Source: an uncultured Gammaproteobacteria bacterium (GTDB lineage: Bacteria > Patescibacteriota > Patescibacteriia > UBA11705 > JABHMO01). Taken from it: a DNA stretch of 64,000 bases. The notes beneath the pieces were generated by a model that made no database searches, was not told the origin of the DNA, and worked only from the letters and a program-made list of their open reading frames with translations. A program made the position numbers and the translations under genes. The DNA lies in assembly GCA_964486065.1 (NCBI GenBank), contig CAZAKN010000001.1, forward strand, positions 80,657 to 144,656. The letters are read 5' to 3'. Below, one piece after another: positions 1 through 64,000 of this stretch. The number at the start of each line of letters is the position of its first letter. Within the stretch, counting starts at the first letter, position 1.

Positions 1-307
1 TAAGTTTACCGGTTTTTAAAAAATCATAATACAAACTCGCCTCCACGAACTCCTCCATGGCCGCTTTCCAAGATCCTTCACGACGCAATCCTCCGTCTTT
101 GCCGAAACGCTTTTCCAAAGACTTGATGCCTTGTTTCGCTTCATCAATTTTATTCAACGCATCGGCAAGATTACCGCGATGCATGGCAAAAATGGCTTGT
201 TTTGATTTGCTCAATATGCCGTTACTTTCACTAATAATCTTTCTTCTGGCAATACCGAAATCCATTTGCTCCTTGAATATTTTTCTAAAAAACTTTTTGT
301 CCAACAT
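1..307 (-). CDS. Partial CDS (N-terminal 102 codons; 3' end runs off window); possible Translin-family-like protein
   Basis: Hand translation of minus strand from ATG at 307-305 gives uninterrupted ORF MLDKKFFRKIFKEQMDFGIARRKIISESNGILSKSKQAIFAMHRGNLADALNKIDEAKQGIK... with no stop to position 1; not in ORF track because no stop inside window. Product guess is weak. Confidence 0.4.
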   Translation of the reverse strand, partial: MLDKKFFRKIFKEQMDFGIARRKIISESNGILSKSKQAIFAMHRGNLADALNKIDEAKQGIKSLEKRFGKDGGLRREGSWKAAMEEFVEASLYYDFLKTGKL

Positions 308-351
308 AATTATTTGGTTATTTATTTTATCATTCTATCTTATGGAACGGA

Positions 352-1362
352 TTAATTCAAATATAATTGTTTTTTCCGCACATGTTCTTCATGCGTGGGA
401 CTAAAGAAAATTTGTCCGTCGCGCGTAGTTAGAAAATACAAATCACCGGTAATATTCGGATAAACCACCGCTTCAATCGCTTCAATACTCGGATTGCAAA
501 TCGGACCGGGTGGCAAACCTTGATTTTGATAAGTATTGTATGGATTATCAATTTTGGTATCGGCAATACTTGGTCGGTCTGTTCCCTTTTGCGTAATATA
601 ATTAACCGTGGCGTCGGACTGCAGAGGCATACCTATTTCCAAACGATTTAAAAACACGCCGGCCACTTTGCGTCTATTTTCATAACCATACATTTCTTGT
701 TCCACAACACTGGCCAGAGTCAAGACTTCATACAAAGTTTTCCCTTGCCTTTTTATTTCCTCCCGAATCTCTTCAGTCAGCTTATTGTCAAAATTGTTCA
801 GCATTTTTGCCACCAAAGCGGAAATCGGCGAATCCACGAACACTCTATAAGTATCGGGGTACAAATATCCTTCCAAAGTCGCTCCCTTCGGGCGGTCAAT
901 CAAGAAAAACCGATTTTTCTCATCAAATTCACGCGAATATTTCAAAAGTTCGCCGGGTTCAATGAATCCCAACTCCGCCAAATAGGCGTCTATTTCCGCT
1001 TCTGTCCAACCTTCTATTATTTTCACTTCCAACTCTTGACGAAGCGGTGTCGGCTCGCGTTCGGTTAAATTTTTTACCAATTGTTTAATATTCATGTCTG
1101 TTTGCAGATTGAAAGCACCATCATAAAATTCGGTTTTATAATCATTAAGCGATACATAAACCTTGAACATAAACGGGCTGGCCAAAAATCCTTCATCTTC
1201 CAATTTTTCAGCTATAGCTGAAACGCCCATTCCTTTTTCCACGATAAAAGTTTTATTCTCACCGTCACCGGGATTGGGATTATCAATGGAGATGATGTAC
1301 AAAAACCAAAACCCCACGAACGCTATTATAATAATGTAAAAAATTTTTTTTATATTTTTCAT
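352..1362 (-). CDS. mltG: Endolytic murein transglycosylase MltG (YceG family)
   Basis: 336 aa, N-terminal TM helix then YceG-like domain; family-typical architecture and conserved C-terminal region (ATVNYITQKG...). Confidence 0.75.
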   Translation of the reverse strand: MKNIKKIFYIIIIAFVGFWFLYIISIDNPNPGDGENKTFIVEKGMGVSAIAEKLEDEGFLASPFMFKVYVSLNDYKTEFYDGAFNLQTDMNIKQLVKNLTEREPTPLRQELEVKIIEGWTEAEIDAYLAELGFIEPGELLKYSREFDEKNRFFLIDRPKGATLEGYLYPDTYRVFVDSPISALVAKMLNNFDNKLTEEIREEIKRQGKTLYEVLTLASVVEQEMYGYENRRKVAGVFLNRLEIGMPLQSDATVNYITQKGTDRPSIADTKIDNPYNTYQNQGLPPGPICNPSIEAIEAVVYPNITGDLYFLTTRDGQIFFSPTHEEHVRKKQLYLN

Positions 1363-1368
1363 AATAAA

Positions 1369-2451
1369 TTATAAATATTTATTATTTTCTTCTTGTTTGA
1401 GTTGGGCAACGATTTTCTTGACCTCTTGCGCGCGATGTTTCGGACAGACTAAAAAGACTTTACCGTCACGAACAATCACCAAATCATCTACTCCCACCGT
1501 GGCGATCAAATCATCATCATTGCCGTAAATCAAACAATTACCGGTATCTTCACCACGCCAATTTCCGAAAACAATATTATTGTCCGCGTCACTTTGTTCG
1601 CGTTGATTTTCATAAAGAACATCAAACGCGCCCACATCGCTCCACCCGAAATATCCTTTAACTATCATCACTTGCGATGAATCCATTTTTTCGGTTACCG
1701 CGTAATCAAATGATATTTTTTCCATATTGGCGAATGATTCCGTGGCTCCTTGTTCATCCCCCGCTTCCAAATGATCAGCGACCTGTCGTAAATACATATA
1801 ATGCTCGGGGCTATATTTTTCAAAAGCTTCAAGAATTTTACGGGGAGTCCACATGTAATAACCGGCATGCCAGAGGTAATCTCCGGCTTCCAAATATTTC
1901 TTGGCCACGCTAAACTCGGGTTTTTCCGTGTGTCCGGCGAATTCATGAATTTCAATCCCATCATTATCTTCAATCAATTCGCCAATTCTGGTATAACCTA
2001 AAACAGTACTGGGAAAAGACGGTTCAATGGCGATGTCCATCATTTTCCCCGTTTGTTTAATCAATTCATCACATCGTTTAAATATTTTAAGAAAATTTTT
2101 GGTATTACCGATAAAATGATCAGCAGGGACGAAAGCGATCGGTTCATCCGGAAATTCTTTGGATAATTTCGCAGCCACAAAGCCCATGGCCGGTCCGGTA
2201 TCTCGTTTACTCGGCTCAATGATAAAGTTTTCTTCCGGAAATCCGGGTAAAAAGCTCCGCGCCAGCGGTTTCAAGTCCTCATTTAAACAAATATAAACAT
2301 CTCTATCGGCAAAAGCGAGTTTAAACCTATCAACCGTCTGCTCAATCATGGTTTTGTTGCCGATAACACGACAGAATTGTTTGGGTTTACTTTGACGACT
2401 AAGTGGCCACAAACGAGTACCGCCACCGCCGGCTAGAATAATGATTTTCAT
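1369..2451 (-). CDS. Mannose-1-phosphate guanylyltransferase (GDP-mannose pyrophosphorylase)
   Basis: N-terminal nucleotidyltransferase motif MKIIILAGGGGTRLWPLSRQSKPKQF typical of ManC/CpsB; 360 aa. Confidence 0.75.
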   Translation of the reverse strand: MKIIILAGGGGTRLWPLSRQSKPKQFCRVIGNKTMIEQTVDRFKLAFADRDVYICLNEDLKPLARSFLPGFPEENFIIEPSKRDTGPAMGFVAAKLSKEFPDEPIAFVPADHFIGNTKNFLKIFKRCDELIKQTGKMMDIAIEPSFPSTVLGYTRIGELIEDNDGIEIHEFAGHTEKPEFSVAKKYLEAGDYLWHAGYYMWTPRKILEAFEKYSPEHYMYLRQVADHLEAGDEQGATESFANMEKISFDYAVTEKMDSSQVMIVKGYFGWSDVGAFDVLYENQREQSDADNNIVFGNWRGEDTGNCLIYGNDDDLIATVGVDDLVIVRDGKVFLVCPKHRAQEVKKIVAQLKQEENNKYL

Positions 2452-2452
2452 A

Positions 2453-3271
2453 TTATCTTAAAAAAATTTGATAAGCGATCAAAAGCACCGCCAAACCAAT
2501 ACGATAATAAGCGAACACATACAATTTGTGTTCAGCCAGATATTTCAATAAATATTTTATCACAAAATAACCCACCAACGCGGAAACCATGAAGCCGATA
2601 AAAAAATTCAGTAAGGTCGATACATCAATATTGTGCCAATTAAAGGAAAGCATCTTGTACGCGCCGGCGCCGAGAATAATCGGCACTCCCAGAAGAAATG
2701 AAAATGAAGCGGCTTGTTCTCTTTTTAAACCAATACTCATACCGGCGGTAATAGTAATGCCGGAACGAGAAACTCCGGGAATAAGCGCCAAAGCCTGACC
2801 AAAGCCGATCAAAACAGCTTGACCAAGCTTCAGTTTTTCTTTACGCATATTTTGCTTGGAATATTTTTCTATTACGAAAAATAAAATTGCAACAATTACC
2901 AAAGTCGCGGATACCACCCAAATACTGCGTAAATTTTCTTCAATAAATCCCTCCAGCAATAAACCGATAACGATGGCTGGTACGGAAGCATAAATAATAT
3001 TCAAAGTTACGGACAAATCGTCTTTGTTCATATTTTTCGGTGCGAAACAAGCCTGCCAAATAACCGTGATATAACGCTTTATCTCAGCGCGAAAATATAT
3101 TATAATGGCAATGGCGGTACCGAGATGAAGCGCCACATCAAAAGCCACATTGTCTTCCATGTTAAAATGCAAAACCTCATGCAAAACCACCAAGTGGCCG
3201 GAACTGGAAACCGGAATAAACTCGGTCAGCCCCTGAACCGCGCCGAGTATAATTGAAATTAAATACATCAT
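2453..3271 (-). CDS. uppP: Undecaprenyl-diphosphatase UppP (BacA)
   Basis: 272 aa polytopic membrane protein; conserved GVSRSGITI and N-terminal SSSGH motifs of UppP. Confidence 0.85.
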   Translation of the reverse strand: MMYLISIILGAVQGLTEFIPVSSSGHLVVLHEVLHFNMEDNVAFDVALHLGTAIAIIIYFRAEIKRYITVIWQACFAPKNMNKDDLSVTLNIIYASVPAIVIGLLLEGFIEENLRSIWVVSATLVIVAILFFVIEKYSKQNMRKEKLKLGQAVLIGFGQALALIPGVSRSGITITAGMSIGLKREQAASFSFLLGVPIILGAGAYKMLSFNWHNIDVSTLLNFFIGFMVSALVGYFVIKYLLKYLAEHKLYVFAYYRIGLAVLLIAYQIFLR

Positions 3272-3293
3272 AAATAATTATTAAAAAAATTTT

Positions 3294-3722
3294 ATGGCTT
3301 ATCATTATATCTTCATCCCCATAGTCGCGGGCGTTATCGCACAAGGAATCAAATTGGTGATTGACGCCGCCAAAGGTGAATTCTCATGGAAAGATTTAAA
3401 CAGTTACGGTGGCATGCCCAGTGCTCACAGCGCTTTCGTTGTTTCATTGGCGGCTTTAGTCGGATACTTTGAAGGATTTGATTCAGCTTTTTTCGGTATC
3501 GCGTTCATCTTGGCGATCATCATAATTCGCGATGCCGGCGGTTATCGCCGAGTTATCGGCACTCATGCCAAAGAATTGAATCAGATCGTGCATTCTCTCT
3601 CGCCGGAATACACTTTTCAATATTCGCATTTACCCGAAAGAATCGGCCACACTCCCCTGCAAATATTTTTCGGGTCCCTGATCGGTCTACTCACGGTCGT
3701 TCTTTATTTGTTGATAATTTAA
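3294..3722 (+). CDS. Divergent PAP2-family membrane protein (DUF212/YuiD-like)
   Basis: 142 aa, motif GGMPSAHSA and membrane helices characteristic of DUF212 acid phosphatase-related proteins. Confidence 0.65.
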   Translation: MAYHYIFIPIVAGVIAQGIKLVIDAAKGEFSWKDLNSYGGMPSAHSAFVVSLAALVGYFEGFDSAFFGIAFILAIIIIRDAGGYRRVIGTHAKELNQIVHSLSPEYTFQYSHLPERIGHTPLQIFFGSLIGLLTVVLYLLII

Positions 3723-3762
3723 TCGCTTTTCAATCGGTCGCCTCGCAATAAACGGGGCGACA

Positions 3763-4632
3763 TTATTTTTGGCAAATCGGGCAATATGTGGTTCCGCGTC
3801 CACCCAATTTAATCTTTTTAATTCGCGCTTGTCTGCATTTTTTGCATATTTCACCGCCTCTACCGTAAACCATTAAATATTTTTGATATCCTCCTTTCCG
3901 CCCTTCGCTGTTAACATAATTACTGAATGAAGTTCCCTTGGCTTTAATCGCTTTAAATAATACTTCTCGTACCCGCACGAACAAAGCTTTCTTCTGCTCA
4001 AGAGTTAATTTTGAAGCGACTTTATCCGGTCTGACTCCCGCCTTGAAACAAGCTTCGTCAACATAAATATTACCCAGACCGGCGATCTTTCCTTGATCCA
4101 AAAGCAATTGCTTAATCTTAATTTTGGGACGATTCTTGAAAAGTTGTTTGAAATATTCAAAATTCCAATCATCATCTGTTGGCTCATGACCGAACTTGCT
4201 CAATTCTTTTTCCAACCGCTTGCCGTCAACCAGTTTAAAATATCCGAATTTACGCACATCATTGAAATACAAAGCCGTTCCGTCACTGAATTCCAATTCC
4301 ACTCTGGTAAACTTATTCGGCACTTTTTCCACGCCTTCAATCGGATGACCGCCCACAACATATTTGCCTCGTTTCGGTTCGTAAACCAATTGTCCCGTCA
4401 TTTTTAAATGAATCAATAAGTATGAATCCTCACCTAATTTAAAATATAAAAGTTTTCCTCTACGGGAAACTTTTTTGATTATTTTACCTATTATTTTTTT
4501 AATAAACACTCCAACCTTCGGAGAAATTTTCTTGGCAAAAGAATCTTCAATCAAAACATTGGCGATTTTCTTATTGACAATCTTTTCTTCCAATTCTTTT
4601 TTAATTGTTTCCACTTCGGGTAATTCAGGCAT
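3763..4632 (-). CDS. mutM: Formamidopyrimidine-DNA glycosylase (Fpg/MutM)
   Basis: Start set at canonical MPELPEVE (catalytic Pro2) rather than upstream in-frame Met at 4707; C-terminal zinc finger (CxxC...CPICQ). Confidence 0.85.
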   Translation of the reverse strand: MPELPEVETIKKELEEKIVNKKIANVLIEDSFAKKISPKVGVFIKKIIGKIIKKVSRRGKLLYFKLGEDSYLLIHLKMTGQLVYEPKRGKYVVGGHPIEGVEKVPNKFTRVELEFSDGTALYFNDVRKFGYFKLVDGKRLEKELSKFGHEPTDDDWNFEYFKQLFKNRPKIKIKQLLLDQGKIAGLGNIYVDEACFKAGVRPDKVASKLTLEQKKALFVRVREVLFKAIKAKGTSFSNYVNSEGRKGGYQKYLMVYGRGGEICKKCRQARIKKIKLGGRGTTYCPICQK

Positions 4633-4733
4633 AGTATTATCATGTTTACGGATTTTGAAAATAAATAACGGATCACGACTTATCAATCGCCAATCACATT
4701 TCTCCAAGCAAGCTCCGCGACTCGTGACAGTAA

Positions 4734-6317
4734 TTAAACAAGCGGTCTGCCACTCATTTCGTCCGGTGGCTCAATTCCCATTAATTTCAGAATAGTGGGA
4801 GCAATATCACTTAAAACTCCCACCGGTTGCAACAAACTTAAATCCACTCCGCTCTCCGTATTATTTAAAATATTTTTTCCTTCCAATTCACGATCAATCA
4901 CAATGCAAGGAACCGGATTGGTGCTATGTTCTTTGTCTCTTTCTCCGGTTTGCAGATTCAACAATTCTTCAGCGTTGCCATGATCAGCGGTAATAACCGC
5001 CTTCCCTCCTTTAGACAAAAGAAGTTCCACCACTTCGCCAACACATTGATCAATATATTCAATGGCTGTCACCGTTTCTTTTATTTCTCCAGTATGACCG
5101 ACCATATCAGGATTGGCGAAATTCACTACCACGAAATCATGTTTTTCACGATTTAATTCTTGAATCAATTTATCGGTTACCGATCGCGCGGACATAAGCG
5201 GTTGCTCTGAATAGGAAGCCACCTTGGGCGAAGGTACCACTATTCTATCCTCTCCTTCAAAAGCGTCTTCCGTGCCTCCACTGAAAAAAAATGTAACATG
5301 TGCGTATTTTTCAGTTTCCGCGATATGTAATTGCCTGAAACCCTTTTCACTAAGCACTCTGGGCAAAGATGTTTTAATAGTCTCTTTCTGATAAGCGACC
5401 TTGACGGGTAAACCTTCTTCGTATTGCGTCATGGTTACAAATAATAAATTATCAATTTTCTTTCCACGATCAAATTTATCAAACTCCTCATCTAAAAAAG
5501 TATGCGTTAATTGCCGAGCACGATCCGCACGATAATTAAAAAAGATGACCGCGTCATTATCACCCACAACCGCTCTCGGCGAACCTTCTTTGCCGATTAC
5601 AACAGGGATAAATTCTTCATCATAAACTTTTTCTTCATACGATTTTTCAATAGCTTTTACGGGATCCTTATAATATTCTTCACTTTCGCCGTCAGTCAAA
5701 ACCTTCCATGTTTTCTCAACTCTGTCCCAACGATTATCACGATCCATGGCGTAATAACGACCATGCAAAGAAGCGATTTTGCCGACTCCGATTTTTTTAA
5801 TCTCTTTTTGTAAATCTTCAATAAAGCCTTTGCCACTATTGTAAGGTGAATCACGACCGTCCAAAAAAGCATGCACAAAAACATCTTTCACCTTATTGCG
5901 TTTAGCCAAATCCAAAAGCGCGTAACAATGCGAATTCATGGCATGAACCTTTCCTTCACTCACCAATCCCACCAAATGCAATTTGGAGTTATGCTTTTTA
6001 ACATGATCAAACGCTTCCAAAAACGCCGCGTTTTCAAAAAAACCGCCACCATCAATATCCTTATCAATGCGTGGCAAATTTTGATAAAAAATCTTACCCA
6101 CGCCGAGATTCAAATGTCCAACTTCCGAATTCCCCATTTCCCCCCAAGACAAACCAACGGCTTCTCCCGAAGCCAACAAAGTCATGGCCGGATAGCTTTC
6201 AATGTATTTATTGATGTTCGAAGTTTTGGCCAGTGAGACACCATTCCCTTCAGAATGTGGCGCCACTCCCCAACCATCAAGAATTATTAGCATTACTGGT
6301 TTTCTGTTGTCAGACAT
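4734..6317 (-). CDS. gpmI: 2,3-bisphosphoglycerate-independent phosphoglycerate mutase (copy 1)
   Basis: 527 aa; N-terminal LIILDGWG, metal-binding alkaline-phosphatase-superfamily core, C-terminal ADHGN. Confidence 0.85.
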   Translation of the reverse strand: MSDNRKPVMLIILDGWGVAPHSEGNGVSLAKTSNINKYIESYPAMTLLASGEAVGLSWGEMGNSEVGHLNLGVGKIFYQNLPRIDKDIDGGGFFENAAFLEAFDHVKKHNSKLHLVGLVSEGKVHAMNSHCYALLDLAKRNKVKDVFVHAFLDGRDSPYNSGKGFIEDLQKEIKKIGVGKIASLHGRYYAMDRDNRWDRVEKTWKVLTDGESEEYYKDPVKAIEKSYEEKVYDEEFIPVVIGKEGSPRAVVGDNDAVIFFNYRADRARQLTHTFLDEEFDKFDRGKKIDNLLFVTMTQYEEGLPVKVAYQKETIKTSLPRVLSEKGFRQLHIAETEKYAHVTFFFSGGTEDAFEGEDRIVVPSPKVASYSEQPLMSARSVTDKLIQELNREKHDFVVVNFANPDMVGHTGEIKETVTAIEYIDQCVGEVVELLLSKGGKAVITADHGNAEELLNLQTGERDKEHSTNPVPCIVIDRELEGKNILNNTESGVDLSLLQPVGVLSDIAPTILKLMGIEPPDEMSGRPLV

Positions 6318-6366
6318 ATTTATTATTTATTTATTATTACGAATCATTATTTACGGATCAAGGAAA

Positions 6367-7923
6367 TTATTTTATAAGCGAACCTGAAATACCTTTGGGA
6401 ATTTTTTTGATATTAAACATTTGATAAATTGTCGGAGCAATATTGGTTAAATCCCCTTTTTTAAATAATTTGACTCCCTTTTTGTCATCACTTACCAAGA
6501 TCAAAGGAACGGGATTGGTCGTATGCCAAGTCCAAACTTCATCGGTTTTCAAGTCAAGCATTTTTTCCGCGTTACCATGATCAGCCGTGACGATCAGTTC
6601 ACCTTTATTTTTCAAAACAGCTTTACTTACCTCGCCCAAACATTTATCAGTATGCTCAATCGCTTTAATCGTGGCGGGCAAATTCCCCGTATGCCCCACC
6701 ATGTCGGGATTGGCGAAATTAATGGTAATGAAATCATATTTTTTTTGTTCAATATATTTCACGACCTGTTTAGCTATTTTATAAACACTCATTTCAGGTT
6801 TCAAATCATAACTTTTAACTTTCGGCGATGGAATCATTTGCCACTTTTCATGATCGCGTGTCTCCTTGTAACCACCATTGAAAAAATATGTGACATGCGC
6901 GTATTTTTCCGTTTCCGCTATATATAATGAATTAACATTTTCCAAAATTTTTGGCACTGATTGTTCCACCTGCGCTCCGGGGAAAGCTGCTTGCATGCCG
7001 TCAAGATCCGGTCCAAAGTCGGTTAAGGCGGTAAAAGTTAGATTTTTTATAACTTTGTTTCTTTTAAAAGAATTCTTATTTCTGCGATTGAAATCTTTTT
7101 GCGCAAAGGTTTTGGCTATTTGTCTCGCCCTATCTGATCTTAAGTTGAAAAATATGACCGAATCATTGTCATTAATTCTGCTTTTGGCGACATGCTTCCC
7201 ATCGGAGCAAATCGTGGCAGGTTCAATAAACTCATCGGTTATGCCTTTGTTGTATGAATGCAAAACCGCTTGTTTGAGATTTTTAAAATTACGACACTTG
7301 CCGGCGGTCAGGCAATCATAGGCTTTTTGCGTGCGTTGCCAATTTTTAACACGATCCATGGCGTAAAACCTTCCCATCACAGTTACGATTTTGGCTTTTC
7401 CTTTAACCTTTTTTTCCACTTCATCAAGCACTTCAATTGAAGCATATTGCGGAGAGTCACGACCATCGGTGATAAAATGCAGAAAAATATTTTTAACTTT
7501 ATATTTGGCCGCCATGTTCACCAAGGCATACATATGCTGTTTATCCGAATGAGGACTGCCGTTCTTGCTAAGCAATCCGAAAATATGTAAATTAGCAGCG
7601 TTTTGCTCGGCATGCTTGATAGAATCAATTAAAATATTATTTTTTTCAAAACGACCGTTTCTGATAGATTCGGAAATAATCACCGAATCTTGTTTAACCG
7701 GAAAACCGGCGCCGATATTCATATGTCCGGCTTCGGAATTTCCAACTTGATTTTTCGGCAATCCCACTTGCGAACCATGCGCCACCAACTTGGTATGCGA
7801 ATACTTCTCCCACAATTTTTCATAATTAGGCTTAACCGCTTGTTCAATAGCATTTCCTTTCGTTTTGGGAGCCAATCCCCAACCATCAAGAATCAGCAAT
7901 ACGATTGTTTTATTTGTTTTCAT
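6367..7923 (-). CDS. gpmI: 2,3-bisphosphoglycerate-independent phosphoglycerate mutase paralog (copy 2)
   Basis: 518 aa; same signature blocks (LLILDGWG, ANPDMVGHTG, TADHGNAE) as neighbouring copy but clearly diverged sequence. Confidence 0.8.
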   Translation of the reverse strand: MKTNKTIVLLILDGWGLAPKTKGNAIEQAVKPNYEKLWEKYSHTKLVAHGSQVGLPKNQVGNSEAGHMNIGAGFPVKQDSVIISESIRNGRFEKNNILIDSIKHAEQNAANLHIFGLLSKNGSPHSDKQHMYALVNMAAKYKVKNIFLHFITDGRDSPQYASIEVLDEVEKKVKGKAKIVTVMGRFYAMDRVKNWQRTQKAYDCLTAGKCRNFKNLKQAVLHSYNKGITDEFIEPATICSDGKHVAKSRINDNDSVIFFNLRSDRARQIAKTFAQKDFNRRNKNSFKRNKVIKNLTFTALTDFGPDLDGMQAAFPGAQVEQSVPKILENVNSLYIAETEKYAHVTYFFNGGYKETRDHEKWQMIPSPKVKSYDLKPEMSVYKIAKQVVKYIEQKKYDFITINFANPDMVGHTGNLPATIKAIEHTDKCLGEVSKAVLKNKGELIVTADHGNAEKMLDLKTDEVWTWHTTNPVPLILVSDDKKGVKLFKKGDLTNIAPTIYQMFNIKKIPKGISGSLIK

Positions 7924-9176
7924 ATTTCATTTTCAATTTCCATCAATCTGTTATACTTGGCGACTCTTTCCGAACGGGACAATGATCCCGTTTTTATAAA
8001 ATCCGCGTTTACGGCCACTGCCAAATCCGCGATAAAAGTATCGCAAGTTTCTCCCGAACGATGCGAAACACTTATTTTATATTTATTCTCTTTCGCCAAA
8101 TAAATCGTGTTGATTGTTTCCGTCAAAGTTCCGATTTGGTTAAGCTTAATCAAAATCGCATTGGCTGCTCCCATTTCAATTCCTTGTTCCAATCTTTCGT
8201 AATTCGTAACAAACAAATCATCTCCGACCAAAGTTACTTGCTTTCCGAGAAAACCGTTACATTTCATCCAATTGATCCAATCGTCTTCCGCCAAAGGATC
8301 TTCAATGGAGATAATCGGATATTTTTTCAGCCATTTTTCCAATGTTTTTATGACTTGATTGGCGGATACTTTTTTCTTGCCACTTTTATCATTCAGAGCG
8401 TATTGCCCTGTTTTTGAATCAAAGTATTCACTAAGTGCCAAATCGGAAGCGATAAACGCGTCCTTGCCGGGTTTATAACCCGCCTTTTTTATGGCGGATA
8501 AAATAAAATCCAAAGCTTGCTCATTACTTTTTAAATTCGGAGCAAATCCACCTTCATCACCTACTAAGGTTTGATAACCGCTTTTTTTAAGTAATTGCTT
8601 CAGAGCCATAAAAACCTCCGCACCTATACGCACTCTTTTTTCCATTTTCGTGGCTTGCGGAACAACCATAAATTCTTGTACGGTCAATGAGTTGTCGGCA
8701 TGTTTACCACCGTTTAAAATATTCATGGTCGGCACGGGCATTCGCCATTTCTTCTCCGGCAAACGATACGCTTGGCGAATGTATTGATATAAAGGTTTAT
8801 TTTTACTCAATGACGCGCATCTGGCGCAAGCTAATGAAACCGCCAGAATCGCGTTAGCGCCCAGCTTGCTTTTATTTTTCGTGCCATCCAGCTCAATCAT
8901 CACCTGATCTATTTGTCTTTGCTTATCAATTTCCATGCCTTGCAATTTTTTTCCGATAATATTATTCACATTTCGCACGGCTTTCAAAACGCCTTTGCCT
9001 TGATATCTTTTTTTGTCGCCATCGCGCAATTCATGAGCTTCATGTTTTCCGGTAGAAGCTCCGGACGGTACCATGGCCTTGGCGATAATTCCATTTTGCA
9101 ATTCCACGCGAGCTTCAACCGTAGGATTACCTCTGGAATCCAGCACTTCGCGTGCGCTTATTTTTTTTATTTTCAT
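7920..9176 (-). CDS. eno: Enolase
   Basis: 418 aa; N-terminal EVLDSRGNPTVEA and C-terminal SHRSGET enolase signatures. Confidence 0.9.
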   Translation of the reverse strand: MKIKKISAREVLDSRGNPTVEARVELQNGIIAKAMVPSGASTGKHEAHELRDGDKKRYQGKGVLKAVRNVNNIIGKKLQGMEIDKQRQIDQVMIELDGTKNKSKLGANAILAVSLACARCASLSKNKPLYQYIRQAYRLPEKKWRMPVPTMNILNGGKHADNSLTVQEFMVVPQATKMEKRVRIGAEVFMALKQLLKKSGYQTLVGDEGGFAPNLKSNEQALDFILSAIKKAGYKPGKDAFIASDLALSEYFDSKTGQYALNDKSGKKKVSANQVIKTLEKWLKKYPIISIEDPLAEDDWINWMKCNGFLGKQVTLVGDDLFVTNYERLEQGIEMGAANAILIKLNQIGTLTETINTIYLAKENKYKISVSHRSGETCDTFIADLAVAVNADFIKTGSLSRSERVAKYNRLMEIENEI

Positions 9177-9195
9177 AATTTAAAATTTTCTTTAA

Positions 9196-9978
9196 TTATA
9201 AGATTTCATAAGTCAATGAAACATTAACCGTGATTTCATTTTCACCGGTTTGAATTCGTGGCGCTTCTTCTCCACCGCCCAGTCCATACGCTTCATCAGC
9301 CATGGCTTTGTATTGAGGCATATCAATATACCCGTTTTGCGATTCGGAAAATGAAATTATTTTGCCGAGTTTCACATCCAATTGTTTGGCCAATTCATCA
9401 GCTTTTTCTTTCGCGTTGGCGATAGCTTCGGCGCGTGCTTCTTGTTTCAATTCTTCTTCATCATCAATTTCAAATCGCAAACTTCCGATATCATTGGCTC
9501 CGTTATCCGCGGCTAACTTTAAAATGGTATTGATTTTTTCATGATCGCGAATAGTAACTTCCACGGCTTGATTCACATAATAACCAACAACTTTTCTATC
9601 CCCATCATTCCAATCATATTTCGGATTTACATTGTAATTGGTTGTCCGCATATCTTTTTCCTCAATCTCCTGTTCTTCCAACATGACGATGATTTGATTC
9701 ATTTTTTCAGTATTTTCTTCTTGAGCTTTTTCAACTGTTGCTTTTTCCGTACGCACGCCAAGGCTAACTTTGGCCACATCGGGCTTCATGGTCGCAATAC
9801 CTTCACCTTTAATGGAAATTGAATAAGGTACTTCAGCGGATTTGCCGATATAATCGTGTTCCGTCCACGCGTTTCTCGCTTCCAAAGCCAAAAACAAAGC
9901 CAAAAACAACAGCGATAAAGATAAAAATACCGCCACCGCTTTGTGATGAAATACATTGTATTCACATTTGTTTTCCAT
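9196..9978 (-). CDS. SIMPL-domain (DUF541) secreted protein
   Basis: 260 aa with N-terminal signal/TM helix and DUF541-like periplasmic domain; assignment by family resemblance only. Confidence 0.55.
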   Translation of the reverse strand: MENKCEYNVFHHKAVAVFLSLSLLFLALFLALEARNAWTEHDYIGKSAEVPYSISIKGEGIATMKPDVAKVSLGVRTEKATVEKAQEENTEKMNQIIVMLEEQEIEEKDMRTTNYNVNPKYDWNDGDRKVVGYYVNQAVEVTIRDHEKINTILKLAADNGANDIGSLRFEIDDEEELKQEARAEAIANAKEKADELAKQLDVKLGKIISFSESQNGYIDMPQYKAMADEAYGLGGGEEAPRIQTGENEITVNVSLTYEIL

Positions 9979-9993
9979 AAATTTTTAAGTTAT

Positions 9994-11172
9994 TTATTTT
10001 TTTAAAATTTCAATTCCGGGCATGGCGCGTCCCTCTAGAAAATACAACATCGCTCCACCGCCGGTTGAAACGAAATTAAATTTTCGCAAAGCTCCGGCTT
10101 TTCGTAAAGTAAAAACAGTTTCTCCGCCACCAGCGATTTTTTTTAAAGTTTTTTGAGTTGCCATGGCCTTGGCGATTTGTAAACTTCCTTTCCTGAATCG
10201 TGGCAAGTCTACCAACCCAAGCGGTCCCGACCATATGGCGAATTTTGTTTTTTTTAGAACTTCAATATATTGTCGCGTCGCGCGCGGACCGATATCAAGA
10301 ATTTGTTCTCCTTCGTGGCAAATTAGCTTATCAGACAAATCGGGCAAAAAAACTCGTCTAGTTTTCCTTTTTGTTTTAACATCCGCCACGATAACTTCAT
10401 TCGGTAAAATAATTTTTTTTGTTTTTAATAATTTCGTGGCTTCAATTATCATTTTCTCATCCCCGCAAATTGAATCTCCTATATCATATCCTCGCGCTTT
10501 CAAAAATGTATTGGCTGCGCCACCTCCGGTTAAAATATAGTCGTAACGACCGAGCAGTTTTTTAATAACAGAAAATTTGGATTCTATCTTAGCGCCACCG
10601 ATAATAGCCACTCCGGGACGCGGTGGCTTCAATGCCATACCCAGATTATCTATCTCATTTTGAAAATTCAAGCCCAAGTATGACGGCAGAATACGCGCCA
10701 CACCAACATTGGAAGCGTGCTCTCTGTGCGAGCCGGCGAAAGCTTCATTCACATAAACATCCGCCAAGGAAGCCAAAAACTCCACGAACTTTTTACTATT
10801 CTCCTTCTCCCCTTTATTAAAACGAATATTCTCCAAAAAAGTAATCGGCTTTTTGTTTTCGCAAATTTCACGCGACAATCGGTTGTTTATTTTATGGTCA
10901 ATGAATTTTACTTTATCACCGGATAAAAGCCGATTTAAATAACGCACCAAAGGTTTAACCGATAAATCCTTCTTATATCGTCCAGACGGTCGCCCCAAAT
11001 GCGTAATCATGATCAAAGTATTATTTTGTCGCAAAAGTAATCTAATCGTTGGCAAGCTTTGTCTTATTTTAAAATCATCAAGGATTTTTCTTCCCGACAT
11101 TGGAACATTGTAATCAACTCTCAGCAATACTCGTTTGTTTTTAATGCTTGCCAATTCACTTTTAATACTCAA
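9994..11172 (-). CDS. pgk: Phosphoglycerate kinase
   Basis: 392 aa; N-terminal RVDYNVP and C-terminal STGGGA PGK motifs; sits in gpmI-eno-pgk glycolytic cluster. Confidence 0.85.
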   Translation of the reverse strand: MSIKSELASIKNKRVLLRVDYNVPMSGRKILDDFKIRQSLPTIRLLLRQNNTLIMITHLGRPSGRYKKDLSVKPLVRYLNRLLSGDKVKFIDHKINNRLSREICENKKPITFLENIRFNKGEKENSKKFVEFLASLADVYVNEAFAGSHREHASNVGVARILPSYLGLNFQNEIDNLGMALKPPRPGVAIIGGAKIESKFSVIKKLLGRYDYILTGGGAANTFLKARGYDIGDSICGDEKMIIEATKLLKTKKIILPNEVIVADVKTKRKTRRVFLPDLSDKLICHEGEQILDIGPRATRQYIEVLKKTKFAIWSGPLGLVDLPRFRKGSLQIAKAMATQKTLKKIAGGGETVFTLRKAGALRKFNFVSTGGGAMLYFLEGRAMPGIEILKK

Positions 11173-11262
11173 AACCTTTAATATTTATGTAAGAATTATA
11201 GCAAATTTTTTGTTAAATTTAAAAAAATTTGTGCATAAACAATGCAAATTATCAACTTTCCG

Positions 11263-12480
11263 TCAATATTTAAATCCGCCCACTTTTTTGCGTAATCTTG
11301 AGTATTTTGCCAATGCACCGGGGCGCACGGTCAATTCACCGTAACGATCATTGATTTTATCCAAATGCTTGATTAACTCATCATATTTTTGCTCGGACTT
11401 AAATAAACAAGCTTGAGAAGTCGCTTGTTGCAAATTACCCGCGTAAACTCCGATCTGTCTAACTGAATTCCGAAATTTTAAACCGGACAAAATTGATTTA
11501 GCGCTTTTAAATATTTTCAATTCATTATTCATCGGGAATTTAAAAGTGATTCTTTCGGAAAATCCGCTAAAATCAGCGTAACGAAAATGAAACACAAAAG
11601 TTCGCGCCGCTAATTTATCACCACGCAAAGTCCTGCAAACATTTATGCATAAATGTTGCAAAACCGGCAGAACATCTTGTTTGTTCCAAGTATTTTTATC
11701 CAAAGTATAAGCGCGACTGACGGATTTACGGATTTCACGATTGGAATCCGGTTTGACCGGAGCATGATCAATCCCGCGACTCATATTGTAAAGATTTTGT
11801 CCTTGTACTTTTCCAAACTCGGCAATCAAAGCGAGCAAAGGATAATTTCGCAATTTTCGCACCGAAAATATGCCCATGTTTTCCAATCGCTTGGCAATCC
11901 GTGTCCCTATACCGCAAAAATCAGTTAAACGGGCATGAAAAAGATAATCATCGCGATTTTTGCGATTGATAATGGTTATACCGTCAGGTTTATCAATTTC
12001 CGAAGCTAATTTCGCCAAAAATTTATTATATGATATTCCAATTGAGCAAGTAATGGTTTCACCAAGCCGAATTTTTAAATCCTTTTTAATTTGCGAACAA
12101 ATATTCTTGGCTTCCGAATAATCGGAAGCGTAACCGGTTAAATCAAGAAATACTTCATCAATACTGAAAATTTCCACAACTTCGGAATATGATTTAAAAA
12201 CTTGAATAAATTCATTGGTTATAAATTGATATTTGTCACCATCACATTCCACGAAAATTAAATCCGAACAAAATTTCTTCGCTTCAAATTGACTCATGGC
12301 GGTTTTAACTCCTTTTGCTTTGGCCTCTTTTGAAGCGGCGGCCACGACCGCGCGACTCCCCTCCTTGCCTCCGACCGCAACGGGCTTACCAATTAAAAAA
12401 GGATTAGCTTGTTGCTCCACAGACGCGAAATATGAATCCATGTCTATATGCAAGATAATCCTTTTGCTGTTATTCACCAT
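11263..12480 (-). CDS. dinB: DNA polymerase IV (Y-family, DinB)
   Basis: 405 aa; N-terminal ILHIDMDSYFASVEQ catalytic motif of Y-family polymerases; downstream of lexA. Confidence 0.85.
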   Translation of the reverse strand: MVNNSKRIILHIDMDSYFASVEQQANPFLIGKPVAVGGKEGSRAVVAAASKEAKAKGVKTAMSQFEAKKFCSDLIFVECDGDKYQFITNEFIQVFKSYSEVVEIFSIDEVFLDLTGYASDYSEAKNICSQIKKDLKIRLGETITCSIGISYNKFLAKLASEIDKPDGITIINRKNRDDYLFHARLTDFCGIGTRIAKRLENMGIFSVRKLRNYPLLALIAEFGKVQGQNLYNMSRGIDHAPVKPDSNREIRKSVSRAYTLDKNTWNKQDVLPVLQHLCINVCRTLRGDKLAARTFVFHFRYADFSGFSERITFKFPMNNELKIFKSAKSILSGLKFRNSVRQIGVYAGNLQQATSQACLFKSEQKYDELIKHLDKINDRYGELTVRPGALAKYSRLRKKVGGFKY

Positions 12481-12718
12481 AATAAACTTCTTCTAAAATC
12501 CATTGATTATTCCCCGTATTATAGCGTAATTTGAAGTAATTTTCCGCGCTTTGCACGCTGAAAAAATATTGTTTATCTCTTCCCATGTAAAGTGAATGGA
12601 TCATGTTAATCCTTTGTATTGAATACTTATGATTATGCCATACGAAAAATAGAGGTTTAACTCTATTTTTCATAAATAACACCATAACATCCACTTTTTC
12701 ATTAACTTGCTCAAACAT
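12470..12718 (-). CDS. Small hypothetical protein translationally coupled to dinB
   Basis: 82-aa ORF overlapping the dinB start by 11 nt; no recognisable motif; could be a polymerase accessory factor (inference). Confidence 0.35.
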   Translation of the reverse strand: MFEQVNEKVDVMVLFMKNRVKPLFFVWHNHKYSIQRINMIHSLYMGRDKQYFFSVQSAENYFKLRYNTGNNQWILEEVYYGE

Positions 12719-12938
12719 ATTAATTAAGTTTAATCATGCCGAGAAAAAACCTTTACTTGGCTAGCTCCATTAAATATTTAAGGATTTTGAGCTTGATTTG
12801 TTCGTTTGTCATATGTGATTTGCTTTTTAACTTTTTGTTTAAACATTATTGGTTAAATCTTCCCAAAAATATTTTACGCTTCTATAAGCGGCTTTCATTT
12901 TTCTTTTGTTTAAATTAGGCATATTTTTTAAGTGTGGC

Positions 12939-12983
12939 GGGGAGAAATACATGGATTACAACCCCCATCATGTATTTCTCCCC
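12939..12983. repeat. Perfect 15-bp inverted repeat (GGGGAGAAATACATG / CATGTATTTCTCCCC) with 15-nt loop; possible terminator/regulatory hairpin downstream of lexA
   Basis: Read directly from sequence; T-rich run follows on + strand. Confidence 0.5.
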
Positions 12984-13008
12984 AATTTGTTTGTTAATTA
13001 TCTTTTAT

Positions 13009-13614
13009 TTATGAAAATTTTCTTATTACTCCTTTTACCACGCCTTGGATTTGAACATCCTGCGCGTAAATCGGTTCCATGGATGAATTAGCGGGCTGTA
13101 ATCTAATTCTGTTTTTTTCGCGATAAAATCGTTTTAAAGTCGCGTTTTCTCCGTCAATCAAAGCCACAACTATCTCACCATCTCTTGCCGTATTCTTTTT
13201 TTCAACGATTACATAATCACCGCTTAAAATTCCTTCTTCAATCATGGAATCTCCTTTAACTTTCAGCACAAACGAATTTTCATCTTGAACAAATGTTTCC
13301 GGAACGGACATGGTTTCTTTTTCTTCCACCGCTTCAATCGGTGCTCCCGCGGTGATCAATCCGGCCAAAGGCAATTCAAATCCGCGAACTCGTGCCATAA
13401 ATTGATCTTCCAATCTGTTTCGCGTAATAATCTCTCCCTCTTCATCCATGTAGCCCTTTTGCCTCAGTGCTTGGAGATGCTGATGGACCGTTGCGGGCGA
13501 GGACAATCCCACTCCTTCAGCAATCTCCCGGCAACTGGGCGAATAATCATTTTCTCTTATAAAATTAGTTATGAATTTCAATACTTCACTTTGTCTTCTG
13601 GTTAATGTTTGCAT
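13009..13614 (-). CDS. lexA: LexA repressor
   Basis: 201 aa; N-terminal wHTH, C-terminal S24 peptidase domain with Ala-Gly cleavage site (LAGLITAGAPIEA) and Ser/Lys dyad region (VKGDSMIE...K). Confidence 0.85.
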   Translation of the reverse strand: MQTLTRRQSEVLKFITNFIRENDYSPSCREIAEGVGLSSPATVHQHLQALRQKGYMDEEGEIITRNRLEDQFMARVRGFELPLAGLITAGAPIEAVEEKETMSVPETFVQDENSFVLKVKGDSMIEEGILSGDYVIVEKKNTARDGEIVVALIDGENATLKRFYREKNRIRLQPANSSMEPIYAQDVQIQGVVKGVIRKFS

Positions 13615-13664
13615 ATTTTTTTATTAAACAAATTATGATCAGAATTTCACCGTTTTTCACCACT

Positions 13665-13710
13665 GTTCGGTTTCTGTTCGTAATTTAACTATACCGAACA
13701 AAAAACGAAC
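13665..13710. promoter_or_regulatory. Two candidate LexA operators of GTTC-N7-GTTC type in inverted orientation (GTTCggtttctGTTC at 13665-13679; GAACaaaaaacGAAC at 13696-13710)
   Basis: Seen in sequence 50-95 nt upstream of lexA start, in the lexA/13841 divergent intergenic region; GTTC-N7-GTTC direct repeat is the established alphaproteobacterial-type LexA box. Confidence 0.45.
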
Positions 13711-13840
13711 AGTCAAGCCCCACGCATGTGGATAAATTCTCTGATTAACCGATTTGTCTAAATTTATTTTAAAATTGTGTATAATTTATCGCCTCAATCC
13801 TCTTGATATGGTATAATTTAACAGATATTATTTATTTTAT

Positions 13841-14890
13841 ATGATTGAGGATAATCAATTTAAACCCAAAAAATCCGAACAGGAAGAACAGCCAAAACAA
13901 ATGCCCGAACTCAAAGTGGCGAGGCCGGCAATCGTTCAACCGGAAACGGAACAATTACCTTATGATTCTCCCTCTCCCGACGATAAAGCGGAAGTGTTGG
14001 AAGATTTTGAGAAAATGTATGAAAATACATTAAAACTTTATCTCGGTTTGACGAAAAACGCCAAAGAGAACATGACTTACGCGCATCGTAAATTCAATGA
14101 ATCAGCGGACAAGAAAAACCGAGCCGAGAAAAAAAAGTATTCTCAAGCTCATCTGCATGCTCATCGTGCCAATCATGCGACCGAAAAAGTTATCAGTAAT
14201 TATGAAAAAGTTCTGTATAGCAAACTTCGCGCTGATGATAAAATTTTCTATTTGGTACAAATTGAAGAATTAAAAAACGAATATCGTTTCAACATGAATG
14301 AATATTTTAATATTTTGAAAACTACGGAAGATTACGAAAAAGACAAGGCGCAAGCTGAACTTCGAGAATTTGATCACCAAATCACTTATGAAGATTTGGA
14401 ACAATTATCCGTAGAACTTCATGATACGGTTTGGGACGCGGCCACTTTCACCAAATATAAATTTGAAAATAAAGAAAAAATGCACAAACTGATGGGCATT
14501 TTAAGCGCTTTAATCAATGAAACCGAAGAATCACATGACCAACTTCAAGATTCATTGGTGGATGCTCATGATATTTATCACGGCAAGGAACAAGTTCGTC
14601 GCAGTTTTAATAATCACATGAGAGCCCATATAAACTTAACGACCACCTCTTATCAAGAAGTAAAAAAAGCGGCCAAAGAGCTATCGGAATATTTCACTTT
14701 ACTCAACATGCCCTTAAATAATTTAACTTCTTGGCTCAATAGATTTCAATATGAGCTTTGGGAACAACCGGAAAAACAAAAGCAAATACAAAAAATTTAT
14801 CACGATAACATCGCCATGTTTAAACAACATCTTAAAAAAACGGAAAAAGCGATTCAAGAAATAAAAGCCATTATTTACACTCACGAATAA
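13841..14890 (+). CDS. Hypothetical Lys/Glu-rich coiled-coil protein, divergent from lexA
   Basis: 349-aa ORF, low complexity charged/helical; no motif recognised. Confidence 0.5.
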   Translation: MIEDNQFKPKKSEQEEQPKQMPELKVARPAIVQPETEQLPYDSPSPDDKAEVLEDFEKMYENTLKLYLGLTKNAKENMTYAHRKFNESADKKNRAEKKKYSQAHLHAHRANHATEKVISNYEKVLYSKLRADDKIFYLVQIEELKNEYRFNMNEYFNILKTTEDYEKDKAQAELREFDHQITYEDLEQLSVELHDTVWDAATFTKYKFENKEKMHKLMGILSALINETEESHDQLQDSLVDAHDIYHGKEQVRRSFNNHMRAHINLTTTSYQEVKKAAKELSEYFTLLNMPLNNLTSWLNRFQYELWEQPEKQKQIQKIYHDNIAMFKQHLKKTEKAIQEIKAIIYTHE

Positions 14891-15001
14891 AAGGGAAAAC
14901 GGCTCAGGCCACCGGGGCCGAGTTTACAAAAAGTTTAATTTCATCCAGTCTTTATAAAGAAATAATATTTCACATACAAACACTGAATACGCGAGGAAAT
15001 C

Positions 15002-15271
15002 ATGAAATCCAAGTCTGAACACTTTGTTGCCGGAGCGATTGTGGGAATCTTGTTGGGAGCGGTTGTCTTAGGTGATGTCGGAGCTGTAATCGGCGGAATT
15101 GTTTTTGGTTTAATTTCAATGTGGATAGAAACCGAAAAGCAAGAAGAATCCAAGCAAACCACATTGGAAAAACGCTATCACTACACTAATTCGCCTCCCC
15201 CAAAAGCAAAGAATAAAGACGAACATATTTGCGAAAAATGCGGAAACCGGCACTGTAAATGCAAAAAATAA
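15002..15271 (+). CDS. Small membrane protein with glycine-zipper TM segment and C-terminal Cys cluster
   Basis: 89 aa; AGAIVGILLGAVVLGDVGAVIGGIVFGLI (GxxxG repeats) then CEKCGNRHCKCKK; followed by strong terminator. Confidence 0.5.
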   Translation: MKSKSEHFVAGAIVGILLGAVVLGDVGAVIGGIVFGLISMWIETEKQEESKQTTLEKRYHYTNSPPPKAKNKDEHICEKCGNRHCKCKK

Positions 15272-15290
15272 GTACTTTTACTTATAATAT

Positions 15291-15316
15291 AAACGCCCGT
15301 TTTTACGGGCGTTTTT
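15291..15316 (+). terminator. Rho-independent terminator (aaaCGCCCGttttttaCGGGCGttttt)
   Basis: GC stem + U-tract read from sequence. Confidence 0.65.
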
Positions 15317-15329
15317 AAATTTTTCGGTT

Positions 15330-15653
15330 GTGGATTATAATATTGACTATGGCTTTTTTATCATATATACTGTTCGCCACAGGGAAAAACTTCAGCAAGG
15401 GAGCGGTAAAATGAGAATAATGGGAATTCTTGTTCAGGATGAGGAGCAAAAGGCTTTTTACGAAGAAATGTTTAAAGAAAAAGGACTTCTTGCGGCAAGC
15501 GTCAGGATCACCGACAAAGGAGATTCAAACAACTTGCCAACCCTACTGACCAGCACGGAATCCGTAATCGGGAAAGAAAGGATCAACCACATTCTCAACA
15601 CTTGGAACAGAAACACACGCACGGGTGAATTCAAAATTTACCCAGGAGCCTAA
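15330..15653 (+). CDS. Hypothetical protein
   Basis: 107-aa ORF ending immediately before a GGAGCCtaacGGCTCC-T8 terminator. Confidence 0.45.
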   Translation: MDYNIDYGFFIIYTVRHREKLQQGSGKMRIMGILVQDEEQKAFYEEMFKEKGLLAASVRITDKGDSNNLPTLLTSTESVIGKERINHILNTWNRNTRTGEFKIYPGA

Positions 15654-15668
15654 CGGCTCCTTTTTTAT
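15645..15668 (+). terminator. Rho-independent terminator (GGAGCC-taac-GGCTCC + T-tract)
   Basis: Seen in sequence. Confidence 0.65.
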
Positions 15669-15774
15669 TACAGCGATTAATTGTTCGCTGAACTCAGAAT
15701 ATACAACACAAATTATAAAATTGATAGATCTAAACGCTAGACTCTAATCTCCAAGCAAACCAAATTTTGGAATA

Positions 15775-15856
15775 CCGAAACAAACAATTTTCAACCTAAA
15801 CCCATTTTCCATCCTGACGAACCAACAAATCTTTGGCTTTATTTTTATCTTTCAAC
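15775..15856. repeat. 82-bp perfect direct repeat, copy A (duplicate of murF 3' end + 22 nt 3' flank)
   Basis: Identical to 18101-18182 by letter-for-letter comparison; contains last 19 codons of murF (LKDKNKAKDLLVRQDGKWV*) as an orphan fragment. Confidence 0.9.
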
Positions 15857-15943
15857 TTCTACTTGAACATTTTCCAAAATGGAACATGTTGTAAATAATT
15901 ATCCAGCTTATTCTCGTCTATAAATTCCATTTCGCAAAACTCT

Positions 15944-16333
15944 TTACTCTTTCTCAGACATGTTTTTAAACTGCTCATAACTACCAATTCCGGCAAAGTT
16001 TATTTCAAAATTAGCATTATCTATTTTATCAATTCTTACTGAGTCAATCCCCAAAATATGCAATCTTTCGTATGTCAAAAGCTCTCCCTCTTTTAACCTC
16101 AAAACATCTCTTAAAATCCATTGTCCAAGCTCTTGATTTGAATATGACATAAGTGCTTTCCCTCCATCTTGGCAGCTTTTAGCTTTCATTTTTTTGCCAT
16201 TTGGAAGTTTTAAATCAAATGACGTTTCCCTGTCAGGAAAAAAACTTGGGAAATTTCTGTGAATTTCCGCTGGAATTGGAATATATACCTCATTAGGGTG
16301 GCGCTCTCTACCACCAGCATTCCATTGATTCAA
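15944..16333 (-). CDS. Hypothetical protein, putative restriction endonuclease component (second cistron)
   Basis: 129-aa ORF whose ATG overlaps the stop of the upstream ORF (ATGA), immediately downstream of m5C-MTase; no motif recognised. Confidence 0.4.
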   Translation of the reverse strand: MNQWNAGGRERHPNEVYIPIPAEIHRNFPSFFPDRETSFDLKLPNGKKMKAKSCQDGGKALMSYSNQELGQWILRDVLRLKEGELLTYERLHILGIDSVRIDKIDNANFEINFAGIGSYEQFKNMSEKE

Positions 16334-17067
16334 ACCGCTTTTTTCAAAAACTGTTTGATTTCGGCCGTAAAGAGGAAGGTAAACTGTTTGCTTAATTTTT
16401 GCTTCTTTCTCAAATTGTAAGTCTGTTTTTTAAGTAATTTTCTTAATTCTAAAAGCGGGTCTTCCAAAATATCAACATTAAACTCATAAACAATCGGCTC
16501 CGTGATAAATCTTTTTGTGAGTGTGCTTTTGGAAACTAAAAAAGAGTAATCATGTTTACAGTCCTCAAAAGCAATAGAGCCTTTTCGTTCTTTAATGTTT
16601 TTGATATTGGCTATATCCACTTTATCCATTGGCTCCTCGAAAATCATAAATTTTCCTTTTTCTCTGATTACGCAATGGTAAATAGATTTTTTCAAAGCGT
16701 GTGCATTTTCCGTAAATTCAATCCTAGCGTTTCTCAACTCAGAAACTTTGATGATCAATTTTTCAGGAGATAGATTTTCATAAATTTTTCTATCATTGTT
16801 AAATTCAGCAACTTTCTGAAAAGTTCTATTATTGTTAGCCAAAAAGGTTTTTAGACCAATTCCCAAAACATCTTTTTTTGCATCTGCCGATACATCACTT
16901 CTTGATAAATCTTCCGCTTCAAAAGCACGACAAAAAATCTTTTCCGCAACTCGATAGTATAAATAAGGAATTTTTGATTCTGAAAAAAGATTAGAAAGAC
17001 AACCTGCAATTCTCAAAAAATGCTCGTATTCTTTTTGAAGATCAGATTTTTGAGTTTGGAAAAACAT
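16330..17067 (-). CDS. Putative type II restriction endonuclease (uncharacterised family)
   Basis: 245-aa ORF 5 nt downstream of the m5C-MTase gene, same strand; function by position only. Confidence 0.4.
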   Translation of the reverse strand: MFFQTQKSDLQKEYEHFLRIAGCLSNLFSESKIPYLYYRVAEKIFCRAFEAEDLSRSDVSADAKKDVLGIGLKTFLANNNRTFQKVAEFNNDRKIYENLSPEKLIIKVSELRNARIEFTENAHALKKSIYHCVIREKGKFMIFEEPMDKVDIANIKNIKERKGSIAFEDCKHDYSFLVSKSTLTKRFITEPIVYEFNVDILEDPLLELRKLLKKQTYNLRKKQKLSKQFTFLFTAEIKQFLKKAV

Positions 17068-17071
17068 ATTT

Positions 17072-18031
17072 TTAGTTAGTTAAAGCTTTTTTCATATTTG
17101 CAGCGATTCTTTGAATAACCGGAATTGAAACAGAATTACCAAATTGTTTGTACAGATGAGAATCTGCAATGTTAGGGAGTTTATAATTCTTTGGAAAACC
17201 TTGGAAATTACCACATTCTCTTGGCGTTAACTTTCTAATTCCTTTTCCGTTTAAAACCAAAGGAACATTATGACCACCCATTCCCATATTTGCCGTTAAA
17301 GTAGGACAAACCTTATTTTTATTCTCTCTAACATATTTTCTTCGCCATTGATAAACAGTGTCTCGTTTTTTGACTTCCTTTTGCAATTCTTGATAAAGCG
17401 GTTTGTCATTGTAATAATATTTATCATCAACTTCATTTTCTTCTAAGCAATCATGAATTGTTTTTGTTAATTTAATCTTTTCTGGAAAAGAAAATTTGTC
17501 ATGAGCTTTTTTGTCTGAAAATCCAACAATATATATTCTCTCTCTATTTTGTGGAAGATTCCCATATTCCATTGTATTTAAAACTTTTACTTTAACAAAA
17601 AAACCAAGTTCTTTTTCTAATTTTTCAATAATAATTTTCATTGTGTTTCCTTTGTCATGTGTTTTGAGGTTTTTTACATTTTCAAGAAGAAAAGCCTTTG
17701 GCTTTTTAGCTTTTAAAATTCGTACAATATCAAAAAACAAATTCCCTCTGTTTTTCTCATCATTAAACCCTTGTTTATATCCCGCAATAGAAAAAGGTTG
17801 ACATGGAAAACCACCACACAAAACATCAAAATCAGGAATTTTTGAAGTCGGTATTTTTTGAATATCGCCAAGTACCATTTGTTTTTCGGTTTCAAATATT
17901 TCAACAAAATTAAAATCAAATGTTGTTTTTGCATTTTCATCAAAATCATTGGAAAACACACATTGAAACCCGGCGTTTTCAAAACCAATTTTTATTCCAC
18001 CTATACCGGCAAATAGATCTATGAATTTCAT
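17072..18031 (-). CDS. DNA (cytosine-5)-methyltransferase
   Basis: 319 aa with canonical m5C-MTase motifs: I (DLFAGIGG), IV (GGFPCQPFS), VI (ENV), VIII (QNRER), X (QFGNSV). Confidence 0.9.
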   Translation of the reverse strand: MKFIDLFAGIGGIKIGFENAGFQCVFSNDFDENAKTTFDFNFVEIFETEKQMVLGDIQKIPTSKIPDFDVLCGGFPCQPFSIAGYKQGFNDEKNRGNLFFDIVRILKAKKPKAFLLENVKNLKTHDKGNTMKIIIEKLEKELGFFVKVKVLNTMEYGNLPQNRERIYIVGFSDKKAHDKFSFPEKIKLTKTIHDCLEENEVDDKYYYNDKPLYQELQKEVKKRDTVYQWRRKYVRENKNKVCPTLTANMGMGGHNVPLVLNGKGIRKLTPRECGNFQGFPKNYKLPNIADSHLYKQFGNSVSIPVIQRIAANMKKALTN

Positions 18032-18100
18032 ATTGTCACTATATTTTTGTTTTAAATAAAAAAGTTTATCTCTACATTATTTCACAAAGATACCACCTCG

Positions 18101-18182
18101 CCGAAACAAACAATTTTCAACCTAAACCCATTTTCCATCCTGACGAACCAACAAATCTTTGGCTTTATTTTTATCTTTCAAC
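18101..18182. repeat. 82-bp perfect direct repeat, copy B (authentic murF 3' end)
   Basis: Identical to 15775-15856; contiguous with murF ORF. Confidence 0.9.
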
Positions 18183-19399
18183 AAAGCTTTGGTAATTTTT
18201 TCAATACGCGCACCTTGCGAACCTTTTAGCAAAATCAAATCATTTTCCCGGACAATTTCTTCAATATTTTCCAGCGCTTTATTACTGTTTTCGTAAACAA
18301 ATAAACCCTTTAAGCCGTTTTCACGCGCTCCGCGCGCCAATTCGTCTCGGTATTGTCCCACGGCGATCAATAGTTGAAAACCGGCTTCCGCCACCGCTTT
18401 GCCCAGCTCGTAATGTTCTTGCTCGGCGGTTTCACCGAGTTCTAGCATATCACCTAGAACCGCCACTTTACGCGTAACCACCGAAGTTTCCAGTTTACCG
18501 ATGGCTCGCGTCGCGGCTTGAACGGCTTGCGGGGATGAATTATAAGTATCATCAATCAAAACCGAATCTTTAATACCGGGAATAATATTCATGCGCCCTT
18601 TCGGCGGTTGATAGTTTTTCAAGCCTTCGCCGACTTCCACCAAATTTATGCCGAAAGCAATGCCCGTCGCGGCCGCCGCCAAAGCAGAATATAATTGATG
18701 TTCACCGAAAACCCGCGGTAAAAACATGGGCACACTTTTGCCTTGATAAGCTATTTTAAAATTTACACCTTCAAGATTCAAACCTTTGCCCGAATAAGAG
18801 ATCTCTACTCCCCTGACATCTGCGCCATCCCCCAGACCGTAAGTAATAATTTGCGCTTTGGTTTTTTCCGCCATACTTCTGACCAATTCATCATCATAAT
18901 TCAAAACCGCGAAACCGTCCGCTGACAAATGTTCCACGATTTTTCTTTTTTCTTTCAAAACTCCGTTCAAATCACCGAAATATTCCAAATGTGCCGATCC
19001 GACTCTGGTGGCCACCCCCACATTGCATGGCGCCAACTCGGTCAAGTACGCGATATCACCGGGATGATCAGCACCCATTTCAAGCACCAAAACTTCAGGA
19101 TAATCAACCGTTTTGCGTAGCATTGAAGCGGCCTTGAGAAAAACTTTCAGCCAACCGAAAACTGAACGACCCGCGCTTTCCGCTCCGATAATGGTCAGAG
19201 GCACGCCCAATTCATTATTATAATTTCCTTGACTGCGACGCACGGAAAAACGGCTTTGCATGACCGCGTAAATCGCTTCACGCGTGGAAGTTTTACCGAT
19301 ACTGCCCGTGATACCAATAATCTTAGGCTGATATTTCTTCAATATGGCTCCGGCGTAGCCGGCTAAAATTTTCTGAATTATTTTTTGCATTTTGATCAA
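18122..19399 (-). CDS. murF: UDP-N-acetylmuramoyl-tripeptide--D-alanyl-D-alanine ligase MurF
   Basis: 425 aa; Mur ligase P-loop IIGITGSIGKTST and C-terminal domain. Confidence 0.85.
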   Translation of the reverse strand: MIKMQKIIQKILAGYAGAILKKYQPKIIGITGSIGKTSTREAIYAVMQSRFSVRRSQGNYNNELGVPLTIIGAESAGRSVFGWLKVFLKAASMLRKTVDYPEVLVLEMGADHPGDIAYLTELAPCNVGVATRVGSAHLEYFGDLNGVLKEKRKIVEHLSADGFAVLNYDDELVRSMAEKTKAQIITYGLGDGADVRGVEISYSGKGLNLEGVNFKIAYQGKSVPMFLPRVFGEHQLYSALAAAATGIAFGINLVEVGEGLKNYQPPKGRMNIIPGIKDSVLIDDTYNSSPQAVQAATRAIGKLETSVVTRKVAVLGDMLELGETAEQEHYELGKAVAEAGFQLLIAVGQYRDELARGARENGLKGLFVYENSNKALENIEEIVRENDLILLKGSQGARIEKITKALLKDKNKAKDLLVRQDGKWV

Positions 19400-19419
19400 A
19401 TTAACTTGATTTAATAAAA

Positions 19420-21405
19420 CTATTCTATCACTTCCGGCGGAACATTGTAATAGTCCAGCGCGAATTTGGCTATTTTACTAAAAAGTGGTGCGGCGGAATC
19501 GGATGAATAACGTACATTCTCCACGTGATCCAGCTTGGTGATTATAACGAAACGCGGTTTATCGGAAGGCACGAATCCGGCAAAAGTATGAATCGTTTTA
19601 TCACTATAACCGCCACTTTCCAGATCCGCCACTTGAGCGGTTCCCGTCTTCCCCGCCGGTAAATATCCTTCAACTCGCGCTTTGGTGGCATGTCCGTTTT
19701 TCACCACGGAAACCAACATCCCACTCAGCTGGCGAGCGGTTTCTTGACTGATGACTTGGCGATCCATGGTCGGTTTGGTTTCTCGTAATAAATTACCTTG
19801 CTTGTCAAAAACCTTTTCCACGATATAAGGATTGGGCAACATACCTTGGTTGGCAATCGCCGAATAAGCGGCCGCCAGCTGTAAAGGCGTTACCATAATC
19901 CCTTGTCCGAAAGAAGCCGTGGCCAAATAGATGTCATGACCTTTGAATAATGAAGCCACCGTGCCCTCGCCTTCCAAACACAAATCCACGCCCGTCGGCT
20001 TGCCGAAGCCAAAAGCCAAAACATAATTTAAAAATTCTTCAATGCCTATTTTACGCGCAGCGAACACCGTGCCCGTATTAAGTGATTCTTCCAAAACTTC
20101 GGTCATATTTTTCCAGCCATGCGCTTTTAAATCGGAATTTTTAATGGTATAAACATCAATCTTCACTTCTCCCGTGTCTTCATAGCCGGTGAACGGATCC
20201 ACCGCGCCTTGATCCATGGCCGCCGCGATGGTAAACGGTTTGAACACACTACCGGGTTCGTATGAATCCATAATCACGGCATTACGATAAACACTGATAT
20301 CTTCAACTTTGCTATAATTATTCGGATCAAATTCAGGCGCGTTACAAAGCGCCAAAATCTTACCCGTAGTCGGTTCCATGACAATCACGCTACCCCGCTC
20401 GGCTCCGTATTCTTCCAAAGATTTTTTCAACTCACCACAGGCGAAAAACTGCAAAGAACGATCTATGGTAAGCTCAAAGTCATGTCCGTTCTCCGCCTCG
20501 CGAAAATCCTTGCCCGCCACCGCTATCCAGCGACCACGCGTATCCTTTTCCGAACGCAAAAACCCCATCTCACCGGCCAAATCCTTGTTGTAACACCCTT
20601 CAAATCCGTAATAACCTTTCAACAAACTGTTTTCATCACTTTGTCCCACGAAACCGATTACCTGACTGCCCGTGTCTTTTTCCGGATAATATCGCGTAAT
20701 TTCCGTGGTAAACATGATTCCCGCGAATTCATAATTTTCAATCTGTTCCCGCTCTTCATCCGTAACCCGATGCTTCAAAGGCTCATAAGGATCATCTTCT
20801 TTGCGCAACTTTTTGTCCCACAAATCCAGCGTATCATTGGTTTTTATCATATCTTGGTGCTGCTGGCGCAGGGCTTCCAACTTGGGAATGTTTTCATCAA
20901 GAAACTTCTTGTTTTTTTCTTCATTTTCCGGATCAATACCGATAAATTGTTCAATATAATTAATATCTTTTTCCAAGCGTTCAATTTCCTCCACCACCGC
21001 GGTTAATTCATCAGCCGTGTATTTGCGCATATTAAAAACTTGTTTCAAAGCGTCCATGACTTTATCCGGTTCTTCCACATCTTCTGGCACGGCGAAAAGC
21101 ATATTCATATCTTTGTTTATGGCCACCGGCGATCTATCTTGATCTTTATCACTTAAATATATATTCCCGCGCACGGGATAAAGTTTGCGAAAAATCTCAT
21201 GCTGGCCTTCCGCCAAAGCCGTATAATAATCACCATCCACTATTTGCAGTTTAAACAGTCTCGCTGTGATAAAAAGCGCGAATATGGCAAAAAACAAAAA
21301 AAGCAAAAAAGAACGATATTTCATGCTTTCTCCCTGATTTTGTGAGTAATTCCCAGCGTAATATTTTACTTTTTGCTTTTTTTTAACAAATATGGACATA
21401 ACCAA
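19420..21405 (-). CDS. ftsI: Peptidoglycan D,D-transpeptidase (PBP2/FtsI class B PBP)
   Basis: 661 aa; N-terminal TM anchor, transpeptidase motifs SVFK (SxxK), SLN (SxN), KTGTA (KTG); unusual ~150-aa charged coiled-coil insertion in N-terminal module. Confidence 0.8.
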   Translation of the reverse strand: MVMSIFVKKKQKVKYYAGNYSQNQGESMKYRSFLLFLFFAIFALFITARLFKLQIVDGDYYTALAEGQHEIFRKLYPVRGNIYLSDKDQDRSPVAINKDMNMLFAVPEDVEEPDKVMDALKQVFNMRKYTADELTAVVEEIERLEKDINYIEQFIGIDPENEEKNKKFLDENIPKLEALRQQHQDMIKTNDTLDLWDKKLRKEDDPYEPLKHRVTDEEREQIENYEFAGIMFTTEITRYYPEKDTGSQVIGFVGQSDENSLLKGYYGFEGCYNKDLAGEMGFLRSEKDTRGRWIAVAGKDFREAENGHDFELTIDRSLQFFACGELKKSLEEYGAERGSVIVMEPTTGKILALCNAPEFDPNNYSKVEDISVYRNAVIMDSYEPGSVFKPFTIAAAMDQGAVDPFTGYEDTGEVKIDVYTIKNSDLKAHGWKNMTEVLEESLNTGTVFAARKIGIEEFLNYVLAFGFGKPTGVDLCLEGEGTVASLFKGHDIYLATASFGQGIMVTPLQLAAAYSAIANQGMLPNPYIVEKVFDKQGNLLRETKPTMDRQVISQETARQLSGMLVSVVKNGHATKARVEGYLPAGKTGTAQVADLESGGYSDKTIHTFAGFVPSDKPRFVIITKLDHVENVRYSSDSAAPLFSKIAKFALDYYNVPPEVIE

Positions 21406-21558
21406 AATTCGGATAATGAATAATCCATTATTATTCTTATTATAGCATAAATATCATTATTCATGTAACATCACGCGATTTTTTCGTTCTTTTTTGCATC
21501 CTGAATACTTTATGCTAAATTATAAGAAACGCACCTTTTCTCAACACAGGAGGTTTCC

Positions 21559-21996
21559 GTGGATATGCATAAAAAAGAAAGAAAAAAATGGAACAAAATT
21601 TTCGGCGTGGAACATAAGCATTACAAAACCATTGAGCAGGCTTCCAAAGCCACACAAAAACTGGGGATCCGCTCGGCCACTCAATATTCCCGTAAGCGTC
21701 ACCAAGATCCTCTCTTACCCAAATCACCGAATTACACTTACAAAGATGATTGGAAAGGCTGGCATGAATTTCTGGGAACCGCGCCACGCCTTCGGAAAAA
21801 CTACTACACCACTTGGCAAGAAGCTTCCGAAGTGGCGCGCGAAATGGGTATCACCAAGATCGGTGAGTATGTGAAAAATCGCGATAAAGACGAAAAACTT
21901 CCTTTCAATCCGGAAAGTTTTTATCAAGATTGGCCGGGTTGGTCAGCCTTTTTCCGACACGCTCAAGAGAAAACTCCTCCCCACGCGGAAACCTAA
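21559..21996 (+). CDS. Small basic protein with two tandem integrase-repeat-unit-like motifs
   Basis: 145 aa (GTG start after AGGAGG); internal duplication ...LLPKSPNYTYKDDWKGWHEFLG / ...LPFNPESFYQDWPGWSAFF resembling the repeat found N-terminal to some tyrosine integrases; GC content above local background. Confidence 0.5.
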   Translation: MDMHKKERKKWNKIFGVEHKHYKTIEQASKATQKLGIRSATQYSRKRHQDPLLPKSPNYTYKDDWKGWHEFLGTAPRLRKNYYTTWQEASEVAREMGITKIGEYVKNRDKDEKLPFNPESFYQDWPGWSAFFRHAQEKTPPHAET

Positions 21997-22003
21997 ACCG
22001 AAA

Positions 22004-22030
22004 ACGCCCCCAAACTGAGGGCGTTTTTTT
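22004..22030 (+). terminator. Rho-independent terminator (ACGCCC-ccaaactga-GGGCGT + T7)
   Basis: Seen in sequence directly after stop of 21559-21996. Confidence 0.65.
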
Positions 22031-22138
22031 ATTTTATTGATTTTTCTTTCTTAATCAAATTCATTACTTCTCAAAATCTTCATTTCTTTTTTTCCAATTT
22101 TAAATTTGCTATTACTTACAATTATCTTTCTATAATAC

Positions 22139-22897
22139 TTATTTCTCGCTTTCTTTCTTCCCCCAATTGCCTATACTTTCCATCGCGCGCAGAATTTCAA
22201 TCGGCAAAACAAAGACCACGGTATTTGATTGATCTGAACTTAAATCATTGATTGATTGCAAAGTTCTGAGATGCAAAGCACCTTGCGATTTACTAAGCAT
22301 TTCCGCCGCTTTACTCATATTTTCCGCAGCTTTAACTTCACCCTCCGCTTTAATGATCACGGCGCGCTTTTCTCTTTCCGCTTCAGCTTGTTTGGCGATG
22401 GTGCGTTCCATTTCTTCCAGCAAAGAGACATCTTTCAATTCCACATTATCAACTTTTATCCCCCATGGATCAGTGGCTTTATCAACTATGCCACGGATTC
22501 TGTCCGACAGTTTTTCTCTTTCACTCAGAAGTTCATCCAATTCCACTTCCCCCACAACATTACGCATGGTGGTTTGTGCCAACTGCGATACGGCATAATA
22601 ATAATTTTCCACTTCCAAAACCGCTTTGCTGGCATCGGAAACTTTGTAATAAATCACCGCGTTTACTCCCACGGAAATATTATCTTTGGTAATGGCCTTT
22701 TGATCCGGAACATCAACAGCTTTTACGCGCAGATCAACCTTGGTCATACCTTGAAAAACCGGGACAATAATACGCCAACCGGGATCAACCATACCGGTAA
22801 ATCGGCCCATGGTAAACTTCACGCCTCGTTGATATTGATTAACTTGTCGCAAACTGATCAAAAGAATAAACAAAACGATTCCCACTAAATAATACAT
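22139..22897 (-). CDS. SPFH/band-7 (stomatin/prohibitin-like) membrane protein
   Basis: 252 aa; N-terminal TM helix, SPFH domain, C-terminal Ala/Glu-rich coiled coil. Confidence 0.8.
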   Translation of the reverse strand: MYYLVGIVLFILLISLRQVNQYQRGVKFTMGRFTGMVDPGWRIIVPVFQGMTKVDLRVKAVDVPDQKAITKDNISVGVNAVIYYKVSDASKAVLEVENYYYAVSQLAQTTMRNVVGEVELDELLSEREKLSDRIRGIVDKATDPWGIKVDNVELKDVSLLEEMERTIAKQAEAEREKRAVIIKAEGEVKAAENMSKAAEMLSKSQGALHLRTLQSINDLSSDQSNTVVFVLPIEILRAMESIGNWGKKESEK

Positions 22898-22932
22898 AGA
22901 TTTGCTTGTTTAATTGTAAATATATGAATAAT

Positions 22933-24051
22933 TTATGATAATTCTTCACGAATCCGACGCATCATGGTTAGATAAAATTCCAAGTTGTTCAAAGTGGCCA
23001 AACGCTGAGCCAGACTGTCTTCGGTTACGAACAAATGTCGCAAATACGCTTTTGAATAATTTCTTAATTCGGAAAACTCACTCTCCGCGTTTATCGGCGA
23101 TGTGTCAAATTTGAATTTTTCCGCCTTGGCGTTGGCGGTTTGGTAAAATCCCTTGCCCGCATCCAAAATTCCGTTTTTGATTTTGCTGAAATTATATAAT
23201 CTTCCATGTCTGGCTTCGCGAGCCGGAATCACGCAATCAAACATATCCACGCCTCGCTTTACCGCTTCCACGATTTGATGAGGATACCCCACTCCCATTA
23301 AATATCTCGGTTTATTTTCCGGCAAAGCCGGTACCGTATAGTCCAGAACTTGATACATTTCCCGCTCACTTTCTCCCACGGACAAACCGCCGATAGCGTA
23401 ACCGTCAAATCCAATCTTTTGCAATTGTTCAGCGCTTTGCAACCGCAAATCTTGTTCCAAGCCTCCTTGAACAATGGCGAAAAGCAATGGTTTTTTCTTC
23501 TCATTTTTACAATACTTTTGGCATGCCTTTTTACTTTGCTCCGCCCATTCCGTTGTTAAAGCGATTGATTTTCGCAAATAGTTCCGTTTCGCGGGGATTT
23601 CCACGCATTCATCCAACACCATCATAATATCCGAGCCAATCGCCGTTTGAATACGGATGGAATCAGCCGGAGTCATATTAAATTTTCGTCCGTCAATATG
23701 CGAATTGAATTCTATGCCCGTGGCGGATATTTTCCTGATACGAGCCAAGGAAAAAACTTGAAATCCGCCACTATCGGTCAAGATCGGTTTTCGCCAACCC
23801 ATGAATTCATGCATACCTCCCAATTTTTTAATTTCCTTTTCGCCGGGACGCAACATTAGATGATAAGTATTGCCGAGGATAACTTCGGGCGCCAATTTCT
23901 CCAATTCAGTCACGGCAATCGTTTTCAAGCTGGCCTTGGTGGCTACGGGCATAAAAGTAGGAGTTTGAACAATCCCGCGACGGGTTTTTAATTCGCCTCT
24001 ACGAGCCTTATTTTTACGATTTAAGAGTTTATACATAAGGAAATGAAGCAT
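22933..24051 (-). CDS. tgt: Queuine tRNA-ribosyltransferase
   Basis: 372 aa; TGT family motifs (VQTPTFMPV, DSGGFQ, zinc-binding C-terminal region). Confidence 0.85.
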   Translation of the reverse strand: MLHFLMYKLLNRKNKARRGELKTRRGIVQTPTFMPVATKASLKTIAVTELEKLAPEVILGNTYHLMLRPGEKEIKKLGGMHEFMGWRKPILTDSGGFQVFSLARIRKISATGIEFNSHIDGRKFNMTPADSIRIQTAIGSDIMMVLDECVEIPAKRNYLRKSIALTTEWAEQSKKACQKYCKNEKKKPLLFAIVQGGLEQDLRLQSAEQLQKIGFDGYAIGGLSVGESEREMYQVLDYTVPALPENKPRYLMGVGYPHQIVEAVKRGVDMFDCVIPAREARHGRLYNFSKIKNGILDAGKGFYQTANAKAEKFKFDTSPINAESEFSELRNYSKAYLRHLFVTEDSLAQRLATLNNLEFYLTMMRRIREELS

Positions 24052-24359
24052 TATATTGTTAAATGAATTTTAGCTTAAATCAAAGCAAAAAGCAAAGGCC
24101 GCTTCTTGTGAGAAGCGGCTTTGATTTAAACGGCCATGGCCATTTCGGATTGATGCCATATCTGCTTTTTTTCGCAGGATACGGCGGGATTGTTCGCGCA
24201 GGGAAATTCGCCCGTAAAAGCGAATTTCAATCTGCAATTACGACATTCCGAGGGACGCGAAGATAGTTCGCTTTTTTCGCGTTCCCTTATTTGCAATAAC
24301 AACTCTAATCTTGACATGGGAACCCCCTTTTGCGAAATGGTTATTCAATTTATGATTGA

Positions 24360-24713
24360 TTATTTTTGTGCCACCACATCCGAAGCCGGATTCAGATAAG
24401 ATAAACCTTCCACCGGATGCATATCCAATTCTTCAATTTTTTCCATCAGCGCCACGGATGAACGCAATTCAACAGCCTTAATTGACAATTTTTCATTTTC
24501 CACGCGCAATTCATTGATTTGTCTTTCCAAATCGCGCACTTCAAATCCCTTGGCCGCGATAGTATTGATCTGCACCAAATACACGCCGATTGATACCAAA
24601 GTAACCAGACCTAAAAATACCCAAAAAAGATTTTTGAGCTTTTTCAGATTGGCTAAACTGAAATTTTTAACTTTATTAAAAATTCGGCAAGTGTTGTTGC
24701 AATATTTAGTCAT
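24360..24713 (-). CDS. FtsL/FtsB-like cell division protein
   Basis: 117 aa, single TM followed by coiled coil (INELRVENEKL); position downstream of mraZ-rsmH consistent with ftsL. Confidence 0.5.
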   Translation of the reverse strand: MTKYCNNTCRIFNKVKNFSLANLKKLKNLFWVFLGLVTLVSIGVYLVQINTIAAKGFEVRDLERQINELRVENEKLSIKAVELRSSVALMEKIEELDMHPVEGLSYLNPASDVVAQK

Positions 24714-24745
24714 AAGAAAATGATTATTCGCCTACCGGCGGGGCT

Positions 24746-24973
24746 TTATTTGGAGGCGTTAAACGCTACTCTATCTTTATACTCGGCTTTTTTACCGTTG
24801 TTCCAACGGTTCACCGGAGAAAGATATCCCACCACGCGAGAATAGATTTCGCACTTTTGGCGTTTTAATTCTTGAGCTGACATAAGATTAATATTAATTT
24901 GAATATTTAATCTGTAGTTTTTAATTTGACAATGTGGCGCTTTGGGCGCAAAGGAATATAGGGAAGAAAACAA
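24746..24973 (-). pseudogene. Remnant/standalone ORF resembling the C-terminal glycyl-radical motif region of anaerobic ribonucleotide reductase NrdD
   Basis: ORF ends ...YSRVVGYLSPVNRWNNGKKAEYKDRV..., matching the NrdD C-terminus (RVCGYLGSP...NAGKQEEVKRRV) from memory; preceding Zn-ribbon Cys pairs absent; no upstream NrdD body. Confidence 0.4.
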
Positions 24974-25691
24974 GCCCTAAAGTCACAGGCTAAGTGCCGG
25001 GGAACATTCAGCCGGCGACAGCATATTACCTTTGCGCCCTTTTTCGCAATAAAAAAATATTAAGTGCACCACAACCTAATATTCACATATAAAATGCAGA
25101 CTCCGAGGAGAATACTGAAAACTTACCGTCTTGCTTTGAGTTTGGCGAATTGTCAGCTGAATGTCGGGGAACAATCAGACGGCAATTCCGCGTTTATTAC
25201 TTCGTCTAAGACTGAAACTTGCAATATTCTCATCCGCAAATCAAATCATCTGCATTTTACATTTAAATATTAAAAATATCCTTGCCAGGGCGTAAAGAAT
25301 AAGCGGTAATTTCGTGCTGTTTGAATTTACCAAGATTGACAGCCTCAGCCGTCAATAAAGTATAAAATCCAACAGACTTATAAAATGAAAAAACCTTTTC
25401 TCCACACCCTGACCGCAAATCACACACAGCGAGATTAACTTGTAAGAGAGACAAGCATGATTCCCTTACAGCTTCTCCGCCTTACGATTAATCTCAATGT
25501 TTGGCCAAGGCGCATAAACAATATACTCCGATTTCTATGCTTTTGCTTTGCCATGATCGGCAGTAAAAAACCGCTAATCTAGTACGAAGTAAAAACACAT
25601 GAGAGAAAACCGGTACCGCTCACACGCCCTGAACGCAAATCACATTTTTTAAAGTACTCTTGCCGTAAACAGATATTCAATTGATTATTGA

Positions 25692-26627
25692 CTAAATTAT
25701 TTCCGCCACTCGCAGTTTGGCCGACCGTGCTCGTGGATTTTCGGAAATTTCTTCTTCACTGGCCGTTATCGCTTTTTTAGTGACTCTTTTCAGACTTGCC
25801 CGATGATCACAGCGACATTCAGGGATTTCTTTGGGACAGATACAATCTTTACTTTGTTGTTTGAAATATTGCTTAACGATCCTATCTTCCAAGGAGTGAA
25901 ACGAAATAATCGCTATTCTACCTCCCTGAATTATTACTTGCTCAGCTTGTCGTAAAACGCTTTTCACATTTGCCAATTCGTCATTTACTTCTATTCTCAA
26001 AGCTTGAAATGTTTTAGTGGCAGGATGAATCTTACTTTTTCCCTTTAAAACAACACTTTCAATTAACTCGGTTAAATCCTTAGTGGTAACGAAAGGTTTT
26101 TCTTTTCTCCGACCGACAATCGCTTGAGCTATTTTTCGCGCTCGTGGCTCTTCACCATATTCTCGCAATATTTTTATTAAATCCTTTTCCGAATAATTAT
26201 TTAAAATATGTTCCGCCGTCAGCCCGTTCAGATCCGGCGAAAATCTCATGTCTAACGGTTCAACCATCTGAAAACTAAATCCCCTGCCCCTTCTCGCGAG
26301 CTGATCTGAAGAAAGCCCCAAATCAAGTACAATGCCGTTAATTTGTAAATTTTCTTCAACATATTTATTTAATATTTGTTTTAAATTGGTGTATGAATCA
26401 TGAACCGGAATAAATCTGGTTCCATAATTTGTTAAGAATTCACGGGCTTCGCCCAAAGCTTCTTTGTCCCAATCAATACCGATTAATTTGCCCTTCGGAC
26501 CGGTCTTTTCCAAGATCGCCTTGGCGTGACCGCCCGCACCCAGCGTGCCATCTATATAATTTTGATTGGCGCCGGGATTTAAATATTGGATTACTTCACT
26601 TGTCATTACCGATTTATGAATTGACAC
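25692..26627 (-). CDS. rsmH: 16S rRNA (cytosine1402-N4)-methyltransferase RsmH (MraW)
   Basis: 311 aa; SAM-binding DGTLGAGGH motif; follows mraZ. Confidence 0.9.
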   Translation of the reverse strand: MSIHKSVMTSEVIQYLNPGANQNYIDGTLGAGGHAKAILEKTGPKGKLIGIDWDKEALGEAREFLTNYGTRFIPVHDSYTNLKQILNKYVEENLQINGIVLDLGLSSDQLARRGRGFSFQMVEPLDMRFSPDLNGLTAEHILNNYSEKDLIKILREYGEEPRARKIAQAIVGRRKEKPFVTTKDLTELIESVVLKGKSKIHPATKTFQALRIEVNDELANVKSVLRQAEQVIIQGGRIAIISFHSLEDRIVKQYFKQQSKDCICPKEIPECRCDHRASLKRVTKKAITASEEEISENPRARSAKLRVAEII

Positions 26628-26709
26628 ATTATTACCAGATGAACATTAATTCTAAAATTTGAACAAGTTTTTTCATAAGAGAGGCTATTTAAGTATTTTG
26701 TAATTTAAG

Positions 26710-27141
26710 TTAAATTCCCAGTTCTCCCAAATGTTCGGCGATTTCATTGCTTTGCTTTTCAGTATCTTTCTTGTATTTTTCCCATTTTACTTCATCCCAG
26801 ATTTCCAATCTATCATACAAACCGGCAATAACCGCTTTTTTTCCTATTTCCGCGAATTTGCGTAAATATTCGGGAATCATTATTCTACCTTGTTTATCAA
26901 GTTGAACATCCATAGCTCCGGCTAACATCAATCTGGCAAAAGCTCTGGTATTGGCTTGACTGAAAGGAAGTTCAGAAAGTTTTTCAGCCAATTTTTCCCA
27001 TTCCTTTTTCGTGTAAATAAATAAAGAATTGTCCAAACCGCGCGTAACCACCGCTCCCCTTGCCAAAGCCAAGCGAAATTTGACCGGCACGGCCAGTCTT
27101 CCTTTCGCGTCCAAGGAATGATTGTATTCTCCTATAAACAT
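26710..27141 (-). CDS. mraZ: Transcriptional regulator MraZ
   Basis: 143 aa; duplicated MraZ half-domains with DxxxR motifs (LDAKGRL / LDKQGRI). Confidence 0.85.
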   Translation of the reverse strand: MFIGEYNHSLDAKGRLAVPVKFRLALARGAVVTRGLDNSLFIYTKKEWEKLAEKLSELPFSQANTRAFARLMLAGAMDVQLDKQGRIMIPEYLRKFAEIGKKAVIAGLYDRLEIWDEVKWEKYKKDTEKQSNEIAEHLGELGI

Positions 27142-27207
27142 ATTTTTTCATGCGCCGGGTTATAAAATAAAAATAAATGTCCACAAAAGTGTAAAGACAT
27201 TTATTTC

Positions 27208-27255
27208 ACCACAATTCCCCACTTCTATTTACCACATCTCCATCATAACCCACCA
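27208..27255 (-). promoter_or_regulatory. Direct repeats of GTGG(G/T) at ~10-bp phasing upstream of mraZ; candidate MraZ operator
   Basis: Minus-strand reading GTGGTaaatagaaGTGGGGaattGTGGT 65-110 nt upstream of mraZ start; E. coli MraZ binds TGGGN direct repeats (established). Confidence 0.3.
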
Positions 27256-27432
27256 ATCTCCAATTGTCAATAATATTTATCCACAAAAACCAATTATAAA
27301 AAGCAAGGATATTTCCTCGCTTTTAAGTTAGATAAAGCATTGGCGTAATGTACATTGATCTTGACCAACGCGTCTATCTTTTGCTTTTCAAACAACGCCA
27401 CTTCTTTTTCCAGCTCTGTTTGCTATCCATAA

Positions 27433-27765
27433 TCATTTTTCCTTCTTGTTAATACTGGACAAGATACTATCAGCTTCCGCCTGAGCAAGTCGCTTCTTTA
27501 AACGATCAATTTCTTTTTCCAGTTTCACCATCTCCTTTGTGGTTGTACTATCTTCCACCAGATTTTCCGAGTCTTCTTGTAACCTTTTCAATATCCGTCT
27601 TTTGTTGTTCAAGCGCTTTTCCAAAGACTCAGCCGTATTTTCCTCTTCATCTTCAAAATCCTTTTCAAACCCCTTTCTGAGCACGGGATAGAGATACTTA
27701 TAAAAAACCACACCGATGATCACAATCACCAAAAGATAAAAAAGTAACTGAGCGAACATGAGCAC
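27433..27765 (-). CDS. Hypothetical small membrane protein with charged coiled-coil tail
   Basis: 110-aa ORF; N-terminal TM helix. Confidence 0.4.
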   Translation of the reverse strand: MLMFAQLLFYLLVIVIIGVVFYKYLYPVLRKGFEKDFEDEEENTAESLEKRLNNKRRILKRLQEDSENLVEDSTTTKEMVKLEKEIDRLKKRLAQAEADSILSSINKKEK

Positions 27766-27939
27766 CCTCCTTGCTTGCCGAGATCAAATAAAAAGGAACA
27801 AGAATAGTATTTTTTATCATAATTTAGCCCAAAAAGCAATTCTATCTTAAAATCTATAAATATTTCAAATATATTATCTAATTTTAGATAAATAAAAAAA
27901 CGGAGAAATTTCCCCGATTTATTCAACTGCAACCTATCT

Positions 27940-28137
27940 TCACCATATTAACGATAAAAACGCTTTTTCCCAAAGAAACATATTCCATACATTTTTCAAA
28001 AACCTATTTTTCCAGCTGAAAAGATCAATACTGAAAAGAATAATTCCCAAAACATGTGTCGCCGAAAAAAGTATCGTTAGCACCAACAACCAAATTGGCA
28101 ATGAAGCATAAGAAAGAACAAATGACACCACAATCAA
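27940..28137 (-). CDS. Hypothetical small polytopic membrane protein (paralog of 28208-28459)
   Basis: 65 aa, hydrophobic, ends ...NMFLWEKAFL; shares F(F/L)WEK C-terminal motif with neighbour. Confidence 0.3.
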   Translation of the reverse strand: MIVVSFVLSYASLPIWLLVLTILFSATHVLGIILFSIDLFSWKNRFLKNVWNMFLWEKAFLSLIW

Positions 28138-28207
28138 AGCCTACACTATACCGAGAAGCAAGCTTAATGCTACTGCAAATTCTCAAACCTCATAATCTTT
28201 TTTTTGC

Positions 28208-28459
28208 TCAGCCATTCTTTTTCACCTCCAGCAAGTATTTTTCCCAAAAAAAGATATGGAAAATATTCATAACAAGACCTTGATTTACTTGGAAAGATTT
28301 TGGGAGCATGTAAACCTGTCCCAGCATATGAAACATCATCAACAGCACGAAAACAGCGAGTGGCGTTTCAAATGAACTGGGCGATTTGATTAATAGCACA
28401 CAACCTCCCAACATAAGCAAACCGCTCAGCAAAAGACTGATTAAAGAGCTTATCTCCAA
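28208..28459 (-). CDS. Hypothetical small polytopic membrane protein
   Basis: 83 aa hydrophobic ORF ending ...NIFHIFFWEKYLL. Confidence 0.3.
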   Translation of the reverse strand: MEISSLISLLLSGLLMLGGCVLLIKSPSSFETPLAVFVLLMMFHMLGQVYMLPKSFQVNQGLVMNIFHIFFWEKYLLEVKKNG

Positions 28460-28525
28460 TTTCTTTTACGCTTTTTCCAAAGTGGTTTTTAAAGGTTCGT
28501 TCATTTTTCCCTCCAATTCCATCTC

Positions 28526-28951
28526 CTATGTTATATTGGGTTTACTCCCATATTTGGGAATAACAATATTACTCTTTTTGGTTTTCGGCATTTGTTCAAT
28601 CGCTTTTTGCCAAACCTTGGCCAGTTTTTCATCTTCCGGTAAATCCAACCACTTTTTTTGCAATTTAACACCCACCACTTTTATTTTCAAAGCATATGCC
28701 AAAGTATTGGCGGTAGCCACGCCTATTCTCAAAGCGGAAAATTGACCGGGGCCCGACACGACAAAGACAGCTTTTAAATCGGTCAATTTATTTTTTTTCT
28801 TATTTAATATTTCATCTATAGTTTTTAAAAGCAATTCAGCCTGTGAATACGGCTTATTTACTTCTTTAACGCAAAAACTTTCCTTATCTCCCAAGGCCAA
28901 GGAAAATTTATCATTTTGTTCGATGGATACAAGAATATACATAATTTTCAT
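28526..28951 (-). CDS. tsaB: tRNA t6A biosynthesis protein TsaB (YeaZ-like, short form)
   Basis: 141 aa; N-terminal Kae1/YeaZ fold motifs (FVVSGPGQFSALRIGVATANTLAYAL). Confidence 0.65.
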   Translation of the reverse strand: MKIMYILVSIEQNDKFSLALGDKESFCVKEVNKPYSQAELLLKTIDEILNKKKNKLTDLKAVFVVSGPGQFSALRIGVATANTLAYALKIKVVGVKLQKKWLDLPEDEKLAKVWQKAIEQMPKTKKSNIVIPKYGSKPNIT

Positions 28952-29034
28952 ACATTATTCATAGTACGCAGATCAATAATCAAATATTTTGAGGCATTTA
29001 TTGTTCAGCAATATATAAATAATGTTTCCTGAAA

Positions 29035-29109
29035 TGGTACCCCCAAGGGGAATTGAACCCCTGTTTTCAGCGTGAGAAGCTGATGTCCTAACCACTAGAC
29101 GATGGGGGC
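29035..29109 (-). tRNA. tRNA-Glu (anticodon CUC)
   Basis: Hand-folded cloverleaf on minus strand: GCCCCCA acceptor, D arm GTCT/AGTGGTTA/GGAC, anticodon stem TCAGC-TTCTCAC-GCTGA (CTC), T arm AGGGG-TTCAATT-CCCCT, discriminator A, encoded CCA; closely resembles E. coli tRNA-Glu. Confidence 0.9.
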
Positions 29110-29110
29110 T

Positions 29111-29770
29111 CTATTCATCTTCTCGCAATTCCTTCATTTTATCAACCACAATTATATTTTTCTCATTTTCCAAAATATCCATTAAAAATCTATCTTCAAT
29201 ATCTTTGCGCAATTGATATTCCACATTATCCAAAATCGTATAACGAATCGCTTTATTGCTTTCCTGTTCCAATTCCGCCAAAACCTCTCCGATTCTATCT
29301 TTTTTCAATTTTTTCCCTATAATCAAAAGATCCGTATTGGCTCTTTCGTCTTCCACGAAAACTCCGCTGAGCGCCAAATACTTCACATCACCGTATCGCT
29401 TGATTTTTTCCACATACTTTCGTTCCACTAGAACTTTCCCCTTGGCGAATAAATTCAGCAAATCTTGATGAAAAATATTTTTCGGATTTAAATAATAATA
29501 CTTTTTCGCATTAAAAGATTTCTTGGGGCCTGCGGCCGGCTTTTCGCTTTCAGATTCTCCTTCCTCTTTTTCAAGCTTGTTTTTTTTCTGTTCAGCCTCG
29601 GTCAAAATCAATTGCAATTCCACCAAATTATTCAATTCCCTGCGCACCGAATTGATCAAAGCTCCCGTAATTCTGGTCAATTCACGCACATAATATCTTT
29701 TTTCCGGATTTTCCAAAAACAATTGCATTAATTTTACTCTGGTTTTTGAACCAAATAATTGTTCAAACAT
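29111..29770 (-). CDS. Hypothetical protein with N-terminal winged-helix-like region and coiled coil
   Basis: 219-aa ORF abutting tRNA-Glu; product not recognised. Confidence 0.45.
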   Translation of the reverse strand: MFEQLFGSKTRVKLMQLFLENPEKRYYVRELTRITGALINSVRRELNNLVELQLILTEAEQKKNKLEKEEGESESEKPAAGPKKSFNAKKYYYLNPKNIFHQDLLNLFAKGKVLVERKYVEKIKRYGDVKYLALSGVFVEDERANTDLLIIGKKLKKDRIGEVLAELEQESNKAIRYTILDNVEYQLRKDIEDRFLMDILENEKNIIVVDKMKELREDE

Positions 29771-29887
29771 ATATATTTTGTTGTTCAGAAGCGTTATTTA
29801 CTTCAATTTCTACATATAGTATAATAAATGCAAATCAAAATGTAGTCAAATTACTCAATTTGAGAACAATAATTTTGTCAAGATTAT

Positions 29888-32116
29888 ATGGAAAACAAAT
29901 TTGAATTATCTCTGAATGAAATTTACCGCCACGGCAAACACGGCCACGATTCCTACCTTTGCGAAGACTTTATCATCTACCCCGAAGGAAAGGAAAAGCA
30001 CGGCGGTTTTGTTTTTGGCTTAATTGAACTGCGTGCCACTCCGATTAAACACGCTGAATTGATCACTCGCACCATCATCAACTCCTTGAAAGACGAATAC
30101 TACAATCAAATCAATGCTTCGCCCGATCCGAACAAATTAAATTTGGAAGCCGTTTTTGAACACGCTTTGCAAAAGACCAATACTTCAATCACCGAACTTT
30201 TGGAAATCGGACAAGCTAGCTTAACATTAAAAAATCTTAATTATGTTATCGCCGTGGCAAAACAGGAAAATGATGATTCCGCATCCATATATTTAACTCA
30301 ACACGGCTCCACTTTCGCTTACTTACTTCATCCGAATAAAGAAAGAAAATACAAACCTTTCAATATAATTGAAAAAGATGTCAAAACCGAAAGCGATTTA
30401 CATGATGAAATTAAGATTTTTTCATCAACTTTGGCCGGTAGCATTGGCAAAAAAGATGTTTTCTATTTGGCTACGGAGAATTTCAACACTTTTATTTCTG
30501 CCAACAAAGTCGCGGACAGCTTAAACAACTTCACCTTACAAGAAGCTCAAGAACATTTGAAACATTTGGTTAAAAAAACCGACCATGACTCATACATGAC
30601 GCACGCGTCCATATTTTTAAATTTAAAAGAAAAATCACTTGCTTCCGCGGAAGCGGTTTCCAAAGAATCCATAGACAGACTAATCACCACCAAACAAGCG
30701 ACTGAAAAATTTTTATCAAACGGTTTCAGTTTCAATATTAAATCTTACACCAAGTCAATCACGGAATTTTTCAACAAAACCGCCCGAAAAATCGGCTTTA
30801 ATTTAAAAAACCGAAAATCCTCGCCAAATGATGGTAATGCTCTGATCAAACAAGGTAAAAGCGTTATTCGCTTCGTGCAAGTAATCGTTACCAAAGCTCC
30901 CGCCATGCTGAAAAGCGGTTTTTCACAAGCCGGTCGTCATGTCAATAAAAAAAATTTAAATAAAACTTTACGCGCGTCCGGTACGGCCATTAAAAAATCT
31001 CGCGATAAAGTTAAATCATTACACAGAGTCAATATCGGGATTTTAATCGGAATCTTGGTGGTTGTGGTTTTATTTATCCTCGGTATCTTCTGGGTTCAAA
31101 AACATAATGAAGAAAAACAGGTAGCCGAAGCTTATCAAAATGAAATCACTTCAATTGATCAAATGATCGGCAACGCGGAAGTCAAACTGATTCAAAAAGA
31201 CGAGCCAGGAAGTTTAAAACTGCTAAAACAAGCTGAAGAAAAAATCAAATACTTACCACAAGCCACGGAAGAACAACAAGCTAATTTTGAAAGATTAAAC
31301 CAATTGGCCGGCAATTTGCAAAACAAGCTTTTGCGCATAAAGAAGGTAACGCCACGATTGATCACGGAAATAAAAGCTAATGAACAAAAAGTAACTCCGA
31401 TTTCCGTGGGTAAAACGGAAAATGAAATTTTAATGTCTTACGGAGAAGACGCTGTTATCAGTTATGATCTTGAAGGGAAAACCTTGTCCGCTCCATTACC
31501 GGGAAACCATGGAGAAATAGTTCATACGGCTTCCGATGAAGATTCAGCAGTTTATATTACCGCAGCTCGCGACGCTTTGCTTTACAATAAAGCCAATAAT
31601 TCCTTAGATAAAAAATCCATCAATTGGGGAAATTTAGGGATAACCAATATAGCCCTTTTCAACGACAATCTTTACGCTTTGGACAGTGAGCAAGAAATGA
31701 TTTTCAAATACGCCAACACCGGCTCAGGCTGGAGCGGTCAACAATTCTGGCTTAAAAACAAAGGCACCGCCAATTTATCACAAACGGTTGATCTAGCTAT
31801 AGACGGAAATATTTATGTTTTAACGACCGACGGCAAAGCTTATAAGTTTTTCAGTGGTAAACAAGAAGAATTCGCCTTAAATCAAATAGAACCACCACTT
31901 AAAAACGCTAACGCAATTTACACGCAAAATGAAGAGGACAATCTTTATGTTTTGGAAGGTTCAAGCAAACGCTTGGTTGAATTTGATAAATTCGGTCGTT
32001 TCATCGGTCAATATCAATTTGATTCATTAACCACCCCGATTCAAGACGGCATACTTGGTGGCAACACTTTTTACTTCACTTCCGGCGAAAAACTTTACTC
32101 CGCCAAATTGGAATAG
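29888..32116 (+). CDS. Large hypothetical single-pass membrane protein (742 aa)
   Basis: Long ORF; central TM helix (IGILIGILVVVVLFILGIFWV) separating N-terminal cytoplasmic domain from C-terminal repeat-like (possible beta-propeller) ectodomain. Confidence 0.6.
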   Translation: MENKFELSLNEIYRHGKHGHDSYLCEDFIIYPEGKEKHGGFVFGLIELRATPIKHAELITRTIINSLKDEYYNQINASPDPNKLNLEAVFEHALQKTNTSITELLEIGQASLTLKNLNYVIAVAKQENDDSASIYLTQHGSTFAYLLHPNKERKYKPFNIIEKDVKTESDLHDEIKIFSSTLAGSIGKKDVFYLATENFNTFISANKVADSLNNFTLQEAQEHLKHLVKKTDHDSYMTHASIFLNLKEKSLASAEAVSKESIDRLITTKQATEKFLSNGFSFNIKSYTKSITEFFNKTARKIGFNLKNRKSSPNDGNALIKQGKSVIRFVQVIVTKAPAMLKSGFSQAGRHVNKKNLNKTLRASGTAIKKSRDKVKSLHRVNIGILIGILVVVVLFILGIFWVQKHNEEKQVAEAYQNEITSIDQMIGNAEVKLIQKDEPGSLKLLKQAEEKIKYLPQATEEQQANFERLNQLAGNLQNKLLRIKKVTPRLITEIKANEQKVTPISVGKTENEILMSYGEDAVISYDLEGKTLSAPLPGNHGEIVHTASDEDSAVYITAARDALLYNKANNSLDKKSINWGNLGITNIALFNDNLYALDSEQEMIFKYANTGSGWSGQQFWLKNKGTANLSQTVDLAIDGNIYVLTTDGKAYKFFSGKQEEFALNQIEPPLKNANAIYTQNEEDNLYVLEGSSKRLVEFDKFGRFIGQYQFDSLTTPIQDGILGGNTFYFTSGEKLYSAKLE

Positions 32117-32144
32117 CGAGATAAACCGCAAACTCAATTAGAAT

Positions 32145-32178
32145 AAAAAAATTCCCGTTTAAACGGGAATTTTTTATT
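32145..32178. terminator. Bidirectional rho-independent terminator (ATTCCCGTTT/AAACGGGAAT palindrome flanked by A6 and T5)
   Basis: Perfect 10-bp palindromic stem between convergent genes 29888-32116 (+) and rplL (-). Confidence 0.7.
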
Positions 32179-32188
32179 AAGAAGTGAA

Positions 32189-32635
32189 TTATTTAAGATC
32201 AACTGAAGCTCCGGCTTCTTGCAATTTCTTTCTGATTTCTTCCGCTTCTTCCTTTTTAACTTTTTCTTTAATAACCTTGGGAGCAGCTTCCACCAAATCT
32301 TTGGCTTCTTTCAATCCCAAACCGGATACTTCTTTAACCACCTTGATAACGGCGATCTTATTGTCTCCGGCACCTGACAATTCAATGTCAAATTCGGATT
32401 TTTCTTCAACAGCTTCCACATCACCACCTGCGGCCGGTCCTGCGGCTACTGCTACCGGAGCAGCGGCGCTTACGCCGAATTTATCTTCCAAAATTTCCAC
32501 CAATTCAGCCAAATCCATTACAGACATTTTTTCAATCTCTCCAACCAGAGATTTGAATTTTTCAGGAACGGCTACTTCCTTTTTTTCTTCTTTTGCTTCT
32601 GCTTGAGGAGCATCTGTCTTTTTTTCTTCAGTCAT
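32189..32635 (-). CDS. rplL: 50S ribosomal protein L7/L12
   Basis: 148 aa; Ala/Glu-rich hinge and conserved C-terminal domain (KEAKDLVE...). Confidence 0.9.
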
Positions 32636-32667
32636 ATTATTTTTTTAATTATTAATATTTTCAATTA

Positions 32668-33192
32668 TTATTGTTTGGTGTCTTTAATGGCGTTCAAGAC
32701 TTGCACCAATGAACGCAAATTTCCTCCCATGACATTGACAAACCCGGAAATCGGAGCTTTGAGTGATCCGACCATCTTCGCCAAAAGTTCTTCTTTGCCC
32801 GGCAAATCCGCCAATTTTTTCAATTGTTCAACACTCACCGACTCCCCTTCCATAACTCCGGTTTGGAAATTTATTTGTTCATGTTCTTTGGAAAACTTTT
32901 TAATAATCTTAGCGGGCAGAACTTCATCATCTTGACTGATTGCTATCCCCAGACTACCTTGTAATGATTTGATATCAATATCTTCAATACCATTATTTTT
33001 CAAAGCCAAGCCCAATAATGTTTTTTTGATAATAAAGAAATCAATGTTTTCTTCTCTCAATTGTTTACGCAAATCCTCGGATTCAACCACTGTTAAACCG
33101 TCATAATTGGCCACCACTGCGGATTTGGCTGATTTTAATTTTTCAATCAAGTCATTTACGACTTGCTCTTTAAATTGCTTACTTTTAGCCAT
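32668..33192 (-). CDS. rplJ: 50S ribosomal protein L10
   Basis: 174 aa; immediately upstream of rplL; L10 family. Confidence 0.85.
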   Translation of the reverse strand: MAKSKQFKEQVVNDLIEKLKSAKSAVVANYDGLTVVESEDLRKQLREENIDFFIIKKTLLGLALKNNGIEDIDIKSLQGSLGIAISQDDEVLPAKIIKKFSKEHEQINFQTGVMEGESVSVEQLKKLADLPGKEELLAKMVGSLKAPISGFVNVMGGNLRSLVQVLNAIKDTKQ

Positions 33193-33453
33193 ATTTTGTT
33201 ATTTTATTGCTAAATTTAAATAAAAAATATCTGCTTCCGCAGACATCAAAATATTTAGAAATTATTATTTTGCCTAGGCGGGAAATTAAGCTATTCAGCA
33301 CCCACTGTCTACGGTAAATATTGTTGAAAACAGTATAATATTTTTTTTAATAACTGTCAAATACCCTCACGAAACACGGAATCTAAAACTGTAACGAAGC
33401 AAACGAGAGATGATTAAAAACCATAATCTGTGAATTTTTCCTCTTCCTATGCT

Positions 33454-34596
33454 TTACTTGTCAATCAATCTAACCAACTTTTCGGCTTGTTTTTCCCAAG
33501 TGAATTTTTCCATTGCGCGAGATTTACCATATTCCCCCATTTCTTCAGCTTTTTCTTTATCGCTCAGTAATATAATCAGAGCGTCAGCGATTTCCGTGGG
33601 ATTATGAGGATCCACCAAAATCCCGCTTTTCCTATCAGCCACAGCCTCGGTCGCGCCACCTTCATTTCCCGCTACCACCGGCTTACCATACAAATTAGCT
33701 TCCAGATAAACTATGCCGAAACCTTCAATATCACCGTTTTTCAATATTCTTGAAGGCATCACGAAAACTTCACATGATTCATACAATACCGGTAATTCAA
33801 AATCCAAAATATCATCAAAAATTATGACATGATCTTCCAGACCGTAACTACCGACCAATCTTTGCAAACTATCCTGTTCCGGTCCTTGTCCCACCAGAAT
33901 ACAATACGCATTAGGAACTTTTTCAACCACTTTTTCCATGGCGGCAATTAATTTATCCTGTCCCTTTCTTTTTATAAATCTACCAACACACAGAATCAAG
34001 CTTTTACCGTGAAGATTAAATAAATTACGAAAATTTTGCAATCTTCCTTCCGTTACCTTTTCATATTGAATATTGGCGCAAGGATAAATGATTTCAGTTT
34101 TTTCTGCGACTTGCGGATCTATTTTTTTTAAAATATTTAAAGTGCTTTGACTGTTGGAAACAATTGATTCCGCGTTTTTGATTATTTTTTTTGTCAACCA
34201 AAATTTTCTTTTTGTAACCCCGGCCAAAGCCGCGTCCAAACCGTGAAATGAAACAATATACGGAATATTGAAAAGCTTTTTAAGAATCAACGCCACCGTT
34301 CCCACCGGCAGAACATGCGTTACTATCAATTTTTGTATTTTTTCCATTTTAATCAATCTGTATGTCTCCCGTAATATCGGCAACCATTCGGGACAAAACG
34401 CGCACCATTTATTCATCAGATTTTTACGATAAATAATATAATTTTGATGCTGATCAAAATCCAAAGAATCATCAGCCTCAGGCGCCAAAACCACTAAATC
34501 TTGACCAGGCAAATTTTTATTCAAATTAGCCCAATAATTCGCCACTCCTCCAAACATCGGCGGATAATCAATTGTTACCAACATGGTTCTTTTCAT
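33454..34596 (-). CDS. Glycosyltransferase family 4 (GT-B, group 1)
   Basis: 380 aa; C-terminal GT4 donor-binding region (EGFGIVYLEANLYGKPVVAG...). Confidence 0.8.
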   Translation of the reverse strand: MKRTMLVTIDYPPMFGGVANYWANLNKNLPGQDLVVLAPEADDSLDFDQHQNYIIYRKNLMNKWCAFCPEWLPILRETYRLIKMEKIQKLIVTHVLPVGTVALILKKLFNIPYIVSFHGLDAALAGVTKRKFWLTKKIIKNAESIVSNSQSTLNILKKIDPQVAEKTEIIYPCANIQYEKVTEGRLQNFRNLFNLHGKSLILCVGRFIKRKGQDKLIAAMEKVVEKVPNAYCILVGQGPEQDSLQRLVGSYGLEDHVIIFDDILDFELPVLYESCEVFVMPSRILKNGDIEGFGIVYLEANLYGKPVVAGNEGGATEAVADRKSGILVDPHNPTEIADALIILLSDKEKAEEMGEYGKSRAMEKFTWEKQAEKLVRLIDK

Positions 34597-36050
34597 ACTT
34601 GAGTTTTATCTTTATGCCTGAGTAAAGTAATAAAATATTGCAAATCTTCTTTGGTGTACCCTTTTATTATATACAAACTTAACGCATAAACCAATGCTCC
34701 AAGAAGTATCAAAACCATAAAATTCCAATCATACCAAATCAGCAACCCGTAAATAACGACCACCATTAAGCCGGCTGAAAATATGCTTTTGAAAAAAATT
34801 TTCAATAAATATCTTTTACTGTAAGGAATAATTTTCCTAGCCACCCATAAACTCATGATAAATAAAGTGAAATGACTGATCAAAAAAGCTGAAGCCGCTC
34901 CAACATAACTCCAAGCGGGAATGAAAAACGCGTTTAAGATAATATTGATTATCATGGTTCCTCCCACCAATTTCGCGTTTGTTACCTGTTTATCGCAACC
35001 GTTCAATAATGAGCCTAAAGGAAAATTTAAAAAAACAAAGATTATTCCCGCCATGAGTATTTGTAAAGGTAAAACAGATTCCAAATATTTATCAGTGTAC
35101 AATGATAATAATACCGGCTTAGCCAAGACCGCTACACCGGCGCCTATCGGCACCGAAATAATTGTTAAAAACATCATACCACGATCAAAAGTTCTTTTAA
35201 GTTGAATTTTATCACTGATAAACAAATGGCTGAAAGCCGGAAAAATCGCCGCCGCCAAAGCCGCCGGCACGAATTGTAAAGCAAATGGAATTTTCATGGC
35301 CACATTGTAAATGGCCACAGCCGTGTCTCCCATCAATTTTGATAAAATAACACTGTCAATATAACCATAAATTTTACTAAAAATAGCAATCAAAGCAAAT
35401 GGCCACCCCACGATAAATAAAATCTTTAACAAATCTCCGCGCCAAGCCAAGCGCAACTTAAAATCCAAAACCTTTCTAACGGCTACATAAGCGAACACAA
35501 CCGTAAACGCGCTGGCTGCCAAAAACGGTAACATTAAATAAATTAATGGCATTTGTAAGTAAAGGATTATCAAACCGGATATTACGATAATCAACTGATT
35601 GATAACTATACCGATTGCTTCATATTTTAAATTTCGGCGACCACGAAAAGCTCCCCAGAATGTAACCGCCAATTGATCAAAAATCATAATTAAACCAGAA
35701 ATATAAACCAAATTTTTGGTAATTTGCGGATATCCGAGCAAATTAATGGTTAAAACAATCAGCAAATAAACCACGAAACTGAAAACTATTTTCGCGGAAA
35801 TTACTCCGGATAAATATTTATCAGCTTTTTCTTTGAATTTAGCGGACTCTCGGATTAAAGCTTGAGTTAAGCCTAAATCCGTAAATACCGAAAACATTGT
35901 GGTGAATCCCAAAGCATAAGTGTATTTCCCCAAATCACCGACTTCCAAAAAACGCGCCACCATCACAAAATAAAAAAAAGACAAAATTTTTTGCCCGATA
36001 TACGACGCGGTCAGATAAAATGCGTTTTTTGTTACGGATTTCTCAGTCAT
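34593..36050 (-). CDS. Polysaccharide flippase (Wzx/MOP superfamily)
   Basis: 485 aa, ~12-14 TM helices, PST-family pattern; 4-nt overlap with downstream GT4 gene. Confidence 0.75.
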   Translation of the reverse strand: MTEKSVTKNAFYLTASYIGQKILSFFYFVMVARFLEVGDLGKYTYALGFTTMFSVFTDLGLTQALIRESAKFKEKADKYLSGVISAKIVFSFVVYLLIVLTINLLGYPQITKNLVYISGLIMIFDQLAVTFWGAFRGRRNLKYEAIGIVINQLIIVISGLIILYLQMPLIYLMLPFLAASAFTVVFAYVAVRKVLDFKLRLAWRGDLLKILFIVGWPFALIAIFSKIYGYIDSVILSKLMGDTAVAIYNVAMKIPFALQFVPAALAAAIFPAFSHLFISDKIQLKRTFDRGMMFLTIISVPIGAGVAVLAKPVLLSLYTDKYLESVLPLQILMAGIIFVFLNFPLGSLLNGCDKQVTNAKLVGGTMIINIILNAFFIPAWSYVGAASAFLISHFTLFIMSLWVARKIIPYSKRYLLKIFFKSIFSAGLMVVVIYGLLIWYDWNFMVLILLGALVYALSLYIIKGYTKEDLQYFITLLRHKDKTQV

Positions 36051-36127
36051 ATTGTTTGTAAATTATACCAACTTTAGCTAAATTCAGCAATGGAATATGT
36101 GTATATTAGGCACAAAAATATTACACT

Positions 36128-36156
36128 TGACAATAATGTTTAATTAATGTAATGTT
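36128..36156 (+). promoter_or_regulatory. Candidate sigma-70-type promoter (TTGACA-17nt-TAATGT)
   Basis: Seen ~35 nt upstream of ORF 36180/36192. Confidence 0.35.
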
Positions 36157-36191
36157 AGATGTTGTTATTTTAACCTAAAATGGAGGTTCTA

Positions 36192-36680
36192 ATGGAAGCT
36201 CAAAAAAACGGTTTTTTTGATAATTCCACAGTGCACGGCATTGCCGCCTCGCTGTTCATGATTATTTTGATAATTTTAACCGCGGGGAGCATTTTCAGCT
36301 ACTCCGAGAAAAAACACGAAAAGTGCCCACTAGATCTGAAAGTTTGCATCCAGAACGGCAAAGTTAGTTTCTTGGAACCGCTGGACAAAGCCTATGAAGG
36401 CAATGAGCCACAAGTGATCCAGGAAAACTTTCGGTTAACTCGGATTAACGAAAAAGTCGGCTACAAGTTCCGCTGGCATGATCGCGTGGTGGAGCTGAAC
36501 AAAGATGGCATTTTCCAATGTTCATTGGATCATGCCACCATGGCCAACTCCATGCCTTGCACTCGCCGAGCGAAAAAACTCTGCGATGTTACCATGACTG
36601 GCTTCATGGGAGGGTGCGTGCATTTCAATGCACACGACCATTCAGGCAATCTTGCGTCAGATGAAAACACCCCGCCCTAA
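36192..36680 (+). CDS. Hypothetical membrane-anchored Cys-containing protein
   Basis: ORF track start 36180; internal GGAGG before second ATG (36192) favours MEAQKNG start; N-terminal TM helix; GC content higher than surroundings. Confidence 0.5.
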   Translation: MEAQKNGFFDNSTVHGIAASLFMIILIILTAGSIFSYSEKKHEKCPLDLKVCIQNGKVSFLEPLDKAYEGNEPQVIQENFRLTRINEKVGYKFRWHDRVVELNKDGIFQCSLDHATMANSMPCTRRAKKLCDVTMTGFMGGCVHFNAHDHSGNLASDENTPP

Positions 36681-36697
36681 ACTCTTTTCAAAACAAC

Positions 36698-36726
36698 GCC
36701 CCCAGTAAATAACGAGGGGCTTTTTT
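36698..36726 (+). terminator. Rho-independent terminator (GCCCC-13nt loop-GGGGC + T6)
   Basis: Seen in sequence after stop of 36192-36680. Confidence 0.5.
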
Positions 36727-36776
36727 AATTCACAAAAAATTCTCCGCTATTGGCGGAGAATTTTGTATATAAGAAA

Positions 36777-37265
36777 TTATCTTTTTTTCCATTGCGGTGC
36801 TTTTCTGGCTCGCTTAAGTCCGGGTTTCTTTCTTTCTTTTTTGCGAGGATCTCTGGTCAAGAATCCGGCTTTTTTCAAAGGTTTGCGAAAATTAGGATTC
36901 AATTGGATCAAAGCTTTGGCGATGCCGTGTCTGGCCGCTTCCGCTTGTCCGTTAACTCCGCCACCCATAACTTTTACGCTGATATCAAGTTTACCGTCTT
37001 GTCCCACGATTCGCACGGCGTTCAACAAAACATCTTGCAAATCCGGCGTGGGAAAATATTTTTTATAATCTTTTTGATTAACATTCACGTCTCCATTGCC
37101 CTTTTTAAACACTCTAACCTGCGCAACCGAAGTTTTGCGTTTGCCTACCGCGTATAAATATTCGTTTTTCTTTTTTTCATCCTTTTCTTCCGATTTGCTT
37201 TCTTGTTGTTCCGCTACCGCGGGGGCTTTTTCCTTGGTTTCAATTGTTGTCTTTTCTTCAGCCAT
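36777..37265 (-). CDS. rpsI: 30S ribosomal protein S9 (with N-terminal charged extension)
   Basis: 162 aa; S9 core YAVGKRKTSVAQVRV... and basic C-terminus; follows rplM. Confidence 0.9.
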   Translation of the reverse strand: MAEEKTTIETKEKAPAVAEQQESKSEEKDEKKKNEYLYAVGKRKTSVAQVRVFKKGNGDVNVNQKDYKKYFPTPDLQDVLLNAVRIVGQDGKLDISVKVMGGGVNGQAEAARHGIAKALIQLNPNFRKPLKKAGFLTRDPRKKERKKPGLKRARKAPQWKKR

Positions 37266-37267
37266 AA

Positions 37268-37624
37268 TTATTTATTATCAACGAATTTTAATCTTTTAAT
37301 CATTTGATTTCGTAATTTGTTTTTAGGTAACATATGATAAACCGCGTTCCAAAGTAAAAATTCCGGCTTTTCTTGCAACTTTGTCTTCATTACGGTTTCT
37401 TTTAATCCGCCGGGATAACCTGAATGACGATAGTATTTTTTTTGTTCCATTTTTTTCCCTGTAACTTTAACTTTATCGTAATTAACCACTTCCACCACAT
37501 CACCCAAATCCAAATTCGGCTGAAATTCAACTTTATGTTTACCTCTCAGCAAAGTGGCAATCTCGGTGGAAAGTCTTCCCAAGACTTTTCCTTCAGCATC
37601 AATTTTATGTGTTTGTCTTTGCAT
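37268..37624 (-). CDS. rplM: 50S ribosomal protein L13
   Basis: 118 aa; L13 family N-terminus (IDAEGKVLGRLST). Confidence 0.9.
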   Translation of the reverse strand: MQRQTHKIDAEGKVLGRLSTEIATLLRGKHKVEFQPNLDLGDVVEVVNYDKVKVTGKKMEQKKYYRHSGYPGGLKETVMKTKLQEKPEFLLWNAVYHMLPKNKLRNQMIKRLKFVDNK

Positions 37625-37625
37625 A

Positions 37626-37976
37626 TTAAACTAATTCAAGTAAAGCCATCGGAGCATTATCTCCTGAACGGCGTCCCAATTTAATGATTCTGGTATATCC
37701 ACCCGGTCTTTCTTGATATTTAGGACCGATTTCTTTCAATAATTTCTTAACCGCCTTTTCATCGTAAAAATATTTATTCAAAGTTTGCTTATTGGAATAG
37801 TTATCTTGTTTGCTTAAAGTAATATATTTTTCCACCACCGGTCGCAATGCTTTTACTCTGGCTTCCGTAGCTTCCACTTTTCCGTGAATAACAAAATCAG
37901 TGGCCAACCCTCGCAATAAAGCTTTTCGCGGAGCAACTTTTAAACTCAATTTTGGAGTTTTCATTCTATGTCTCAT
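37626..37976 (-). CDS. rplQ: 50S ribosomal protein L17
   Basis: 116 aa; MRHRMKTPKLS... L17 signature; follows rpoA. Confidence 0.9.
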   Translation of the reverse strand: MRHRMKTPKLSLKVAPRKALLRGLATDFVIHGKVEATEARVKALRPVVEKYITLSKQDNYSNKQTLNKYFYDEKAVKKLLKEIGPKYQERPGGYTRIIKLGRRSGDNAPMALLELV

Positions 37977-38009
37977 ATCCGGTGATTAATATTCGCTTAT
38001 TAAAATTAT

Positions 38010-38708
38010 TTATTCTTTTTTCTCTCCGGCCAATAAGTTAAAATGGTCCATTAAAATACCTGTTGCTTGTTGAACCGCCTCTTCCGGAGTAATTGTACCG
38101 TCTGTTTCAATTTCCATTTCCAATTTATCATAATTGGTGATATCACCCACACGAGTCGGAACCACTTTCATACCCACATTATTTACCGGGGAGAACAAAG
38201 CGTCCACCAAAATCGTGCCTATTTCAATATCTTCTTTACTTCTTTCTTCAGTCGGCAAATAACCTCTTCCCTGTTGGACCGTAATTTCCATGGAAAGTTT
38301 GGCTTTAGCGTCGGTTAAATCGGCTATTACCAAATCGGGATTAACAATTTCCACATCACTGTTTTTTTCAAAGTCAGCCGCTGTTACTTGTTTTTTCCCT
38401 TCAGCGTTTAATGATATTTTAACCGGTTCAGAACTGTGTACTTTCACGCGTAATCCTTTCAGATTCAAGCAAATCGCCAAAACATCTTCTTTAACATTAT
38501 CAATGGTTGAGAATTCTTGTTGCGCTCCATCTATTTTAACAGCGGTAACCGCCGCGCCGGGTAAAGATGACAAAAGTACTCTTCGCAAAGCGTTACCAAT
38601 AGTCGTGCCGTAACCGAAATAACATGGCTCAACGACCAAAGTGGCTTTATTGGGTTGTTTTTTATCAGCTTCGTAAGAAATTTTTGATGGCAAAAGTAAC
38701 TTTTCCAT
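38010..38708 (-). CDS. rpoA: DNA-directed RNA polymerase subunit alpha (N-terminal domain only, 232 aa)
   Basis: RpoA NTD motifs (GYGTTIGNALRRVLLSSLPGAAVTAVKIDG); no C-terminal domain encoded before rplQ. Confidence 0.85.
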   Translation of the reverse strand: MEKLLLPSKISYEADKKQPNKATLVVEPCYFGYGTTIGNALRRVLLSSLPGAAVTAVKIDGAQQEFSTIDNVKEDVLAICLNLKGLRVKVHSSEPVKISLNAEGKKQVTAADFEKNSDVEIVNPDLVIADLTDAKAKLSMEITVQQGRGYLPTEERSKEDIEIGTILVDALFSPVNNVGMKVVPTRVGDITNYDKLEMEIETDGTITPEEAVQQATGILMDHFNLLAGEKKE

Positions 38709-38725
38709 AATTTTATTTTTATTTT

Positions 38726-39361
38726 TTATCTTGAATAAAACTCAGTTATCAATTTTAAATCATAACCGGCAGGTCGTTTAACAATGTCGGGTTCACCGAT
38801 TACCGTTACTGATAAATCTTTAACATCCATAGCCAACCATTCAGCCAATTCATGATTTTTCAATCTTTCTTTCAAATCAATGAATACCGGCATTTCCAAA
38901 CTCTTTTCACTAATAGTTATTTTATCCTGCTTTCTGACTTGGTATGAAGGAATATCCAACTTTTTTCCGTTTATTAAAAAGTGTCCATGACTGACCAATT
39001 GTCTGGCCAAATCACGACTTTTGGCGAATCCAGATAAGTACACAACATTATCCAATCTTCTTTCCAGTAATTTGTATAAATTCTCACCGGTATCACCTTC
39101 TTGATTAATTGCTTTATCAAAATAATTTCTGAATTGCTTTTCCAGCAAACGATAAGTCTTCTTGGCTTTTTGTTTTTCTCTAAGCTGAGTTCCGTAACCA
39201 GTCAAACGACGATGGCTACCTTGTTTGGGGCCATGCACGCCAGGAATATAGTTACGCTTAACCATGGCGCATTTAGAGCTGTTACAACGATCACCCTTAA
39301 GAAACAGCTTAACGCCTTCTCTTCTACATTGTTTACATTTATTCTCTAAATTTCTAGCCAT
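38726..39361 (-). CDS. rpsD: 30S ribosomal protein S4
   Basis: 211 aa; N-terminal Cys-containing region and S4 domain. Confidence 0.9.
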   Translation of the reverse strand: MARNLENKCKQCRREGVKLFLKGDRCNSSKCAMVKRNYIPGVHGPKQGSHRRLTGYGTQLREKQKAKKTYRLLEKQFRNYFDKAINQEGDTGENLYKLLERRLDNVVYLSGFAKSRDLARQLVSHGHFLINGKKLDIPSYQVRKQDKITISEKSLEMPVFIDLKERLKNHELAEWLAMDVKDLSVTVIGEPDIVKRPAGYDLKLITEFYSR

Positions 39362-39363
39362 AT

Positions 39364-39846
39364 TTATACTCTTCTTGGTTTCCGTTTCCTACATCCATTA
39401 TGAGGAATCGGAGTTACATCTTTAATTGAAATCACATTTAAACCATTAGCGTTCAAGGCTCTTACCGCTGATTCTCTACCCATTCCTACGCCTTTTACGA
39501 AAACCGAAACATCACGCAAACCATATTCTTTGGCTTTTTCCACCGCTGTTTTAACGATTATACTGGCCGCGAAAGGAGTCGCTTTTTTAGGACCTTTAAA
39601 TCCGTTGACTCCAGCACTTGACCACGCCAATACATTTCCATTTTGATCAGTCAAAGTGATAATCGTGTTATTATAAGTGGCTTGAATATACGCATTACCG
39701 ATTGAAACACTTCTCAAATTTTTTCTTTTCTTTGATTTAATGGCTTTCTTGCCTTTAACCTTGGTCGGTTTTTCAGCCTTAACCGAAGCCCCAGATTCTC
39801 CTGTGGCTTGTTTATTCTCAGTTGAAACGGTTTTTTCTTCTGGCAT
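39364..39846 (-). CDS. rpsK: 30S ribosomal protein S11 (N-terminally extended)
   Basis: 160 aa; S11 core ([24 protein letters not shown]). Confidence 0.9.
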
Positions 39847-39875
39847 AATAATATTTATCTAAAGTTTTCTGCTAT

Positions 39876-40265
39876 TTAAGTTTTTTGAGCTCCCGGTTTT
39901 CTACCACTACCCAAAGTAACTTTTCTATTTCCGCGAGTAGTACGACTATTTGTTTTGGTTTTTTGGCCATGGCAAGGCAATTTCTTTGCATGACGACTAC
40001 CTCTGTAAGATTTTATTTCTTTCAATCTTTTAACATTCGCCGCAATATCTCTGCGTAATGAACCTTCCACAACCAATTGTTTTTCAATAACTTCTCTTAA
40101 TTTATTGATTTGCTCATCATTTAAATCCTTTACGCGGATATTCTCATCAATTTTCAAATCATTTAAAATTTTCTCCGCTGTAGTCAAGCCGACACCATAA
40201 ACATAAGTCAGCCCCACGACCACTCTTTTTTCATTTGGTAAATGCACACCTGCTATTCTTGCCAT
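39876..40265 (-). CDS. rpsM: 30S ribosomal protein S13
   Basis: 129 aa; MARIAGV... S13 signature. Confidence 0.9.
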   Translation of the reverse strand: MARIAGVHLPNEKRVVVGLTYVYGVGLTTAEKILNDLKIDENIRVKDLNDEQINKLREVIEKQLVVEGSLRRDIAANVKRLKEIKSYRGSRHAKKLPCHGQKTKTNSRTTRGNRKVTLGSGRKPGAQKT

Positions 40266-40270
40266 AAAAT

Positions 40271-40384
40271 TTATCCTTGTCTTTGTTTATGTTTAGCATT
40301 TTTGCAAATAACATGAACTCGCCCTTTTCGGCGAATCACTTTACAATCTTTGCAAATTTTTTTAGCTGAAGCTCTTACCTTCAT
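40271..40384 (-). CDS. rpmJ: 50S ribosomal protein L36
   Basis: Hand translation of minus strand: [37 protein letters not shown] (37 aa, C-x2-C-x12-C-x... zinc ribbon); below ORF-track length cut-off. Confidence 0.85.
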
Positions 40385-40404
40385 ATTTGAGAATTCCTTT
40401 GAAA

Positions 40405-40620
40405 TTAATATCTGTAAACAATTCGGCCTTTGGTTAAATCATATGGGGTCATTTCCACTTTAACTTTATCCCCCACCAAAATCCTAATACGATTCATTTT
40501 CATTTTTCCGCCCAAATGAGCCGTAATCTCATGTCCGTTTTCCAGCCGGACTTTAAACGCTGTTGAGGGCAGTAGTTCTTCAACCATGCCACTCATTTCA
40601 ATTAGATCTTTTTTAGCCAT
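40405..40620 (-). CDS. infA: Translation initiation factor IF-1
   Basis: 71 aa; S1-like fold sequence highly typical of InfA. Confidence 0.9.
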
Positions 40621-40809
40621 GTCTCAAAAAAAGTAACTTAATTATATATGATTATAGAAATATGTCAATAATAACAAATACATTATGCTTAATAGTGCAT
40701 ATTGTTTAATTTAAATAATAATTTTTTGCTAAATTAACTATAATTGTATTGTATTGTAAAAGTATCTGTTTTGTCAAGTTATCAACAAAACGGGTTGTCT
40801 AAATTTAGA

Positions 40810-42612
40810 CTATCTTGCAAATAATTTTTTTAAGTCATTTTCACGCAATTCTACCACTGCCGGCCGACCATGAATGCAACTGTAAGGGTTTTCTTGTTTA
40901 TCCATATCATTTATCAGAGCCTCCATTCCCCTTTCACTTAATTCGTCACCGAATTTTATCGCGCCTTTGCAGGCCATGGATTTCAAAATCCTATCAATCG
41001 GAGCTTGAATTTTTTCTTCATCCAATATATCCAATGAAATTTCCAATAAATTGCCTAAAATTTCCATCAACAATTCCTTAATATCAGAATCAACGAGAAA
41101 TTGCGGAACCGCCGAAACACTAACCGTCTGTCCACTTAATAACGCAACTTCAAATCCCAACCGGTTTAACAATTCTTCGCTTTCATCCGTCAATCTGTAT
41201 TCTTGTGGCGACAATTCCAAATTCTGAGGCAAAAGCAACTTTTGACTGGCCAAGCGTCCGATTTTCCATTGATCCTTCAACCTTTCATATCTAATCCTTT
41301 CGGAACAAGCATGTTGATCGTAAATTTTCATTCCATGTTCGGTTTCCACTATTATATACGCTTTTTTTACTTGCCCGACGATTTTAAACGGCTGCGCCGG
41401 GCTTTGCATGGAGGGAGTAATTTGCTCGGATTCATAAATTTCATCAATTTGCTTATTCAATTCACTAATTTCTTTATTAAAAATAACAGCCTGTTCGTTT
41501 TGTTTAATTGAAGAACCGAAAAATCCTCCACCATTTGCTTTCCCTTTGATTGAAAAACCGACTTTTTTCTCCTCGTAAAAATCAGTTTCTTGATAATTCT
41601 CTTTTTGTGTGGGAAAACTTTTGGTCAAATCATGAGAATCCAAAACCGCGGTTACCGCTTTGTAAACATTACGATACACAGCTTGCGGATCGGAAAATCT
41701 AACTTCCAACTTACGCGGATGAACATTTACATCCACCGCTTTGTTATCAATCGCAATATTCAAGATATAAACAGGAAACAAATTATTCGCAATCAAAGTG
41801 TTATAAGCTTCTTTGATCTGTTTGGCTATGACATATTCATTCACCGGACGCTCATTAATAAATAAATATTGCAATTTACGATTATTGCGGGCGATTTCCG
41901 GTTTTCCGATAAATCCATTTATACTTATCCCCTCTCTTAAAATACTTATCGGTAAAAGAGCGCGACCGATATTTTCACCCAAAACATCACTGATTCTTTT
42001 CAATGATTCTTCCGCCGGAAAATGATATATTTTCTTATTATTATGCAATAATCTCCAAGTTATTTTCGGATAACCGAGAGCAAATTTCAAAAACAAATCA
42101 ACAATATGATTATATTCGGTAACCGCGGTTTTTAAATATTTTTTTCTGACCGGAATTTTCCCGAATAAATCCGAAACCCGAACCGTGGTTCCTCGTGCCA
42201 CGCCGATTTCTTTGGTCTCAATTTTTCCGTCAATCAAAGATAATTCAATACCCGATAAGGATTTCTCCGTTTTACTGATTAAGGAAAATTCACTGACCGC
42301 TGAAATACTGGCCAAAGCTTCGCCACGAAATCCCATAGTCTTTATGGCAAACAAATCTTCTTGCGTATTCAGCTTACTGGTGGCGTGCTGTTCCACTGAC
42401 AACAAAGCATTCTGTTTATCCATGCCCACTCCATTATCCGACACTTTTATCAAATCAATACCCCCACCCATAATTTCTATCTCAATATTATCAGCACCGG
42501 CATCCACGGAATTTTCCACCAATTCTTTAACTACTGAAGCGGGTCTTTCCACCACCTCACCGGCCGCGATTTGATCTATTAATTCTTTGGGAAGTTTTTT
42601 TATATCGTTCAT
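40810..42612 (-). CDS. mutL: DNA mismatch repair protein MutL
   Basis: 600 aa; GHKL ATPase motifs (ELVENSVDAGA, DNGVGM) and C-terminal dimerisation domain. Confidence 0.9.
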   Translation of the reverse strand: MNDIKKLPKELIDQIAAGEVVERPASVVKELVENSVDAGADNIEIEIMGGGIDLIKVSDNGVGMDKQNALLSVEQHATSKLNTQEDLFAIKTMGFRGEALASISAVSEFSLISKTEKSLSGIELSLIDGKIETKEIGVARGTTVRVSDLFGKIPVRKKYLKTAVTEYNHIVDLFLKFALGYPKITWRLLHNNKKIYHFPAEESLKRISDVLGENIGRALLPISILREGISINGFIGKPEIARNNRKLQYLFINERPVNEYVIAKQIKEAYNTLIANNLFPVYILNIAIDNKAVDVNVHPRKLEVRFSDPQAVYRNVYKAVTAVLDSHDLTKSFPTQKENYQETDFYEEKKVGFSIKGKANGGGFFGSSIKQNEQAVIFNKEISELNKQIDEIYESEQITPSMQSPAQPFKIVGQVKKAYIIVETEHGMKIYDQHACSERIRYERLKDQWKIGRLASQKLLLPQNLELSPQEYRLTDESEELLNRLGFEVALLSGQTVSVSAVPQFLVDSDIKELLMEILGNLLEISLDILDEEKIQAPIDRILKSMACKGAIKFGDELSERGMEALINDMDKQENPYSCIHGRPAVVELRENDLKKLFAR

Positions 42613-42642
42613 ATATAATCAATTTATCATGGTGTTTTTTTT

Positions 42643-42679
42643 AAAGCAAAAAGGCGTTTGGGAAATGTCCCCAAACGCC
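42643..42679 (-). terminator. Rho-independent terminator (GGCGTTTGGG-7nt-CCCAAACGCC followed by U-rich tract on minus strand)
   Basis: Perfect 10-bp stem seen in sequence between mutS and mutL. Confidence 0.6.
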
Positions 42680-42898
42680 CCCGATGGCGTAAAGGCTTCG
42701 TTCAGCCGTTGAAAACTTCGGCTTAAGGATTACTCGCGGAGAAAACCTTGCCAATCTGGGGAGAGATTGGAATCGCAAATACCATGAATGATTTTGCCGG
42801 CAGGTTCAGACCGAACAGGGCGTGAAAAATCGCCGTCTCACACGAAAATCCAATCCTTTACCCATCTATCTATATTTTACAATTATAATATCAAGAGG

Positions 42899-45466
42899 TC
42901 AATCTTCAATTTGATCTTTAATTTCCGATAATTTTTTCAATGCCTCCAAAGGAGTTAAATCATTTATCTCCAATTGTTTTAAATTATCCAAAATTTTATT
43001 GTTTTCCAAATCGGCTGGATTAAACAACATGCTTTTTTGTTCAATCTTTTTTTCACTTTTTTGCAAAGCGGTTTTAGCTTCCAAATTTTTCAATATTTGA
43101 TTGGCTCTGTTAATCAACTTTAATGGCAAGCCGGCCAATTTTGCGACTTCAATTCCATAACTCTCAGAAGTCGCGCCTTTCACGATTTTATGCAAAAAAA
43201 CAACTTGACCTTGATTTTCGCTAACCGCCACACAATAATTCACAGCGTGCGGCAATTGTTCGACTAACTCCGTCAATTCATGATAATGCGTGGCAAACAT
43301 GGTTTTAGCGCGAATATTCTCGTGAATATGCTCAATCAACGCCCAAGCAATACTCAATCCGTCATAAGTGGAAGTGCCTCTGCCCAATTCGTCAAGAATA
43401 ATCAAAGATTGCGAAGTTGCGTTATTCAAAATATTGGCCGCTTCTTGCATTTCCACCATAAAAGTTGACGAACCGTCCGCCAAATTATCGGACGCTCCAA
43501 CGCGAGTGAAAATGCGATCCAAAACCGCCAAATCAGCTTCTTCCGCCGGAACAAAACAACCGATTTGAGACATCAGACAAATTAAAGCTGTTTGACGCAA
43601 ATAACTGGACTTACCACTCATATTGGGTCCGGTAATCAATAAGAACTCTTCTTCTTCATTCAATTGCAAATCATTGGGCACATATTTTTCCTTTTGAATT
43701 TTTTCTATTACCGGATGACGACCGGATTTAATTTTAATTTGTCCCGTTTCATTCAAATGAGGTCGGCAATAATCATTTTCCCAAGCTATTTGAGCGAATC
43801 CCGCCAAGGCGTCCAATGTGGCCAAATTATTTGCGGCGATTTGTATTTGCTTGAAATATTGGCCGATTTTTTCCACCGCTTCAATAAAAATTTGTCTTTC
43901 TAAATTGATAATTTTATCCTCAGCCCCCAAAATCTTATCTTCATATTCCTTCAATTCCGGAGTGATAAATCTTTCCGCGTTAACCAATGTTTGCTTACGA
44001 ATATATTCTTGTGGCGCTTGAGCCAAATTCGCTTTACTGATTTCAATATAATAACCGAAAACCTTATTATATTTGACTTTTAAAGAATTAATTCCCGTGC
44101 GAGTTACTTCTTTGGCTTGATATTCCGCCAGCCAATCTTTTCCGCCTCTGGCTATTTTACGAAGCTCATCAAGTTGTTCATTAAACCCATCGGCGATCAT
44201 GTCTCCTTCATTGATACCTACGGCAGGCTCAGCTTTGAAAACTTTTTCAATATAATCGCATATTTCTTGATGTTCTCCCAAATCTTCCATCATTTTTTCA
44301 ATTATCTCAATTTGGCTTTTCAGCAAAATCGCTTTTATTTCCGGTATTTTGGTTAAACCGTTTTTTAATGAAACAATGTCCCGCGCGTTGGCACGACGAC
44401 AACCGAGCTTTCCCAAAATTCTTTCTAAATCGGGAATTTCCTTCAAGGCTGTTTGCAATTTAGATAATTTATCACGATTATTTTTCAAATATTCCACTGT
44501 TGCGTGACGATCTTCTATTTGTTTCTTATTTTTAAGCGGTTGCAACAACCAACGACGCAACATTCTTCCTCCCATATTGGTCAAGGTGGAATCAATTACC
44601 GACAGAAGACTACCTTCAAATTCTCCACGCATGGCCGTTCTCAACAATTCCAAATTATGAATCGTTGATTCATCCAAAACCATATAATTTTCAAAATCAT
44701 GTCGCGTAATCTTCGTAATATGATCCAGGGCGACTTTTTGCGTTTCTTTTAAATAACCGAGCAACTTCGCGCCGGCCGATATCCCCACGGATAAATTATC
44801 CACTCCGTAACTTTGTAAATTTTTTTGATGAAAATGATTCAATAAAATACTCTTTTGATTTTCATAAACTTTCAAATCAAAAATATGTTGATTCCTAAAA
44901 TTATCAAATAAACTCTTGCACTCCGAGTTTTTCGACAACTCTTTGCCCAGAATTAATTCCGATGGAGCGAACCTGAAGATTTCATTTCGCAAAACATTGA
45001 AATCAAAAGTTTGCGCGATTTTAAATTCACCGGTGGTTAAATCCGCGGCCGCAAGTCCCCATTCATTTTTTTCGTTTACCACGGATACAATGTAATTGTT
45101 TTTCTTGCTTTGCAAGGCCAAATCTTCAAGTGTCGTCCCCGGAGTAACAAGTCTTGAAACTTGTCTTTTAACCAAACCCGGCCCACTCGGATCACCGACT
45201 TGGTCGCAAATCGCTACGCGATGATTAGCGTTTATCAGTTTAACCAAATAATTTTCCAAAGCATGATAAGGAACCCCGCACATGGGAATTTCATTCTCTT
45301 TTCCTTTATTTCTTGCGGTTAATACTATTTCCAAAATTTTTGATGCTTTTCTGGCATCCTCACCGAACAATTCGTAAAAATCACCCAATCTGAACATCAA
45401 CAATTCATCGGGATATTGTTCTTTTACTTCAAAATATTGTTTTAGCATTGGAGTAAGTTCACGCAT
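42899..45466 (-). CDS. mutS: DNA mismatch repair protein MutS
   Basis: 855 aa; N-terminal mismatch-binding domain (GDFYELF), Walker A (GPNMSGKS) ABC ATPase. Confidence 0.9.
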   Translation of the reverse strand: MRELTPMLKQYFEVKEQYPDELLMFRLGDFYELFGEDARKASKILEIVLTARNKGKENEIPMCGVPYHALENYLVKLINANHRVAICDQVGDPSGPGLVKRQVSRLVTPGTTLEDLALQSKKNNYIVSVVNEKNEWGLAAADLTTGEFKIAQTFDFNVLRNEIFRFAPSELILGKELSKNSECKSLFDNFRNQHIFDLKVYENQKSILLNHFHQKNLQSYGVDNLSVGISAGAKLLGYLKETQKVALDHITKITRHDFENYMVLDESTIHNLELLRTAMRGEFEGSLLSVIDSTLTNMGGRMLRRWLLQPLKNKKQIEDRHATVEYLKNNRDKLSKLQTALKEIPDLERILGKLGCRRANARDIVSLKNGLTKIPEIKAILLKSQIEIIEKMMEDLGEHQEICDYIEKVFKAEPAVGINEGDMIADGFNEQLDELRKIARGGKDWLAEYQAKEVTRTGINSLKVKYNKVFGYYIEISKANLAQAPQEYIRKQTLVNAERFITPELKEYEDKILGAEDKIINLERQIFIEAVEKIGQYFKQIQIAANNLATLDALAGFAQIAWENDYCRPHLNETGQIKIKSGRHPVIEKIQKEKYVPNDLQLNEEEEFLLITGPNMSGKSSYLRQTALICLMSQIGCFVPAEEADLAVLDRIFTRVGASDNLADGSSTFMVEMQEAANILNNATSQSLIILDELGRGTSTYDGLSIAWALIEHIHENIRAKTMFATHYHELTELVEQLPHAVNYCVAVSENQGQVVFLHKIVKGATSESYGIEVAKLAGLPLKLINRANQILKNLEAKTALQKSEKKIEQKSMLFNPADLENNKILDNLKQLEINDLTPLEALKKLSEIKDQIED

Positions 45467-45567
45467 ATTACATTATCTTATCAAATACTGTCGGAAAAAC
45501 AATCTTTGACATCGTGGAAAATTGTGGTAAAAAAAACAGCTTATTTTCATACTCTGTTTCACTATAA

Positions 45568-46482
45568 TTACTTTGAATATGAAATCGTAAAATAGCTGGT
45601 AGTAAAATCAGGATCATTACCTGATATTATATATGAATTGGAATGATTAATAATATTAACCTCACGATTATCCAAGATTTCCATAGTTCTCATCAAAATC
45701 TTCAAACAAATTGGCGAATCCAAATAATCACTATTAAATTCATCAAAAAATTTATAATTCCAATCATTAATTGCTCGTTCCGTTTCAGCATCTTTACTTT
45801 CAGCTTCATCAAAAGATAAATAATGGGAAAAATCAATGGAAGCAATCAGCAAAGAATTCTCGTCGGATTCTTTAGCAATACTTTGTGATAAAGTTTCCAA
45901 ATCATTAAAACGAGAAGTGAATATCATAGGAACAATTTCAGCTTCCGGAAAATAATAATTAATATATGGAATCAATACTTTTAGAGAGTGTTCTCTGTAA
46001 TATTGATTATAATCGTAATCAATATAATTATTTTCTCTAATTTTCAATAATGTTTGTTTATCAATATCAATTTTCTCAGCATTGATCTCAAAACCGGCCG
46101 GATAACTTATAATCGGCTCCCCTTGATCTTCATGATTTGGTCCGATTAAAAAAATTTTTTTTACATCTCGACAAGAAACCTTACTCATGGCTTCGGCAAT
46201 CAAATCCCCCGCCAAATTATGATGCGGCACAACTAAACCTTGAGGATAGACCTTGCAATTATCTTTAATTAATGGATAGTCTTTAACCGCATTATAAAAA
46301 TACACATCATTCATTGCAATATGAATGAATTCAGAACTGTCTCTAACAATCCGTTTATTTATTGTTTTGTTTTGGATTTCAAAAATATTATTATTATCAA
46401 TTGGCAATAAAATAAAAATCATACCGGCAATCAATATGATTACCGATATGATTAATAATAATTTCTTCTTACTCAAGCGCAT
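45568..46482 (-). CDS. Membrane-anchored MEMO1-family (AmmeMemoRadiSam system protein B-like) protein
   Basis: 304 aa; N-terminal TM helix; Memo-like motifs (VVPHHNLAGD..., REHSLKVLIPYI); start codon overlaps stop of giant upstream gene (TAATG). Confidence 0.6.
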   Translation of the reverse strand: MRLSKKKLLLIISVIILIAGMIFILLPIDNNNIFEIQNKTINKRIVRDSSEFIHIAMNDVYFYNAVKDYPLIKDNCKVYPQGLVVPHHNLAGDLIAEAMSKVSCRDVKKIFLIGPNHEDQGEPIISYPAGFEINAEKIDIDKQTLLKIRENNYIDYDYNQYYREHSLKVLIPYINYYFPEAEIVPMIFTSRFNDLETLSQSIAKESDENSLLIASIDFSHYLSFDEAESKDAETERAINDWNYKFFDEFNSDYLDSPICLKILMRTMEILDNREVNIINHSNSYIISGNDPDFTTSYFTISYSK

Positions 46483-49400
46483 TAGTAATTGATTTTAACT
46501 TTTCCGGCATCAGAGTAATTCATAATATCAGTAGCACTCAATGATTGAATAACCGCCGGTTCGGACACATATTCACCGGGATTTAACACTTTGGCATAAT
46601 AATTTAATGTTGGATAATCTTGCTTATCTTGTCCTTGATAAAGGATAAATTTAATTTTTTGCCCATCAATTTCAATCGGTCTTTTGGAATAATCAATTCG
46701 ATACTTTGATAAATCATTATATTTATATAACTCTGTCATGGATTTCATTCCACTCGGTAAAAAATCAACAATTTCATATGCTCCGGCAATCGCATTTTTT
46801 TTAATATTTACATTCAATCTAACTTCAATTAAATCATCTTTATCAAATTCAGTAATTTTTTGTCCCTGCAAGTTATAATAACTTTTTTGTACTGAGACAT
46901 AATCACTTGTATCCACTGTTTCAATATCAAATTTCTTATCATATTGACTTACAATACCTATTTCTCCGGAAATATTAGAAAACTGCACAGAAGCCAATTG
47001 CTCGGGATTCAACCTAAATACTTCCATTTTTCCTTTTGCCAATTCCTTATGATAAGTTTCTCCATTTATAGTAATATCAAATGATACTTCCGAAGGAATT
47101 AAATTTGGTAAAGTATTTTGCAAATAATTTAGTTTTTCCAAATTTAATAATATATCCTTGGTTTGATACCTTACCACATAATCCCAAAAAACCGGGGCTT
47201 CGGGTTTATTTAATCCTCCTCCCAACAAGGCAGCTAAAGCGGTTAATTGCATGTAATCATCTTCATCTTCACCAAAAGCAATTCTTTTGTATGGTGATAA
47301 ATCTTCAACATAATCTCTCACCACGGAATCATAAAGTTCTTTAGCCAATTCATAACTACCGATTTCATAAGCGGCTAATCCCAAATACAATTTATCTTTA
47401 ACCGTTAATTGTTCAACCTCGGAAAAATACTGAATCTGCAACAACACAGGCTCCTCCAAGGAAGCTAAACCATACAAAGCCATTACAATTTCATCTTGAT
47501 TTGAATCGCTATTCTGCAGAAATTCATAAAAATATTTCTTCAAAAAAACCTTATCAAAATAATCAGTATTCAACGCTGCAACTCTGGCTGATAACTCAAG
47601 TTCACTGTCCGAATATGGCAATAATGAAATTCCCCCATTTTTCAATTGGTAATTAATCGCTCTTATTTGATTATTACTATTATTTTCAATTTCATAATAT
47701 CTACTTAACAAATCAGAAGCTAAAACATTGGATAATTTTTGATCAACTCTTTGACCACCATACCGGCTCAATTTTCGCAAATCATAGTAATATTGTCCCA
47801 TGGACTTATCAGTAATAATCAATTTCGTTTCCCCATCTCTACTACCTTGAATAATTACATCATCATTCAATTCATAAAAATCTTGTTGTTCTTTGGTTAA
47901 TCTTGATTCTATGACATTAACTTTTTTCAATATAGCATCATTACCTTTTAACGATTCAAGTGAAACTTTCACATCACTTGCTCCCAATATCAATTTATCA
48001 ATTTGAGCATAAGTATCCTTGTAAGCATTTGCTTGTTTTACAATCTTTTCCGGTTTAAAATCAGGCGTTTCAACAGTAAAAGAAACTTTATCCTGAGCAG
48101 ATAATTCCTTACCATAGGCTCGCAATCTAAGTACGGGTTTGTCATCAAGCAAATATTCATCACTAATATCTGTCTTTACAAAAGCAGGTAAAGAAACATC
48201 TATATTATGCCAACTAATTCCCGCTTCAACATTTTCCGTAAAAGCCTTGGCGATAATTCTCCAAGAAGTTAAATTGTCAGGTAATTCCAATTCCACTTCC
48301 GCTTTTCCGTTTGCGTCGGTCGCAACATTTTTTGAAGTAAAAGCAGTGTCTTTAAAAACAGATCTAACAGTACCACCTTTATCATTGTGAACATAAATTC
48401 CATCAGCAATATAAGTATGGTATTTATCTACGGTAATGTTATAAACCGGTACAATCTCCTCAACTTTATCAATTTTTTCAATCACAACTAACTTATTATC
48501 CTTATCACGAAGCAAATCTCCAATCTTAGCGTTGCCAATCATGTCCCAGCTACCATTCAAATACACCATATGTTCCGGAGTAATTTTTAATTTATCATTA
48601 ATAATATAATATCCGGATACAATATGTTTGAAAGTATTTGATACTTCACCTGAAACCAATTCTCCTGAATGCATATCTTTAAAAGTCATAATTTTATCCC
48701 CTTCAACAATATCCTCAATATTCTTCAAACTCCCATCTGCCATTAAAATCTTTGTTCCATGTAAAAAGCAACCACCACCTTCAACATTATCTTCTGTATC
48801 AGGATAATCATGTGTATGCTTATTCAAAATACTACCCGTTCTCAAATTTGCATACAAGGTTTGCAAAATACCCTTTTCAACTCGGCTAATCTTAAAAATT
48901 GCTTCGTCTACCAAATTAACACTCAAAGAGGCTTTTACCGGTTTACCTTGATTATTTTTTACGGTTACAAAAACTTTAGCTTTTTCTCCCGGCTTGTATT
49001 CATTCTTATCCGTTGATATATCAATTCTCAACTCTTTGTCTTCATAATCATAAAGAATATTCGTACCATCTAACCTCTCAAGCCAATTATTTGATTTTGA
49101 CATGTGATATGTCTCCCCGTCAAAATATACTCCCGCCAAATAAACATTGGGGACATGTTCTTCTCCAAAAATAAATCTATATTCAGAATTATCAGTAACA
49201 TCATATCCCATTAAGCCATTTTGCAATCGCATATATAGATAAGCATCTCTTTCATGTATCGGTGTTCTTTCATTTCCTTTAGAAAATTCCGCGACTACCT
49301 CTTCGCCTAAAGAAAAATATTCATCATCATTCATCAATTTTATTTGATATCTATTTTCCAAAAAGAATCTAGAAAAAGATTTAAATGATAGATAACCGCT

Positions 49401-52097
49401 AGTAGCGTCATGTCTTCCATTATCATCTTCAACCGTAACATTAACAACATATCTACCTTCCGGATCCACATCCAAATCATAAATAAATTCTCCATTTTTA
49501 TTGGTAACACCTTCAAAAGTTCCTATTTCTATATCATTATATACATACTTGTATTTATCCCGAGTAACTTTATTAATATAATCATAATATTGTCCGATAA
49601 CTATCTTTTGAGATTCTTTTTTGATAATTCTTCCTTTGACTTTTTTGTTTTCCGCAGGATCATAATTTCTATTTTCAGAATCAGAATAAAGATATGGGAA
49701 TTTTTCTTCACCACTATTCAACTTATCAATATCCAAATCAGCCGCCAAAACTTTTATCTTAGCCTTATTGGGATTTTCTTTTTCTCGATCAAAGAAAACC
49801 CTTGAAGTCAGCTTAGCACCCAAAACTCTAACGGATACATAATCATTAATATCTGAAAATTCTTGCTGTGCCGGATCAATATATATACCATCATATCTTG
49901 GATAATGACAATTACTTGAAGAAATATCACAATCTTTGAATGTAGTATTTTTAATATAAGTCACTTGTCCTTGAGAATCTGTTTTAACAATCTCACCTTC
50001 AACTTCCAAATCCAAATTAGCCAATGGGGTTCCCTCAAAAAATGAAGCTTTAATATCAACTTTTATCGGATCTCCAGCATAAACATAATCTGCTTGCGGA
50101 CTGGATTCAAATGTATAGGCTGGCTTAACATAATCTTCAACTGTTATATACTTTCCCGCATAATAAACATCATCCTTAATCAATTGCAAAGCATAATGAC
50201 CGGGCAAAATCCCCTCAAAGCTTAATTTTCCTTCAAAAACACCATCTTCTCTTACATTCACTTCCTCCACCGCTGCACAAATTTCATTATTATATATATC
50301 GTAATAATTACCTGATTTACATAATTTTATTTGCATTGTATCCATCTTTTCCATTTCATCACTTCTCGGTAAAATAGTTCCCCAAACATTAATTTCATCC
50401 GTTGTTTTATATATTTGTCTATCACTGGCAATATATTTCCAATATTTACTACCAATATCAGCAACAGGATTTAAATTAAATCCTGAATAATAATTTCCTT
50501 CTTTTTCCGCTGAATCACGAAATCTTTCAGTAAAATTAAGAATACTGATATTTTCACCTTTTGTAACCTTGAAATAATAATCACCAAGTTCAGGGTCAAT
50601 CATTTCCCTTGTATTAAATAATGCAACTCCATCCTGATTCGTTTTTTCTTTCATTCCATTACCAATCACTTCTATTGAAGCATCAGCAACAGGTTGATCT
50701 GAATCAATATCATTAACCCAAAATAATGTTTCGTCCTTCATGACTTGCGCGAAAACCGCATAATCGGTAATTTGAATCAAAATTTGATCATTATCTTCTT
50801 TTCCTGAAGAAGCTTTTGCTAAATAATAACCTTTTGGTAACTCTTCCGGTAAAACAACTAGATAACTATAATACCAATCATCATTTTTCACTACCGGTAA
50901 ATCATACTTTCCAACTTCAGACAAATTATAATTACTTAGATCCAAATCCAATTGTCTTTTATATGACCAATAGGGATACTTTAGTTTTTGATTTACAGCG
51001 GAAATAAAATCATCCGGAGAGTTAAAAGCTCTTAATTCAAGTGAAATAGTAGCATTCTTTTCAACACCTCTTACTCCTAAAAATGGATTAACACTTGTTG
51101 AGAAATCAACAAAATCATCATTAAAATTAAAAGAATGATAATCACGCTGAATTACTTCTTCTTTTGGAAGAGTTTCAAAACTGAATTCAAAATTATTTCT
51201 TAATTTTTCTTCACTTCCCTCTAATTCTAATTTATCTTTATCAATCTTTACTGTATAAATCGTACCGTAATCTAAATCCTTTTTAGGGACAAAAACCAAA
51301 TCATTTTTATGAACTTCAAAACTTCCTTCAATCTTGGGATCAATTGAGAAGGCATTGACATGATTTTCAAATCCCAAATGACTAAATTTAATTTCAATAC
51401 CTGTATTTACGGGAACTTGATTACTTTTATCGCGAGGTAATGAACTCAAAATCTTAAACTCGTTTCTTACTTGAAAAGCCCAAGAATAATCACTGGCAAC
51501 CTCTTTCCCATTTTGAGCGATATATGAAGCTGCAATTTGTAAGTTATAAACTTTGTTTTCATTCAATTCTTCTTTTGGAACTACTTTAAACTCATGATCG
51601 TTGATTTTTTCAATTTGAAAATCAATTGCCGGAGATAAAGTGATACTTTTTCTCAAAGTTTCCAAATCAATTTTTTGTTGACTTTTAACCACAAATTGAG
51701 ATTTGGAATAAATCCCCATACTGTCACTTTCTGTCGGTTCTACTTGGAAATTGTCATGCGCATAAGCAGAATTTATAATTAATCGTGAAACTTTCCCCAA
51801 AGGAGAAACCGGCTCGGAATCATGGAATAAAAATTGCATTGAAGCAAAAACAACGGCAATAATCAATACCAATGATACTGCCGGCACGAAATAACGAAAA
51901 TTAAAGATTTTCGCCAAATTTAATTTTTTCATATTACTTTTTTTGCGCCGTTGTTCCAATATCTTCGCTTTAAGTTCTTGGCGAAAATCATCAGAAGCAG
52001 GCTGATTAGTGTAGTTAGCATACATAATATTTCTTTCTGCTTCTGATAACGCTTTTTTATTGAATTTGTTACACTTTTTATTGTTTTTTTCTTTCAT
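46482..52097 (-). CDS. Giant (1871 aa) single-pass membrane protein with alpha-2-macroglobulin-like (MG/A2M/TED) ectodomain and embedded Hint domain; N-terminal cytoplasmic segment is a candidate anti-sigma domain
   Basis: TM helix at ~aa 68-88; A2M-family block after the Hint domain (TVRSVFKDTAF...LPDNLTSWRIIAKA...SLPAFV vs A2M VRKYFPETWIW...PDTITEW...PFFV); TED-like region with degenerate thioester site (SRYGGQR in place of PYGCGEQ); 18 nt downstream of ECF sigma gene. Confidence 0.6.
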   Translation of the reverse strand: MKEKNNKKCNKFNKKALSEAERNIMYANYTNQPASDDFRQELKAKILEQRRKKSNMKKLNLAKIFNFRYFVPAVSLVLIIAVVFASMQFLFHDSEPVSPLGKVSRLIINSAYAHDNFQVEPTESDSMGIYSKSQFVVKSQQKIDLETLRKSITLSPAIDFQIEKINDHEFKVVPKEELNENKVYNLQIAASYIAQNGKEVASDYSWAFQVRNEFKILSSLPRDKSNQVPVNTGIEIKFSHLGFENHVNAFSIDPKIEGSFEVHKNDLVFVPKKDLDYGTIYTVKIDKDKLELEGSEEKLRNNFEFSFETLPKEEVIQRDYHSFNFNDDFVDFSTSVNPFLGVRGVEKNATISLELRAFNSPDDFISAVNQKLKYPYWSYKRQLDLDLSNYNLSEVGKYDLPVVKNDDWYYSYLVVLPEELPKGYYLAKASSGKEDNDQILIQITDYAVFAQVMKDETLFWVNDIDSDQPVADASIEVIGNGMKEKTNQDGVALFNTREMIDPELGDYYFKVTKGENISILNFTERFRDSAEKEGNYYSGFNLNPVADIGSKYWKYIASDRQIYKTTDEINVWGTILPRSDEMEKMDTMQIKLCKSGNYYDIYNNEICAAVEEVNVREDGVFEGKLSFEGILPGHYALQLIKDDVYYAGKYITVEDYVKPAYTFESSPQADYVYAGDPIKVDIKASFFEGTPLANLDLEVEGEIVKTDSQGQVTYIKNTTFKDCDISSSNCHYPRYDGIYIDPAQQEFSDINDYVSVRVLGAKLTSRVFFDREKENPNKAKIKVLAADLDIDKLNSGEEKFPYLYSDSENRNYDPAENKKVKGRIIKKESQKIVIGQYYDYINKVTRDKYKYVYNDIEIGTFEGVTNKNGEFIYDLDVDPEGRYVVNVTVEDDNGRHDATSGYLSFKSFSRFFLENRYQIKLMNDDEYFSLGEEVVAEFSKGNERTPIHERDAYLYMRLQNGLMGYDVTDNSEYRFIFGEEHVPNVYLAGVYFDGETYHMSKSNNWLERLDGTNILYDYEDKELRIDISTDKNEYKPGEKAKVFVTVKNNQGKPVKASLSVNLVDEAIFKISRVEKGILQTLYANLRTGSILNKHTHDYPDTEDNVEGGGCFLHGTKILMADGSLKNIEDIVEGDKIMTFKDMHSGELVSGEVSNTFKHIVSGYYIINDKLKITPEHMVYLNGSWDMIGNAKIGDLLRDKDNKLVVIEKIDKVEEIVPVYNITVDKYHTYIADGIYVHNDKGGTVRSVFKDTAFTSKNVATDANGKAEVELELPDNLTSWRIIAKAFTENVEAGISWHNIDVSLPAFVKTDISDEYLLDDKPVLRLRAYGKELSAQDKVSFTVETPDFKPEKIVKQANAYKDTYAQIDKLILGASDVKVSLESLKGNDAILKKVNVIESRLTKEQQDFYELNDDVIIQGSRDGETKLIITDKSMGQYYYDLRKLSRYGGQRVDQKLSNVLASDLLSRYYEIENNSNNQIRAINYQLKNGGISLLPYSDSELELSARVAALNTDYFDKVFLKKYFYEFLQNSDSNQDEIVMALYGLASLEEPVLLQIQYFSEVEQLTVKDKLYLGLAAYEIGSYELAKELYDSVVRDYVEDLSPYKRIAFGEDEDDYMQLTALAALLGGGLNKPEAPVFWDYVVRYQTKDILLNLEKLNYLQNTLPNLIPSEVSFDITINGETYHKELAKGKMEVFRLNPEQLASVQFSNISGEIGIVSQYDKKFDIETVDTSDYVSVQKSYYNLQGQKITEFDKDDLIEVRLNVNIKKNAIAGAYEIVDFLPSGMKSMTELYKYNDLSKYRIDYSKRPIEIDGQKIKFILYQGQDKQDYPTLNYYAKVLNPGEYVSEPAVIQSLSATDIMNYSDAGKVKINY
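48384..48770 (-). other. Hint (intein-like / BIL-type) domain, residues ~1110-1238 of the giant protein
   Basis: Begins GGG|CFLHGTKILMADGS (intein block A: Cys1, T-x-x-H region) and ends ...VYNITVDKYHTYIADGIYVHN| (block G, terminal His-Asn); +1 residue is Asp, not Cys/Ser/Thr; ~129 aa mini-intein size, no endonuclease. Confidence 0.7.
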
Positions 52098-52114
52098 ACA
52101 CTTAAATAATTATC

Positions 52115-52684
52115 TTATTTTGCGTATTTTTCGTAAATTTTTGCAAATTTATTTATAGCTCTAAGGCTTAAAACTCTGGCATTATTTGTTGAAATCTTCA
52201 TAATTTTAGCTATTTCATCGTAATCTTTCTGCGCAAAATATCTCAAATTTATTACTATTTGATATTTAACGGACAATTTACTTATTAAGTAACTTATGAA
52301 CTCCTTATTATAATTGTTATCCACTATCTCTTTAATATCATATTTTTGATCAGCTACCTGGATTTTTGAATCTTCCTTATCCAAGCTGATATTTTTTGCT
52401 TTTGATTCTTTTCTGTAATAATCCGTTAAATGATTGGTCGCGATACGATAAAGCCAAGCTGAAAACGAGTATCCCTTGAATTTATATTTATGTAAATTGG
52501 TGAATACTTTTAAAAATATTTCTGAAACCAAATCTTCACATACCTCCTTATTTCCTGTTCTTTTATAAATATATCCATAAATTTTGGGGAAATAAAAATC
52601 ATACACTACCCCGAAAGCATGGTCATCTGTTTTAGCTTGTTCAACTAATTCTGCTTCGTTTTCCAAAATACTCTTTTGATACAT
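52115..52684 (-). CDS. ECF-type RNA polymerase sigma-70 factor
   Basis: 189 aa; region 2 (FLKVFTNLHKY...YRIATNHLTDYYR) and region 4 HTH (DYDEIAKIMKISTNNARVLSLRAINKF). Confidence 0.8.
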   Translation of the reverse strand: MYQKSILENEAELVEQAKTDDHAFGVVYDFYFPKIYGYIYKRTGNKEVCEDLVSEIFLKVFTNLHKYKFKGYSFSAWLYRIATNHLTDYYRKESKAKNISLDKEDSKIQVADQKYDIKEIVDNNYNKEFISYLISKLSVKYQIVINLRYFAQKDYDEIAKIMKISTNNARVLSLRAINKFAKIYEKYAK

Positions 52685-52754
52685 ATAAATATGTGAATAT
52701 TATACCACAAAAAAAACAGCCGAGCTAAGCTCGGCTGTTTAAATATTGAAAGAT

Positions 52755-54509
52755 TTATTCCAAAATCGCTTTTATCCGACGAACCCCCGCGGAACTGGCT
52801 TTTTCTTTTTTGATCACAAAATGTCCCAACTCTCCCGTCCTTGAAACATGCGGCCCACCGCACAATTCCATGGATACATCACCGATTGAATAAACCTTAA
52901 CAATATCGCCATATTTATCTTCAAACAAACCCATTGCTCCTTTTTGTTTGGCTTCATCAAATGGAATTTCTTCACACTCAATTTTATAATCCGCTTGAAT
53001 CCATTTATTCACCAAATCTTCAACTTGTTTTTTTTGCTCCTCCGATAATTTCTCATCATGCGTAAAATCAAAACGCAATCTTTCCGCTGTAATATTACTG
53101 CCTTTTTGTTCCACATGCTCCCCCAAAACCAGACGCAAGGCGGCTTGCAACAAGTGCGTGGCTGTATGCAATTTAGCGGTTTCTTCTGAAATATCGGCCA
53201 AACCTCCCTTAAACTTTTGCTCCGCGCCTTGGCGAGACAATTCTTGATGTTTGACCATTTCTTTCTCAAATTCCTTTATATCAATTTCCAAATTATTTTC
53301 TTTAGCCAACTCTTCAGTCATTTCCAAAGGAAATCCATAAGTGGAAAACAAGATAAACGCTTCCTGTCCAGAAATCTTTTTATTAAAAGACATTTTTTCA
53401 AATTCCTTTAAACCCTTTTCCAAAGTTGATCTGAATTTTTCTTCTTCTTTTTGTAATTCATCACGCGCAAATGTCCGTTTCCTTTTCATCTCGGGATAAA
53501 TTTCTTGATAAATATCATAAACCGGATCCATCAATTGCACGGTGAAATTTTCTTCAAGACCGATTTCTTTGGCTGTCCTAACCGCCCGCCGAATCAATCT
53601 TCTAACAATATAGCCTTGATCCAAGTTTGAAGGTGCCACACCATTACGATCACTCATAATCATTATCGCCGCTTTAATATGATCCGCAATAACCCGAAAC
53701 GATTTTTTGTAACCCTCGTATTTTTTACCGGAAATATCCTGCAATTTTTCAATAATCGGCCAAAATAAATCCGTAAGATAATTATCTTTCAATCCGTTTA
53801 AAACAGCGGTGGTTCTTTCAAGTCCCATGCCGGTGTCCACATTTTTACGCTCCAAGGGAACATACTCACCATTTTCCGTTTTATTAAATTGCATGAAAAC
53901 ATTATTCCAAATTTCTACCCAATTACCATTTTCCGGATCAAATTTTTCCGGCACTTCTTCATTGTCCTTAATCCAATAAAAAACTTCAGTATCAGGACCT
54001 TGCGGTCCGGGATTCTTGCCACCGGCCGGCCACCAATTATCTTTCTTTCCCAAAAAAGCGATTCGTTTTTCCGAAACACCTTTTGCCAACCAATATTTCA
54101 AAGCTTCATCATCACGTGGAGCATCAGCATCACCGCCAAATACAGTAAACGCCAATCTGTCAGACGGAATTCCCAATGTTTGAGTTAATAACTCATAAGA
54201 CATATCAATTGATTCCTTTTTGAAATAATCACCCAATGACCAATTGCCCAACATTTCAAAAAATGTATGATGAGTGGCATCTCCGACCTCTTCAATATCA
54301 CCGGTTCTAATACATTTTTGCGCACTTACCAACCTCGTTCCTTGAGGATGTTTTTCTCCTAGCAAATATGGTACTAAAGGTTGCATGCCAGCAGTAGTGA
54401 ACAAAACACTGGGGTCATTTTCCGGAATTAAAGAAGCTGAAGCAATAATCACGTGATCTTTGTTTTTAAAAAATTCAAGATATTTTTGACGCAATCGGTT
54501 ACCTGTCAT
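52755..54509 (-). CDS. alaS: Alanine--tRNA ligase, short form (584 aa)
   Basis: Class II AlaRS catalytic core (FTTAGMQP, tRNA-binding region) plus compact editing-like region (HTATHLL...CGGPHV); lacks C-Ala domain. Confidence 0.8.
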   Translation of the reverse strand: MTGNRLRQKYLEFFKNKDHVIIASASLIPENDPSVLFTTAGMQPLVPYLLGEKHPQGTRLVSAQKCIRTGDIEEVGDATHHTFFEMLGNWSLGDYFKKESIDMSYELLTQTLGIPSDRLAFTVFGGDADAPRDDEALKYWLAKGVSEKRIAFLGKKDNWWPAGGKNPGPQGPDTEVFYWIKDNEEVPEKFDPENGNWVEIWNNVFMQFNKTENGEYVPLERKNVDTGMGLERTTAVLNGLKDNYLTDLFWPIIEKLQDISGKKYEGYKKSFRVIADHIKAAIMIMSDRNGVAPSNLDQGYIVRRLIRRAVRTAKEIGLEENFTVQLMDPVYDIYQEIYPEMKRKRTFARDELQKEEEKFRSTLEKGLKEFEKMSFNKKISGQEAFILFSTYGFPLEMTEELAKENNLEIDIKEFEKEMVKHQELSRQGAEQKFKGGLADISEETAKLHTATHLLQAALRLVLGEHVEQKGSNITAERLRFDFTHDEKLSEEQKKQVEDLVNKWIQADYKIECEEIPFDEAKQKGAMGLFEDKYGDIVKVYSIGDVSMELCGGPHVSRTGELGHFVIKKEKASSAGVRRIKAILE

Positions 54510-54617
54510 ATATGTTTCAGTTATTAATTATAATATTATAAATTATGTTAATACTTTACTAAAAAATGAAGCTTTTTGCAATTAAAAAGCCACTCACTGT
54601 GAGTGAGTGGCTTGCCT

Positions 54618-55922
54618 TTATTCTTCCAAACATTGTTCAAAGATATAGTCCACAAACTTCAGCTTGGCTTGCAAATCAAAGCAAGTTTCCAAATCCTCAC
54701 GACTGACTCGTGAAGCGATTTCCGTGCAATTCAGAAGCATACCCAAGAAATCCGCGTCTTGATCCTGACATTCCTGCGCCACTCGTCTCACCAGCTCGTG
54801 GGCTTCCTCTCGCGGTAATCCGCTTTTTTCCGCCACCAGTTTCTGGACTGTTTGCGAATGAATAAGACCATTGGTTAAAGCGAGATTTTTCTTCATTCGC
54901 TCCGGATAAACCAACAGCTTCTTCATGATTCTATTCATCCGCGCTACGGAATACGCACAAAGATTGGAAACCATGGGAACGGTGTTCCTTTCAAAAGAGG
55001 AATTGTCTAAACTTCTTTCATGCCATGTCTGTTGATTGGAAATAGCTACTCCGGTAAACGACAAACTGCGATCTTGTCCTCCCAAGTTTTCCGAACTAAT
55101 CGGATTACGCTTGTGAGGCATGGCCGATGAACCGGTTTGATCCTTACTGAAATACTCTTGCACCTCTCTGATTTCGGTCTGCGCCAGCAGTCTGATATTC
55201 AAAGCAAGGTTGGCGATATACGATTGGAGCGACTCCAACACGAAAATATATTCCGCCAAAATATCTCGCGAAATAATCTGCGTGGAAACAACCGGTCGCA
55301 AAGCGAGCAATCGTAGCGCTTCCGTTTCAATCTCCGGTGGCAAAGTATACATGCCGACTGCACCACTGATTTTCCCCACGGCGACTTCTTCACTCATTCG
55401 CGTTATTCGCTTGTAATGTCTCATGCCGTCGGCATACCATTTAATCAACTTAACTCCGAAAGTTATTGGTTCGGCATGAACACCGTGAGTGCGTCCGATT
55501 TGCGGAGTATATTTGTACTCCTCGGCCTTATCTTTCAAGTTCAGCAAAAATTTGCCCAATTCTTTGGCGATAAACAAACAACTTTCTCTCAGCAAATAAT
55601 GAAACGCCGTATCCTGAGCATCGTAGGAAGTCATCCCACCATGCCAATGCGGTCGCATTTTTTCCGGCAATTGCGGTGAAGTATGTTCCAGAAAAGCTTT
55701 GACATCATGCTTGGTTTTTTCGCGCTCAATCTGATTGATCTCTTCAGTGTCAATCACGATTTGCCCGCAAGCCTCGTCCACTTCATCTTCGCCAATGCCA
55801 TCAATATACCCCTTTCGGATCTTGGCCAGCAAAACCGCTTTCTCAACTTGCACCCAAATCCGAAACTTGGTTTCGGGAGTCCAAAGTTTATTCATTTCCT
55901 GATGGGAATAGCGCTTATCCAT
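54618..55922 (-). CDS. purB: Adenylosuccinate lyase
   Basis: Fumarate-lyase signature GSSAMPHKRNP; start chosen at MDKRYSHQEM (typical PurB N-terminus) rather than ORF-track start 56054, which would overlap mnmA. Confidence 0.8.
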   Translation of the reverse strand: MDKRYSHQEMNKLWTPETKFRIWVQVEKAVLLAKIRKGYIDGIGEDEVDEACGQIVIDTEEINQIEREKTKHDVKAFLEHTSPQLPEKMRPHWHGGMTSYDAQDTAFHYLLRESCLFIAKELGKFLLNLKDKAEEYKYTPQIGRTHGVHAEPITFGVKLIKWYADGMRHYKRITRMSEEVAVGKISGAVGMYTLPPEIETEALRLLALRPVVSTQIISRDILAEYIFVLESLQSYIANLALNIRLLAQTEIREVQEYFSKDQTGSSAMPHKRNPISSENLGGQDRSLSFTGVAISNQQTWHERSLDNSSFERNTVPMVSNLCAYSVARMNRIMKKLLVYPERMKKNLALTNGLIHSQTVQKLVAEKSGLPREEAHELVRRVAQECQDQDADFLGMLLNCTEIASRVSREDLETCFDLQAKLKFVDYIFEQCLEE

Positions 55923-56034
55923 AGCCTTCTCCTTGTGTTTGTTTAATGAACAATATAAAGGCACTCGGATTTTACCTGAAATCAAAACATTTTTCAATAA
56001 TAAAAAAACGCCCCATTTTACAATGTAACGCTTT

Positions 56035-57072
56035 TTAGCGGATTTCTCCTCCACCGAAACATTTGCTTCCTCGCCAAAAAACGGCGAACTGTCCCGGCGT
56101 GGCTGCTCTTACGGATTTCTTGAATTTCAACACATAACCTCCTGAACATTTTTCAAGTTTGGTCCGCTCCGCGGGGGAACAATATCTGATTTTGCAATCA
56201 AGCCATCCTCGCAAATCAGGTTCTACGCCTTCAATCCAATTAACATTTTTAATCTGAATCTCTTTTGTCAATAAATCATCAGGACGATTGGTCGCCAATA
56301 AAATATTTTTTTTATAATTAAAACCCGCCACATACCAAGGTCCACCCGGCAACCCCATCCCCTTGCGTTGACCAATAGTGTAAAGAGGCAACCCCTGATG
56401 TTCGCCCAAGATTTTTTCAGTATTCAAATCAATTATGTCGCCTTTTTTCAATTTAATATTTTTTTTAATAAAAACGGAGGTATCATCATTCGGAACAAAA
56501 CATATTTCCTGCGATTCTTTTTTATCATGCACGGTCAACCCCGCTCGTTTAGCTGATTTTCTAACCTCTGTTTTAGTGAGATTACCCAAAGGGAATTTCA
56601 CGCGAGCCAATTGTCTTTGTGATAACGCGTGTAAAAAATATGTTTGATCTTTGAGTTTATCTTGAGCTTTGTGAAGAGAATAAATTCCTCGTCCACTTTG
56701 CTTGATTCGCGCGTAGTGTCCCGTAGCCAGAAAATCAACTTTTAACGGTTTAATTTTTTCCCAAAGCAAATCAAACTTAATTTTTTTATTACAAACCACG
56801 CAAGGATTCGGTGTTAATCCGCGTTCATAACTATCAATAAAATAATTTATGATTCGCTTTTTAAACTCTTGACGAGCGCGGATAATTTTAAATTCAATTC
56901 CCAGTTTACGACAAACTTCCATCGCGTCGGTCGGATCGGAATTCTCATGTAAATCCAAAAAAATCCCCACGACTTCATGTCCTTGCTTGTTCAATAAATG
57001 CGCGGTCATGGAAGAATCAACGCCACCACTCATACCAACAGCGATTTTTTTTATTTTTGCAGATTTAATCAT
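56035..57072 (-). CDS. mnmA: tRNA-specific 2-thiouridylase MnmA
   Basis: 345 aa; PP-loop SGGVDSS, catalytic Cys residues. Confidence 0.85.
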   Translation of the reverse strand: MIKSAKIKKIAVGMSGGVDSSMTAHLLNKQGHEVVGIFLDLHENSDPTDAMEVCRKLGIEFKIIRARQEFKKRIINYFIDSYERGLTPNPCVVCNKKIKFDLLWEKIKPLKVDFLATGHYARIKQSGRGIYSLHKAQDKLKDQTYFLHALSQRQLARVKFPLGNLTKTEVRKSAKRAGLTVHDKKESQEICFVPNDDTSVFIKKNIKLKKGDIIDLNTEKILGEHQGLPLYTIGQRKGMGLPGGPWYVAGFNYKKNILLATNRPDDLLTKEIQIKNVNWIEGVEPDLRGWLDCKIRYCSPAERTKLEKCSGGYVLKFKKSVRAATPGQFAVFWRGSKCFGGGEIR

Positions 57073-57149
57073 ATAGACAATTATAGCTTAGCCAAACAAA
57101 TAAAAAAACCCCGTCACAATGAAGTGACGAGGCTTGGCGATGTGGGCGA

Positions 57150-57590
57150 TCAGTATGGCGCGGAAAAGGCTACGCTTTGATTAAAAGCCTTTTCGCGCTT
57201 CACCATGCACTCATACTTGCCATCGGCGTATGAGCGTTCCACCGCGATGCAGTCGGTTCTCTGCATCTTCGGTAGATCCACGCAAACCGTGGGGATCGGA
57301 CCGAAAAGCCCGTTCCTCATTTCTTCGGCGCTGTACCCCAAGGCGGTGAATTTGGATTTCACCTGCTCCTTGAGACAACAGGGGCAGTTGAAAAAGACAT
57401 TCAACTGCTCGCCGGTGCGCGGGTTTTCCACGCGACAGGTCAAGTTGTCGCCGTCATGCTCCAACTTGAGCACCATGCCTTCTTTGGCGAAGGCGGCCTT
57501 GGCTTCCACCAAGGCTCCCTTGGCGTCGGTTTTGCAGCCGGCGACCAAAACGGAAAAAACAAGTAACAGCGGGGAAAAAACCTTGTGCAT
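57150..57590 (-). CDS. Cys-rich lipoprotein (GC-rich islet)
   Basis: Start set at MHKVFSPLLLVFSVLVAGC (signal peptide + lipobox); 8 further Cys incl. CPCC; local GC far above window background. Confidence 0.5.
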   Translation of the reverse strand: MHKVFSPLLLVFSVLVAGCKTDAKGALVEAKAAFAKEGMVLKLEHDGDNLTCRVENPRTGEQLNVFFNCPCCLKEQVKSKFTALGYSAEEMRNGLFGPIPTVCVDLPKMQRTDCIAVERSYADGKYECMVKREKAFNQSVAFSAPY

Positions 57591-57751
57591 GTAGCACCTC
57601 CTTGAAATGAGTTGAAGGAACTGAACTTTTATAAAAAAAATCATCAAAAGATGATTACGCCAACTTACCCAAAAAATATGATTTTGTCAAGTCTTATAAA
57701 GCAAAAATTCCGAAGCTTATTCGGAATTTTTGCTTATTTTAAACAAATTTA

Positions 57752-58216
57752 CTATTTTTTCTGTAAGCTAACCATAACTTGTGGCACATAAACATTATCA
57801 TGTTCGTCGGTAATTTCCACGGAATTGTTTTTCATAATTTCATTCCACATTAAATCGGATAAAACCATCTTCATATCTTTAATATCCGTTTTTACATCAT
57901 CCAAATCATTGAATTCCGAAGAATATTCCGCTCTGACTCCTTCTTCAATTTGTTTTTTTTGAGCTTTTAGTTTATTCATTTCATCTTTGATTTTTTCCAA
58001 TTCTTTATAATTTTCATAAGCTTCCTTTATCACTTGGTTTAATTCTTTTTTCTTTTTTTCCGCTTGCTTAAGTTCATTATACATTTCTTGAATTTTGCTT
58101 TGAGACATAATAATTAATTTATGATTGACTTGCCAATTATAGCAAATTGCCGGAACACGCTCAATGTGTATAAAAAAATGGGCTTCCGCCCGCAAATTAA
58201 ATTTCGTGATTATCAA
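57752..58216 (-). CDS. Hypothetical coiled-coil protein
   Basis: 154-aa ORF (true start may be internal MSQSKIQ at ~58108); Lys/Glu-rich heptad-like sequence. Confidence 0.4.
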   Translation of the reverse strand: MIITKFNLRAEAHFFIHIERVPAICYNWQVNHKLIIMSQSKIQEMYNELKQAEKKKKELNQVIKEAYENYKELEKIKDEMNKLKAQKKQIEEGVRAEYSSEFNDLDDVKTDIKDMKMVLSDLMWNEIMKNNSVEITDEHDNVYVPQVMVSLQKK

Positions 58217-58219
58217 TAT

Positions 58220-59419
58220 TTATTCAGAGGCAAGCAATCTGGCCACTTCTTCATAATTCATTCCTTTGGCCGCTCCCATGACCAGCGCAATAGAATCCTT
58301 TGAATCATTTATTCGGGTTACCAAATTATAGCCGGCTTCATCGGTGTAGCCTGTTTTAGTCCCCACAATTGGCAAATTTTTCGCGAATAATCTTTGACTG
58401 GTGCTGTATAATTTAAAATAATTTCCGGTTCGCAAATTTGTAACTTTGTAATCACTTCTGGCCGACGCGTCGCGGATCGGTAATTCATCAAAAGCGGTTT
58501 GTGCCAATTTAATTATCTCGCGAGCAATTCCCGTATTATCTTTACCAAGACCAGTCGGATCAATAAAATGAGTTTGAAGCAACCCCAGCTCATAAGCTTT
58601 GCGGTTCATAAGTTCCACGAACTCTTTATCCGTTAAACCGGTGGAACGAACCAAGGCTTCCGTGGCATTGTTTTTTGAAGCGATAATAGTGGTATAAAAC
58701 AAATCACGCACCGTAAAAATATCTCCCGGTTCACAAGGCATGGAAGCTCCCCCCACAAAATCACTGTTTTGCATGACAACTTTTTTGTCCCAGCCGGGAT
58801 TATGTTCCAGAAAAACCAAAGCAGTCATCAATTTGGTCAAGCTGGCCAAAGAACGAACTTCATCAATATTTTTTTCAAATAAAATTTCTCCGGTTTCCGG
58901 TCTGGCCAAAATAGCGGAAGCCGCAGTAAAAGAAGCTTCTTCATCTCCGAACACCGCCACCAAAGCATAGGGAAAAATGGTTTTGGCACGCGCGTACTCC
59001 CCCGATTCTTCCGTGGGAAGAGGTCGCCACTCTTTCTGATAATTATCAAAAAAATAAATATTCTTTTTAAAATATGTCGCGTTATCATTGTGTTTAACGG
59101 ATAATAAAACCGGCATGGGGAAAAATCCCGGCCGGCCATTGTCAACCTGATAAGTGTAAAAATCGGAAGTTAAAACTTTACCTTCCGGCAAAGAACCTTG
59201 ATAATCGGTTTTATTTATCCGAATATTCAAATAACCGTTGAAGTGTCGTGGCATGACCGGAATAAAAAAATCATCTCGTAACCCCACGGTATAACCACGA
59301 TCCAAGGTAACCTTATCCAAAGTAATATCAACCATCGGTTCGGCGGCATCCGAAGCTTGAAAAATACCGAACAAAAATACGATGATTGATAATAAAATTA
59401 TCCAATTCTTAATATCCAT
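58220..59419 (-). CDS. D-alanyl-D-alanine carboxypeptidase (PBP5/6-type S11 serine peptidase) with N-terminal extra domain
   Basis: 399 aa; signal/TM, SLTK (SxxK) and KTGYT (KTG) motifs in C-terminal half. Confidence 0.7.
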   Translation of the reverse strand: MDIKNWIILLSIIVFLFGIFQASDAAEPMVDITLDKVTLDRGYTVGLRDDFFIPVMPRHFNGYLNIRINKTDYQGSLPEGKVLTSDFYTYQVDNGRPGFFPMPVLLSVKHNDNATYFKKNIYFFDNYQKEWRPLPTEESGEYARAKTIFPYALVAVFGDEEASFTAASAILARPETGEILFEKNIDEVRSLASLTKLMTALVFLEHNPGWDKKVVMQNSDFVGGASMPCEPGDIFTVRDLFYTTIIASKNNATEALVRSTGLTDKEFVELMNRKAYELGLLQTHFIDPTGLGKDNTGIAREIIKLAQTAFDELPIRDASARSDYKVTNLRTGNYFKLYSTSQRLFAKNLPIVGTKTGYTDEAGYNLVTRINDSKDSIALVMGAAKGMNYEEVARLLASE

Positions 59420-59428
59420 TTTTTTAAC

Positions 59429-59905
59429 TTATTTTTTCTGAATTCCGAAAGGAGTTACTTTATAACAGCCCGGTTCGGTATAACCGTCCGCTCCATGCTC
59501 CAAGTGAAACAAAACTTCAAAATCATCTTCATTAATATTTAAAAATGTATAATTGCACGCTTGATTTTCACAAACCTCTCGGCTGGTGGCGCAAGAAACT
59601 CTGGTTTCTTCCGGATCGTTCATCTTAGCCAAATTCGGTAAAATTTGCAATAATTCGGAATTTGCTTGGCCGGCACATAAACTTACATAAGTTGGCGAAC
59701 AATATGAGTTTTCATAACTGCCGGTTTGGTTTTTTACCACCATCATGGCGTCACGCAAAGCGTTCATGGAACTGATCCGCTCCAAATCACGGATCTCAGC
59801 TCTTTTCGCGCTAAGTGAAATTGAAACAATGGTCAAAATCAAACCGACCACCGCCAATACGATCAATATTTCAATCAAAGTAAAACCTTTTACTTTTTTC
59901 AACAT
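59429..59905 (-). CDS. Type IV pilin / pseudopilin (prepilin N-terminal methylation motif)
   Basis: 158 aa; KGFTLIEILIVLAVVGLIL class III signal; Cys-rich C-terminal domain. Confidence 0.7.
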   Translation of the reverse strand: MLKKVKGFTLIEILIVLAVVGLILTIVSISLSAKRAEIRDLERISSMNALRDAMMVVKNQTGSYENSYCSPTYVSLCAGQANSELLQILPNLAKMNDPEETRVSCATSREVCENQACNYTFLNINEDDFEVLFHLEHGADGYTEPGCYKVTPFGIQKK

Positions 59906-59917
59906 AGATATTTGTTT

Positions 59918-60409
59918 TTATTTTTCTTCATTTTGTTCATCAAGCTTGGCGATTCCGTCTCTAGTCAATTCGTAACAGCCCGACTCTGGGATTTTCATGT
60001 CACGATTTTCAATCCCCGATTCCAGATAAAACAAAACCTGAAAGCCAGTCGTTGCCAATTCTCCGAAAGCGTAATCACAAGGTTTTTGACAATTTTCCGC
60101 GCATGAAATTTGTCCGAGAGGATCATGGAAATTTCGTAATACCGGAAATATTTCCGCCAATTCACCATCCGCCTCGCAAGCATTGACCAAAGCGCCTTCT
60201 TCACACCCTGCGCCGGTAAAATCAAGCCCTTTATCTCCCGCGTATTTAAGCATAGCCGTCCCCAAACTTTCCATGTCGCTGATTCTTTTAGCGTCCCGTC
60301 CTTTCTCGCGAATATTGCTGAGCGAAATCACCGCCACAAATAGCAAAATGGCGATAATCCCCATCACCACCAACATTTCAATTAAAGTAAAACCTTTATA
60401 ACTTTTCAT
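59918..60409 (-). CDS. Type IV pilin / pseudopilin
   Basis: 163 aa; KGFTLIEMLVVMGIIAILL prepilin motif; Cys-rich C-terminal domain. Confidence 0.7.
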   Translation of the reverse strand: MKSYKGFTLIEMLVVMGIIAILLFVAVISLSNIREKGRDAKRISDMESLGTAMLKYAGDKGLDFTGAGCEEGALVNACEADGELAEIFPVLRNFHDPLGQISCAENCQKPCDYAFGELATTGFQVLFYLESGIENRDMKIPESGCYELTRDGIAKLDEQNEEK

Positions 60410-60415
60410 AAATTT

Positions 60416-60568
60416 TTATTTAAGTATCATATTATTGATTTCAATTTCTTGTTCTTCCAAAGGTAAATAAACTTTTTGATGAATAAAATATGTTCCCGCT
60501 GCCACGGAGGCTGACAAAAGTAGCCAAATCATAAGCCAAATTACATTTTTTAAAACTTTATTTTTCAT
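60416..60568 (-). CDS. Small (50 aa) membrane protein ORF in pilus operon
   Basis: Hand translation MKNKVLKNVIWLMIWLLLSASVAAGTYFIHQKVYLPLEEQEIEINNMILK*; 6 nt upstream of pilin gene; below ORF-track cut-off. Confidence 0.3.
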   Translation of the reverse strand: MKNKVLKNVIWLMIWLLLSASVAAGTYFIHQKVYLPLEEQEIEINNMILK

Positions 60569-60569
60569 A

Positions 60570-61166
60570 TCAATCTTTATAATATACTTTTATTTGGAAA
60601 GAATATTCCCCAATCTCCGACAAATTATTCAAAGCCATGATTTCCATGAATCTTTCATAATCTTCCAGCTCTCGAATAAAACCGATTAAATCGTTTTCTT
60701 CTTCCGTTTGTAAATTGAAAAACGCGAAATAATGCTTTTTCTCACCGGCTATCTCTTCTTCCGGTAATTCAACATTAAATTTATAAACATGGAAACCGTA
60801 AGCTCCGGCGATTTGTTTTAAATCCAAAAACAAATCACGGGAATCCAAACCTCGTGGCAAAGCTTCACGATAAGCTTCACCCGCTCCGAACAAATAGTAG
60901 TTTTCCGAACTCATTTGAACATTTTCTTGAAGCTCCCCCCGAAAAGCGATTATTTTATGCTCTTGATCTTTTAAAGTTTGATAATCATGATACACGGCCG
61001 ACAAAGGTTTATACCATGCCACGGCGATAGCTAAAATCATAATTATCGTCATAATAGACAAAATTTTACCATGATTATCCGCTACTTTTCCCATTGCCTT
61101 AATTAGCCAAGACAATTTCTTTTTTGTTTGCGTTTTTTTATTACTTTTTTTTATTTTATCAAACAT
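60570..61166 (-). CDS. PilO-like bitopic membrane protein (pilus assembly)
   Basis: 198 aa; N-terminal basic tail, single TM, periplasmic domain; assignment by topology and operon context. Confidence 0.45.
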   Translation of the reverse strand: MFDKIKKSNKKTQTKKKLSWLIKAMGKVADNHGKILSIMTIIMILAIAVAWYKPLSAVYHDYQTLKDQEHKIIAFRGELQENVQMSSENYYLFGAGEAYREALPRGLDSRDLFLDLKQIAGAYGFHVYKFNVELPEEEIAGEKKHYFAFFNLQTEEENDLIGFIRELEDYERFMEIMALNNLSEIGEYSFQIKVYYKD

Positions 61167-61167
61167 A

Positions 61168-61956
61168 TTAATTATTCAAAGTTACGATTAGCCTCCATCC
61201 ATCGCCGGCAGGTTCTTCCGGCTCTTCCAGAGATTTCACGGTGGACATTGCTTCAATGGCCTCTTTTTCACTTTGTATATTTTCTTCCGCGACACGCATA
61301 ACCAACTCCACTTTCATGTCTTCCACGCGTTTAAGACTTATGAATTCTGAATTTTCATTTAAACGCCCGTGCAATTCACTGTAAAAATCATTAATTTTTG
61401 ATTCTTCACCCAAACTCCACAATTTACCATTAGATTCTTTTAACGATGTGAATATTTGCTCTCTCTCTCCATAAGCCAAAACTTCATGGTGAAGACCGGC
61501 AACAAGATTTAAACGATCACGCAATTCTTCATGTAAATGTCCGCGCCAATAAGCAACACCGAAATAACCGATATTAAAAACGGAAATCGCCACAAATAAA
61601 GCTAAAGCTAATTCTTTTTTTAATTCCCAAAACCGTTCGGCAATATCATCTTCAACCAAGGTTTTTACTTCTTGGCTTTCACTTTTAATTGGCTTATCAT
61701 TGACCGCAATGTTGCTACGCTTACGAATAATAAAGTCACCTTTCGGAACATTAGAGACCACATCCAGAGCTTCAACTTTAAGCCAAGCTTCTCCATTTTT
61801 TTTAATTTCATCATCTTGTTTTTTTCCCAATTTTTGGTCTTGTGGAATATGCATTTCAAAAGAAGGCGGCCGTTTGTTTTGTGTCGCTTTTTTCTTTTCT
61901 TCCTCTTCTTTTCTTTTGTATTCTTCCGGTAATAAATTGGCTCCTATGTGCCCCAT
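61168..61956 (-). CDS. PilN-like bitopic membrane protein (pilus assembly)
   Basis: 262 aa; cytoplasmic N-terminal region, TM (LALALFVAISVFNIGYFGV), periplasmic coiled coil; directly downstream of pilM. Confidence 0.45.
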   Translation of the reverse strand: MGHIGANLLPEEYKRKEEEEKKKATQNKRPPSFEMHIPQDQKLGKKQDDEIKKNGEAWLKVEALDVVSNVPKGDFIIRKRSNIAVNDKPIKSESQEVKTLVEDDIAERFWELKKELALALFVAISVFNIGYFGVAYWRGHLHEELRDRLNLVAGLHHEVLAYGEREQIFTSLKESNGKLWSLGEESKINDFYSELHGRLNENSEFISLKRVEDMKVELVMRVAEENIQSEKEAIEAMSTVKSLEEPEEPAGDGWRLIVTLNN

Positions 61957-61970
61957 GGCGCTAATGATTA

Positions 61971-63053
61971 TTATTCAATATCCCGCATGGCCAATCCCAC
62001 GGCCGTGGCCAACCTCGGTCCCAAAGCGGTCAATACCGGTTGCAAATCTTGCGGATAAATAACTCTTGCCCAAGGATTGCCGATAAATGTTCTGATGCTC
62101 AAGCGAGAAGTAAAATATTCAGATAAATTGAACAGATTCGCCGTGCCACCCGATAAAACAATCCGACTGATTTTTTTATGTTTGTTGCCTGGTTGTTCCA
62201 AATGAAAATTAATAATGTATTCAACTTCTTGAAGTATCGCGTCAATAGTCCGCTTGATAATGCGTGGCATTTCATCTTCACCGGCGAACATCTCTTCATT
62301 GCTTTCCAAATCGCGTTTAAATTGTTCAGCTTGTTTCACATCAACTTGTAAAGTATCAGCTATGGCTTGGCTGATCTGTAAACCACCGACTGCCACCGTA
62401 CGACTGACCAGAGGAATACCGTTTTCAATCACCGCGATGTCCGTTCCTTTTGCGCCGATATCCACCAAAACCACGACCGAACGATCTTTGCCAACCATGG
62501 CTCTGGACAAAGCGAAAGATTCGGTTTCCAAACTAAGCAGATTCAAATCGGCTTTTTTGAAAATATCAATATACTTTTTAACCACATCTTTAGCCGCGGC
62601 GGTTAATAAAACTTGCGACACTTTGCTGTCTTCTTCATCCCTTTCCAACATTTTCCAATCCAAAATCATTTCTTCCAACGGCATCGGCAGAATTTTAACG
62701 GCCGCTTTTTCCACTTCTTCCGTAACCCGCTTGGCGGAGGATAGATCCTTTTTCTCCAATTTCGGCAAAGCCAAAATTGAACTGAACACGGCTTGCGCCG
62801 GCAAAGCCGTAACCGCTCTTTTGGTGATTATTTTGGATTGTTTAACCACTTTTTTTATTCTTTCAGCGGTTTTTTCCGGTTCATCAATCAATTTGCTTTT
62901 GCCTCCCGCCAAGGACCTTTCCAAATATCCGTAAGTAACCAATTGCGCTCGCCCGTTATTATTGGTCAATTCAACCATTTTGATACTGCTTCCACCAATA
63001 TCCACACCCAAAAAATTGGCGTCATTGCTTCCTTTTGAAGAAAAAATTCCCAT
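61971..63053 (-). CDS. pilM: Type IV pilus assembly ATPase-fold protein PilM (actin/FtsA-like)
   Basis: 360 aa; phosphate-1 motif GVDIGGSSIKMVEL and actin-fold blocks. Confidence 0.8.
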   Translation of the reverse strand: MGIFSSKGSNDANFLGVDIGGSSIKMVELTNNNGRAQLVTYGYLERSLAGGKSKLIDEPEKTAERIKKVVKQSKIITKRAVTALPAQAVFSSILALPKLEKKDLSSAKRVTEEVEKAAVKILPMPLEEMILDWKMLERDEEDSKVSQVLLTAAAKDVVKKYIDIFKKADLNLLSLETESFALSRAMVGKDRSVVVLVDIGAKGTDIAVIENGIPLVSRTVAVGGLQISQAIADTLQVDVKQAEQFKRDLESNEEMFAGEDEMPRIIKRTIDAILQEVEYIINFHLEQPGNKHKKISRIVLSGGTANLFNLSEYFTSRLSIRTFIGNPWARVIYPQDLQPVLTALGPRLATAVGLAMRDIE

Positions 63054-63223
63054 ATATTTTACAAAATTATATTTTACTCAAAAAATTATGACTATCCGCC
63101 TTTTATTCAGACTCACTTAGCCATATTTTTATAAATTATAGCATTTTTTCCGCCAAAAACGAAGTATTTATCCACTAAATAAAAAAGCGTTTCGTTATAG
63201 TAACGAAACGCTTCATTTAACAA

Positions 63224-63571
63224 TCAGTGGACATGCTCCAAAATTACTTGGAACTCATAATCGTCAACCTCTCGGTAATAACAGAAAGATTGGCGCCAAA
63301 GCCCCACCAAATAATCTCCCACCAACGCGTTCAAACGCATTTGGGGGATCCATTTGTTGTCAATCAACAAATGCACCGCCGTGGGACATGCCTCATCGCC
63401 CACGGGATCGTGGCTGATGCTGATGATCTCCACGCCTTGAACAAGCAGGAATTTCTTCATGTTGAAGAAAAGAATCAAGGCGACATTGTAAGCCGTTTCC
63501 GACTTAAAGTTCCGCCTCAGCATCTCCTGCTCCGCAGGATCCAACTCCCTAATGAACGCTTCTTCCATCAT
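63224..63571 (-). CDS. Hypothetical cytoplasmic protein (GC-rich islet), translationally coupled to upstream lipoprotein gene
   Basis: Start set at MMEEAF preceded by AGGAGG-7nt; ORF-track N-terminal extension overlaps upstream gene. Confidence 0.45.
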   Translation of the reverse strand: MMEEAFIRELDPAEQEMLRRNFKSETAYNVALILFFNMKKFLLVQGVEIISISHDPVGDEACPTAVHLLIDNKWIPQMRLNALVGDYLVGLWRQSFCYYREVDDYEFQVILEHVH

Positions 63572-63771
63572 CACTTCACCTCCTTGATTATACAATAGCC
63601 TTCTTCGCAGGCAAAAACCTTGCCGGTCTCGCGAGGCACGCCACAGTCGGAAGCTTCCTCGCATTCCTGATCTTCCGGCAGGTCCTCATCACCTTCCAAC
63701 CAAACTTTATCCGGCAAGTGACAACTGGAGCAAAAAAACAACACAAAAAACAAAACAGCCATTTTCTTCAT
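63571..63771 (-). CDS. Small Cys-rich lipoprotein (GC-rich islet)
   Basis: Start set at MKKMAVLFFVLFFCSSC (lipobox) then CEEASDCGVPRETGKVFACEEGYC; ORF-track start 63879. Confidence 0.45.
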   Translation of the reverse strand: MKKMAVLFFVLFFCSSCHLPDKVWLEGDEDLPEDQECEEASDCGVPRETGKVFACEEGYCIIKEVK

Positions 63772-63912
63772 TTCTTCCTCCTTGCGGTGAGTCACCGCTT
63801 TGGGGTAAAAATATACAATATTAATGTTTTTAAGTATATCATGTTTTTGTATTTTTGTCAATATTGCAAGGTAAGACAAACAGCAACATTTAACTAATTT
63901 TAAATAAAAAAA

Positions 63913-63945
63913 CCCCTTTCAGCAGAAAAAGAAAGGGGTTTTTTT
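63913..63945. terminator. Bidirectional rho-independent terminator (CCCCTTTC-10nt-GAAAGGGG flanked by A7 / T7)
   Basis: Seen in sequence; a minus-strand gene C-terminus (…QADSLVNQALDKQNQ*) ends just beyond at ~63956. Confidence 0.6.
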
Positions 63946-64000
63946 ATGTTTTTTATTGATTTTGCTTATCCAAGGCCTGATTAACCAAGGAGTCCGCTTG

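What the first reader, a model, noticed from the sequence alone, without database searches (positions are those of the whole stretch)
13665..13710. Pair of inverted GTTC-N7-GTTC motifs (alphaproteobacterial-type LexA box) upstream of lexA
GTTCggtttctGTTC (13665-13679) and GAACaaaaaacGAAC (13696-13710) form an inverted pair of the direct-repeat LexA operator type known from Alphaproteobacteria. They lie 50-95 nt upstream of lexA and face the divergent gene 13841-14890. This suggests autoregulated lexA (with dinB read-through) and an SOS-controlled Lys/Glu-rich divergent gene. This box type would be unexpected in a CPR-like genome.
Basis: partly seen in the sequence, partly recalled or inferred. 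Interest (0 to 1): 0.55.

Follow-up and report, generated by a model that had tools for sequence, protein, structure and literature searches.

The report
Two-box LexA operator at lexA promoter
The two inverted GTTC-N7-GTTC repeats are real and are the conserved self-repression sites of the SOS repressor LexA in this Patescibacteria (CPR) genome, an ordinary kind of element for this group, although a conserved DnaA-box next to it is an unexpected extra.

Summary
Observation confirmed: both GTTC-N7-GTTC repeats are at the stated coordinates. On a weight matrix built only from orthologous lexA promoters they score 26.7 and 23.1 bits; the next best site in 64 kb scores 13.1.

On the lexA strand, box A (13694-13711) fills the spacer of a TTGACT-17-TATAGT promoter. 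Box B (13664-13681, inverted) covers the predicted transcription start.

The same direct repeat occupies the same promoter position at lexA in about 33 of 45 Patescibacteria genomes and in 17 independent metagenome contigs. It also occurs in Acidobacteriota and Gemmatimonadota. An inverted second box at +15 to +37 recurs in the closest relatives. The box also precedes dinB, an ImuA-like gene and a radical-SAM gene elsewhere.

It is therefore a LexA operator of a known kind. It is alpha-like in form, but this LexA is not of the alphaproteobacterial lineage (about 30% DNA-binding-domain identity).

dinB read-through is plausible but unproven, because a strong hairpin follows lexA.

New-looking side result: a perfect DnaA box (TTATCCACA, 13727-13735) lies 24 nt upstream of box A. 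It is about 90-fold enriched at Patescibacteria lexA promoters (p about 1e-26) and the enrichment was replicated independently.

The parts
13694..13711 (-). LexA box A: TGTTCGTTTTTTGTTCGG, a direct repeat of TGTTCG with an 11-bp period. It fills the -35/-10 spacer of the lexA promoter.
   Evidence: 26.7 bits on a matrix built from orthologous sites only. An equivalent site sits at the same promoter position in about 33 Patescibacteria loci and 17 metagenome loci.
13664..13681 (+). It lies just downstream of the -10, at about +1 to +18 of the predicted lexA transcript.
   Evidence: 23.1 bits, offset +30 from box A. An inverted second box at +15 to +37 is also present in L001, L006, L020, L038, L118, L127, L133, L148, L153 and L156.
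13711..13716 (-). Predicted -35 hexamer TTGACT of the lexA promoter. Its last base overlaps box A.
   Evidence: Promoter scan, 10 of 12 matches with a 17-nt spacer. TTGA(C) abuts the box in nearly all related loci.
13688..13693 (-). Predicted -10 hexamer TATAGT of the lexA promoter, sitting between box A and box B.
   Evidence: A TATAAT-like hexamer immediately follows the box in nearly all related loci.
13727..13735 (-). Perfect DnaA-box 9-mer TTATCCACA on the lexA strand, 10 nt upstream of the -35 and 24 nt upstream of the start of box A.
   Evidence: One of only 2 perfect copies in 64 kb. Across loci there are 21 copies within 100 nt of the lexA box against 8 in 245 kb elsewhere, p about 1e-26. 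Replicated as 14 against 1, p about 8e-20. Preferred offset is -18 to -26.
13009..13614 (-). lexA, encoding a 201-aa canonical LexA repressor.
   Evidence: Pfam LexA_DNA_bind and Peptidase_S24. NCBIfam TIGR00498 at 202 bits. Ala89-Gly90, Ser123 and Lys161 are invariant in alignment A1. The closest solved structure is LexA 3k2z.
12939..12983 (-). 15-bp hairpin in the 290-nt gap after lexA, with no U-tract. It is a possible partial terminator or RNA-stabilising stem, and it bears on read-through into ORF82-dinB.
   Evidence: -25.1 kcal/mol, z -4.2. The terminator scan did not flag it, for lack of a T-run.
12470..12718 (-). ORF82, a conserved small protein between lexA and dinB and a distant DUF6504-like family member. 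Probably part of the lexA operon.
   Evidence: Orthologues lie downstream of lexA in 16 loci. 12 of 16 weakly match DUF6504.
11263..12480 (-). dinB (DNA polymerase IV). Its start overlaps the end of ORF82 by 11 nt.
   Evidence: Pfam IMS, IMS_HHH_1 and IMS_C. NCBIfam DNA polymerase IV. Found downstream of lexA in 19 loci.

Best explanation
The region is the autoregulated promoter of lexA in a Patescibacteria genome.

Mechanism:
- Each 18-bp box is a direct repeat of the half-site TGTTCG with an 11-bp period, and probably binds one LexA dimer.
- Box A fills the spacer between the -35 (TTGACT) and the -10 (TATAGT), so bound LexA should exclude RNA polymerase.
- Box B is the same box in inverted orientation, 30 bp downstream. 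It covers the predicted start site and adds a second block.
- After DNA damage, RecA-stimulated self-cleavage of LexA would free the promoter. The cleavage site and the Ser/Lys dyad are intact.
- ORF82 and dinB downstream are probably co-induced by read-through, at least in part.

What is shown: the sequences, the promoter geometry, conservation across relatives, and association of the box with other SOS genes in related contigs.
What is inferred: LexA binding, one dimer per box, the transcription start, and read-through.

A conserved DnaA box 10 nt upstream of the -35 suggests that DnaA also acts on this promoter.
For: - Exact motifs and inverted arms.
- A TTGACT-17-TATAGT promoter on the lexA strand, with box A in the spacer.
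- The boxes score 26.7 and 23.1 bits on an independent matrix; the next best site in 64 kb scores 13.1.
- The same box is at the same promoter position upstream of lexA in most Patescibacteria loci.
- It is upstream of lexA in 17 metagenome contigs found by pattern alone.
- A second box recurs, either inverted or tandem.
- The box lies directly upstream of dinB when dinB is detached from lexA: L012 at 25.6 bits; L011, where the box has the same spacer as that genome's lexA box; and L159.
- It also lies upstream of an ImuA-like RecA-fold gene and a radical-SAM gene.
- The LexA is canonical, with its cleavage and catalytic residues.
- PMC8565304 and PMC7739468 state that LexA direct-repeat motifs exist in Alphaproteobacteria, and they cite Patescibacteria.
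Against: - There is no binding or expression data for this organism.
- The transcription start is predicted only.
- No other SOS gene in the 64 kb window carries the box, and recA and uvrA are not in the window.
- Spacing between the two boxes varies from 15 to 37 bp among relatives, so cooperative binding is not implied.
- A strong hairpin after lexA may limit read-through to dinB.
Confidence: 0.85

Rival explanations
1. The inverted pair acts as a nucleic-acid structure, either an RNA hairpin/terminator or a DNA cruciform, rather than as protein-binding sites.
For: The 76-nt stretch folds at -28.1 kcal/mol, z -4.6. The arms are 19 nt and 89% complementary.
Against: - The upstream arm lies inside the -35/-10 spacer, so it is not in the lexA transcript.
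- No T-run follows the stem, and no gene ends there on either strand.
- Most relatives have only one box. Several have the second box in tandem, not inverted (L002, L019, L094, L130), and that arrangement cannot pair.
- The arms are conserved as sequence rather than through compensatory change.
Confidence: 0.04
2. The direct repeat is the site of a different regulator, or a lineage-specific promoter-spacer element, and not of LexA.
For: No binding data are available here. The element always coincides with the promoter spacer, so conservation of the promoter itself could contribute.
Against: - The association is specific to lexA and to classic SOS genes: dinB, ImuA-like and radical SAM.
- The GTTC half-site is shared with published LexA motifs.
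- Second copies occur outside the spacer, downstream of the -10.
- No other promoter in the 64 kb window has it.
Confidence: 0.07
3. The boxes are a bidirectional SOS operator that also represses the divergent Lys/Glu-rich gene 13841-14890.
For: The two genes share the 226-nt intergenic region.
Against: - The plus-strand promoter-like sites are at 13803-13845, and there is an extended -10 (TGTGTATAAT) at 13776-13785. All lie about 60 nt or more from box A.
- ORF349 has no homologue in any of the 80 lexA loci and matches no family.
Confidence: 0.08

Closest known systems
Patescibacteria LexA-binding motif and SOS network (Sanchez-Osuna, Barbe and Erill 2017, Environ Microbiol 19:3465)
   Same: Same superphylum, same regulator, and a direct-repeat motif structure according to the way PMC7739468 cites that paper. 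The lexA and dinB targets found here fit the translesion-centred SOS regulon stressed in that literature.
   Different: I could not read the paper because it is not held. I therefore cannot say whether its consensus equals TGTTCG-N5-TGTTCG, or whether it reports the two-box architecture or the DnaA box.
Alphaproteobacterial LexA box GTTC-N7-GTTC (stated in PMC8565304)
   Same: Identical formal pattern: a direct repeat of GTTC with a 7-nt spacer. It is located at the lexA promoter.
   Different: The cognate LexA is not of the alpha lineage. DNA-binding-domain identity is about 30%, and the recognition helix reads SPATVHQHL against SKSGIHRLI. The alpha LexAs also have about 40 extra linker residues and lie far outside in the NJ tree.
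Direct-repeat lexA promoters of Acidobacteriota and Gemmatimonadota (seen here in L044-L080; the Acidobacterium capsulatum GTTC-N7-GTTC box is cited in PMC7739468)
   Same: They carry a TTCG-N7-TTCG repeat with the same 11-bp period in the same -35/-10 spacer position. Their LexA proteins are the closest non-Patescibacteria relatives, at 41-46% DNA-binding-domain identity.
   Different: The half-site is TTCGC or TTCGG rather than TGTTCG, no DnaA box is nearby, and Gemmatimonadota use tandem pairs.
Gram-positive Cheo box GAAC-N4-GTTC
   Same: Same GAAC/GTTC half-site. It is present at lexA in L073 (Chloroflexota) and L079, whose LexAs are also about 50% identical overall.
   Different: It is a palindrome with a 4-nt spacer. 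No such site exists at this promoter.
DnaA plus LexA dual control of E. coli uvrB, recN and dinJ (PMC6015884)
   Same: A DnaA box and a LexA box share one SOS promoter.
   Different: In E. coli the targets are repair genes, with degenerate and overlapping boxes. Here a single perfect box sits at a fixed offset at the lexA promoter itself, and it is absent from the other LexA-box promoters examined.

Membership tests
LexA operator (SOS box) of an autoregulated lexA promoter | Site overlaps the core promoter or start site of lexA | tested here: met
   Box A fills the TTGACT-17-TATAGT spacer and box B covers the predicted +1 to +18.
LexA operator (SOS box) of an autoregulated lexA promoter | Adjacent gene encodes a bona fide cleavable LexA | tested here: met
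   LexA_DNA_bind and Peptidase_S24 domains, TIGR00498 at 202 bits, and invariant Ala-Gly, Ser and Lys residues.
LexA operator (SOS box) of an autoregulated lexA promoter | Site conserved at orthologous lexA promoters | tested here: met
   About 33 of 45 Patescibacteria genome loci and 17 metagenome loci carry a site of at least 15 bits upstream of lexA.
LexA operator (SOS box) of an autoregulated lexA promoter | Same motif upstream of other SOS genes | tested here: met
   Found upstream of dinB (L012, L011, L159), an ImuA-like gene (L086, L120) and a radical-SAM gene (L116). This holds in related contigs only. No other site exists in this window, and recA and uvrA are not in the window.
LexA operator (SOS box) of an autoregulated lexA promoter | Specific binding by the cognate LexA protein | not testable with these tools
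   Needs EMSA or footprinting.
Alphaproteobacterial-type LexA box | Direct repeat GTTC-N7-GTTC | tested here: met
   Two exact matches at 13665-13679 and 13696-13710.
Alphaproteobacterial-type LexA box | Recognised by a LexA of the alphaproteobacterial lineage | tested here: not met
   Identity to Brucella, Phyllobacterium and Mesorhizobium LexA is 29-30% in the DNA-binding domain and 44% in the C-terminal domain. The NJ tree places the window LexA inside Patescibacteria with the alpha LexAs far outside. The tree is crude (NJ, 22 sequences).
Patescibacteria LexA-binding motif (Sanchez-Osuna et al. 2017) | Host lineage is Patescibacteria | tested here: met
   The best LexA hits are Kuenenbacteria, Falkowbacteria, Uhrbacteria and Parcubacteria-group proteins.
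Patescibacteria LexA-binding motif (Sanchez-Osuna et al. 2017) | Sequence matches the published consensus | not testable with these tools
   The paper is not held. Only its citation as a direct-repeat case is available.
Cheo box (GAAC-N4-GTTC palindrome) | Palindromic GAAC-N4-GTTC at the promoter | tested here: not met
   None in the 300 nt upstream of lexA in the window.
DnaA box (transcriptional DnaA site) | 9-mer matching TTATNCACA | tested here: met
   Perfect TTATCCACA at 13727-13735.
DnaA box (transcriptional DnaA site) | Non-random, conserved placement at orthologous promoters | tested here: met
   About 90-fold enrichment, p about 1e-26, replicated at p about 8e-20, with a preferred offset of -18 to -26.
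DnaA box (transcriptional DnaA site) | Bound by DnaA with an effect on transcription | not testable with these tools
   Needs EMSA or a reporter assay.
Replication origin (oriC) | Cluster of DnaA boxes at a GC-skew switch | tested here: not met
   GC skew is uniformly negative across the window. There is one perfect box and one relaxed box here, and DnaA 9-mers are rare elsewhere in the loci.

The most novel reading that the evidence does not exclude
In one large Patescibacteria clade (the Uhr-, Falkow-, Komeili- and Kuenenbacteria-like groups), the lexA promoter is a fixed composite: a consensus DnaA box, about 10 nt, the -35, LexA box A, the -10, then optionally an inverted LexA box B. On this reading the replication initiator DnaA directly tunes the level of the SOS repressor, linking replication status to the SOS threshold in organisms with very few regulators. 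The DnaA box is specific to lexA promoters and absent from the other LexA-box promoters examined. I found no report of this in the searchable literature, but I could not read the 2017 Patescibacteria SOS paper.
Probability: 0.5. Interest if true: 0.6.

Novelty: new member of a known kind. Interest (0 to 1): 0.35.

Why it matters
As a LexA operator this is a routine confirmation. It shows that this CPR genome keeps a classical self-repressed SOS switch driving at least lexA and probably a translesion polymerase, using the direct-repeat box that is standard for its lineage. It corrects the idea that the box is foreign to CPR.

Two things go further:
- The 11-bp-period repeat is shared by Patescibacteria, Acidobacteriota and Gemmatimonadota LexAs, which are related to each other. 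Alpha LexAs use the same formal motif with a very different DNA-binding domain. This is useful material for the question of how LexA switched from palindromes to direct repeats.
- The conserved DnaA box at lexA promoters, if functional, would be a simple and testable link between replication initiation and SOS control in minimal-genome bacteria.

Tried and rejected
- Tried to read Sanchez-Osuna et al. 2017 by DOI and the Verrucomicrobia LexA paper PMC4951493. Neither is held.
- Looked for a separate LexA box in the lexA-ORF82 gap and anywhere else in the window, including upstream of mutS, mutL and the fpg-like gene. Nothing scored above shuffle level.
- Looked for promoters in the gap. The count is at chance level: 9 found against 7.6 expected.
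- Looked for homologues of the divergent ORF349 near lexA elsewhere. None were found, and it has no family match.
- Looked for the source organism's name. Only Logan read-set contigs (SRR7048223 and SRR7048224) were returned.
- Rejected a Cheo box: no GAAC-N4-GTTC is present.
- Rejected oriC for the DnaA box: there is no GC-skew switch.
- Rejected a hairpin or terminator role for the inverted pair (plus the tandem arrangements in relatives).
- About 60 of the 83 metagenome pattern matches are not upstream of lexA. Many of them are chance hits inside coding sequence of high-GC contigs or in GTTCGGTTTTT satellite arrays (L092, L096, L098, L100, L114, L135, L151). I did not use any of these 60 as evidence, apart from the few with clear promoter context.
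- ORF82 had no match in the PDB by profile search.

Full report
**1. Observation**

The two motifs exist exactly where stated. GTTCGGTTTCTGTTC is at 13665-13679 and GAACAAAAAACGAAC at 13696-13710 on the plus strand. The window holds only three GTTC-N7-GTTC matches (1.25 expected), and two of them are these.

The repeat finder shows 19-nt inverted arms, 13662-13680 and 13695-13713, 89% complementary and 14 nt apart. It also shows that the true half-site is the 6-7-mer (C)TGTTCG, repeated twice per arm with an 11-bp period. The hexamer TGTTCG alone is not over-represented in the window (37 matches against 29.6 expected). It is the arrangement that is special.

**2. Local anatomy**

- ORF 13009-13614 (minus strand) is a canonical LexA. 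It has the LexA_DNA_bind and Peptidase_S24 domains and matches TIGR00498 at 202 bits. The Ala-Gly cleavage site and the Ser/Lys dyad are invariant among 36 homologues. Its best solved relative is LexA 3k2z.
- Downstream on the same strand are a 290-nt gap, an 82-aa ORF (12470-12718) and dinB (11263-12480), which overlaps the ORF's end.
- On the lexA strand there is a good sigma-70-type promoter, TTGACT (13716-13711), 17 nt, TATAGT (13693-13688).
- Box A (13694-13711, TGTTCGTTTTTTGTTCGG) fills that spacer.
- Box B (13664-13681) is the same box inverted and begins right after the -10. It therefore covers the predicted start site and roughly the first 18 transcribed bases. The start site is inferred.

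**3. Comparative evidence that the box is a conserved operator**

The LexA's best database hits are Patescibacteria: Kuenenbacteria, Falkowbacteria, Uhrbacteria and the Parcubacteria group. I fetched 80 lexA loci from species-representative genomes.

- Exact GTTC-N7-GTTC, on the lexA sense strand, is present upstream of lexA in about 20 of the roughly 45 Patescibacteria loci. It is present in none of the other phyla.
- Reading the sequences shows the same element, sometimes with a degenerate first half-site, between a TTGAC -35 and the -10 in most of the rest. These include Daviesbacteria, Saccharibacteria and WWE3.
- I built an 18-nt weight matrix from 19 orthologous sites, excluding the window. 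It scores the window's boxes at 26.7 and 23.1 bits. The next best site in 64 kb is 13.1 bits, and the best score per shuffle ranged from 10 to 19.9.
- Across the loci, strong sites lie almost only upstream of lexA.
- An exact-pattern scan of the metagenome collection (YGTTCGNTTTTTGTTCGG) gave 83 matches. In 17 of them lexA is the first downstream gene, and in one it is dinB. Most of the rest are chance matches inside coding sequence of high-GC contigs, or lie in satellite arrays.

**4. The two-box arrangement**

A second box near the first is common.

- Inverted second box at +15 to +37: L001, L006, L020 and L038, and L118, L127, L133, L148, L153 and L156. These include the closest relatives of this LexA, at 59-64% identity. 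The window's offset is +30.
- Tandem second box: L002, L019, L094 and L130.

The variable spacing and orientation indicate two independent operators rather than one rigid composite. It also argues against a hairpin function. The region can fold (-28 kcal/mol, z -4.6), but its upstream arm lies inside the promoter and is not part of the lexA transcript.

**5. Is it LexA's site?**

No binding data exist here, so this step is inferred. The support is as follows.

- The box's position is that of a classical repressor.
- It is tied to lexA across phyla.
- When dinB is detached from lexA it carries its own box. In L012 a 25.6-bit site abuts the dinB start. In L011 the dinB box shares its genome-specific spacer (ATTCTT) with that genome's lexA box. 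L159 is a third case.
- The box precedes an ImuA-like RecA-fold gene (L086, L120) and a radical-SAM gene (L116). Both are typical SOS cargo; a radical-SAM protein is named in a LexA regulon in PMC7739468.
- The GTTC half-site is that of published LexA motifs (PMC8565304).

Within this window no other gene has the box, and recA and uvrA are not in the window.

**6. 'Alphaproteobacterial type'?**

In form, yes. By descent, the evidence says no.

I retrieved real alpha LexAs. My recalled probe turned out to be identical to Brucella melitensis LexA.

| Compared with the window LexA | DNA-binding-domain identity | C-terminal-domain identity |
|---|---|---|
| Alphaproteobacteria | 29-30% | about 44% |
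| Patescibacteria, Acidobacteriota and Gemmatimonadota | 37-57% | 55-68% |

The recognition helix reads SPATVHQHL in the window and SKSGIHRLI in the alpha proteins. In a simple NJ tree the alpha LexAs fall far outside.

The lexA promoters of those Acidobacteriota and Gemmatimonadota relatives carry the same 11-bp-period repeat (TTCG-N7-TTCG) in the same spacer position. The Chloroflexota locus L073 and L079 carry the palindromic GAAC-N4-GTTC instead. The direct repeat is therefore a shared trait of a LexA group that includes Patescibacteria.

PMC7739468 cites the 2017 Patescibacteria SOS paper among cases where LexA evolved a direct-repeat motif. I could not read that paper. The box is thus expected in a CPR genome, not unexpected.

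**7. Divergent gene and dinB**

ORF 13841-14890 has its own promoter-like elements at 13803-13845 and an extended -10 at 13776-13785, all about 60 nt or more from box A. It has no family match. It has no homologue beside lexA in any of the 80 loci. SOS control of it is not supported.

The order lexA-ORF82-dinB is conserved in at least 16 loci, often with gaps of only 20-130 nt. An ancestral operon is therefore likely. In this window, however, the 290-nt gap holds a 15-bp hairpin (12939-12983, -25 kcal/mol, z -4.2, no U-tract) and no box. Read-through is plausible but unproven.

**8. An unplanned finding: a DnaA box**

A perfect DnaA-box 9-mer, TTATCCACA, lies at 13727-13735 on the lexA strand. 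That is 10 nt upstream of the -35 and 24 nt upstream of box A. It is one of only two perfect copies in the window.

- In the genome loci, 21 perfect copies lie within 100 nt of the primary lexA box (7.1 kb in total), against 8 in the other 245 kb. This is about 90-fold enrichment, binomial p about 1e-26.
- In the independent metagenome lexA loci the counts are 14 in 3.7 kb against 1 in 99 kb, p about 8e-20.
- The commonest position is -18 to -26 in the sense orientation. A second class has the complement 35-46 nt downstream.
- The 9-mer is absent from the dinB, ImuA-like and radical-SAM boxes. It appears in only 2 of 61 other pattern matches.
- It is absent from the Acidobacteriota and Gemmatimonadota lexA promoters.
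- GC skew is uniformly negative over the window, so this is not an origin.

E. coli offers precedent for DnaA and LexA acting on the same SOS promoters (uvrB, recN, dinJ; PMC6015884). I found nothing in the held literature about lexA promoters or CPR. Whether DnaA binds here, and with what effect, is untested.

**9. Verdict**

The finding is real and its core reading (an autoregulatory LexA operator) is right, but it belongs to a known kind and is standard for its lineage.

- Interest as stated is modest.
- The claims of unexpectedness and of an SOS-controlled divergent gene fail.
- The most interesting residue is the conserved DnaA box.

Noticed in passing
window 13727-13735 (and L001-L026, L038, L040, L067, L083-L156): A perfect DnaA-box 9-mer TTATCCACA sits at a fixed offset (about -18 to -26) upstream of the LexA box at Patescibacteria lexA promoters. 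It is about 90-fold enriched and the enrichment replicated in an independent set. It is absent from the non-lexA LexA boxes and from the outgroup phyla.
   Followed up: yes
window 13776-13784: A second 9-mer fitting the relaxed DnaA consensus TTATNCACA (TGTGTATAA on the plus strand) lies 49 nt from the perfect box, in the same orientation. It overlaps the extended -10-like TGTGTATAAT that faces the divergent gene. This may be coincidence.
   Followed up: partly
window 27277-27285: The only other perfect TTATCCACA in the window lies in the intergenic region about 136 nt upstream of the mraZ-like gene (26710-27141, minus strand), at the head of the division/cell-wall cluster.
   Followed up: no
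window 12470-12718 (-); orthologues in L001, L002, L005, L006, L008, L010-L013, L016-L018, L020, L025, L036, L041: A conserved ~80-aa protein lies between lexA and dinB across Patescibacteria, with invariant V11, F15, P22, W27, G46, F53 and W73. 12 of 16 members weakly match DUF6504 (best E 7e-4). There is no PDB relative by profile search. It may be a DinB-associated SOS protein of unknown function.
   Followed up: partly
window 12939-12983 (-): A 15-bp perfect-stem hairpin (GGGGAGAAATACATG / CATGTATTTCTCCCC) lies in the unusually long 290-nt gap after lexA. It folds at -25 kcal/mol, z -4.2, and has no U-tract. Its role is unclear: partial terminator, RNA stabiliser or repeat element.
   Followed up: partly
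L001, L002, L019, L094, L130: In several relatives a small gene is inserted between the LexA-boxed promoter and lexA, putting the boxes about 490-530 nt upstream of lexA. The inserted gene was confirmed as a 23S-rRNA-IVS four-helix-bundle protein in L094 and a GIY-YIG protein in L130. For L001, L002 and L019 the insertion is inferred only from the 490-530-nt distance and coding-looking sequence; those inserts were not identified.
   Followed up: partly
L025 6717-6734 (-) upstream of 6101-6571 (-): A 22.1-bit LexA box lies 146 nt upstream of a PEBP/YbhB-family gene (Pfam PBP, E 2e-36). This is a possible lineage-specific SOS regulon member.
   Followed up: partly
L015, L017, L018, L067: In the GTTCTATTTTTGTTCTA subtype the box runs straight into the apparent lexA start (…GTTCTATATG). 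This suggests either a leaderless lexA mRNA or a mis-set start codon.
   Followed up: no
L002, L012-L014, L020, L024, L026, L030, L034, L037, L039 and others (record titles): Many 'binchicken' MAG records titled 'uncultured Gammaproteobacteria/Pseudomonadales bacterium' carry Patescibacteria-type lexA genes, promoters and synteny. The record taxonomy looks wrong.
   Followed up: no
L092, L096, L098, L100, L114, L135, L151: Some metagenome contigs contain tandem arrays of GTTCGGTTTTT-like units (satellites). These match the LexA-box pattern by construction and are unrelated to lexA.
   Followed up: no
window 15944-18031 (-): By eye, 17072-18031 begins like a C5 cytosine DNA methyltransferase (MKFIDLFAGIGGIKIGF…). 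The two small ORFs downstream of it could be a restriction partner. I did not check this with any tool.
   Followed up: no

Follow-up and report, generated by a model that had tools for sequence, protein, structure and literature searches.

RM gene complexes 'inserted with long target duplication' were reportedly described by Nobusato and colleagues in 2000. A related kind of variability is found at the pneumococcal dpn locus, for which we know of no flanking duplication. In Furuta et al. 2010 (PMC2853133), RM genes are flanked by target direct repeats of 45 to ∼420 bp, some of which overlap the 3' end of a gene, and have a lower GC content than the genome. In experiments with circular molecules and the E. 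coli chromosome, single crossovers leave the insert flanked by 109–950 bp duplications of the homologous segment (PMC3240628).

We analysed a locus with this layout in a 64,000-nt (64-kb) stretch of DNA, hereafter the window, from a member of the Patescibacteria (CPR), which are absent from the taxa named in the available portion of PMC2853133. As in the complexes with long target duplication set out there, the long repeats, here of 82 bp, enclose R and M genes and no others, and they are local target copies overlapping the 3' end of a resident gene, with no transposase or integrase. By the definition of that class, R and M homologues are present inside, R being frameshifted, the 2244-nt insert is smaller than 20 kb, and the repeat is longer than 30 bp and unique within the window. 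Unlike those complexes, the locus has no known empty-site genome, carries a 36-nt, probably native, spacer on one side and has a frameshifted R gene. The unit appears from its sequence to be a Type II RM cassette in a strain-variable slot directly 3' of murF, with its own promoter, methyltransferase, endonuclease and terminal hairpin. The features, from murF leftwards, are:

18122–19390 (ATG start, 422 aa) or 18122–19399 (TTG start, 425 aa), minus strand: murF (UDP-MurNAc-pentapeptide ligase), intact, with Pfam Mur_ligase_M and Mur_ligase_C domains.
18101–18182, minus strand: repeat copy R1, the authentic murF 3' end, contiguous with the murF body and matching the relative L162 at 77/82 positions.
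18065–18100, minus strand: 36-nt spacer (s36) between R1 and the cassette, collinear with L162 at ∼78% identity, after which homology ends.
18032–18064, minus strand: cassette 5' leader, with a promoter-like TATAGT/TATAAT box common to cassette copies in other genomes.
17072–18031, minus strand: m5C DNA methyltransferase, 319 aa, apparently intact (PF00145, E = 3e-92; TIGR00675).
15944–17067, minus strand: a single NgoFVII-family endonuclease gene with a −1 frameshift, mechanically two ORFs (16330–17067 and 15944–16333).
16426–16431, minus strand: the frameshift site, six A (T6 on the plus strand), against seven in L165, the intact copy closest to it.
15865–15943, minus strand: degenerate cassette-associated hairpin, directly after the endonuclease stop, identified by folding.
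15857–15864, minus strand: 8-nt stretch AAGTAGAA between the hairpin and R2, by direct reading.
15775–15856, minus strand: repeat copy R2, an orphan murF 3' fragment, 82/82 identical to R1 and outside any ORF.
13841–15774, plus strand: left flank, in which three ORFan genes (349, 89 and 107 aa) converge on murF; a terminator scan gave one terminator, at 15644–15661.

The initial annotation had called the two 82-bp copies letter-for-letter identical, and both a repeat search and direct reading gave 82/82 identity between 15775–15856 and 18101–18182. In a k = 30 scan this pair, in its two copies, was the only exact repeat of ≥30 nt in the window. The repeat consists of 1 nt, the last 19 murF codons, the stop and 21 nt of 3' flank; the 19 codons and stop agree with the earlier description, which, however, gave the flank as 22 nt. 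That the distal copy is an orphan murF 3' fragment was borne out, since R2 is untranslated: it lies in no ORF and, in the frame of murF, a TAG precedes it by one codon. R1 and R2 agree at all five of the 82 positions where the 94%-identical relative L162 differs, and R2 is therefore derived from the murF of its own lineage. At L162-level divergence, the probability of seeing no difference between R1 and R2 is ∼0.005. Since the repeats are perfect, the duplication is young.

The 2244 nt between the copies have a GC content of 31.0%, compared with 37.6% for the window, which places them in the lowest 3.8% of equal-sized segments, and their tetranucleotide distance is the largest of all segments (0.353 versus 0.216 ± 0.041). 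In composition, the ∼2.2-kb AT-rich segment previously noted between the repeats is thus the most deviant part of the window. The cassette, at 3.5% of the length, also holds three of the 18 ACGT and TCGA sites that the window otherwise strongly avoids (p ∼ 0.02). A second low-GC patch, at ∼50.3 kb, was considered as an island and rejected, as it lies inside the gene for a 1871-aa protein in which an intein-like (Hint-type) insertion can be made out by eye.

Homologues of the cassette with 78–85% nucleotide identity occur in at least five unrelated genomic contexts in Patescibacteria, and because such copies recur in this way the cassette is horizontally mobile. Across five other loci, the limits of blastn homology fall at 18046–18062 for the start (18059–18062 in L169–L171, 18046 in L165 and L166) and at 15923–15978 for the end. 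Discrete cassette ends were rejected: relative to the methyltransferase start, the upstream limits of homology range between −27 and −93 nt, so that there is no sharp element boundary. Direct repeats were likewise rejected as a general feature of the cassette, being present only in the window (82 bp) and in L165 (965 bp) and absent from L169, L171 and L172. Pfam revealed no transposase, integrase or prophage genes among the seven ORFs around the unit, no tyrosine recombinase was matched in the window, and the sole tRNA of the window lies 11 kb away. Plasmid and phage collections contained no vector for the cassette, with methyltransferase matches of at most 68% identity and one Finegoldia plasmid R-M pair. 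The proposal that the RM unit is self-contained and recently mobile is in keeping with the lack of a mobility gene, the foreign composition, the copies in unrelated contexts and the young repeats.

The PF00145 match of the methyltransferase spans positions 1–324 of 324. The protein has the FPCQPFS and ENV motifs, and homologues share its length of 319 aa. The closest solved structure is M.HhaI, with a full-length alignment (E = 2e-63) and a diverged target-recognition region. Specificity for GCGC or GCSGC was considered and dropped, as the target-recognition region is unlike that of M.HhaI; neither sequence is avoided in the window.

The initial annotation was right about an m5C methyltransferase, but its two endonuclease ORFs are one 374-codon gene, broken in two where an A7 run has lost 1 nt. 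Adding a single A restores a 374-aa ORF, full-length homologues are 369–380 aa with up to 90% identity, and tblastn places the frame change at LLKK|TDLQ. DNA alignment of the A-run covered L165, L167, L171, L169 and the Logan contig L001; the last, made from the same reads by a second assembler, also has A6. The repaired protein carries the B3-like DNA-binding domain RE_NgoFVII_C (PF20731, E = 2e-14) at aa 226–350, and homologues with 67–76% identity are named 'NgoFVII family restriction endonuclease' by NCBI. Residues 1–225, searched for a PF09565 or HxK PLD-type domain, matched nothing in Pfam, NCBIfam or the PDB sequences, although NCBI annotates a plasmid homologue with 48% identity as 'PLD domain-containing'. 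Thus the pair resembles NgoFVII/NgoAVII-type systems in the C-terminal B3-like domain of the endonuclease, with a methyltransferase that aligns end-to-end with M.HhaI. NgoAVII and CglI require a partner ATPase, and unlike them the cassette has no gene for one. With its one endonuclease gene frameshifted, the RM unit has ceased to be complete; loss of one A (A7 to A6) is predicted to have inactivated the nuclease, leaving a solitary methyltransferase.

The only close relative found, L162, is 94% identical and has one copy of the repeat, followed in the same position by a DpnI-family gene (PF06044, E = 2e-71). Because of this gene, the locus compared with L162 is a substitution and not an insertion. 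The comparison covers the murF-side junction only, as the L162 contig ends inside dpnI. Homology with L162 covers the whole repeat and extends a further 36 nt, to 18065. Cassette homologues in other genomes do not reach these 36 nt, and the cassette homology they share begins only at 18046–18062, so that not all of the DNA between the repeats is foreign. By this measure foreign DNA starts 39–55 nt from R1, while on the distal side the gap from cassette to R2 is at most 8 nt. We infer that s36 is probably native murF-downstream DNA of the lineage and not cassette DNA. It could instead be slot- or cassette-associated, since its identity to L162 is only ∼78% and it weakly resembles sequence upstream of cassettes in other genomes (GTAGAGATAAA compared with GGGATATAAGG).

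The resulting picture of ∼94%-identical genomes with unrelated restriction genes after murF, in L162 for a methyl-dependent enzyme of the DpnI family, is like that of pneumococcal DpnI/DpnII/DpnIII (PMC3573125, PMC4471560) and of the 'substitution' class of Furuta et al. As at the dpn locus, the shared murF-side flank reaches the cassette, at the one junction compared.

An unoccupied form of the site was sought widely. No example turned up in the GTDB representatives, in the JGI metagenomes or in look-ups against 5.8 billion proteins and Logan, and thus the empty-site comparison to which the earlier reading pointed yielded only L162, with its DpnI gene instead. Exact-protein look-ups of MurF with both starts, and of the identical database protein P0121, returned no record, as would be expected from Logan contigs that are interrupted within the repeat. 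When MurF was used to scan GTDB species representatives and JGI metagenomes, the nearest relatives had only 50–56% identity and were too distant for comparison of the site. The methyltransferase, endonuclease, DpnI and left-flank genes were near murF at 0/160 GTDB/JGI loci. The three left-flank proteins, joined into one query aimed at the distal contig of L162, recovered only the window's own 349-aa protein (100% identity), the sole database match for any of the three, the 89- and 107-aa proteins having none. A DpnI remnant was also sought in the window; the one tblastn match lay within the 107-aa ORF at E = 0.18, was not supported by Pfam and was dismissed as chance. No donor-type genome, with murF, spacer and M-RE but then no R2, was found either, and since neither form was found the recipient and donor states considered below are hypothetical.

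The reading we favour, to which we give about an even chance, is that one homologous crossover took place inside the 82-nt repeat, which would have brought a circularised fragment from a close relative into a recipient lacking the cassette. The donor would already have carried the cassette 3' of its murF. A fragment that began 58 nt inside murF, took in the 36-nt native spacer and the cassette and ended a little beyond the hairpin would have circularised, creating the joint at 15856/15857. One crossover in the shared 82 nt would then have joined this circle to a recipient whose murF was directly followed by the ORFan left flank. Such an event would duplicate the homology on both sides of the insert, which outwardly gives the Kobayashi-type pattern, and leave the essential murF intact, with the endonuclease frame lost after integration (A7 to A6). 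The 82-bp repeats could now permit deletion or amplification of the cassette by homologous recombination, and with an inactive endonuclease loss of the cassette should no longer mean killing by the cell's own enzyme.

A single crossover accounts for both edges of the repeat, one being the end of homology 21 nt past the murF stop and the other an arbitrary break 58 nt inside murF. The joint at 15856/15857 is indeed novel, corresponding to that point 58 nt inside murF, and L001 crosses it. Swapping the roles of donor and recipient was rejected, as it predicts the wrong gene order. Under the favoured crossover the left flank would be the recipient's original murF-downstream DNA, although its ORFans may themselves be accessory DNA and not the ancestral neighbour of murF. 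An insert between homologous direct copies with the resident gene intact is what Campbell-type single crossovers (PMC3240628) or homology-facilitated illegitimate recombination produce; unlike in those experiments, the process here is read from sequence alone.

Classical 'insertion with long target duplication' is the next candidate and an unlikely one. Here a free RM unit would enter an empty site, and staggered breaks with fill-in, for instance, would duplicate exactly 82 bp of target, so that all of the DNA between the repeats would be incoming. The content of R and M only, the insert of less than 20 kb, the target-derived repeat of more than 30 bp and the lack of a mobility gene agree with the formal definition of Furuta et al. 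2010, and the insert is low in GC. Against this, the 36 nt beside R1 are collinear with chromosomal murF-downstream DNA of L162, and cassette homology elsewhere begins 39–55 nt from R1. On the murF side, then, the repeat and the foreign DNA are not in direct contact, and a simple staggered-cut duplication does not fit. The collections searched contained no empty site. To our knowledge the mechanism of this class has never been demonstrated, which also counts against it. The initial annotation had matched the locus to this class; the outward pattern holds, but no empty site was found, the spacer appears native and the relative shows substitution.

It is less probable still that the contig misrepresents the population, which would then hold a single-repeat chromosome, with the cassette and one repeat copy on a 2326-bp circle or amplified in tandem, or that two strains were merged. 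The linear order of left flank, repeat, cassette, repeat and murF would in that case be a path picked by the assembler. Logan contigs (k = 31, second assembler; SRR7048223 and SRR7048224) match the window at 100% and end exactly 30 nt inside each repeat copy (..15804, 15827–18130, 18153..), with L163 and L164 traversing the left flank and ending at 15804. The reads therefore contain all four junctions, with the 82-mer as a genuine branch point of the graph. In both runs it is a four-way node of the k = 31 graph at which every Logan contig breaks, and an integrated cassette and an excised one with an empty site give the same topology, as this reading needs. However, the hairpin-to-murF(−58) joint is present in the reads (L001) and can arise only from a duplication or circularisation involving the chromosome, L162 shows the repeat and spacer to be chromosomal, the deposited 232-kb contig follows the integrated path, and no contig on record has a complete identical MurF, as an unbroken empty site would.

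The last account, in which the cassette is an old slot occupant and R2 arose separately from any cassette movement, when template switching, gene conversion or patch repair copied 82 nt of murF locally, perhaps during restriction-break repair, would suit an old proximal junction at a slot used, beside the spacer, by different restriction genes (L162) and the association of RM systems with nearby rearrangements (PMC2853133), but is very improbable, as it calls for a novel joint at either end of an 82-nt patch where no microhomology can be seen to support them, leaves unexplained why the patch ends exactly where homology with the spacer-bearing haplotype stops, and sits badly with the still unameliorated composition of the cassette.

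The hairpin raises a separate question. A covariance model (R1, distinct from the repeat copy of that name) matched the window hairpin at 15869–15948 with 13 bits (E = 0.04), strong copies lie 3' of accessory ORFs in L165, L166, L167 and L172, no Rfam family matches the hairpins, and the window holds no further copy. As with integron gene cassettes, the RM pair occurs in accessory-gene arrays of other genomes whose units end in a conserved, covarying ∼65-nt hairpin, and the L165 array adjoins a XerA/integron-integrase-like recombinase, one that scores below the TIGR02249 cut-off. The outer boxes of the hairpin, GTYTTGG / CCAARAC, differ from those of canonical attC (RYYYAAC / GTTRRRY), and its loop is conserved where that of attC is variable. 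Unlike integron cassettes, the window has no recombinase and its hairpin copy is degenerate; integron insertion also makes no 82-bp duplication of the kind seen here. It is thus a long shot that the position 57 nt past the murF stop is a dedicated slot exchanging unrelated restriction genes (DpnI-type, or M.HhaI-like with NgoFVII-family), each ending in an undescribed ∼65-nt hairpin. If true, there would be a non-canonical, integron-like system of defence-gene cassettes in CPR, with the 82-bp duplication a by-product of cassette capture, and the hairpin would mark accessory-gene cassettes beside XerA/integron-integrase-like recombinases in other CPR genomes.

Current understanding is not overturned by these results. 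The locus is a clean new example of a known route by which RM systems enter genomes, and its worth lies in being well resolved and in pointing to cassette-associated hairpins. The anatomy of its junctions allows an ordinary mechanism, crossover with a circle from a close relative, for the unexplained long target duplication. Comparison with the sister genome suggests a variable restriction locus resembling pneumococcal dpn in an uncultured phylum. For a small CPR genome, the locus bears on both the mobility and the life cycle of an RM system, with entry beside an essential gene, a duplication through which the cassette may be excised, and an apparently early loss of the nuclease.

Positions 15775-15856 and 18101-18182 were identical at all 82 positions, both by repeat search and by direct reading, as the initial annotation had stated, and in a k-mer scan this pair was the sole exact repeat of at least 30 nt in the 64-kb window. 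Each copy comprises 1 nt, the 19 final codons of murF with their stop, and 21 nt of flank; the codons and stop agree with the earlier description, which had counted 22 nt of flank. The orphan murF 3′ fragment noted there was borne out as the copy designated R2. The window MurF is identical to a database protein (P0121) encoded on a 232-kb NCBI contig. The features of the locus are:

18122..19390, or to 19399 from an upstream TTG, minus strand: murF, with Mur_ligase_M and Mur_ligase_C domains
18101-18182, minus strand: repeat copy R1, the functional murF gene end
17072..18031, minus strand: full-length m5C DNA methyltransferase gene, M (PF00145, E = 3e-92; TIGR00675)
16426-16431, T6 on the plus strand: A6 run, frameshift site of the minus-strand endonuclease gene, RE (A7 in contig L165)
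15869-15948, minus strand: degenerate hairpin copy
15775-15856, minus strand: repeat copy R2, orphan murF fragment with an in-frame TAG one codon upstream
13841-15653, plus strand: left flank, three consecutive genes (349, 89 and 107 aa) between lexA and the orphan repeat

Between R1 and R2 lie 2244 nt. The methyltransferase aligned with M.HhaI over its full length (E = 2e-63), and since its target-recognition region has diverged from that enzyme, no specificity was assigned. The m5C methyltransferase of the initial annotation therefore stands, and its two endonuclease ORFs are a single frameshifted gene, one A added to the A6 run giving a 374-aa ORF. Thousands of homologues (369-380 aa, best 90% identity) cover the repaired ORF over its full length, several named ‘NgoFVII family restriction endonuclease’ by NCBI. 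Using intact homologues, tblastn placed the frame change between LLKK and TDLQ, and in the DNA alignment the closest intact copy, in L165, has A7 where the window and the Logan contig L001 have A6. A C-terminal B3-like domain (PF20731) was the sole domain recognised; the N-terminal 225 aa had no match among Pfam, NCBIfam or PDB sequences. A Finegoldia magna plasmid homologue (48% identity, full length) is annotated ‘PLD domain-containing’. This mobilisable Bacillota plasmid (pFMC, NC_010371.1, 2437-4647) also carries an m5C methyltransferase gene, in the order R then M, unlike the window, with a TnpB gene nearby. Judged from its reading frames, the present restriction-modification (RM) unit is an intact methyltransferase with a predicted inactivated nuclease.

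Comparison of insert and flanks, as had been proposed, set the cassette segment apart: its GC content is 31.0% versus 37.6% for the window (lowest 3.8% of equal-sized windows), and its tetranucleotide distance is the largest among all such windows. The second low-GC patch of the window, near 50.3 kb, is accounted for by a 1871-aa ORF (46482-52097, minus strand), in which a putative intein-like (Hint-type) insertion was seen by eye (CFLHGTKILMADGS ... VHN). ACGT (6 observed, 100 expected, O/E 0.06) and TCGA (12 observed, 146 expected, O/E 0.08) are avoided across the window; 3 of these 18 sites fall inside the cassette, which makes up 3.5% of the window (p about 0.02), and CGCG and GATC showed no avoidance in the window. 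Such extreme avoidance suggests that the host lineage was long exposed to restriction systems with those specificities.

The M-RE pair recurs at 78-85% nucleotide identity on other contigs, mostly of Patescibacteria, in unrelated contexts: L169 and L170 have it between yebC and ruvC; in L171 a DUF2157 gene stands on one side and ABC-transporter genes on the other; L165 has it in an array of accessory genes next to a tyrosine recombinase; in L167 it adjoins an MFS gene, and in L172 its methyltransferase is fused to RadC. Homology to these contigs is limited to window positions 18046-18062 through 15923-15978, and the cassette has its own TATAAT-like box. Two assemblies of the same yebC, M-RE, ruvC locus, L168 (JGI contig, 5163-7116) and L169 (1-2812), differ: in L168 the methyltransferase gene is 925 nt short and yebC is broken into fragments, with the endonuclease gene intact and 100% identical. 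Either the assembly is chimeric, or the strain has the endonuclease but not its methyltransferase.

The hairpin at the end of the cassette is a degenerate copy from a covarying family (∼65 nt; 16 base pairs, 7 of them showing compensatory changes). The family pattern is AATAAGGAGTYTTGG..GGGCATTCACCCC..loop..GCCC..CCAARAC. Other copies are:

L165: 10020-10085, 11617-11680, 16516-16579
L166: 3176-3223
L167: 2087-2154, 3587-3654
L172: 3642-3706, 4826-4890

Each immediately follows the stop of an accessory or defence ORF (endonuclease, MFS, SLFN_AlbA_2, Lactamase_B_3 and others). No copy was found in 80 Patescibacteria murF loci (about 1.3 Mb), nor was there an Rfam match. The family may represent a cassette-associated element, attC-like or otherwise. 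In L165, the array (5121-16600) adjoins a 273-aa XerA/integron-integrase-like recombinase (NF040815 over cut-off, TIGR02249 under cut-off) and contains a 965-bp direct repeat, at 6050-7013 and 11969-12924, whose copies are 95% identical and match perfectly over at least the first 300 nt. This repeat duplicates a 220-aa SAM-methyltransferase gene, and a different RM system stands 3′ of each copy: the first is followed by M-RE, the second by Tsp45I and an N6/N4 methyltransferase. From these side observations at other loci, it is a long shot that CPR bacteria have an integron-like system of defence-gene cassettes that the hairpin family marks.

The source organism is a Patescibacterium whose nearest named relatives (Candidatus Falkowbacteria and others) reach only 50-58% MurF identity. 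One protein (P0001), 94% identical to the window MurF, is encoded on L162, a 4.3-kb contig of GCA_964434655.1. L162 matched window positions 21921..18065 at 93.65% identity through ftsI, murF, R1 and 36 nt more (18065-18100), where homology ended. Thus, the 36 nt adjoining R1 are native DNA of the lineage, and on the murF side foreign DNA does not begin directly at the repeat. At the position of the M-RE cassette, 79 nt after murF, L162 has a DpnI-family methyl-dependent endonuclease gene (3883-4332, contig CAYSVU010000017.1; PF06044, E = 2e-71), inside which the contig ends. The site after murF is therefore probably a variable restriction-gene slot, and L162 is a substitution, not an empty site. 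An empty site (one repeat copy, no cassette), which the initial annotation had proposed as a check, was sought in GTDB representatives, JGI metagenomes, the 5.8-billion-protein collection and Logan, and none was found; in that comparison the left-flank genes have no homologues and the closest sister locus carries the DpnI-family gene. The left-flank proteins had no homologue in a 5.8-billion-protein database except the window's own 349-aa protein, and 160 more distant murF loci had no related genes nearby. The 89-aa product begins with a holin-like, glycine-zipper segment. Everything between lexA and murF may be accessory DNA. L162 differs from the window repeat at 5 of 82 positions, at all of which R1 equals R2, so either R2 was copied from the own-lineage murF once the genomes had diverged, or R1 and R2 were homogenised; the probability of zero R1-R2 differences at L162-level divergence is about 0.005.

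We give roughly even odds to a single crossover of a circularised donor fragment as the origin of the duplication, with circle, donor and empty recipient all postulated. A closely related donor would already have had the cassette in the murF slot, and a fragment that began 58 nt inside murF, took in the 36 nt of native spacer and the cassette, and stopped shortly beyond the hairpin would have circularised, producing the joint at 15856/15857. One recombination within the common 82 nt, in a recipient with murF directly next to the ORFan flank, would then yield murF, R1, spacer, M-RE, hairpin, R2 and flank, the observed order, with murF kept intact. The distal repeat boundary would be the end of donor-recipient haplotype homology and the proximal one an arbitrary fragment end. 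Reversed donor and recipient roles were rejected, as they predict the wrong gene order. In Escherichia coli, single crossovers of circular molecules gave 109-950 bp flanking duplications (PMC3240628).

The initial annotation had invoked ‘insertion with long target duplication’, the pattern of Nobusato and Furuta-Kobayashi (PMC2853133). The locus is alike in its genes, its size and the length of its repeat, and in having no mobility genes, so the outward pattern and formal features hold; however, it lacks the defining empty-site comparison, and the repeats, expected to bracket foreign DNA, have 36 native nt beside R1. A true staggered-cut target duplication is accordingly rated unlikely.

From the public runs SRR7048223 and SRR7048224, a second assembler (Logan, k=31) gave contigs that matched the window at 100%. 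Their ends lie precisely 30 nt (k-1) into a repeat copy: 15804 for L163 and L164, 15827 and 18130 for L001, and 18153, the start, for L173. The reads of two runs thus contain all four junctions. The k=31 graph fits an integrated cassette and a circle beside an empty site alike; that the contig misrepresents the latter, or a strain mixture, seems improbable. A local copying event next to a long-resident cassette, unrelated to its movement, is given slightly less weight still.

The cassette has the same orientation as ftsI-murF; besides its own promoter, read-through may drive its transcription. Perfect 82-bp repeats would permit RecA-dependent excision or amplification, and because the endonuclease is frameshifted, cassette loss should no longer expose the cell to self-killing by its own enzyme. 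The frameshifted unit is probably on the usual decay path, ending in deletion or in a methyltransferase left alone. In principle the shift in the A-run should be reversible, but a run of 7 nt is not a dedicated phase-variation tract. The locus is a well-resolved RM cassette with a long direct target repeat in a CPR genome, of a kind already known and unsurprising to specialists in RM mobility. Its chief value lies in the mechanistic reading enabled by the sister genome, comparison with which also adds evidence for an allelic restriction slot.

Follow-up and report, generated by a model that had tools for sequence, protein, structure and literature searches.

What occupies the interval between rsmH and ftsL in the mraZ operon of this uncultured bacterium? 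In the window, by which we mean the whole 64,000-nt stretch of DNA analyzed here, the two genes are separated by 978 nt (24714-25691), in agreement with the preliminary description, and the genes flanking this island all lie on the minus strand (Table 1). That description assumed that rsmH normally sits directly 5' of ftsL, and the premise holds, since ftsL follows rsmH directly, with a gap of 1-84 nt, in the closest rsmH relatives. The nearest other rsmH in the protein search was only 58% identical, apart from a protein in public assemblies (P0036) that is 100% identical to the RsmH of the window. The ftsL-like gene gave a tblastn match to the ORF at the same position in the related locus L008, and no record of the exact window FtsL was found in the protein collections. 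The island sequence is 100% identical between independent Logan assemblies from two runs; therefore, an explanation by sequencing frameshifts or misassembly is unlikely. The 978-nt interval is two distinct things: a conserved small gene, and a lineage-specific spacer of 808 nt.

Table 1 Features of the rsmH-ftsL interval and its surroundings, in window coordinates
Feature	Coordinates	Strand	Remarks
mraZ, operon gene 1	26710-27141	minus	Pfam MraZ, E 2e-41
rsmH, 16S rRNA m4C1402 methyltransferase, upstream operon gene	25692-26627	minus	Pfam Methyltransf_5, E 7e-113
Non-coding intercistronic spacer, 808 nt	24884-25691	minus	Extra DNA relative to relatives
UGUGAUUUGCGU, conserved single-stranded motif immediately 5' of hairpin D	25633-25644	minus	
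Hairpin D, ~130 nt, extended irregular, 15 G·U pairs, paralogue of C	25503-25634	minus	
Hairpin E, ~68 nt, between D and C	25430-25497	minus	Inverted repeat
UGUGAUUUGCGG, conserved motif immediately 5' of hairpin C	25413-25424	minus	
Hairpin C, ~130 nt, extended, paralogue of D	25284-25413	minus	
Hairpin B, ~196 nt	25077-25272	minus	24-bp outer stem, inverted repeat 88% complementary
Module A, three-way junction, perfect 11-bp closing stem	24944-25039	minus	
mini-nrdD	24746-24883	minus	Free-standing glycyl-radical domain of NrdD, 45 aa, MSAQELKRQKCEIYSRVVGYLSPVNRWNNGKKAEYKDRVAFNASK
Spacer between mini-nrdD and ftsL, 32 nt	24714-24745	minus	
ftsL-like gene, 117 aa	24360-24713	minus	NCBIfam FtsL_Actino, E 1e-6; Pfam DivIC/FtsL_2 weak
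ftsL-tgt spacer, second strongly structured spacer	24052-24359	minus	z -5.8 to -7.1

The island had been described as non-coding and free of any credible long ORF; however, it contains a conserved, previously overlooked gene of 45 codons, mini-nrdD. Its product matches the last ~35 residues of NrdD, the anaerobic (class III) ribonucleotide reductase (RNR), including the glycyl-radical loop RVVGY. The match covers positions 530-562 of the 562 positions of Pfam PF13597 (NRDD; score 40.4 bits, with the cut-off at 26.2 bits; E 2e-10) and positions 549-579 of the 581 of NCBIfam NrdD (TIGR02487; E 1.8e-9), the latter with a score under the whole-protein cut-off, as expected because mini-NrdD is a fragment. 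The NrdD-like phrog_487 was matched as well (E 3e-5). NRDD was the only Pfam family reported, and the Gly_radical family of the pyruvate formate-lyase C-terminus gave no match at E ≤ 1. The radical-glycine motif R-[VI]-x-G-Y near the C-terminus is present (R16-Y20); in an alignment with residues 616-646 of T. maritima NrdD (entry 4coi), R16-Y20 align to Y-M-R-I-V-G-Y at residues 616-622. The gene has its own ATG, aligned with the start of the family, and the only promoter candidate for it is weak (TTGTCA-17-TAAATA, 24932-24904, under the scan threshold). Stand-alone homologues (n = 35) are 41-67 aa long and 63-82% identical, and an alignment of 33 family members leaves C11, E12, Y14, R16, V17, V18, G19, Y20, P23, W27, N28, G30, K31, E34 and R38 invariant. 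A search for the family gave 2497 matches at E ≤ 1e-10, and the best 150 cluster representatives (50% identity) are all small stand-alone proteins, 45-149 aa long.

In most relatives, the mini gene is located between a C-terminally truncated nrdD and the activase gene nrdG, so that NrdD is split: the large nrdD ends in ...CPxHGY..CPxCD, without RVVGY, and the mini gene comes next. Among the 80 best species-representative loci, ~42 are split and 27 fused, 3 that lack both nrdD and nrdG carry short (<100-aa) stand-alone frames, 6 carry stand-alone frames of 118-205 aa, and 2 are unclassified. The split arrangement of mini gene, nrdD and nrdG is present in many Patescibacteria, in Halanaerobiales and in DPANN archaea. 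We found neither a description of a split class III RNR nor a discussion of a stand-alone NrdD radical-loop family in the literature searched. In the patescibacterial subclade that includes this organism, the gene order is mraZ-rsmH-mini-ftsL-tgt, with the mini gene at the same dcw-cluster position in L008, L092-94 and L127-129. Elsewhere in the subclade it begins 7-93 nt past rsmH (7 nt in L092, 93 nt in L008 and L127), compared with 808 nt in the window. L130 and L131 represent the ancestral state, in which the dcw site has no mini gene.

The window itself contains neither a large nrdD nor nrdG, as searched by tblastn with the proteins of relatives. Decayed nrdD, nrdG or nrdR within the island was also rejected: at E ≤ 10, tblastn returned there the mini gene itself and, at chance level, a single nrdG fragment (E 4.8). 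The dcw-cluster mini-NrdD presumably works in trans on a separately encoded NrdD, for which it would supply or replace the radical-bearing loop, by analogy with GrcA/YfiD and pyruvate formate-lyase. A dcw-cluster copy and an nrd-operon copy probably coexist in at least one species of Falkowbacteria, as both proteins list a longest contig of 520,868 nt.

The sense strand of the 808-nt spacer is almost wholly folded, with hairpins in the order D, E, C, B, A. The fold of the whole spacer retains all five hairpins, hairpin E being seen in both the MFE and the centroid structure, and the units abut with almost no spacing. Structure prediction on both strands, as proposed in the preliminary description, gave a spacer more stable than its shuffles on either strand and more strongly so on the minus strand (-257.2 kcal/mol, z -8.2, vs -195.2 kcal/mol, z -3.7, on the plus strand). 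The minus strand also folded better for all four modules tested: D (-50.4 kcal/mol, z -4.95, vs -24.7, z -0.43), C (-49.6, z -6.3, or z -7.2 with flanks, vs -31.1, z -3.4), B (-56.5, z -3.5, vs -45.4, z -2.6) and A (-44.2, z -6.1, vs -39.6, z -3.8). The suggestion of a structured, unannotated ncRNA locus was thus supported as to structure and not as to its form, which is ~800 nt with five hairpins on the opposite strand instead of one 105-nt junction. The stems of A-D contain 34 G·U pairs but only 5 A·C appositions (binomial p 2e-6), an excess to which a C>T bias of the sense strand linked to transcription, and not selection, could have contributed in part. The window has 15 intergenic gaps of at least 150 nt; of these, the spacer is the largest and, by per-gap shuffles, shares with 24052-24359 the place of the most structured.

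The five hairpins are built from two paralogous pairs, C/D and A/B. For the first pair, a direct repeat of ~141-149 nt (25284-25424 vs 25504-25644) is 64% identical, and the imperfect direct repeat noted previously proved to be its core (25403-25424 and 25623-25644, 91% identical). For the second pair, the other repeat noted previously was also recovered (24989-25016 and 25156-25183, 82% identical): one arm of module A is a 28-nt stem-loop, GCCGGCUGAAUGUUCCCCGGCACUUAGC, common to B, whose apical stem-loop with a CCCC loop is paralogous to that of A. UGUUCCCCG is found within the window in A and B only. UGAUUUGCGG lies inside hairpin B at 25234-25243, and UGAUUUGCGG/U sits 5' of a stem in each of B, C and D; exact UGAUUUGCGG and UGUUCCCCG are found nowhere else in the 64 kb. 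Both repeat consensus patterns likewise occur at these sites only, with none expected in shuffles. The C/D consensus has 28 pairs, of which 5 are changed on both sides and none broken, although it was derived from these two sequences themselves; it is 100% paired, vs 39-49% when the partners are slid. The paralogous copies thus appear to have kept their pairing through compensatory changes. This comparison is confined to internal paralogues and includes no cross-species covariation, since no relative of the spacer was found. The 64% identity of C and D, the apical stem-loop common to A and B, and the UGAUUUGCGG/U motif of B, C and D suggest that the spacer grew via local tandem duplication.

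In crude scans with the sigma-70 consensus, which may not suit this phylum, the minus strand of the spacer showed neither a promoter-like nor a terminator-like site. The first minus-strand terminator-like site downstream of rsmH outside coding regions is a hairpin, GCCGCTTCTCACAAGAAGCGGC, followed by a T-rich tail, in the ftsL-tgt spacer (24119-24098), and a promoter-like TTGACA-17-TATGAT with GTGG repeats can be read upstream of mraZ at ~27270-27205. Since the spacer carries neither kind of site and the first terminator-like hairpin outside coding regions comes after ftsL, it is most likely co-transcribed within an mraZ-rsmH-mini-ftsL mRNA, and its structure is most likely a part of that mRNA and not a separate locus. 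Within this modeled transcript, the hairpins would act in cis as long double-stranded segments, either as RNase III-type processing sites or as stability or insulation elements, and would uncouple the expression of mini-nrdD and ftsL from that of mraZ and rsmH. This processing or stability role is what would be assumed by default for structures of this kind, and nothing particular to the spacer points to it. We give about an even chance to the joint explanation that the interval combines a conserved mini-nrdD with a lineage-specific, cis-acting structured spacer of the mraZ-operon mRNA.

The searches for relatives of the spacer bear on a rival explanation, in which the hairpins are selfish or neutral palindromic repeats (of the MITE, ERIC or Correia CREE type), or neutral products of local duplication and palindrome formation, with an incidental effect on the neighboring genes. 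Each unit is indeed a long, imperfect palindrome, with base pairing over almost the full length of B, C and D, and B has near-perfect terminal arms of 24 nt flanked by TA. CREE-type elements likewise form hairpins within transcripts and interact with RNase III (PMC2649163). Relatives lack the spacer, consistent with a recent gain: the 93-nt rsmH-mini spacers of L008 and L127 and the 7-nt spacer of L092 have no similarity to it, those of L008 and L092 being short and unstructured, and a C/D covariance model recovered only C and D from the window and 56 loci (~0.5 Mb). By these sequence comparisons, the spacer is so far found in this organism's lineage alone. However, pattern and sensitive blastn searches found no further copy in the remaining 63 kb of the window. 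A core-motif scan of IMG/VR and JGI metagenomes gave chance-level matches only, without extended similarity. Moreover, the copies are tandem and old (64% identity) instead of dispersed and similar, and the strong strand asymmetry is unexpected for neutrally decaying DNA palindromes, although mutation bias could contribute to it. We regard palindromic repeats as unlikely.

Several other candidates were tried and rejected. A diversity-generating (DGR) or retron origin was discarded, with no reverse transcriptase among the window ORFs scanned and no A-specific repeat differences on reading; so was an attC array, with no integrase among the scanned window ORFs and no R'/R'' core sites on reading. 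An intron was dropped as well, with no Rfam intron match in the island, and so was an oriC, as the cumulative GC skew runs in the same direction across the region. Hidden coding or phage genes in the island were rejected for want of Pfam or PHROG matches: none of the island ORFs of at least 30 aa outside the mini frame matched Pfam, and none of the 9 of 10 run against PHROG gave a match. The island contains no tRNA or tmRNA gene and no array of MraZ-box GTGG repeats.

The units might instead be independent tandem genes for trans-acting sRNAs, with the invariant C-rich apical loops of A and B (UGUUCCCCG) or UGAUUUGCGG as seed or protein-binding sites. In line with this idea, what the paralogues conserve in sequence is mainly short motifs, single-stranded or in loops, and other bacteria are known to have tandem duplicates of sRNA genes and C-rich seed loops, e.g. 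RsaE/RoxS. However, no unit is preceded by a promoter-like site or followed by a terminator-like site on the minus strand, the units abut, and none matches Rfam, so we consider sRNA genes quite improbable. We are slightly more doubtful still of a stronger form of the preferred explanation, in which the dcw-cluster mini-NrdD is a GrcA-like spare or second radical domain of a split class III RNR, tying dNTP supply to division, and the spacer is a new cis-regulatory or processing RNA. If this were true, the co-expression of mini-NrdD with mraZ, rsmH and ftsL would link dNTP supply to division in bacteria with reduced genomes, and the five-hairpin spacer would have evolved in this lineage to set the level of mini-NrdD and FtsL independently of mraZ and rsmH or, alternatively, to react to a signal, for instance oxygen damage or nucleotide status.

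A riboswitch-like leader, formed by module A or by the whole spacer and controlling mini-nrdD and ftsL, is very unlikely. Some ~60 nt upstream of the mini-nrdD start, module A forms a compact three-way junction (z -6.1), and on our reading of the sequence its closing stem has a 3' strand able to pair instead with a downstream GCGC. However, Rfam 15 gave no match at E ≤ 10 to either strand of 24714-25691, and none at the gathering threshold; no relative has a homologue upstream of its mini-nrdD, the covariance-model search being negative; and there is no terminator or Shine-Dalgarno sequence to sequester. No NrdR-box-like site was found in the island either, a weak test because the region upstream of nrdD in L001 had no match either. 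The original proposals, a plus-strand ncRNA of ~105 nt (24944-25039) with an intrinsic terminator or a decayed phage or mobile remnant, are highly improbable: the 11-bp stem (24944-24954 and 25029-25039) is fully complementary (11/11) and is followed by a T5 run on the plus strand, where module A also folds better than its shuffles (z -3.8), but every module tested and the spacer as a whole fold better on the minus strand, the neighboring genes are all on that strand, the stem encloses 74 nt and lacks the form of an intrinsic terminator (a G+C-rich hairpin with a loop of 3-8 nt, then a U-run), the terminator scan did not report the site, and, as for a remnant, blastn against phages and plasmids, Pfam and PHROG gave no match, with no nrd trace and no other copy in the window.

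The mini-nrdD gene corrects the annotation, in that a seemingly empty gap contains a conserved micro-gene below standard ORF length thresholds. It follows from the mini-NrdD family that the class III RNR of Patescibacteria, Halanaerobiales and DPANN archaea very often consists of two chains, and that some genomes keep an extra copy in the cell-division cluster, which would parallel the "spare part" role of GrcA. The hairpin array indicates, for the one lineage sampled, that a supposedly streamlined genome can gain, within an essential operon, ~0.8 kb of RNA whose structure is strand-specific.

Among known systems, the spacer resembles the large structured RNAs and riboswitches of Rfam in its high predicted structure, its several helical domains and the three-way junction of A, but differs from them in having neither a family match at E ≤ 10 nor the phylogenetic conservation that would define a family. 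ERIC and REP/BIME are transcribed intergenic palindromic repeats of enterobacteria, and the Correia elements (CREE) of Neisseria are transcribed intergenic palindromic repeats that interact with RNase III (PMC2649163). The spacer units share with these three the form of imperfect palindromes of 100-200 nt between operon genes that make hairpins in the mRNA, potential RNase III substrates or stability elements. In contrast to these dispersed multicopy families with a recognizable consensus, the units are tandem, divergent and confined to a single locus, with no detectable relative, and their pairing is strongly strand-specific. For the gene, one parallel is the class II RNR of Pseudomonas aeruginosa, which is split as NrdJa/NrdJb (cited in PMC9669993). 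In both cases, the catalytic chain of the RNR is divided over two genes and the second polypeptide carries a C-terminal functional module, but NrdJa/NrdJb is class II and mini-NrdD class III, with the ~45-aa radical loop itself as the detached part, and, unlike that pair, the mini-nrdD of the window adjoins no nrd gene. The other parallel is GrcA/YfiD, which serves pyruvate formate-lyase as an autonomous glycyl-radical cofactor ("spare part"). Both are small stand-alone glycyl-radical loops of a large enzyme encoded apart from the catalytic subunit; however, GrcA/YfiD has ~127 aa and mini-NrdD 45 aa, mini-NrdD is homologous to the C-terminus of NrdD and not to that of PflB, and GrcA/YfiD is a spare, whereas in most genomes mini-NrdD appears to be the sole radical domain, i.e. 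an obligate split. By this analogy, mini-NrdD may be GrcA-like in its action, yet it stands outside the GrcA family.

The 978-nt gap between rsmH and the ftsL-like gene (24714-25691) is real; the window has 15 intergenic gaps of 150 nt or more, and this one is the longest. All genes around it are encoded on the minus strand (Table); beyond tgt come a Band-7 gene, ftsI/PBP and a Mur ligase gene. Over the island, the window shows 100% identity to two Logan contigs that were assembled independently (runs SRR7048224 and SRR7048223), so that a frameshift or assembly error is unlikely. Both independent Logan contigs with this rsmH end inside the island, L125 at 24740, 6 nt beyond the stop codon of the mini gene and within the 32 nt that separate this gene from ftsL, and L126 at 24960, within module A; heterogeneous strains, or a problem of coverage or of repeats at this locus, may be the cause. 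Elsewhere in the window, a C-5 cytosine DNA methylase gene (17072-18031) lies directly 3' of the Mur ligase gene, and cofactor-independent phosphoglycerate mutase is present as two tandem paralogues (4734-6317 and 6367-7923). The repeats noticed in the preliminary description were recovered as direct repeats of 22 nt (25403-25424 and 25623-25644, 91% identity) and 28 nt (24989-25016 and 25156-25183, 82% identity) and a perfect 11-bp inverted repeat (24944-24954 and 25029-25039), and in 64 kb the consensus pattern of either direct repeat matched at these sites only, with no match in 100 shuffles. That observation is real, and the description is partly wrong: the island, taken to be wholly non-coding, holds a conserved 45-codon gene, mini-nrdD.

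Features between mraZ and tgt, with predicted folding of the spacer and two of its modules on either strand
Feature	Position	Strand	Folding, minus	Folding, plus	Remarks
mraZ	26710-27141	minus			
rsmH	25692-26627	minus			
Whole spacer	24884-25691		-257.2 kcal/mol, z -8.2, 46 G·U	-195.2 kcal/mol, z -3.7, 15 G·U	
Hairpin D	25503-25634	minus	-50.4 kcal/mol, z -4.95	-24.7 kcal/mol, z -0.43	
Hairpin E	25430-25497	minus			
Hairpin C	25284-25413	minus	-49.6 kcal/mol, z -6.3	-31.1 kcal/mol, z -3.4	
Hairpin B	25077-25272	minus			
Module A	24944-25039	minus			three-way junction, 11-bp closing stem
mini-nrdD	24746-24883	minus			ATG 24883-24881; 45 aa: MSAQELKRQKCEIYSRVVGYLSPVNRWNNGKKAEYKDRVAFNASK
ftsL-like gene	24360-24713	minus			
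tgt	22933-24051	minus			

The mini-nrdD product matches the C-terminal end of the Pfam NRDD profile (positions 530-562 of 562, E 2e-10; 40.4 bits vs a gathering cut-off of 26.2), is also matched by NCBIfam NrdD models, and aligns in the family profile with the 30 C-terminal residues of Thermotoga maritima NrdD, a crystallised protein, RIVGY radical-glycine motif included. A database search returned 35 stand-alone homologues (41-67 aa, 63-82% identity) from Patescibacteria including Falkowbacteria, and 16 positions of the alignment are invariant, among them R16, V17, V18, G19 and Y20. When 1.84 billion cluster representatives were searched exhaustively with a profile, 2497 matches reached E<=1e-10, the best 150 of which are all small proteins (45-149 aa). 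Judged by homology, mini-nrdD is a conserved micro-gene encoding a predicted stand-alone NrdD glycyl-radical loop.

In the comparison loci L001-L007 from other genomes, the gene order is (nrdR-)nrdD-mini-nrdG and the RVVGY motif is lacking from the 687-aa NrdD, whose end reads ...CPVHGY...CPRCDEEMGY..., while in the fused NrdDs of other lineages the mini sequence continues directly after the corresponding CPxC; the mini gene is therefore predicted to encode the glycyl-radical loop that is detached from NrdD in a split class III RNR. Among the best 80 loci from species-representative genomes, 27 are fused and ~42 are split, 33 in the order nrdD-mini-nrdG and 9 in the order nrdD-nrdG-mini (Halanaerobiales), the rest being 3 short (<100-aa) stand-alone frames without an nrd neighbour, 6 stand-alone frames of 118-205 aa and 2 unclassified loci. 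Class III RNR is thus, by predicted gene architecture, split very often; the literature searched held no description of such a split and discussed only that of class II NrdJa/b. A ~690-aa NrdD ending just past a CPxH...CPxC zinc-ribbon-like motif and followed by a 41-67-aa RVVGY ORF was seen in L001-L007 (for example L001:3811-6153), L009-L018 and many others, and the nrdD-mini-nrdG order occurs in Patescibacteria and DPANN archaea. The 118-205-aa frames of the Desulfobacterales/Thermodesulfobacteriota loci L040, L048, L050, L056, L063 and L082 (~5001-5110 in most) have a different stand-alone architecture, a Cys-rich N-terminal part (...KC..C...) fused to an NrdD-type radical loop, with no nrdD or nrdG in the locus, which takes in up to 5 kb to either side as far as the contig reaches. 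The nrdD gene is ~1 kb longer than usual in several loci, namely L029, L053 and L055 (open frames of 1027-1061 aa) and L017, L024, L042, L046 and L058 (nrdD matches over ~3 kb); this suggests inteins or other insertions, which would make nrdD a gene-interruption hotspot in these lineages.

The same rsmH-mini-ftsL order recurs in L092-L094, as mraZ-rsmH-(7 nt)-mini-(43 nt)-ftsL-tgt, and in L008 and L127-L129 (Falkowbacteria), as mraZ-rsmH-(93 nt)-mini-(159 nt)-ftsL...tgt; on this gene order, the mini gene is a regular resident between rsmH and ftsL in one subclade. In L130 and L131, the loci of the two closest rsmH relatives (58% identity), ftsL directly follows rsmH and the mini gene is absent. 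The rsmH of L127 (P0109) and an nrd-operon mini protein (P0011) have the same entry for their longest contig, 520,868 nt, which suggests two copies of the mini gene in one Falkowbacteria genome; the copy in the nrd operon and that in the dcw cluster have 71% identity. The 64-kb window has no large nrdD, nrdG or nrdR gene. Mini-nrdD was also seen beside Peptidase_M23/CHAP (L088:3205-8138) and beside SpoIID (L090:4001-5802); the genes called in these two loci include no nrd gene, and these cell-wall-enzyme neighbours extend the link of free mini-nrdD with envelope and division genes beyond the dcw cluster. A more general and more testable lead than the hairpin array is the mini-NrdD family with its copy in the dcw cluster.

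The DNA truly extra relative to L092-L094, L008 and L127-L129 is the 808-nt spacer from rsmH to the mini gene. No ORF of the spacer has a Pfam or PHROGs match, tblastn found no similarity to nrd proteins, and Rfam covariance models gave no match at E<=10. Core-motif scans of IMG/VR and JGI metagenomes gave isolated matches at chance numbers with dissimilar flanks, and a covariance model from C and D, run on the window plus 56 loci, matched C and D alone. The best rsmH match besides the identical protein has 58% identity, the lineage being poorly sampled; these searches found no relative of the spacer, which is so far specific to this lineage.

Folding predictions clearly assign the structure of the spacer to the minus (sense) strand, as a five-hairpin RNA. 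The full-length fold, MFE and centroid alike, has five consecutive hairpins in the 5'-to-3' order D, E, C, B and A, and the stems of A-D contain 34 G·U pairs vs 5 A·C appositions (binomial p 2e-6). The three-way-junction module previously proposed for the plus strand is real, and given these results it is best read on the minus strand as one of five hairpins. C and D form a direct repeat (64% identity over ~149 nt, period 220 nt). All 28 pairs of their consensus structure are kept in each copy; in five of these pairs both bases have changed, and four of the five follow one another in a single helix. With partners slid by 1-3 columns, just 39-49% of cells pair. These compensatory changes are modest evidence for the predicted pairing because only two sequences are involved and the structure was derived from the same two. 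A and B have in common only a 28-nt apical stem-loop with invariant UGUUCCCCG, and its differences, read from the sequence, are G·U/G-C and U·G/U-A exchanges that keep minus-strand pairing. UGAUUUGCGG/U stands directly 5' of a stem in each of B, C and D, and the exact 10-mer UGAUUUGCGG has no further occurrence in the window.

Three other stretches of the window stand out in predicted folding. First, the ftsL-tgt spacer (24052-24359; 308 nt, 97 nt in L092) is structured as strongly as the island (z -5.8 to -7.1, both strands), ends in a terminator-like hairpin (24119-24098, minus) and has no Rfam match above threshold. Second, 57100-57650 is GC-rich (~0.55 vs ~0.38 background), has the strongest GC-corrected folding energy of the window on both strands, and overlaps a 165-aa TTG 'ORF' (57150-57647, minus) without a Pfam match; with no Rfam match at E<=0.3 and no tmRNA by ARAGORN, it may be an unrecognised structured RNA. 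Third, the minus strand of 63050-63550, which is intergenic or poorly coding, folds much better than the plus strand (for example 63151-63350: -72.6 vs -51.8 kcal/mol), with sub-threshold Rfam matches only.

The predicted five-hairpin spacer probably acts in cis. MITE-like or neutral palindromes, which would suit the recent gain of the spacer and the shape of its units, are an unlikely source of the hairpins, since neither the tandem arrangement at a single locus nor the strand asymmetry agrees with them. It is more doubtful still that the units are independent sRNA genes: their conserved loop motifs fit, but a consensus scan of the minus strand within the spacer found no promoter-like or terminator-like site. 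A riboswitch-like leader would account for the position of module A, but shows neither conservation nor an expression platform and is improbable. A plus-strand ncRNA or a phage or mobile remnant, as first supposed, is contradicted by the folding results and by database searches, including blastn of the spacer against phage and plasmid collections (no match), and is very improbable.

For the reading in cis, we propose a single mraZ-rsmH-spacer-mini-ftsL transcript, within which the spacer hairpins would act. Upstream of mraZ (27205-27270, minus), a good TTGACA-17-TATGAT promoter-like site precedes four to five GTGG(G/T) repeats, a layout that resembles the MraZ-binding repeat arrangement of other bacteria, and the first non-coding terminator-like hairpin after rsmH on the minus strand is that at 24119-24098, downstream of ftsL. 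With near-continuous helices of 16-24 bp, the hairpins would be plausible RNase III substrates or stability or insulation elements. In this they would resemble the Correia elements of Neisseria, for which such roles have been shown (PMC2649163).

Follow-up and report, generated by a model that had tools for sequence, protein, structure and literature searches.

The small gene described here lies on the minus strand of a 64-kb stretch of DNA, which was analysed as a whole and is referred to below as the window. A first-pass annotation had reported an open reading frame (ORF) at 24746..24973, and this ORF is real: it is on the minus strand and its translation ends as had been reported (...EIYSRVVGYLSPVNRWNNGKKAEYKDRVAFNASK). 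On the other hand, the extent of 75 aa from a TTG codon could not be upheld. The 30 upstream codons of the TTG frame (24884..24973, minus strand) brought no gain in the Pfam NRDD score (40.8 vs 40.4 bits), the start was at the equivalent Met in 35/35 homologues, and the open frame 5' of this Met comprises just 1-5 codons in two syntenic genomes, GCA_964413735.1 (L010) and Ca. Falkowbacteria RIFOXYC2_FULL_36_12 (L013). Because the additional codons add no score and the homologues start at the internal Met, the real gene runs from an internal ATG (24883..24746) and encodes 45 aa (MSAQELKRQKCEIYSRVVGYLSPVNRWNNGKKAEYKDRVAFNASK), and the upstream part of the frame is most likely untranslated.

The ORF list, the Pfam NRDD match and the alignment of homologues all suggest that this gene (24746..24883) codes for an NrdD-type glycyl-radical domain (GRD), that of anaerobic class III ribonucleotide reductase (RNR), as a free-standing peptide. 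The match to Pfam NRDD (PF13597) had an E-value of 1.6e-10 and 40.8 bits (curated cut-off 26.2) and was confined to the last ~33 of 562 profile positions (530-562); the NCBIfam NrdD models also matched at their C-terminal ends only, with 36.7 bits vs a 326-bit equivalog cut-off. When PDB sequences were searched with phmmer, the peptide aligned with Prevotella copri NrdD (8p23) over its residues 14-40 (710-737 in 8p23) and with Thermotoga maritima NrdD (4coi) over its residues 9-39 (611-642 in 4coi), and both of the regions matched are the glycyl-radical loops. The likeness to the C-terminal glycyl loop of NrdD, already noticed in the first-pass annotation, is therefore significant. The predicted radical-bearing residue is Gly19 in the RVVGY motif, encoded by a GGA codon at 24827..24829 (minus strand), as indicated by the sequence itself, the alignment with 8p23 and 4coi and the invariance of this position in the family. 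NRDD was the sole family returned by hmmscan, with no match to the PFL-type Gly_radical family (PF01228) even at E<=10, which places the peptide outside the GrcA/YfiD family. Since it contains neither the barrel nor the Zn site, it should be regarded as a piece of NrdD and not as an NrdD. An AF2 model of the peptide alone (pLDDT 72.6) contained a beta-hairpin (11-14/20-23) with G19 at its tip and a helix at 29-35, a predicted fold that is as expected for a GRD. When this model was compared with the PDB by Foldseek, the best E-value was 6.3 and nothing meaningful was matched, the query being too short.

The gene is located in the dcw cluster, and its immediate neighbours in the window, as in L010 and L013, are rsmH and ftsL, not nrdD or nrdG. 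The upstream neighbour rsmH (25692..26627) and mraZ (26710..27141) were recognised as ORFs by tblastn and by synteny with the PF01795 and PF02381 genes of L010, respectively, and tgt (queuine tRNA-ribosyltransferase; 22933..24051), in the same order as in relatives, by tblastn and synteny with the PF01702 gene of L010. The downstream neighbour (24360..24713) is an ORF for an ftsL-like small membrane protein, whose position and sequence are conserved in L010 and L013; it had no Pfam match and was assigned to ftsL, presumptively, from its position in the dcw cluster. All four genes are on the minus strand. A G+C-rich hairpin resembling a terminator or attenuator was found by consensus scan just 3' of the stop codon of the small gene, before ftsL (24727..24742). 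The order mraZ-rsmH-[gene]-ftsL-tgt is common to the window, L010 and L013, and the genes of the segment in the window include mraZ, rsmH, ftsL, tgt and those for PBP, MutS, MutL and AlaRS as well as two iPGM genes. Thus, what had been taken for an island in the first-pass annotation is an ordinary, conserved segment of a Patescibacteria chromosome.

One feature of this segment is peculiar to the window. Between rsmH and the small gene lies an ORF-free, strongly structured stretch of 808 nt (24884..25691, minus strand), with fold z-scores of -4.8 and -4.5 on the minus strand and local repeats within it. L010 and L013 have 7 nt and ~93 nt, respectively, at the corresponding place, and no homologues of the stretch were detected by blastn and tblastx in the fetched loci. 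Rfam gave no match in it, either at the gathering threshold (whole window) or at a permissive E-value (24300-26000). The stretch is specific to the window genome and is not a feature of the family. A gap of ~870 nt located 5' of a free-standing copy of the small gene in two other loci (L260/L261) was considered as a counterpart of the insert and rejected: it holds tRNA genes and a promoter and is unrelated.

The absence of an NrdD body and of a Zn-ribbon, as reported in the first-pass annotation, was confirmed for the whole window. Searches by tblastn with related NrdD, NrdG and NrdR proteins found nothing else in the 64 kb, and no match there was obtained with profile HMMs for the NrdD body (52 sequences) and for NrdG (73 sequences). 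Candidate NrdDs for the window, L010 and L013 genomes (P0076, P0048 and P0067) proved to belong to other assemblies. Expression signals of the kind envisaged in that annotation were not found: neither a recognisable Shine-Dalgarno sequence nor a strong promoter was seen upstream of the 45-aa gene. There were no NrdR boxes near it; the window has two sites with 3 mismatches in other places, a number expected by chance.

Conservation of the short ORF in relatives, in turn, was borne out by 35 close homologues and by the two syntenic genomes. The 35 homologues, retrieved from among 5.8 billion proteins, are all 41-67 aa in length with 58-76% identity and come from Patescibacteria or metagenome contigs. 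An identical sequence was on record neither for the window peptide nor for the RsmH encoded next to it. Sixteen columns are invariant (M1, C11, E12, Y14, R16, V17, V18, G19, Y20, P23, W27, N28, G30, K31, E34 and R38), and the window peptide keeps all of them. From the alignment of homologues we defined a small-subunit family of 41-90-aa proteins in which the initial Met is followed by 5-25 residues and then by the motif [RK]xx-C-E-[IV]-Y-S-R-V-V-G-Y-x-x-P-x-x-x-W-N-x-G-K-x-x-E-x-x-x-R; the window peptide belongs to it by both length and motif. Its core is 85% identical to the operon-encoded small proteins of two relatives (L001 and L005) and 82% identical to the other dcw copies. Over a 34-codon core, the Nei-Gojobori method gave dN/dS values of 0.06-0.14 with pS of 0.63-0.69 among the window, L010 and L013. 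Against more distant copies, pS was 0.64-1.07 and pN 0.12-0.25, with synonymous sites at or near saturation. The small gene is under strong purifying selection and is not a remnant. An exhaustive HMMER search with the family profile against 1.84e9 representatives clustered at 50% identity yielded 5017 matches at E<=1e-3, of which 2495 reached E<=1e-10, and the best 150 matches were all 45-149 aa long, mostly 48-85 aa.

The genomic context of the relatives placed the peptide in a setting that the first-pass annotation had not foreseen, namely as a separately encoded piece of an NrdD that lacks the glycyl loop. In most relatives the operon is nrdR-nrdD-small-nrdG. The large protein of this operon (NrdD-large) has 687-688 aa, comprises the ATP-cone and the NRDD barrel, and ends in '...CPRCDEEMGYIEAGSDVLAKASEN' without RVVGY; its terminal sequence '...FSICPVHGYISGEHEYCPRCDEEMGYIEAGSDVLAKASEN' sits just past the Cys-x2-His...Cys-x2-Cys zinc site. 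The small ORF follows 69-126 nt 3' of NrdD-large and has its own start, preceded by GGAGG in L001. NrdD-large aligns with 8p23 up to CPKC (~residue 704) and the small protein from 710, so that the two ORFs, as aligned, together make up one complete NrdD in which the break falls after the last zinc ligand and before the glycyl loop. The sequence of fused relatives at this junction is 'CPKC-x4..8-CEVYSRVVGY', and in the sequences that were read the split NrdD-large usually has 'CPxC-[DE]-x-E-x-G-[YF]' followed by a short variable tail and the stop. The same sequences keep the MCCR finger-loop motif, and NrdD-large is therefore not obviously a dead enzyme. Nearly all of the top 120 homologues of the Falkowbacteria NrdD-large are 676-716 aa in length and a few, which contain inteins, have ~1015 aa; among the longer homologues that were inspected the glycyl loop was absent save in one odd 704-aa entry. 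Metagenomes and NCBI MAGs supplied about 30 complete nrdD-large loci from close relatives, and among the matches listed the small ORF was in every case adjacent or fused. Covalent joining of both ORFs, by read-through, frameshift, bypass or a split intein, was considered and rejected as unlikely, because the spacing varies (~20-180 nt), nrdG intervenes in 10 loci, the small gene can be unlinked, and the flanking tails of ~5-25 aa are too short for split inteins, which need more sequence than that.

To describe the distribution of the split form, we scanned GTDB with one genome per species, which gave at least 598 relatives, and classified the best 80 of these with profile HMMs. The small gene was split off and beside an NrdD body in half of these 80 loci (40), arranged as nrdD-small-nrdG in 30 and as nrdD-nrdG-small in 10. 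In three further loci the short ORF adjoins NrdG and the contig does not include the NrdD body; the remainder were fused (23), free-standing (9) or partial frames (5). Association with the activase gene is constant, nrdG adjoining the small gene in more than 40 relatives. The split form was observed in Patescibacteria (Falkow-, Dojka-, Saccharibacteria and others), in DPANN and other archaea (Woese-, Pace- and Micrarchaeota, Nanobdellota, Thermoplasmatales), in Halanaerobiales including the isolate Halanaerobium saccharolyticum MA284_T2, whose small gene has an open frame of 59 codons for a peptide of ~45-50 aa, and also in other Bacillota, Synergistales, a Thermotogae MAG and Cryosericum. Most of the loci come from MAGs, and the split operon is present in one isolate. 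Detached NrdD radical peptides are common among ultra-small bacteria and also among archaea, some anaerobes and the phages of these organisms. A stand-alone GRD for NrdD analogous to GrcA, which had been proposed in the first-pass annotation, thus has a counterpart in a large peptide family, although in most genomes the peptide is a piece of a split NrdD and not a spare.

Copies away from nrdD were identified as well. The assembly GCA_964584985.1 has an operon copy (P0009) on contig ...004.1, in the order ftsA-ftsZ-HAD-nrdD(692)-small(48)-nrdG. It also has an unlinked copy (P0021; 49 aa, contig ...003.1), which is flanked by nusB-rnc-tRNA genes on one side and by a SpoIID-like gene on the other and has its own consensus promoter (TTGACA-17-TATAAT). 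The two copies have an identical 22-residue core. The tetranucleotide correlation between the two contigs is 0.98, which is no proof of one genome; subject to MAG binning, this is a genuine case of an extra copy. Longer forms also exist: in Desulfobacterales and related MAGs we found proteins of ~117 aa with a CxxC...CxxC ribbon and a glycyl loop, with no NrdD within 10 kb, and in two Patescibacteria MAGs a 165-aa protein corresponding to the last ~130 NRDD profile positions is encoded between prfA and ftsEX. A protein of the ~117-aa kind, annotated as 144 aa, occurs in the archaeal virus ANMV-1, where this 144-aa 'nrdD' was taken for a complete oxygen-sensitive RNR (PMC4372165).

In IMG/VR, 398 relatives were detected, and the small gene was alone in 76 of the best 80 loci, NrdD body and NrdG being absent from the ±10 kb fetched around each; the other four comprised one fused form, one split operon and two with an in-frame stop. 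Three phage contigs, inspected nearly whole, had two copies each. Phage hallmark genes were present in 4/4 phage contexts examined, and they include genes for portal (including P22/SU10-type), head morphogenesis, DnaC/DnaD-type loader, HNH endonuclease, tail fibre and replication protein O functions. No peptide family was found in PHROGs, where the only match was to the end of phrog_487 ('NrdD-like large subunit'). The phage cores are nearest to small subunits of hosts with the split type, with identities that reach up to 94-97% for Halanaerobiales and are 88% for those of Synergistales, Dojkabacteria and a Thermotogae MAG. In some phage copies the conserved Cys is replaced by Thr or Ala.

It is quite likely, on the evidence of homology and gene context, that the peptide functions as a trans-acting glycyl-radical subunit or spare for NrdD. 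The radical chemistry of fused class III RNRs is established for T4 and E. coli NrdD, and, by analogy, the radical-SAM activase NrdG would abstract the C-alpha hydrogen of Gly19 in RVVGY, and the peptide would dock non-covalently into the barrel of NrdD-large, which has no glycyl loop. The glycyl radical would then generate a thiyl radical on the finger-loop cysteine (MCCR), and ribonucleotide reduction would proceed as in fused NrdDs. Activation, docking and radical transfer are thus all deduced from homology and gene context, and an NrdD body and NrdG are predicted elsewhere in the window genome. Because the radical would be carried by a separate 5-kDa peptide, the oxygen-labile part could be replaced without remaking an enzyme of ~690 aa. 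To our knowledge, the only precedent for a GRD acting in trans is GrcA/Y06I with PFL. More tentatively, and at somewhat less than an even chance, the peptide may be an exchangeable glycyl-radical cofactor, which would be activated by NrdG in solution, plug into GRD-less NrdD and be replaced after oxygen damage; cells would keep separately regulated extras, in the window within the division operon, and many phages would use it to boost or capture the anaerobic dNTP synthesis of their hosts.

As for the copy in the window itself, we place at about an even chance the possibility that it is a second, separately expressed spare, like the unlinked copy in GCA_964584985.1. It may instead be the only copy, an essential subunit relocated after the nrdD-large/nrdG operon lost its adjacent small gene, so that RNR would be tied to expression of the division operon; we hold this to be a real possibility, though one well short of even. 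The dcw copy was found alone in the L013 genome, among the GTDB matches listed, and the core of the window peptide is as close to the operon-encoded L001 and L005 proteins as to the dcw copies, both of which fit relocation. However, none of the about 30 complete nrdD-large loci of close relatives lacked the small ORF, and a relative with two copies exists, which together make us lean towards an extra copy. The alternative put forward in the first-pass annotation, that a phage or mobile nrdD left the gene behind as a relic now in decay, appears very improbable. The lack of an NrdD body in the window, the odd 808-nt insert upstream and the close peptide relatives on phage contigs would suit a relic, yet the frame is intact with all family-invariant residues present, the low dN/dS holds against two syntenic genomes that have no insert, and in all three genomes the gene occupies the same slot of the conserved dcw cluster.

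A different role for the trans-acting peptide also has to be considered. It might serve as a decoy or regulator, by competing for either NrdG or the slot of NrdD that receives the GRD, for instance as a phage takeover or inhibitory factor, and the separate expression signals of unlinked and phage-borne copies, the presence of two copies in some phages and the substitution of the conserved Cys in some of them are in line with this idea. We nevertheless regard it as improbable: neither the radical glycine nor any part of the motif around it varies, which is what a working radical site would show, the operon and free copies of one MAG share their core, and where the operon is split the glycyl loop can come from nothing but the peptide. 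Even less probable is a radical donor for some other glycyl-radical enzyme, or an unrelated look-alike of the NrdD end. No NrdD is seen in the window, as such a donor would allow, although NRDD was the sole family matched, without any PFL-type match, and the neighbours are always NrdD and NrdG across the 40 split GTDB loci.

The family of free-standing NrdD glycyl-radical peptides is large and apparently undescribed. In the literature outside subscription journals, neither a split class III RNR nor an NrdD-type spare part was found to be described. According to a June 2026 review of glycyl-radical enzymes, spare parts are known for formate lyases only (PMC13450708), and the existence of further spare-part proteins has been a matter of speculation only (Andorfer et al., 2021; PMC8683613). 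The largest RNR phylogeny left out sequences of <400 aa (PMC9531940). If the exchangeable-cofactor reading is true, this would be the first spare-part or two-piece glycyl-radical enzyme system outside formate lyases. For annotation, thousands of ~690-aa proteins named 'ribonucleoside triphosphate reductases' are without their radical site, and tiny ORFs named 'anaerobic RNR' are neither fragments nor errors. Phages may carry a very cheap auxiliary metabolic gene, of ~150 bp.

Glycyl-radical enzymes are cut irreversibly by oxygen at the radical glycine, and the only repair of such damage that we know of is that of pyruvate formate-lyase by GrcA/YfiD. How the activase gains access to a glycine buried in the barrel of the fused enzyme is a long-standing open problem, for which a 5-kDa peptide substrate would offer a natural system; in case the exchangeable-cofactor reading is true, the peptide would be a minimal natural activase substrate.

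With regard to known systems, the window peptide resembles GrcA/YfiD of E. coli and Y06I of phage T4 in being a small stand-alone GRD, presumably activated by the activase, that would act in trans on a GRD-less enzyme, and in occurring also in phages and possibly in addition to the usual GRD source. Unlike GrcA/YfiD, it is homologous to NrdD and not to PFL, has 45 aa vs 127 aa, and in most genomes is the only glycyl loop of a genetically truncated NrdD. It shares with the C-terminal GRD of fused class III RNRs (T4, 4coi and 8p23) the motif, its place relative to the Zn site and the predicted fold, a hairpin that carries Gly at its tip and leads into a helix. However, it has its own start and is made separately, being encoded 20-180 nt after nrdD-large, after nrdG or in an unrelated operon, and the [DE]-x-E-x-G-[YF]-like end with its variable tail after CPxC is usual in split NrdD-large and missing from fused forms.

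Two other kinds of divided RNR are relevant here. The class II RNR NrdJa/NrdJb of Pseudomonas aeruginosa is described as a split enzyme (PMC4520616; PMC9669993), and it is similar in that the catalytic chain consists of two ORFs that must assemble. It differs in belonging to another RNR class and in being divided into two large folded pieces, with no radical-bearing peptide. Phage RNR genes in pieces, such as the T4 nrdD with its intron, Aeh1 nrdA-a/b and the nrdD fragments of phiAS4 (PMC3653736), likewise represent fragmented RNR genes, nrdD included; they derive from introns, inteins, homing endonucleases or recent breaks, and all pieces are in one phage genome. By contrast, the break point in the NrdD described here is conserved across phyla, the gap contains no mobile element, and most phage loci have the small piece alone. 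None of these split RNRs is a conserved detachment of the radical domain, and the class III RNR counterpart to GrcA would thus appear in an unexpected form, as an enzyme that is genetically two-piece in whole lineages.

In one Patescibacteria MAG (GCA_964584985.1), we identified two small glycyl-radical genes (L258 6001-6147 and L261 6001-6150) that share an identical 22-residue core. One copy lies within an nrdD-small-nrdG operon, and the other is unlinked, located 3' of a tRNA cluster and preceded by its own promoter of consensus sigma-70 type.

The small gene was also found alone on phage contigs, including 76 of the best 80 of 398 IMG/VR relatives (L093-L172) as well as L008 and L262/L263, with neither an NrdD body nor NrdG within 10 kb of it. 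One subgroup of these phage genes has an N-terminal extension (NGDLxLDNGxxIPAxKR), and three phage contigs (L113+L141, L114+L149 and L115+L151) carry two copies approximately 10 kb apart. In two IMG/VR contigs, the small ORF (L167 1316-1471 and L168 9974-10129) contains an in-frame stop and two extra codons exactly within the motif (CEVYSR*ISVVGY). The interrupted ORF could be a pseudogene, a case of recoding or an assembly artefact.

Some genes for the split-type class III RNR body, which lacks the glycyl loop, encode proteins of 1000-1450 aa (P0093, P0095, P0099 and P0155; L200-L203 and L209). An intein domain (PF14890) is present in at least one of them, and thus intein insertion and detachment of the glycyl-radical domain co-occur.

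In the window, an ORF-free stretch of 808 nt (24884-25691, minus strand) separates rsmH from the small gene; it is absent from the syntenic relatives (GCA_964413735.1 and Ca. Falkowbacteria RIFOXYC2_FULL_36_12). This stretch may represent a MITE-like insertion or, alternatively, encode a structured RNA. It is bounded by imperfect 17-nt inverted repeats (24890-24906 and 25673-25689) and contains two pairs of local direct repeats; its minus strand folds far more stably than shuffled sequences (z -4.8 and -4.5), and two hairpins share a TTCCCCG loop. No homologue was found among the fetched loci, and Rfam gave no match within it. Across the window, the only curated RNA families detected by Rfam were a ribosomal protein L10 leader (33212-33332, 74 bits) and one tRNA (29038-29109), both on the minus strand.

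Near the small gene, the only mobile-element-like feature is a gene on the opposite strand (21559-21996, plus strand), located between the Band-7 and PBP genes of the dcw region; its 145-aa product contains an Integrase repeat unit (PF14882, E 2.5e-15). Elsewhere, cofactor-independent phosphoglycerate mutase (iPGM_N + Metalloenzyme) is encoded by two full-length paralogues that lie side by side (4734-6317 and 6367-7923, both minus strand).

Longer free-standing forms were observed as well. Two Patescibacteria MAGs (L081 9644-10141 and L091) encode a 165-aa protein that corresponds to the C-terminal ~130 positions of the NRDD profile, which comprise the last elements of the barrel together with the Zn site and the glycyl loop. 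Its gene is flanked by prfA on one side and ftsE/ftsX on the other, and the vicinity contains no NrdD body. This protein either reflects a break at another position or constitutes a spare of another type. Desulfobacterales and related MAGs (L045, L053, L055, L061, L068 and L087) encode free-standing proteins of ~117 aa composed of a CxxC...CxxC zinc ribbon and the NrdD glycyl loop. The genes adjoining such proteins are unrelated (MltC, peptidase M55), and no NrdD occurs within 10 kb. A counterpart of the same make-up and setting in ANMV-1 virus (KP703175.1; L254 3686-4120), with an annotated length of 144 aa, has been published as a complete 'oxygen-sensitive RNR' (PMC4372165).
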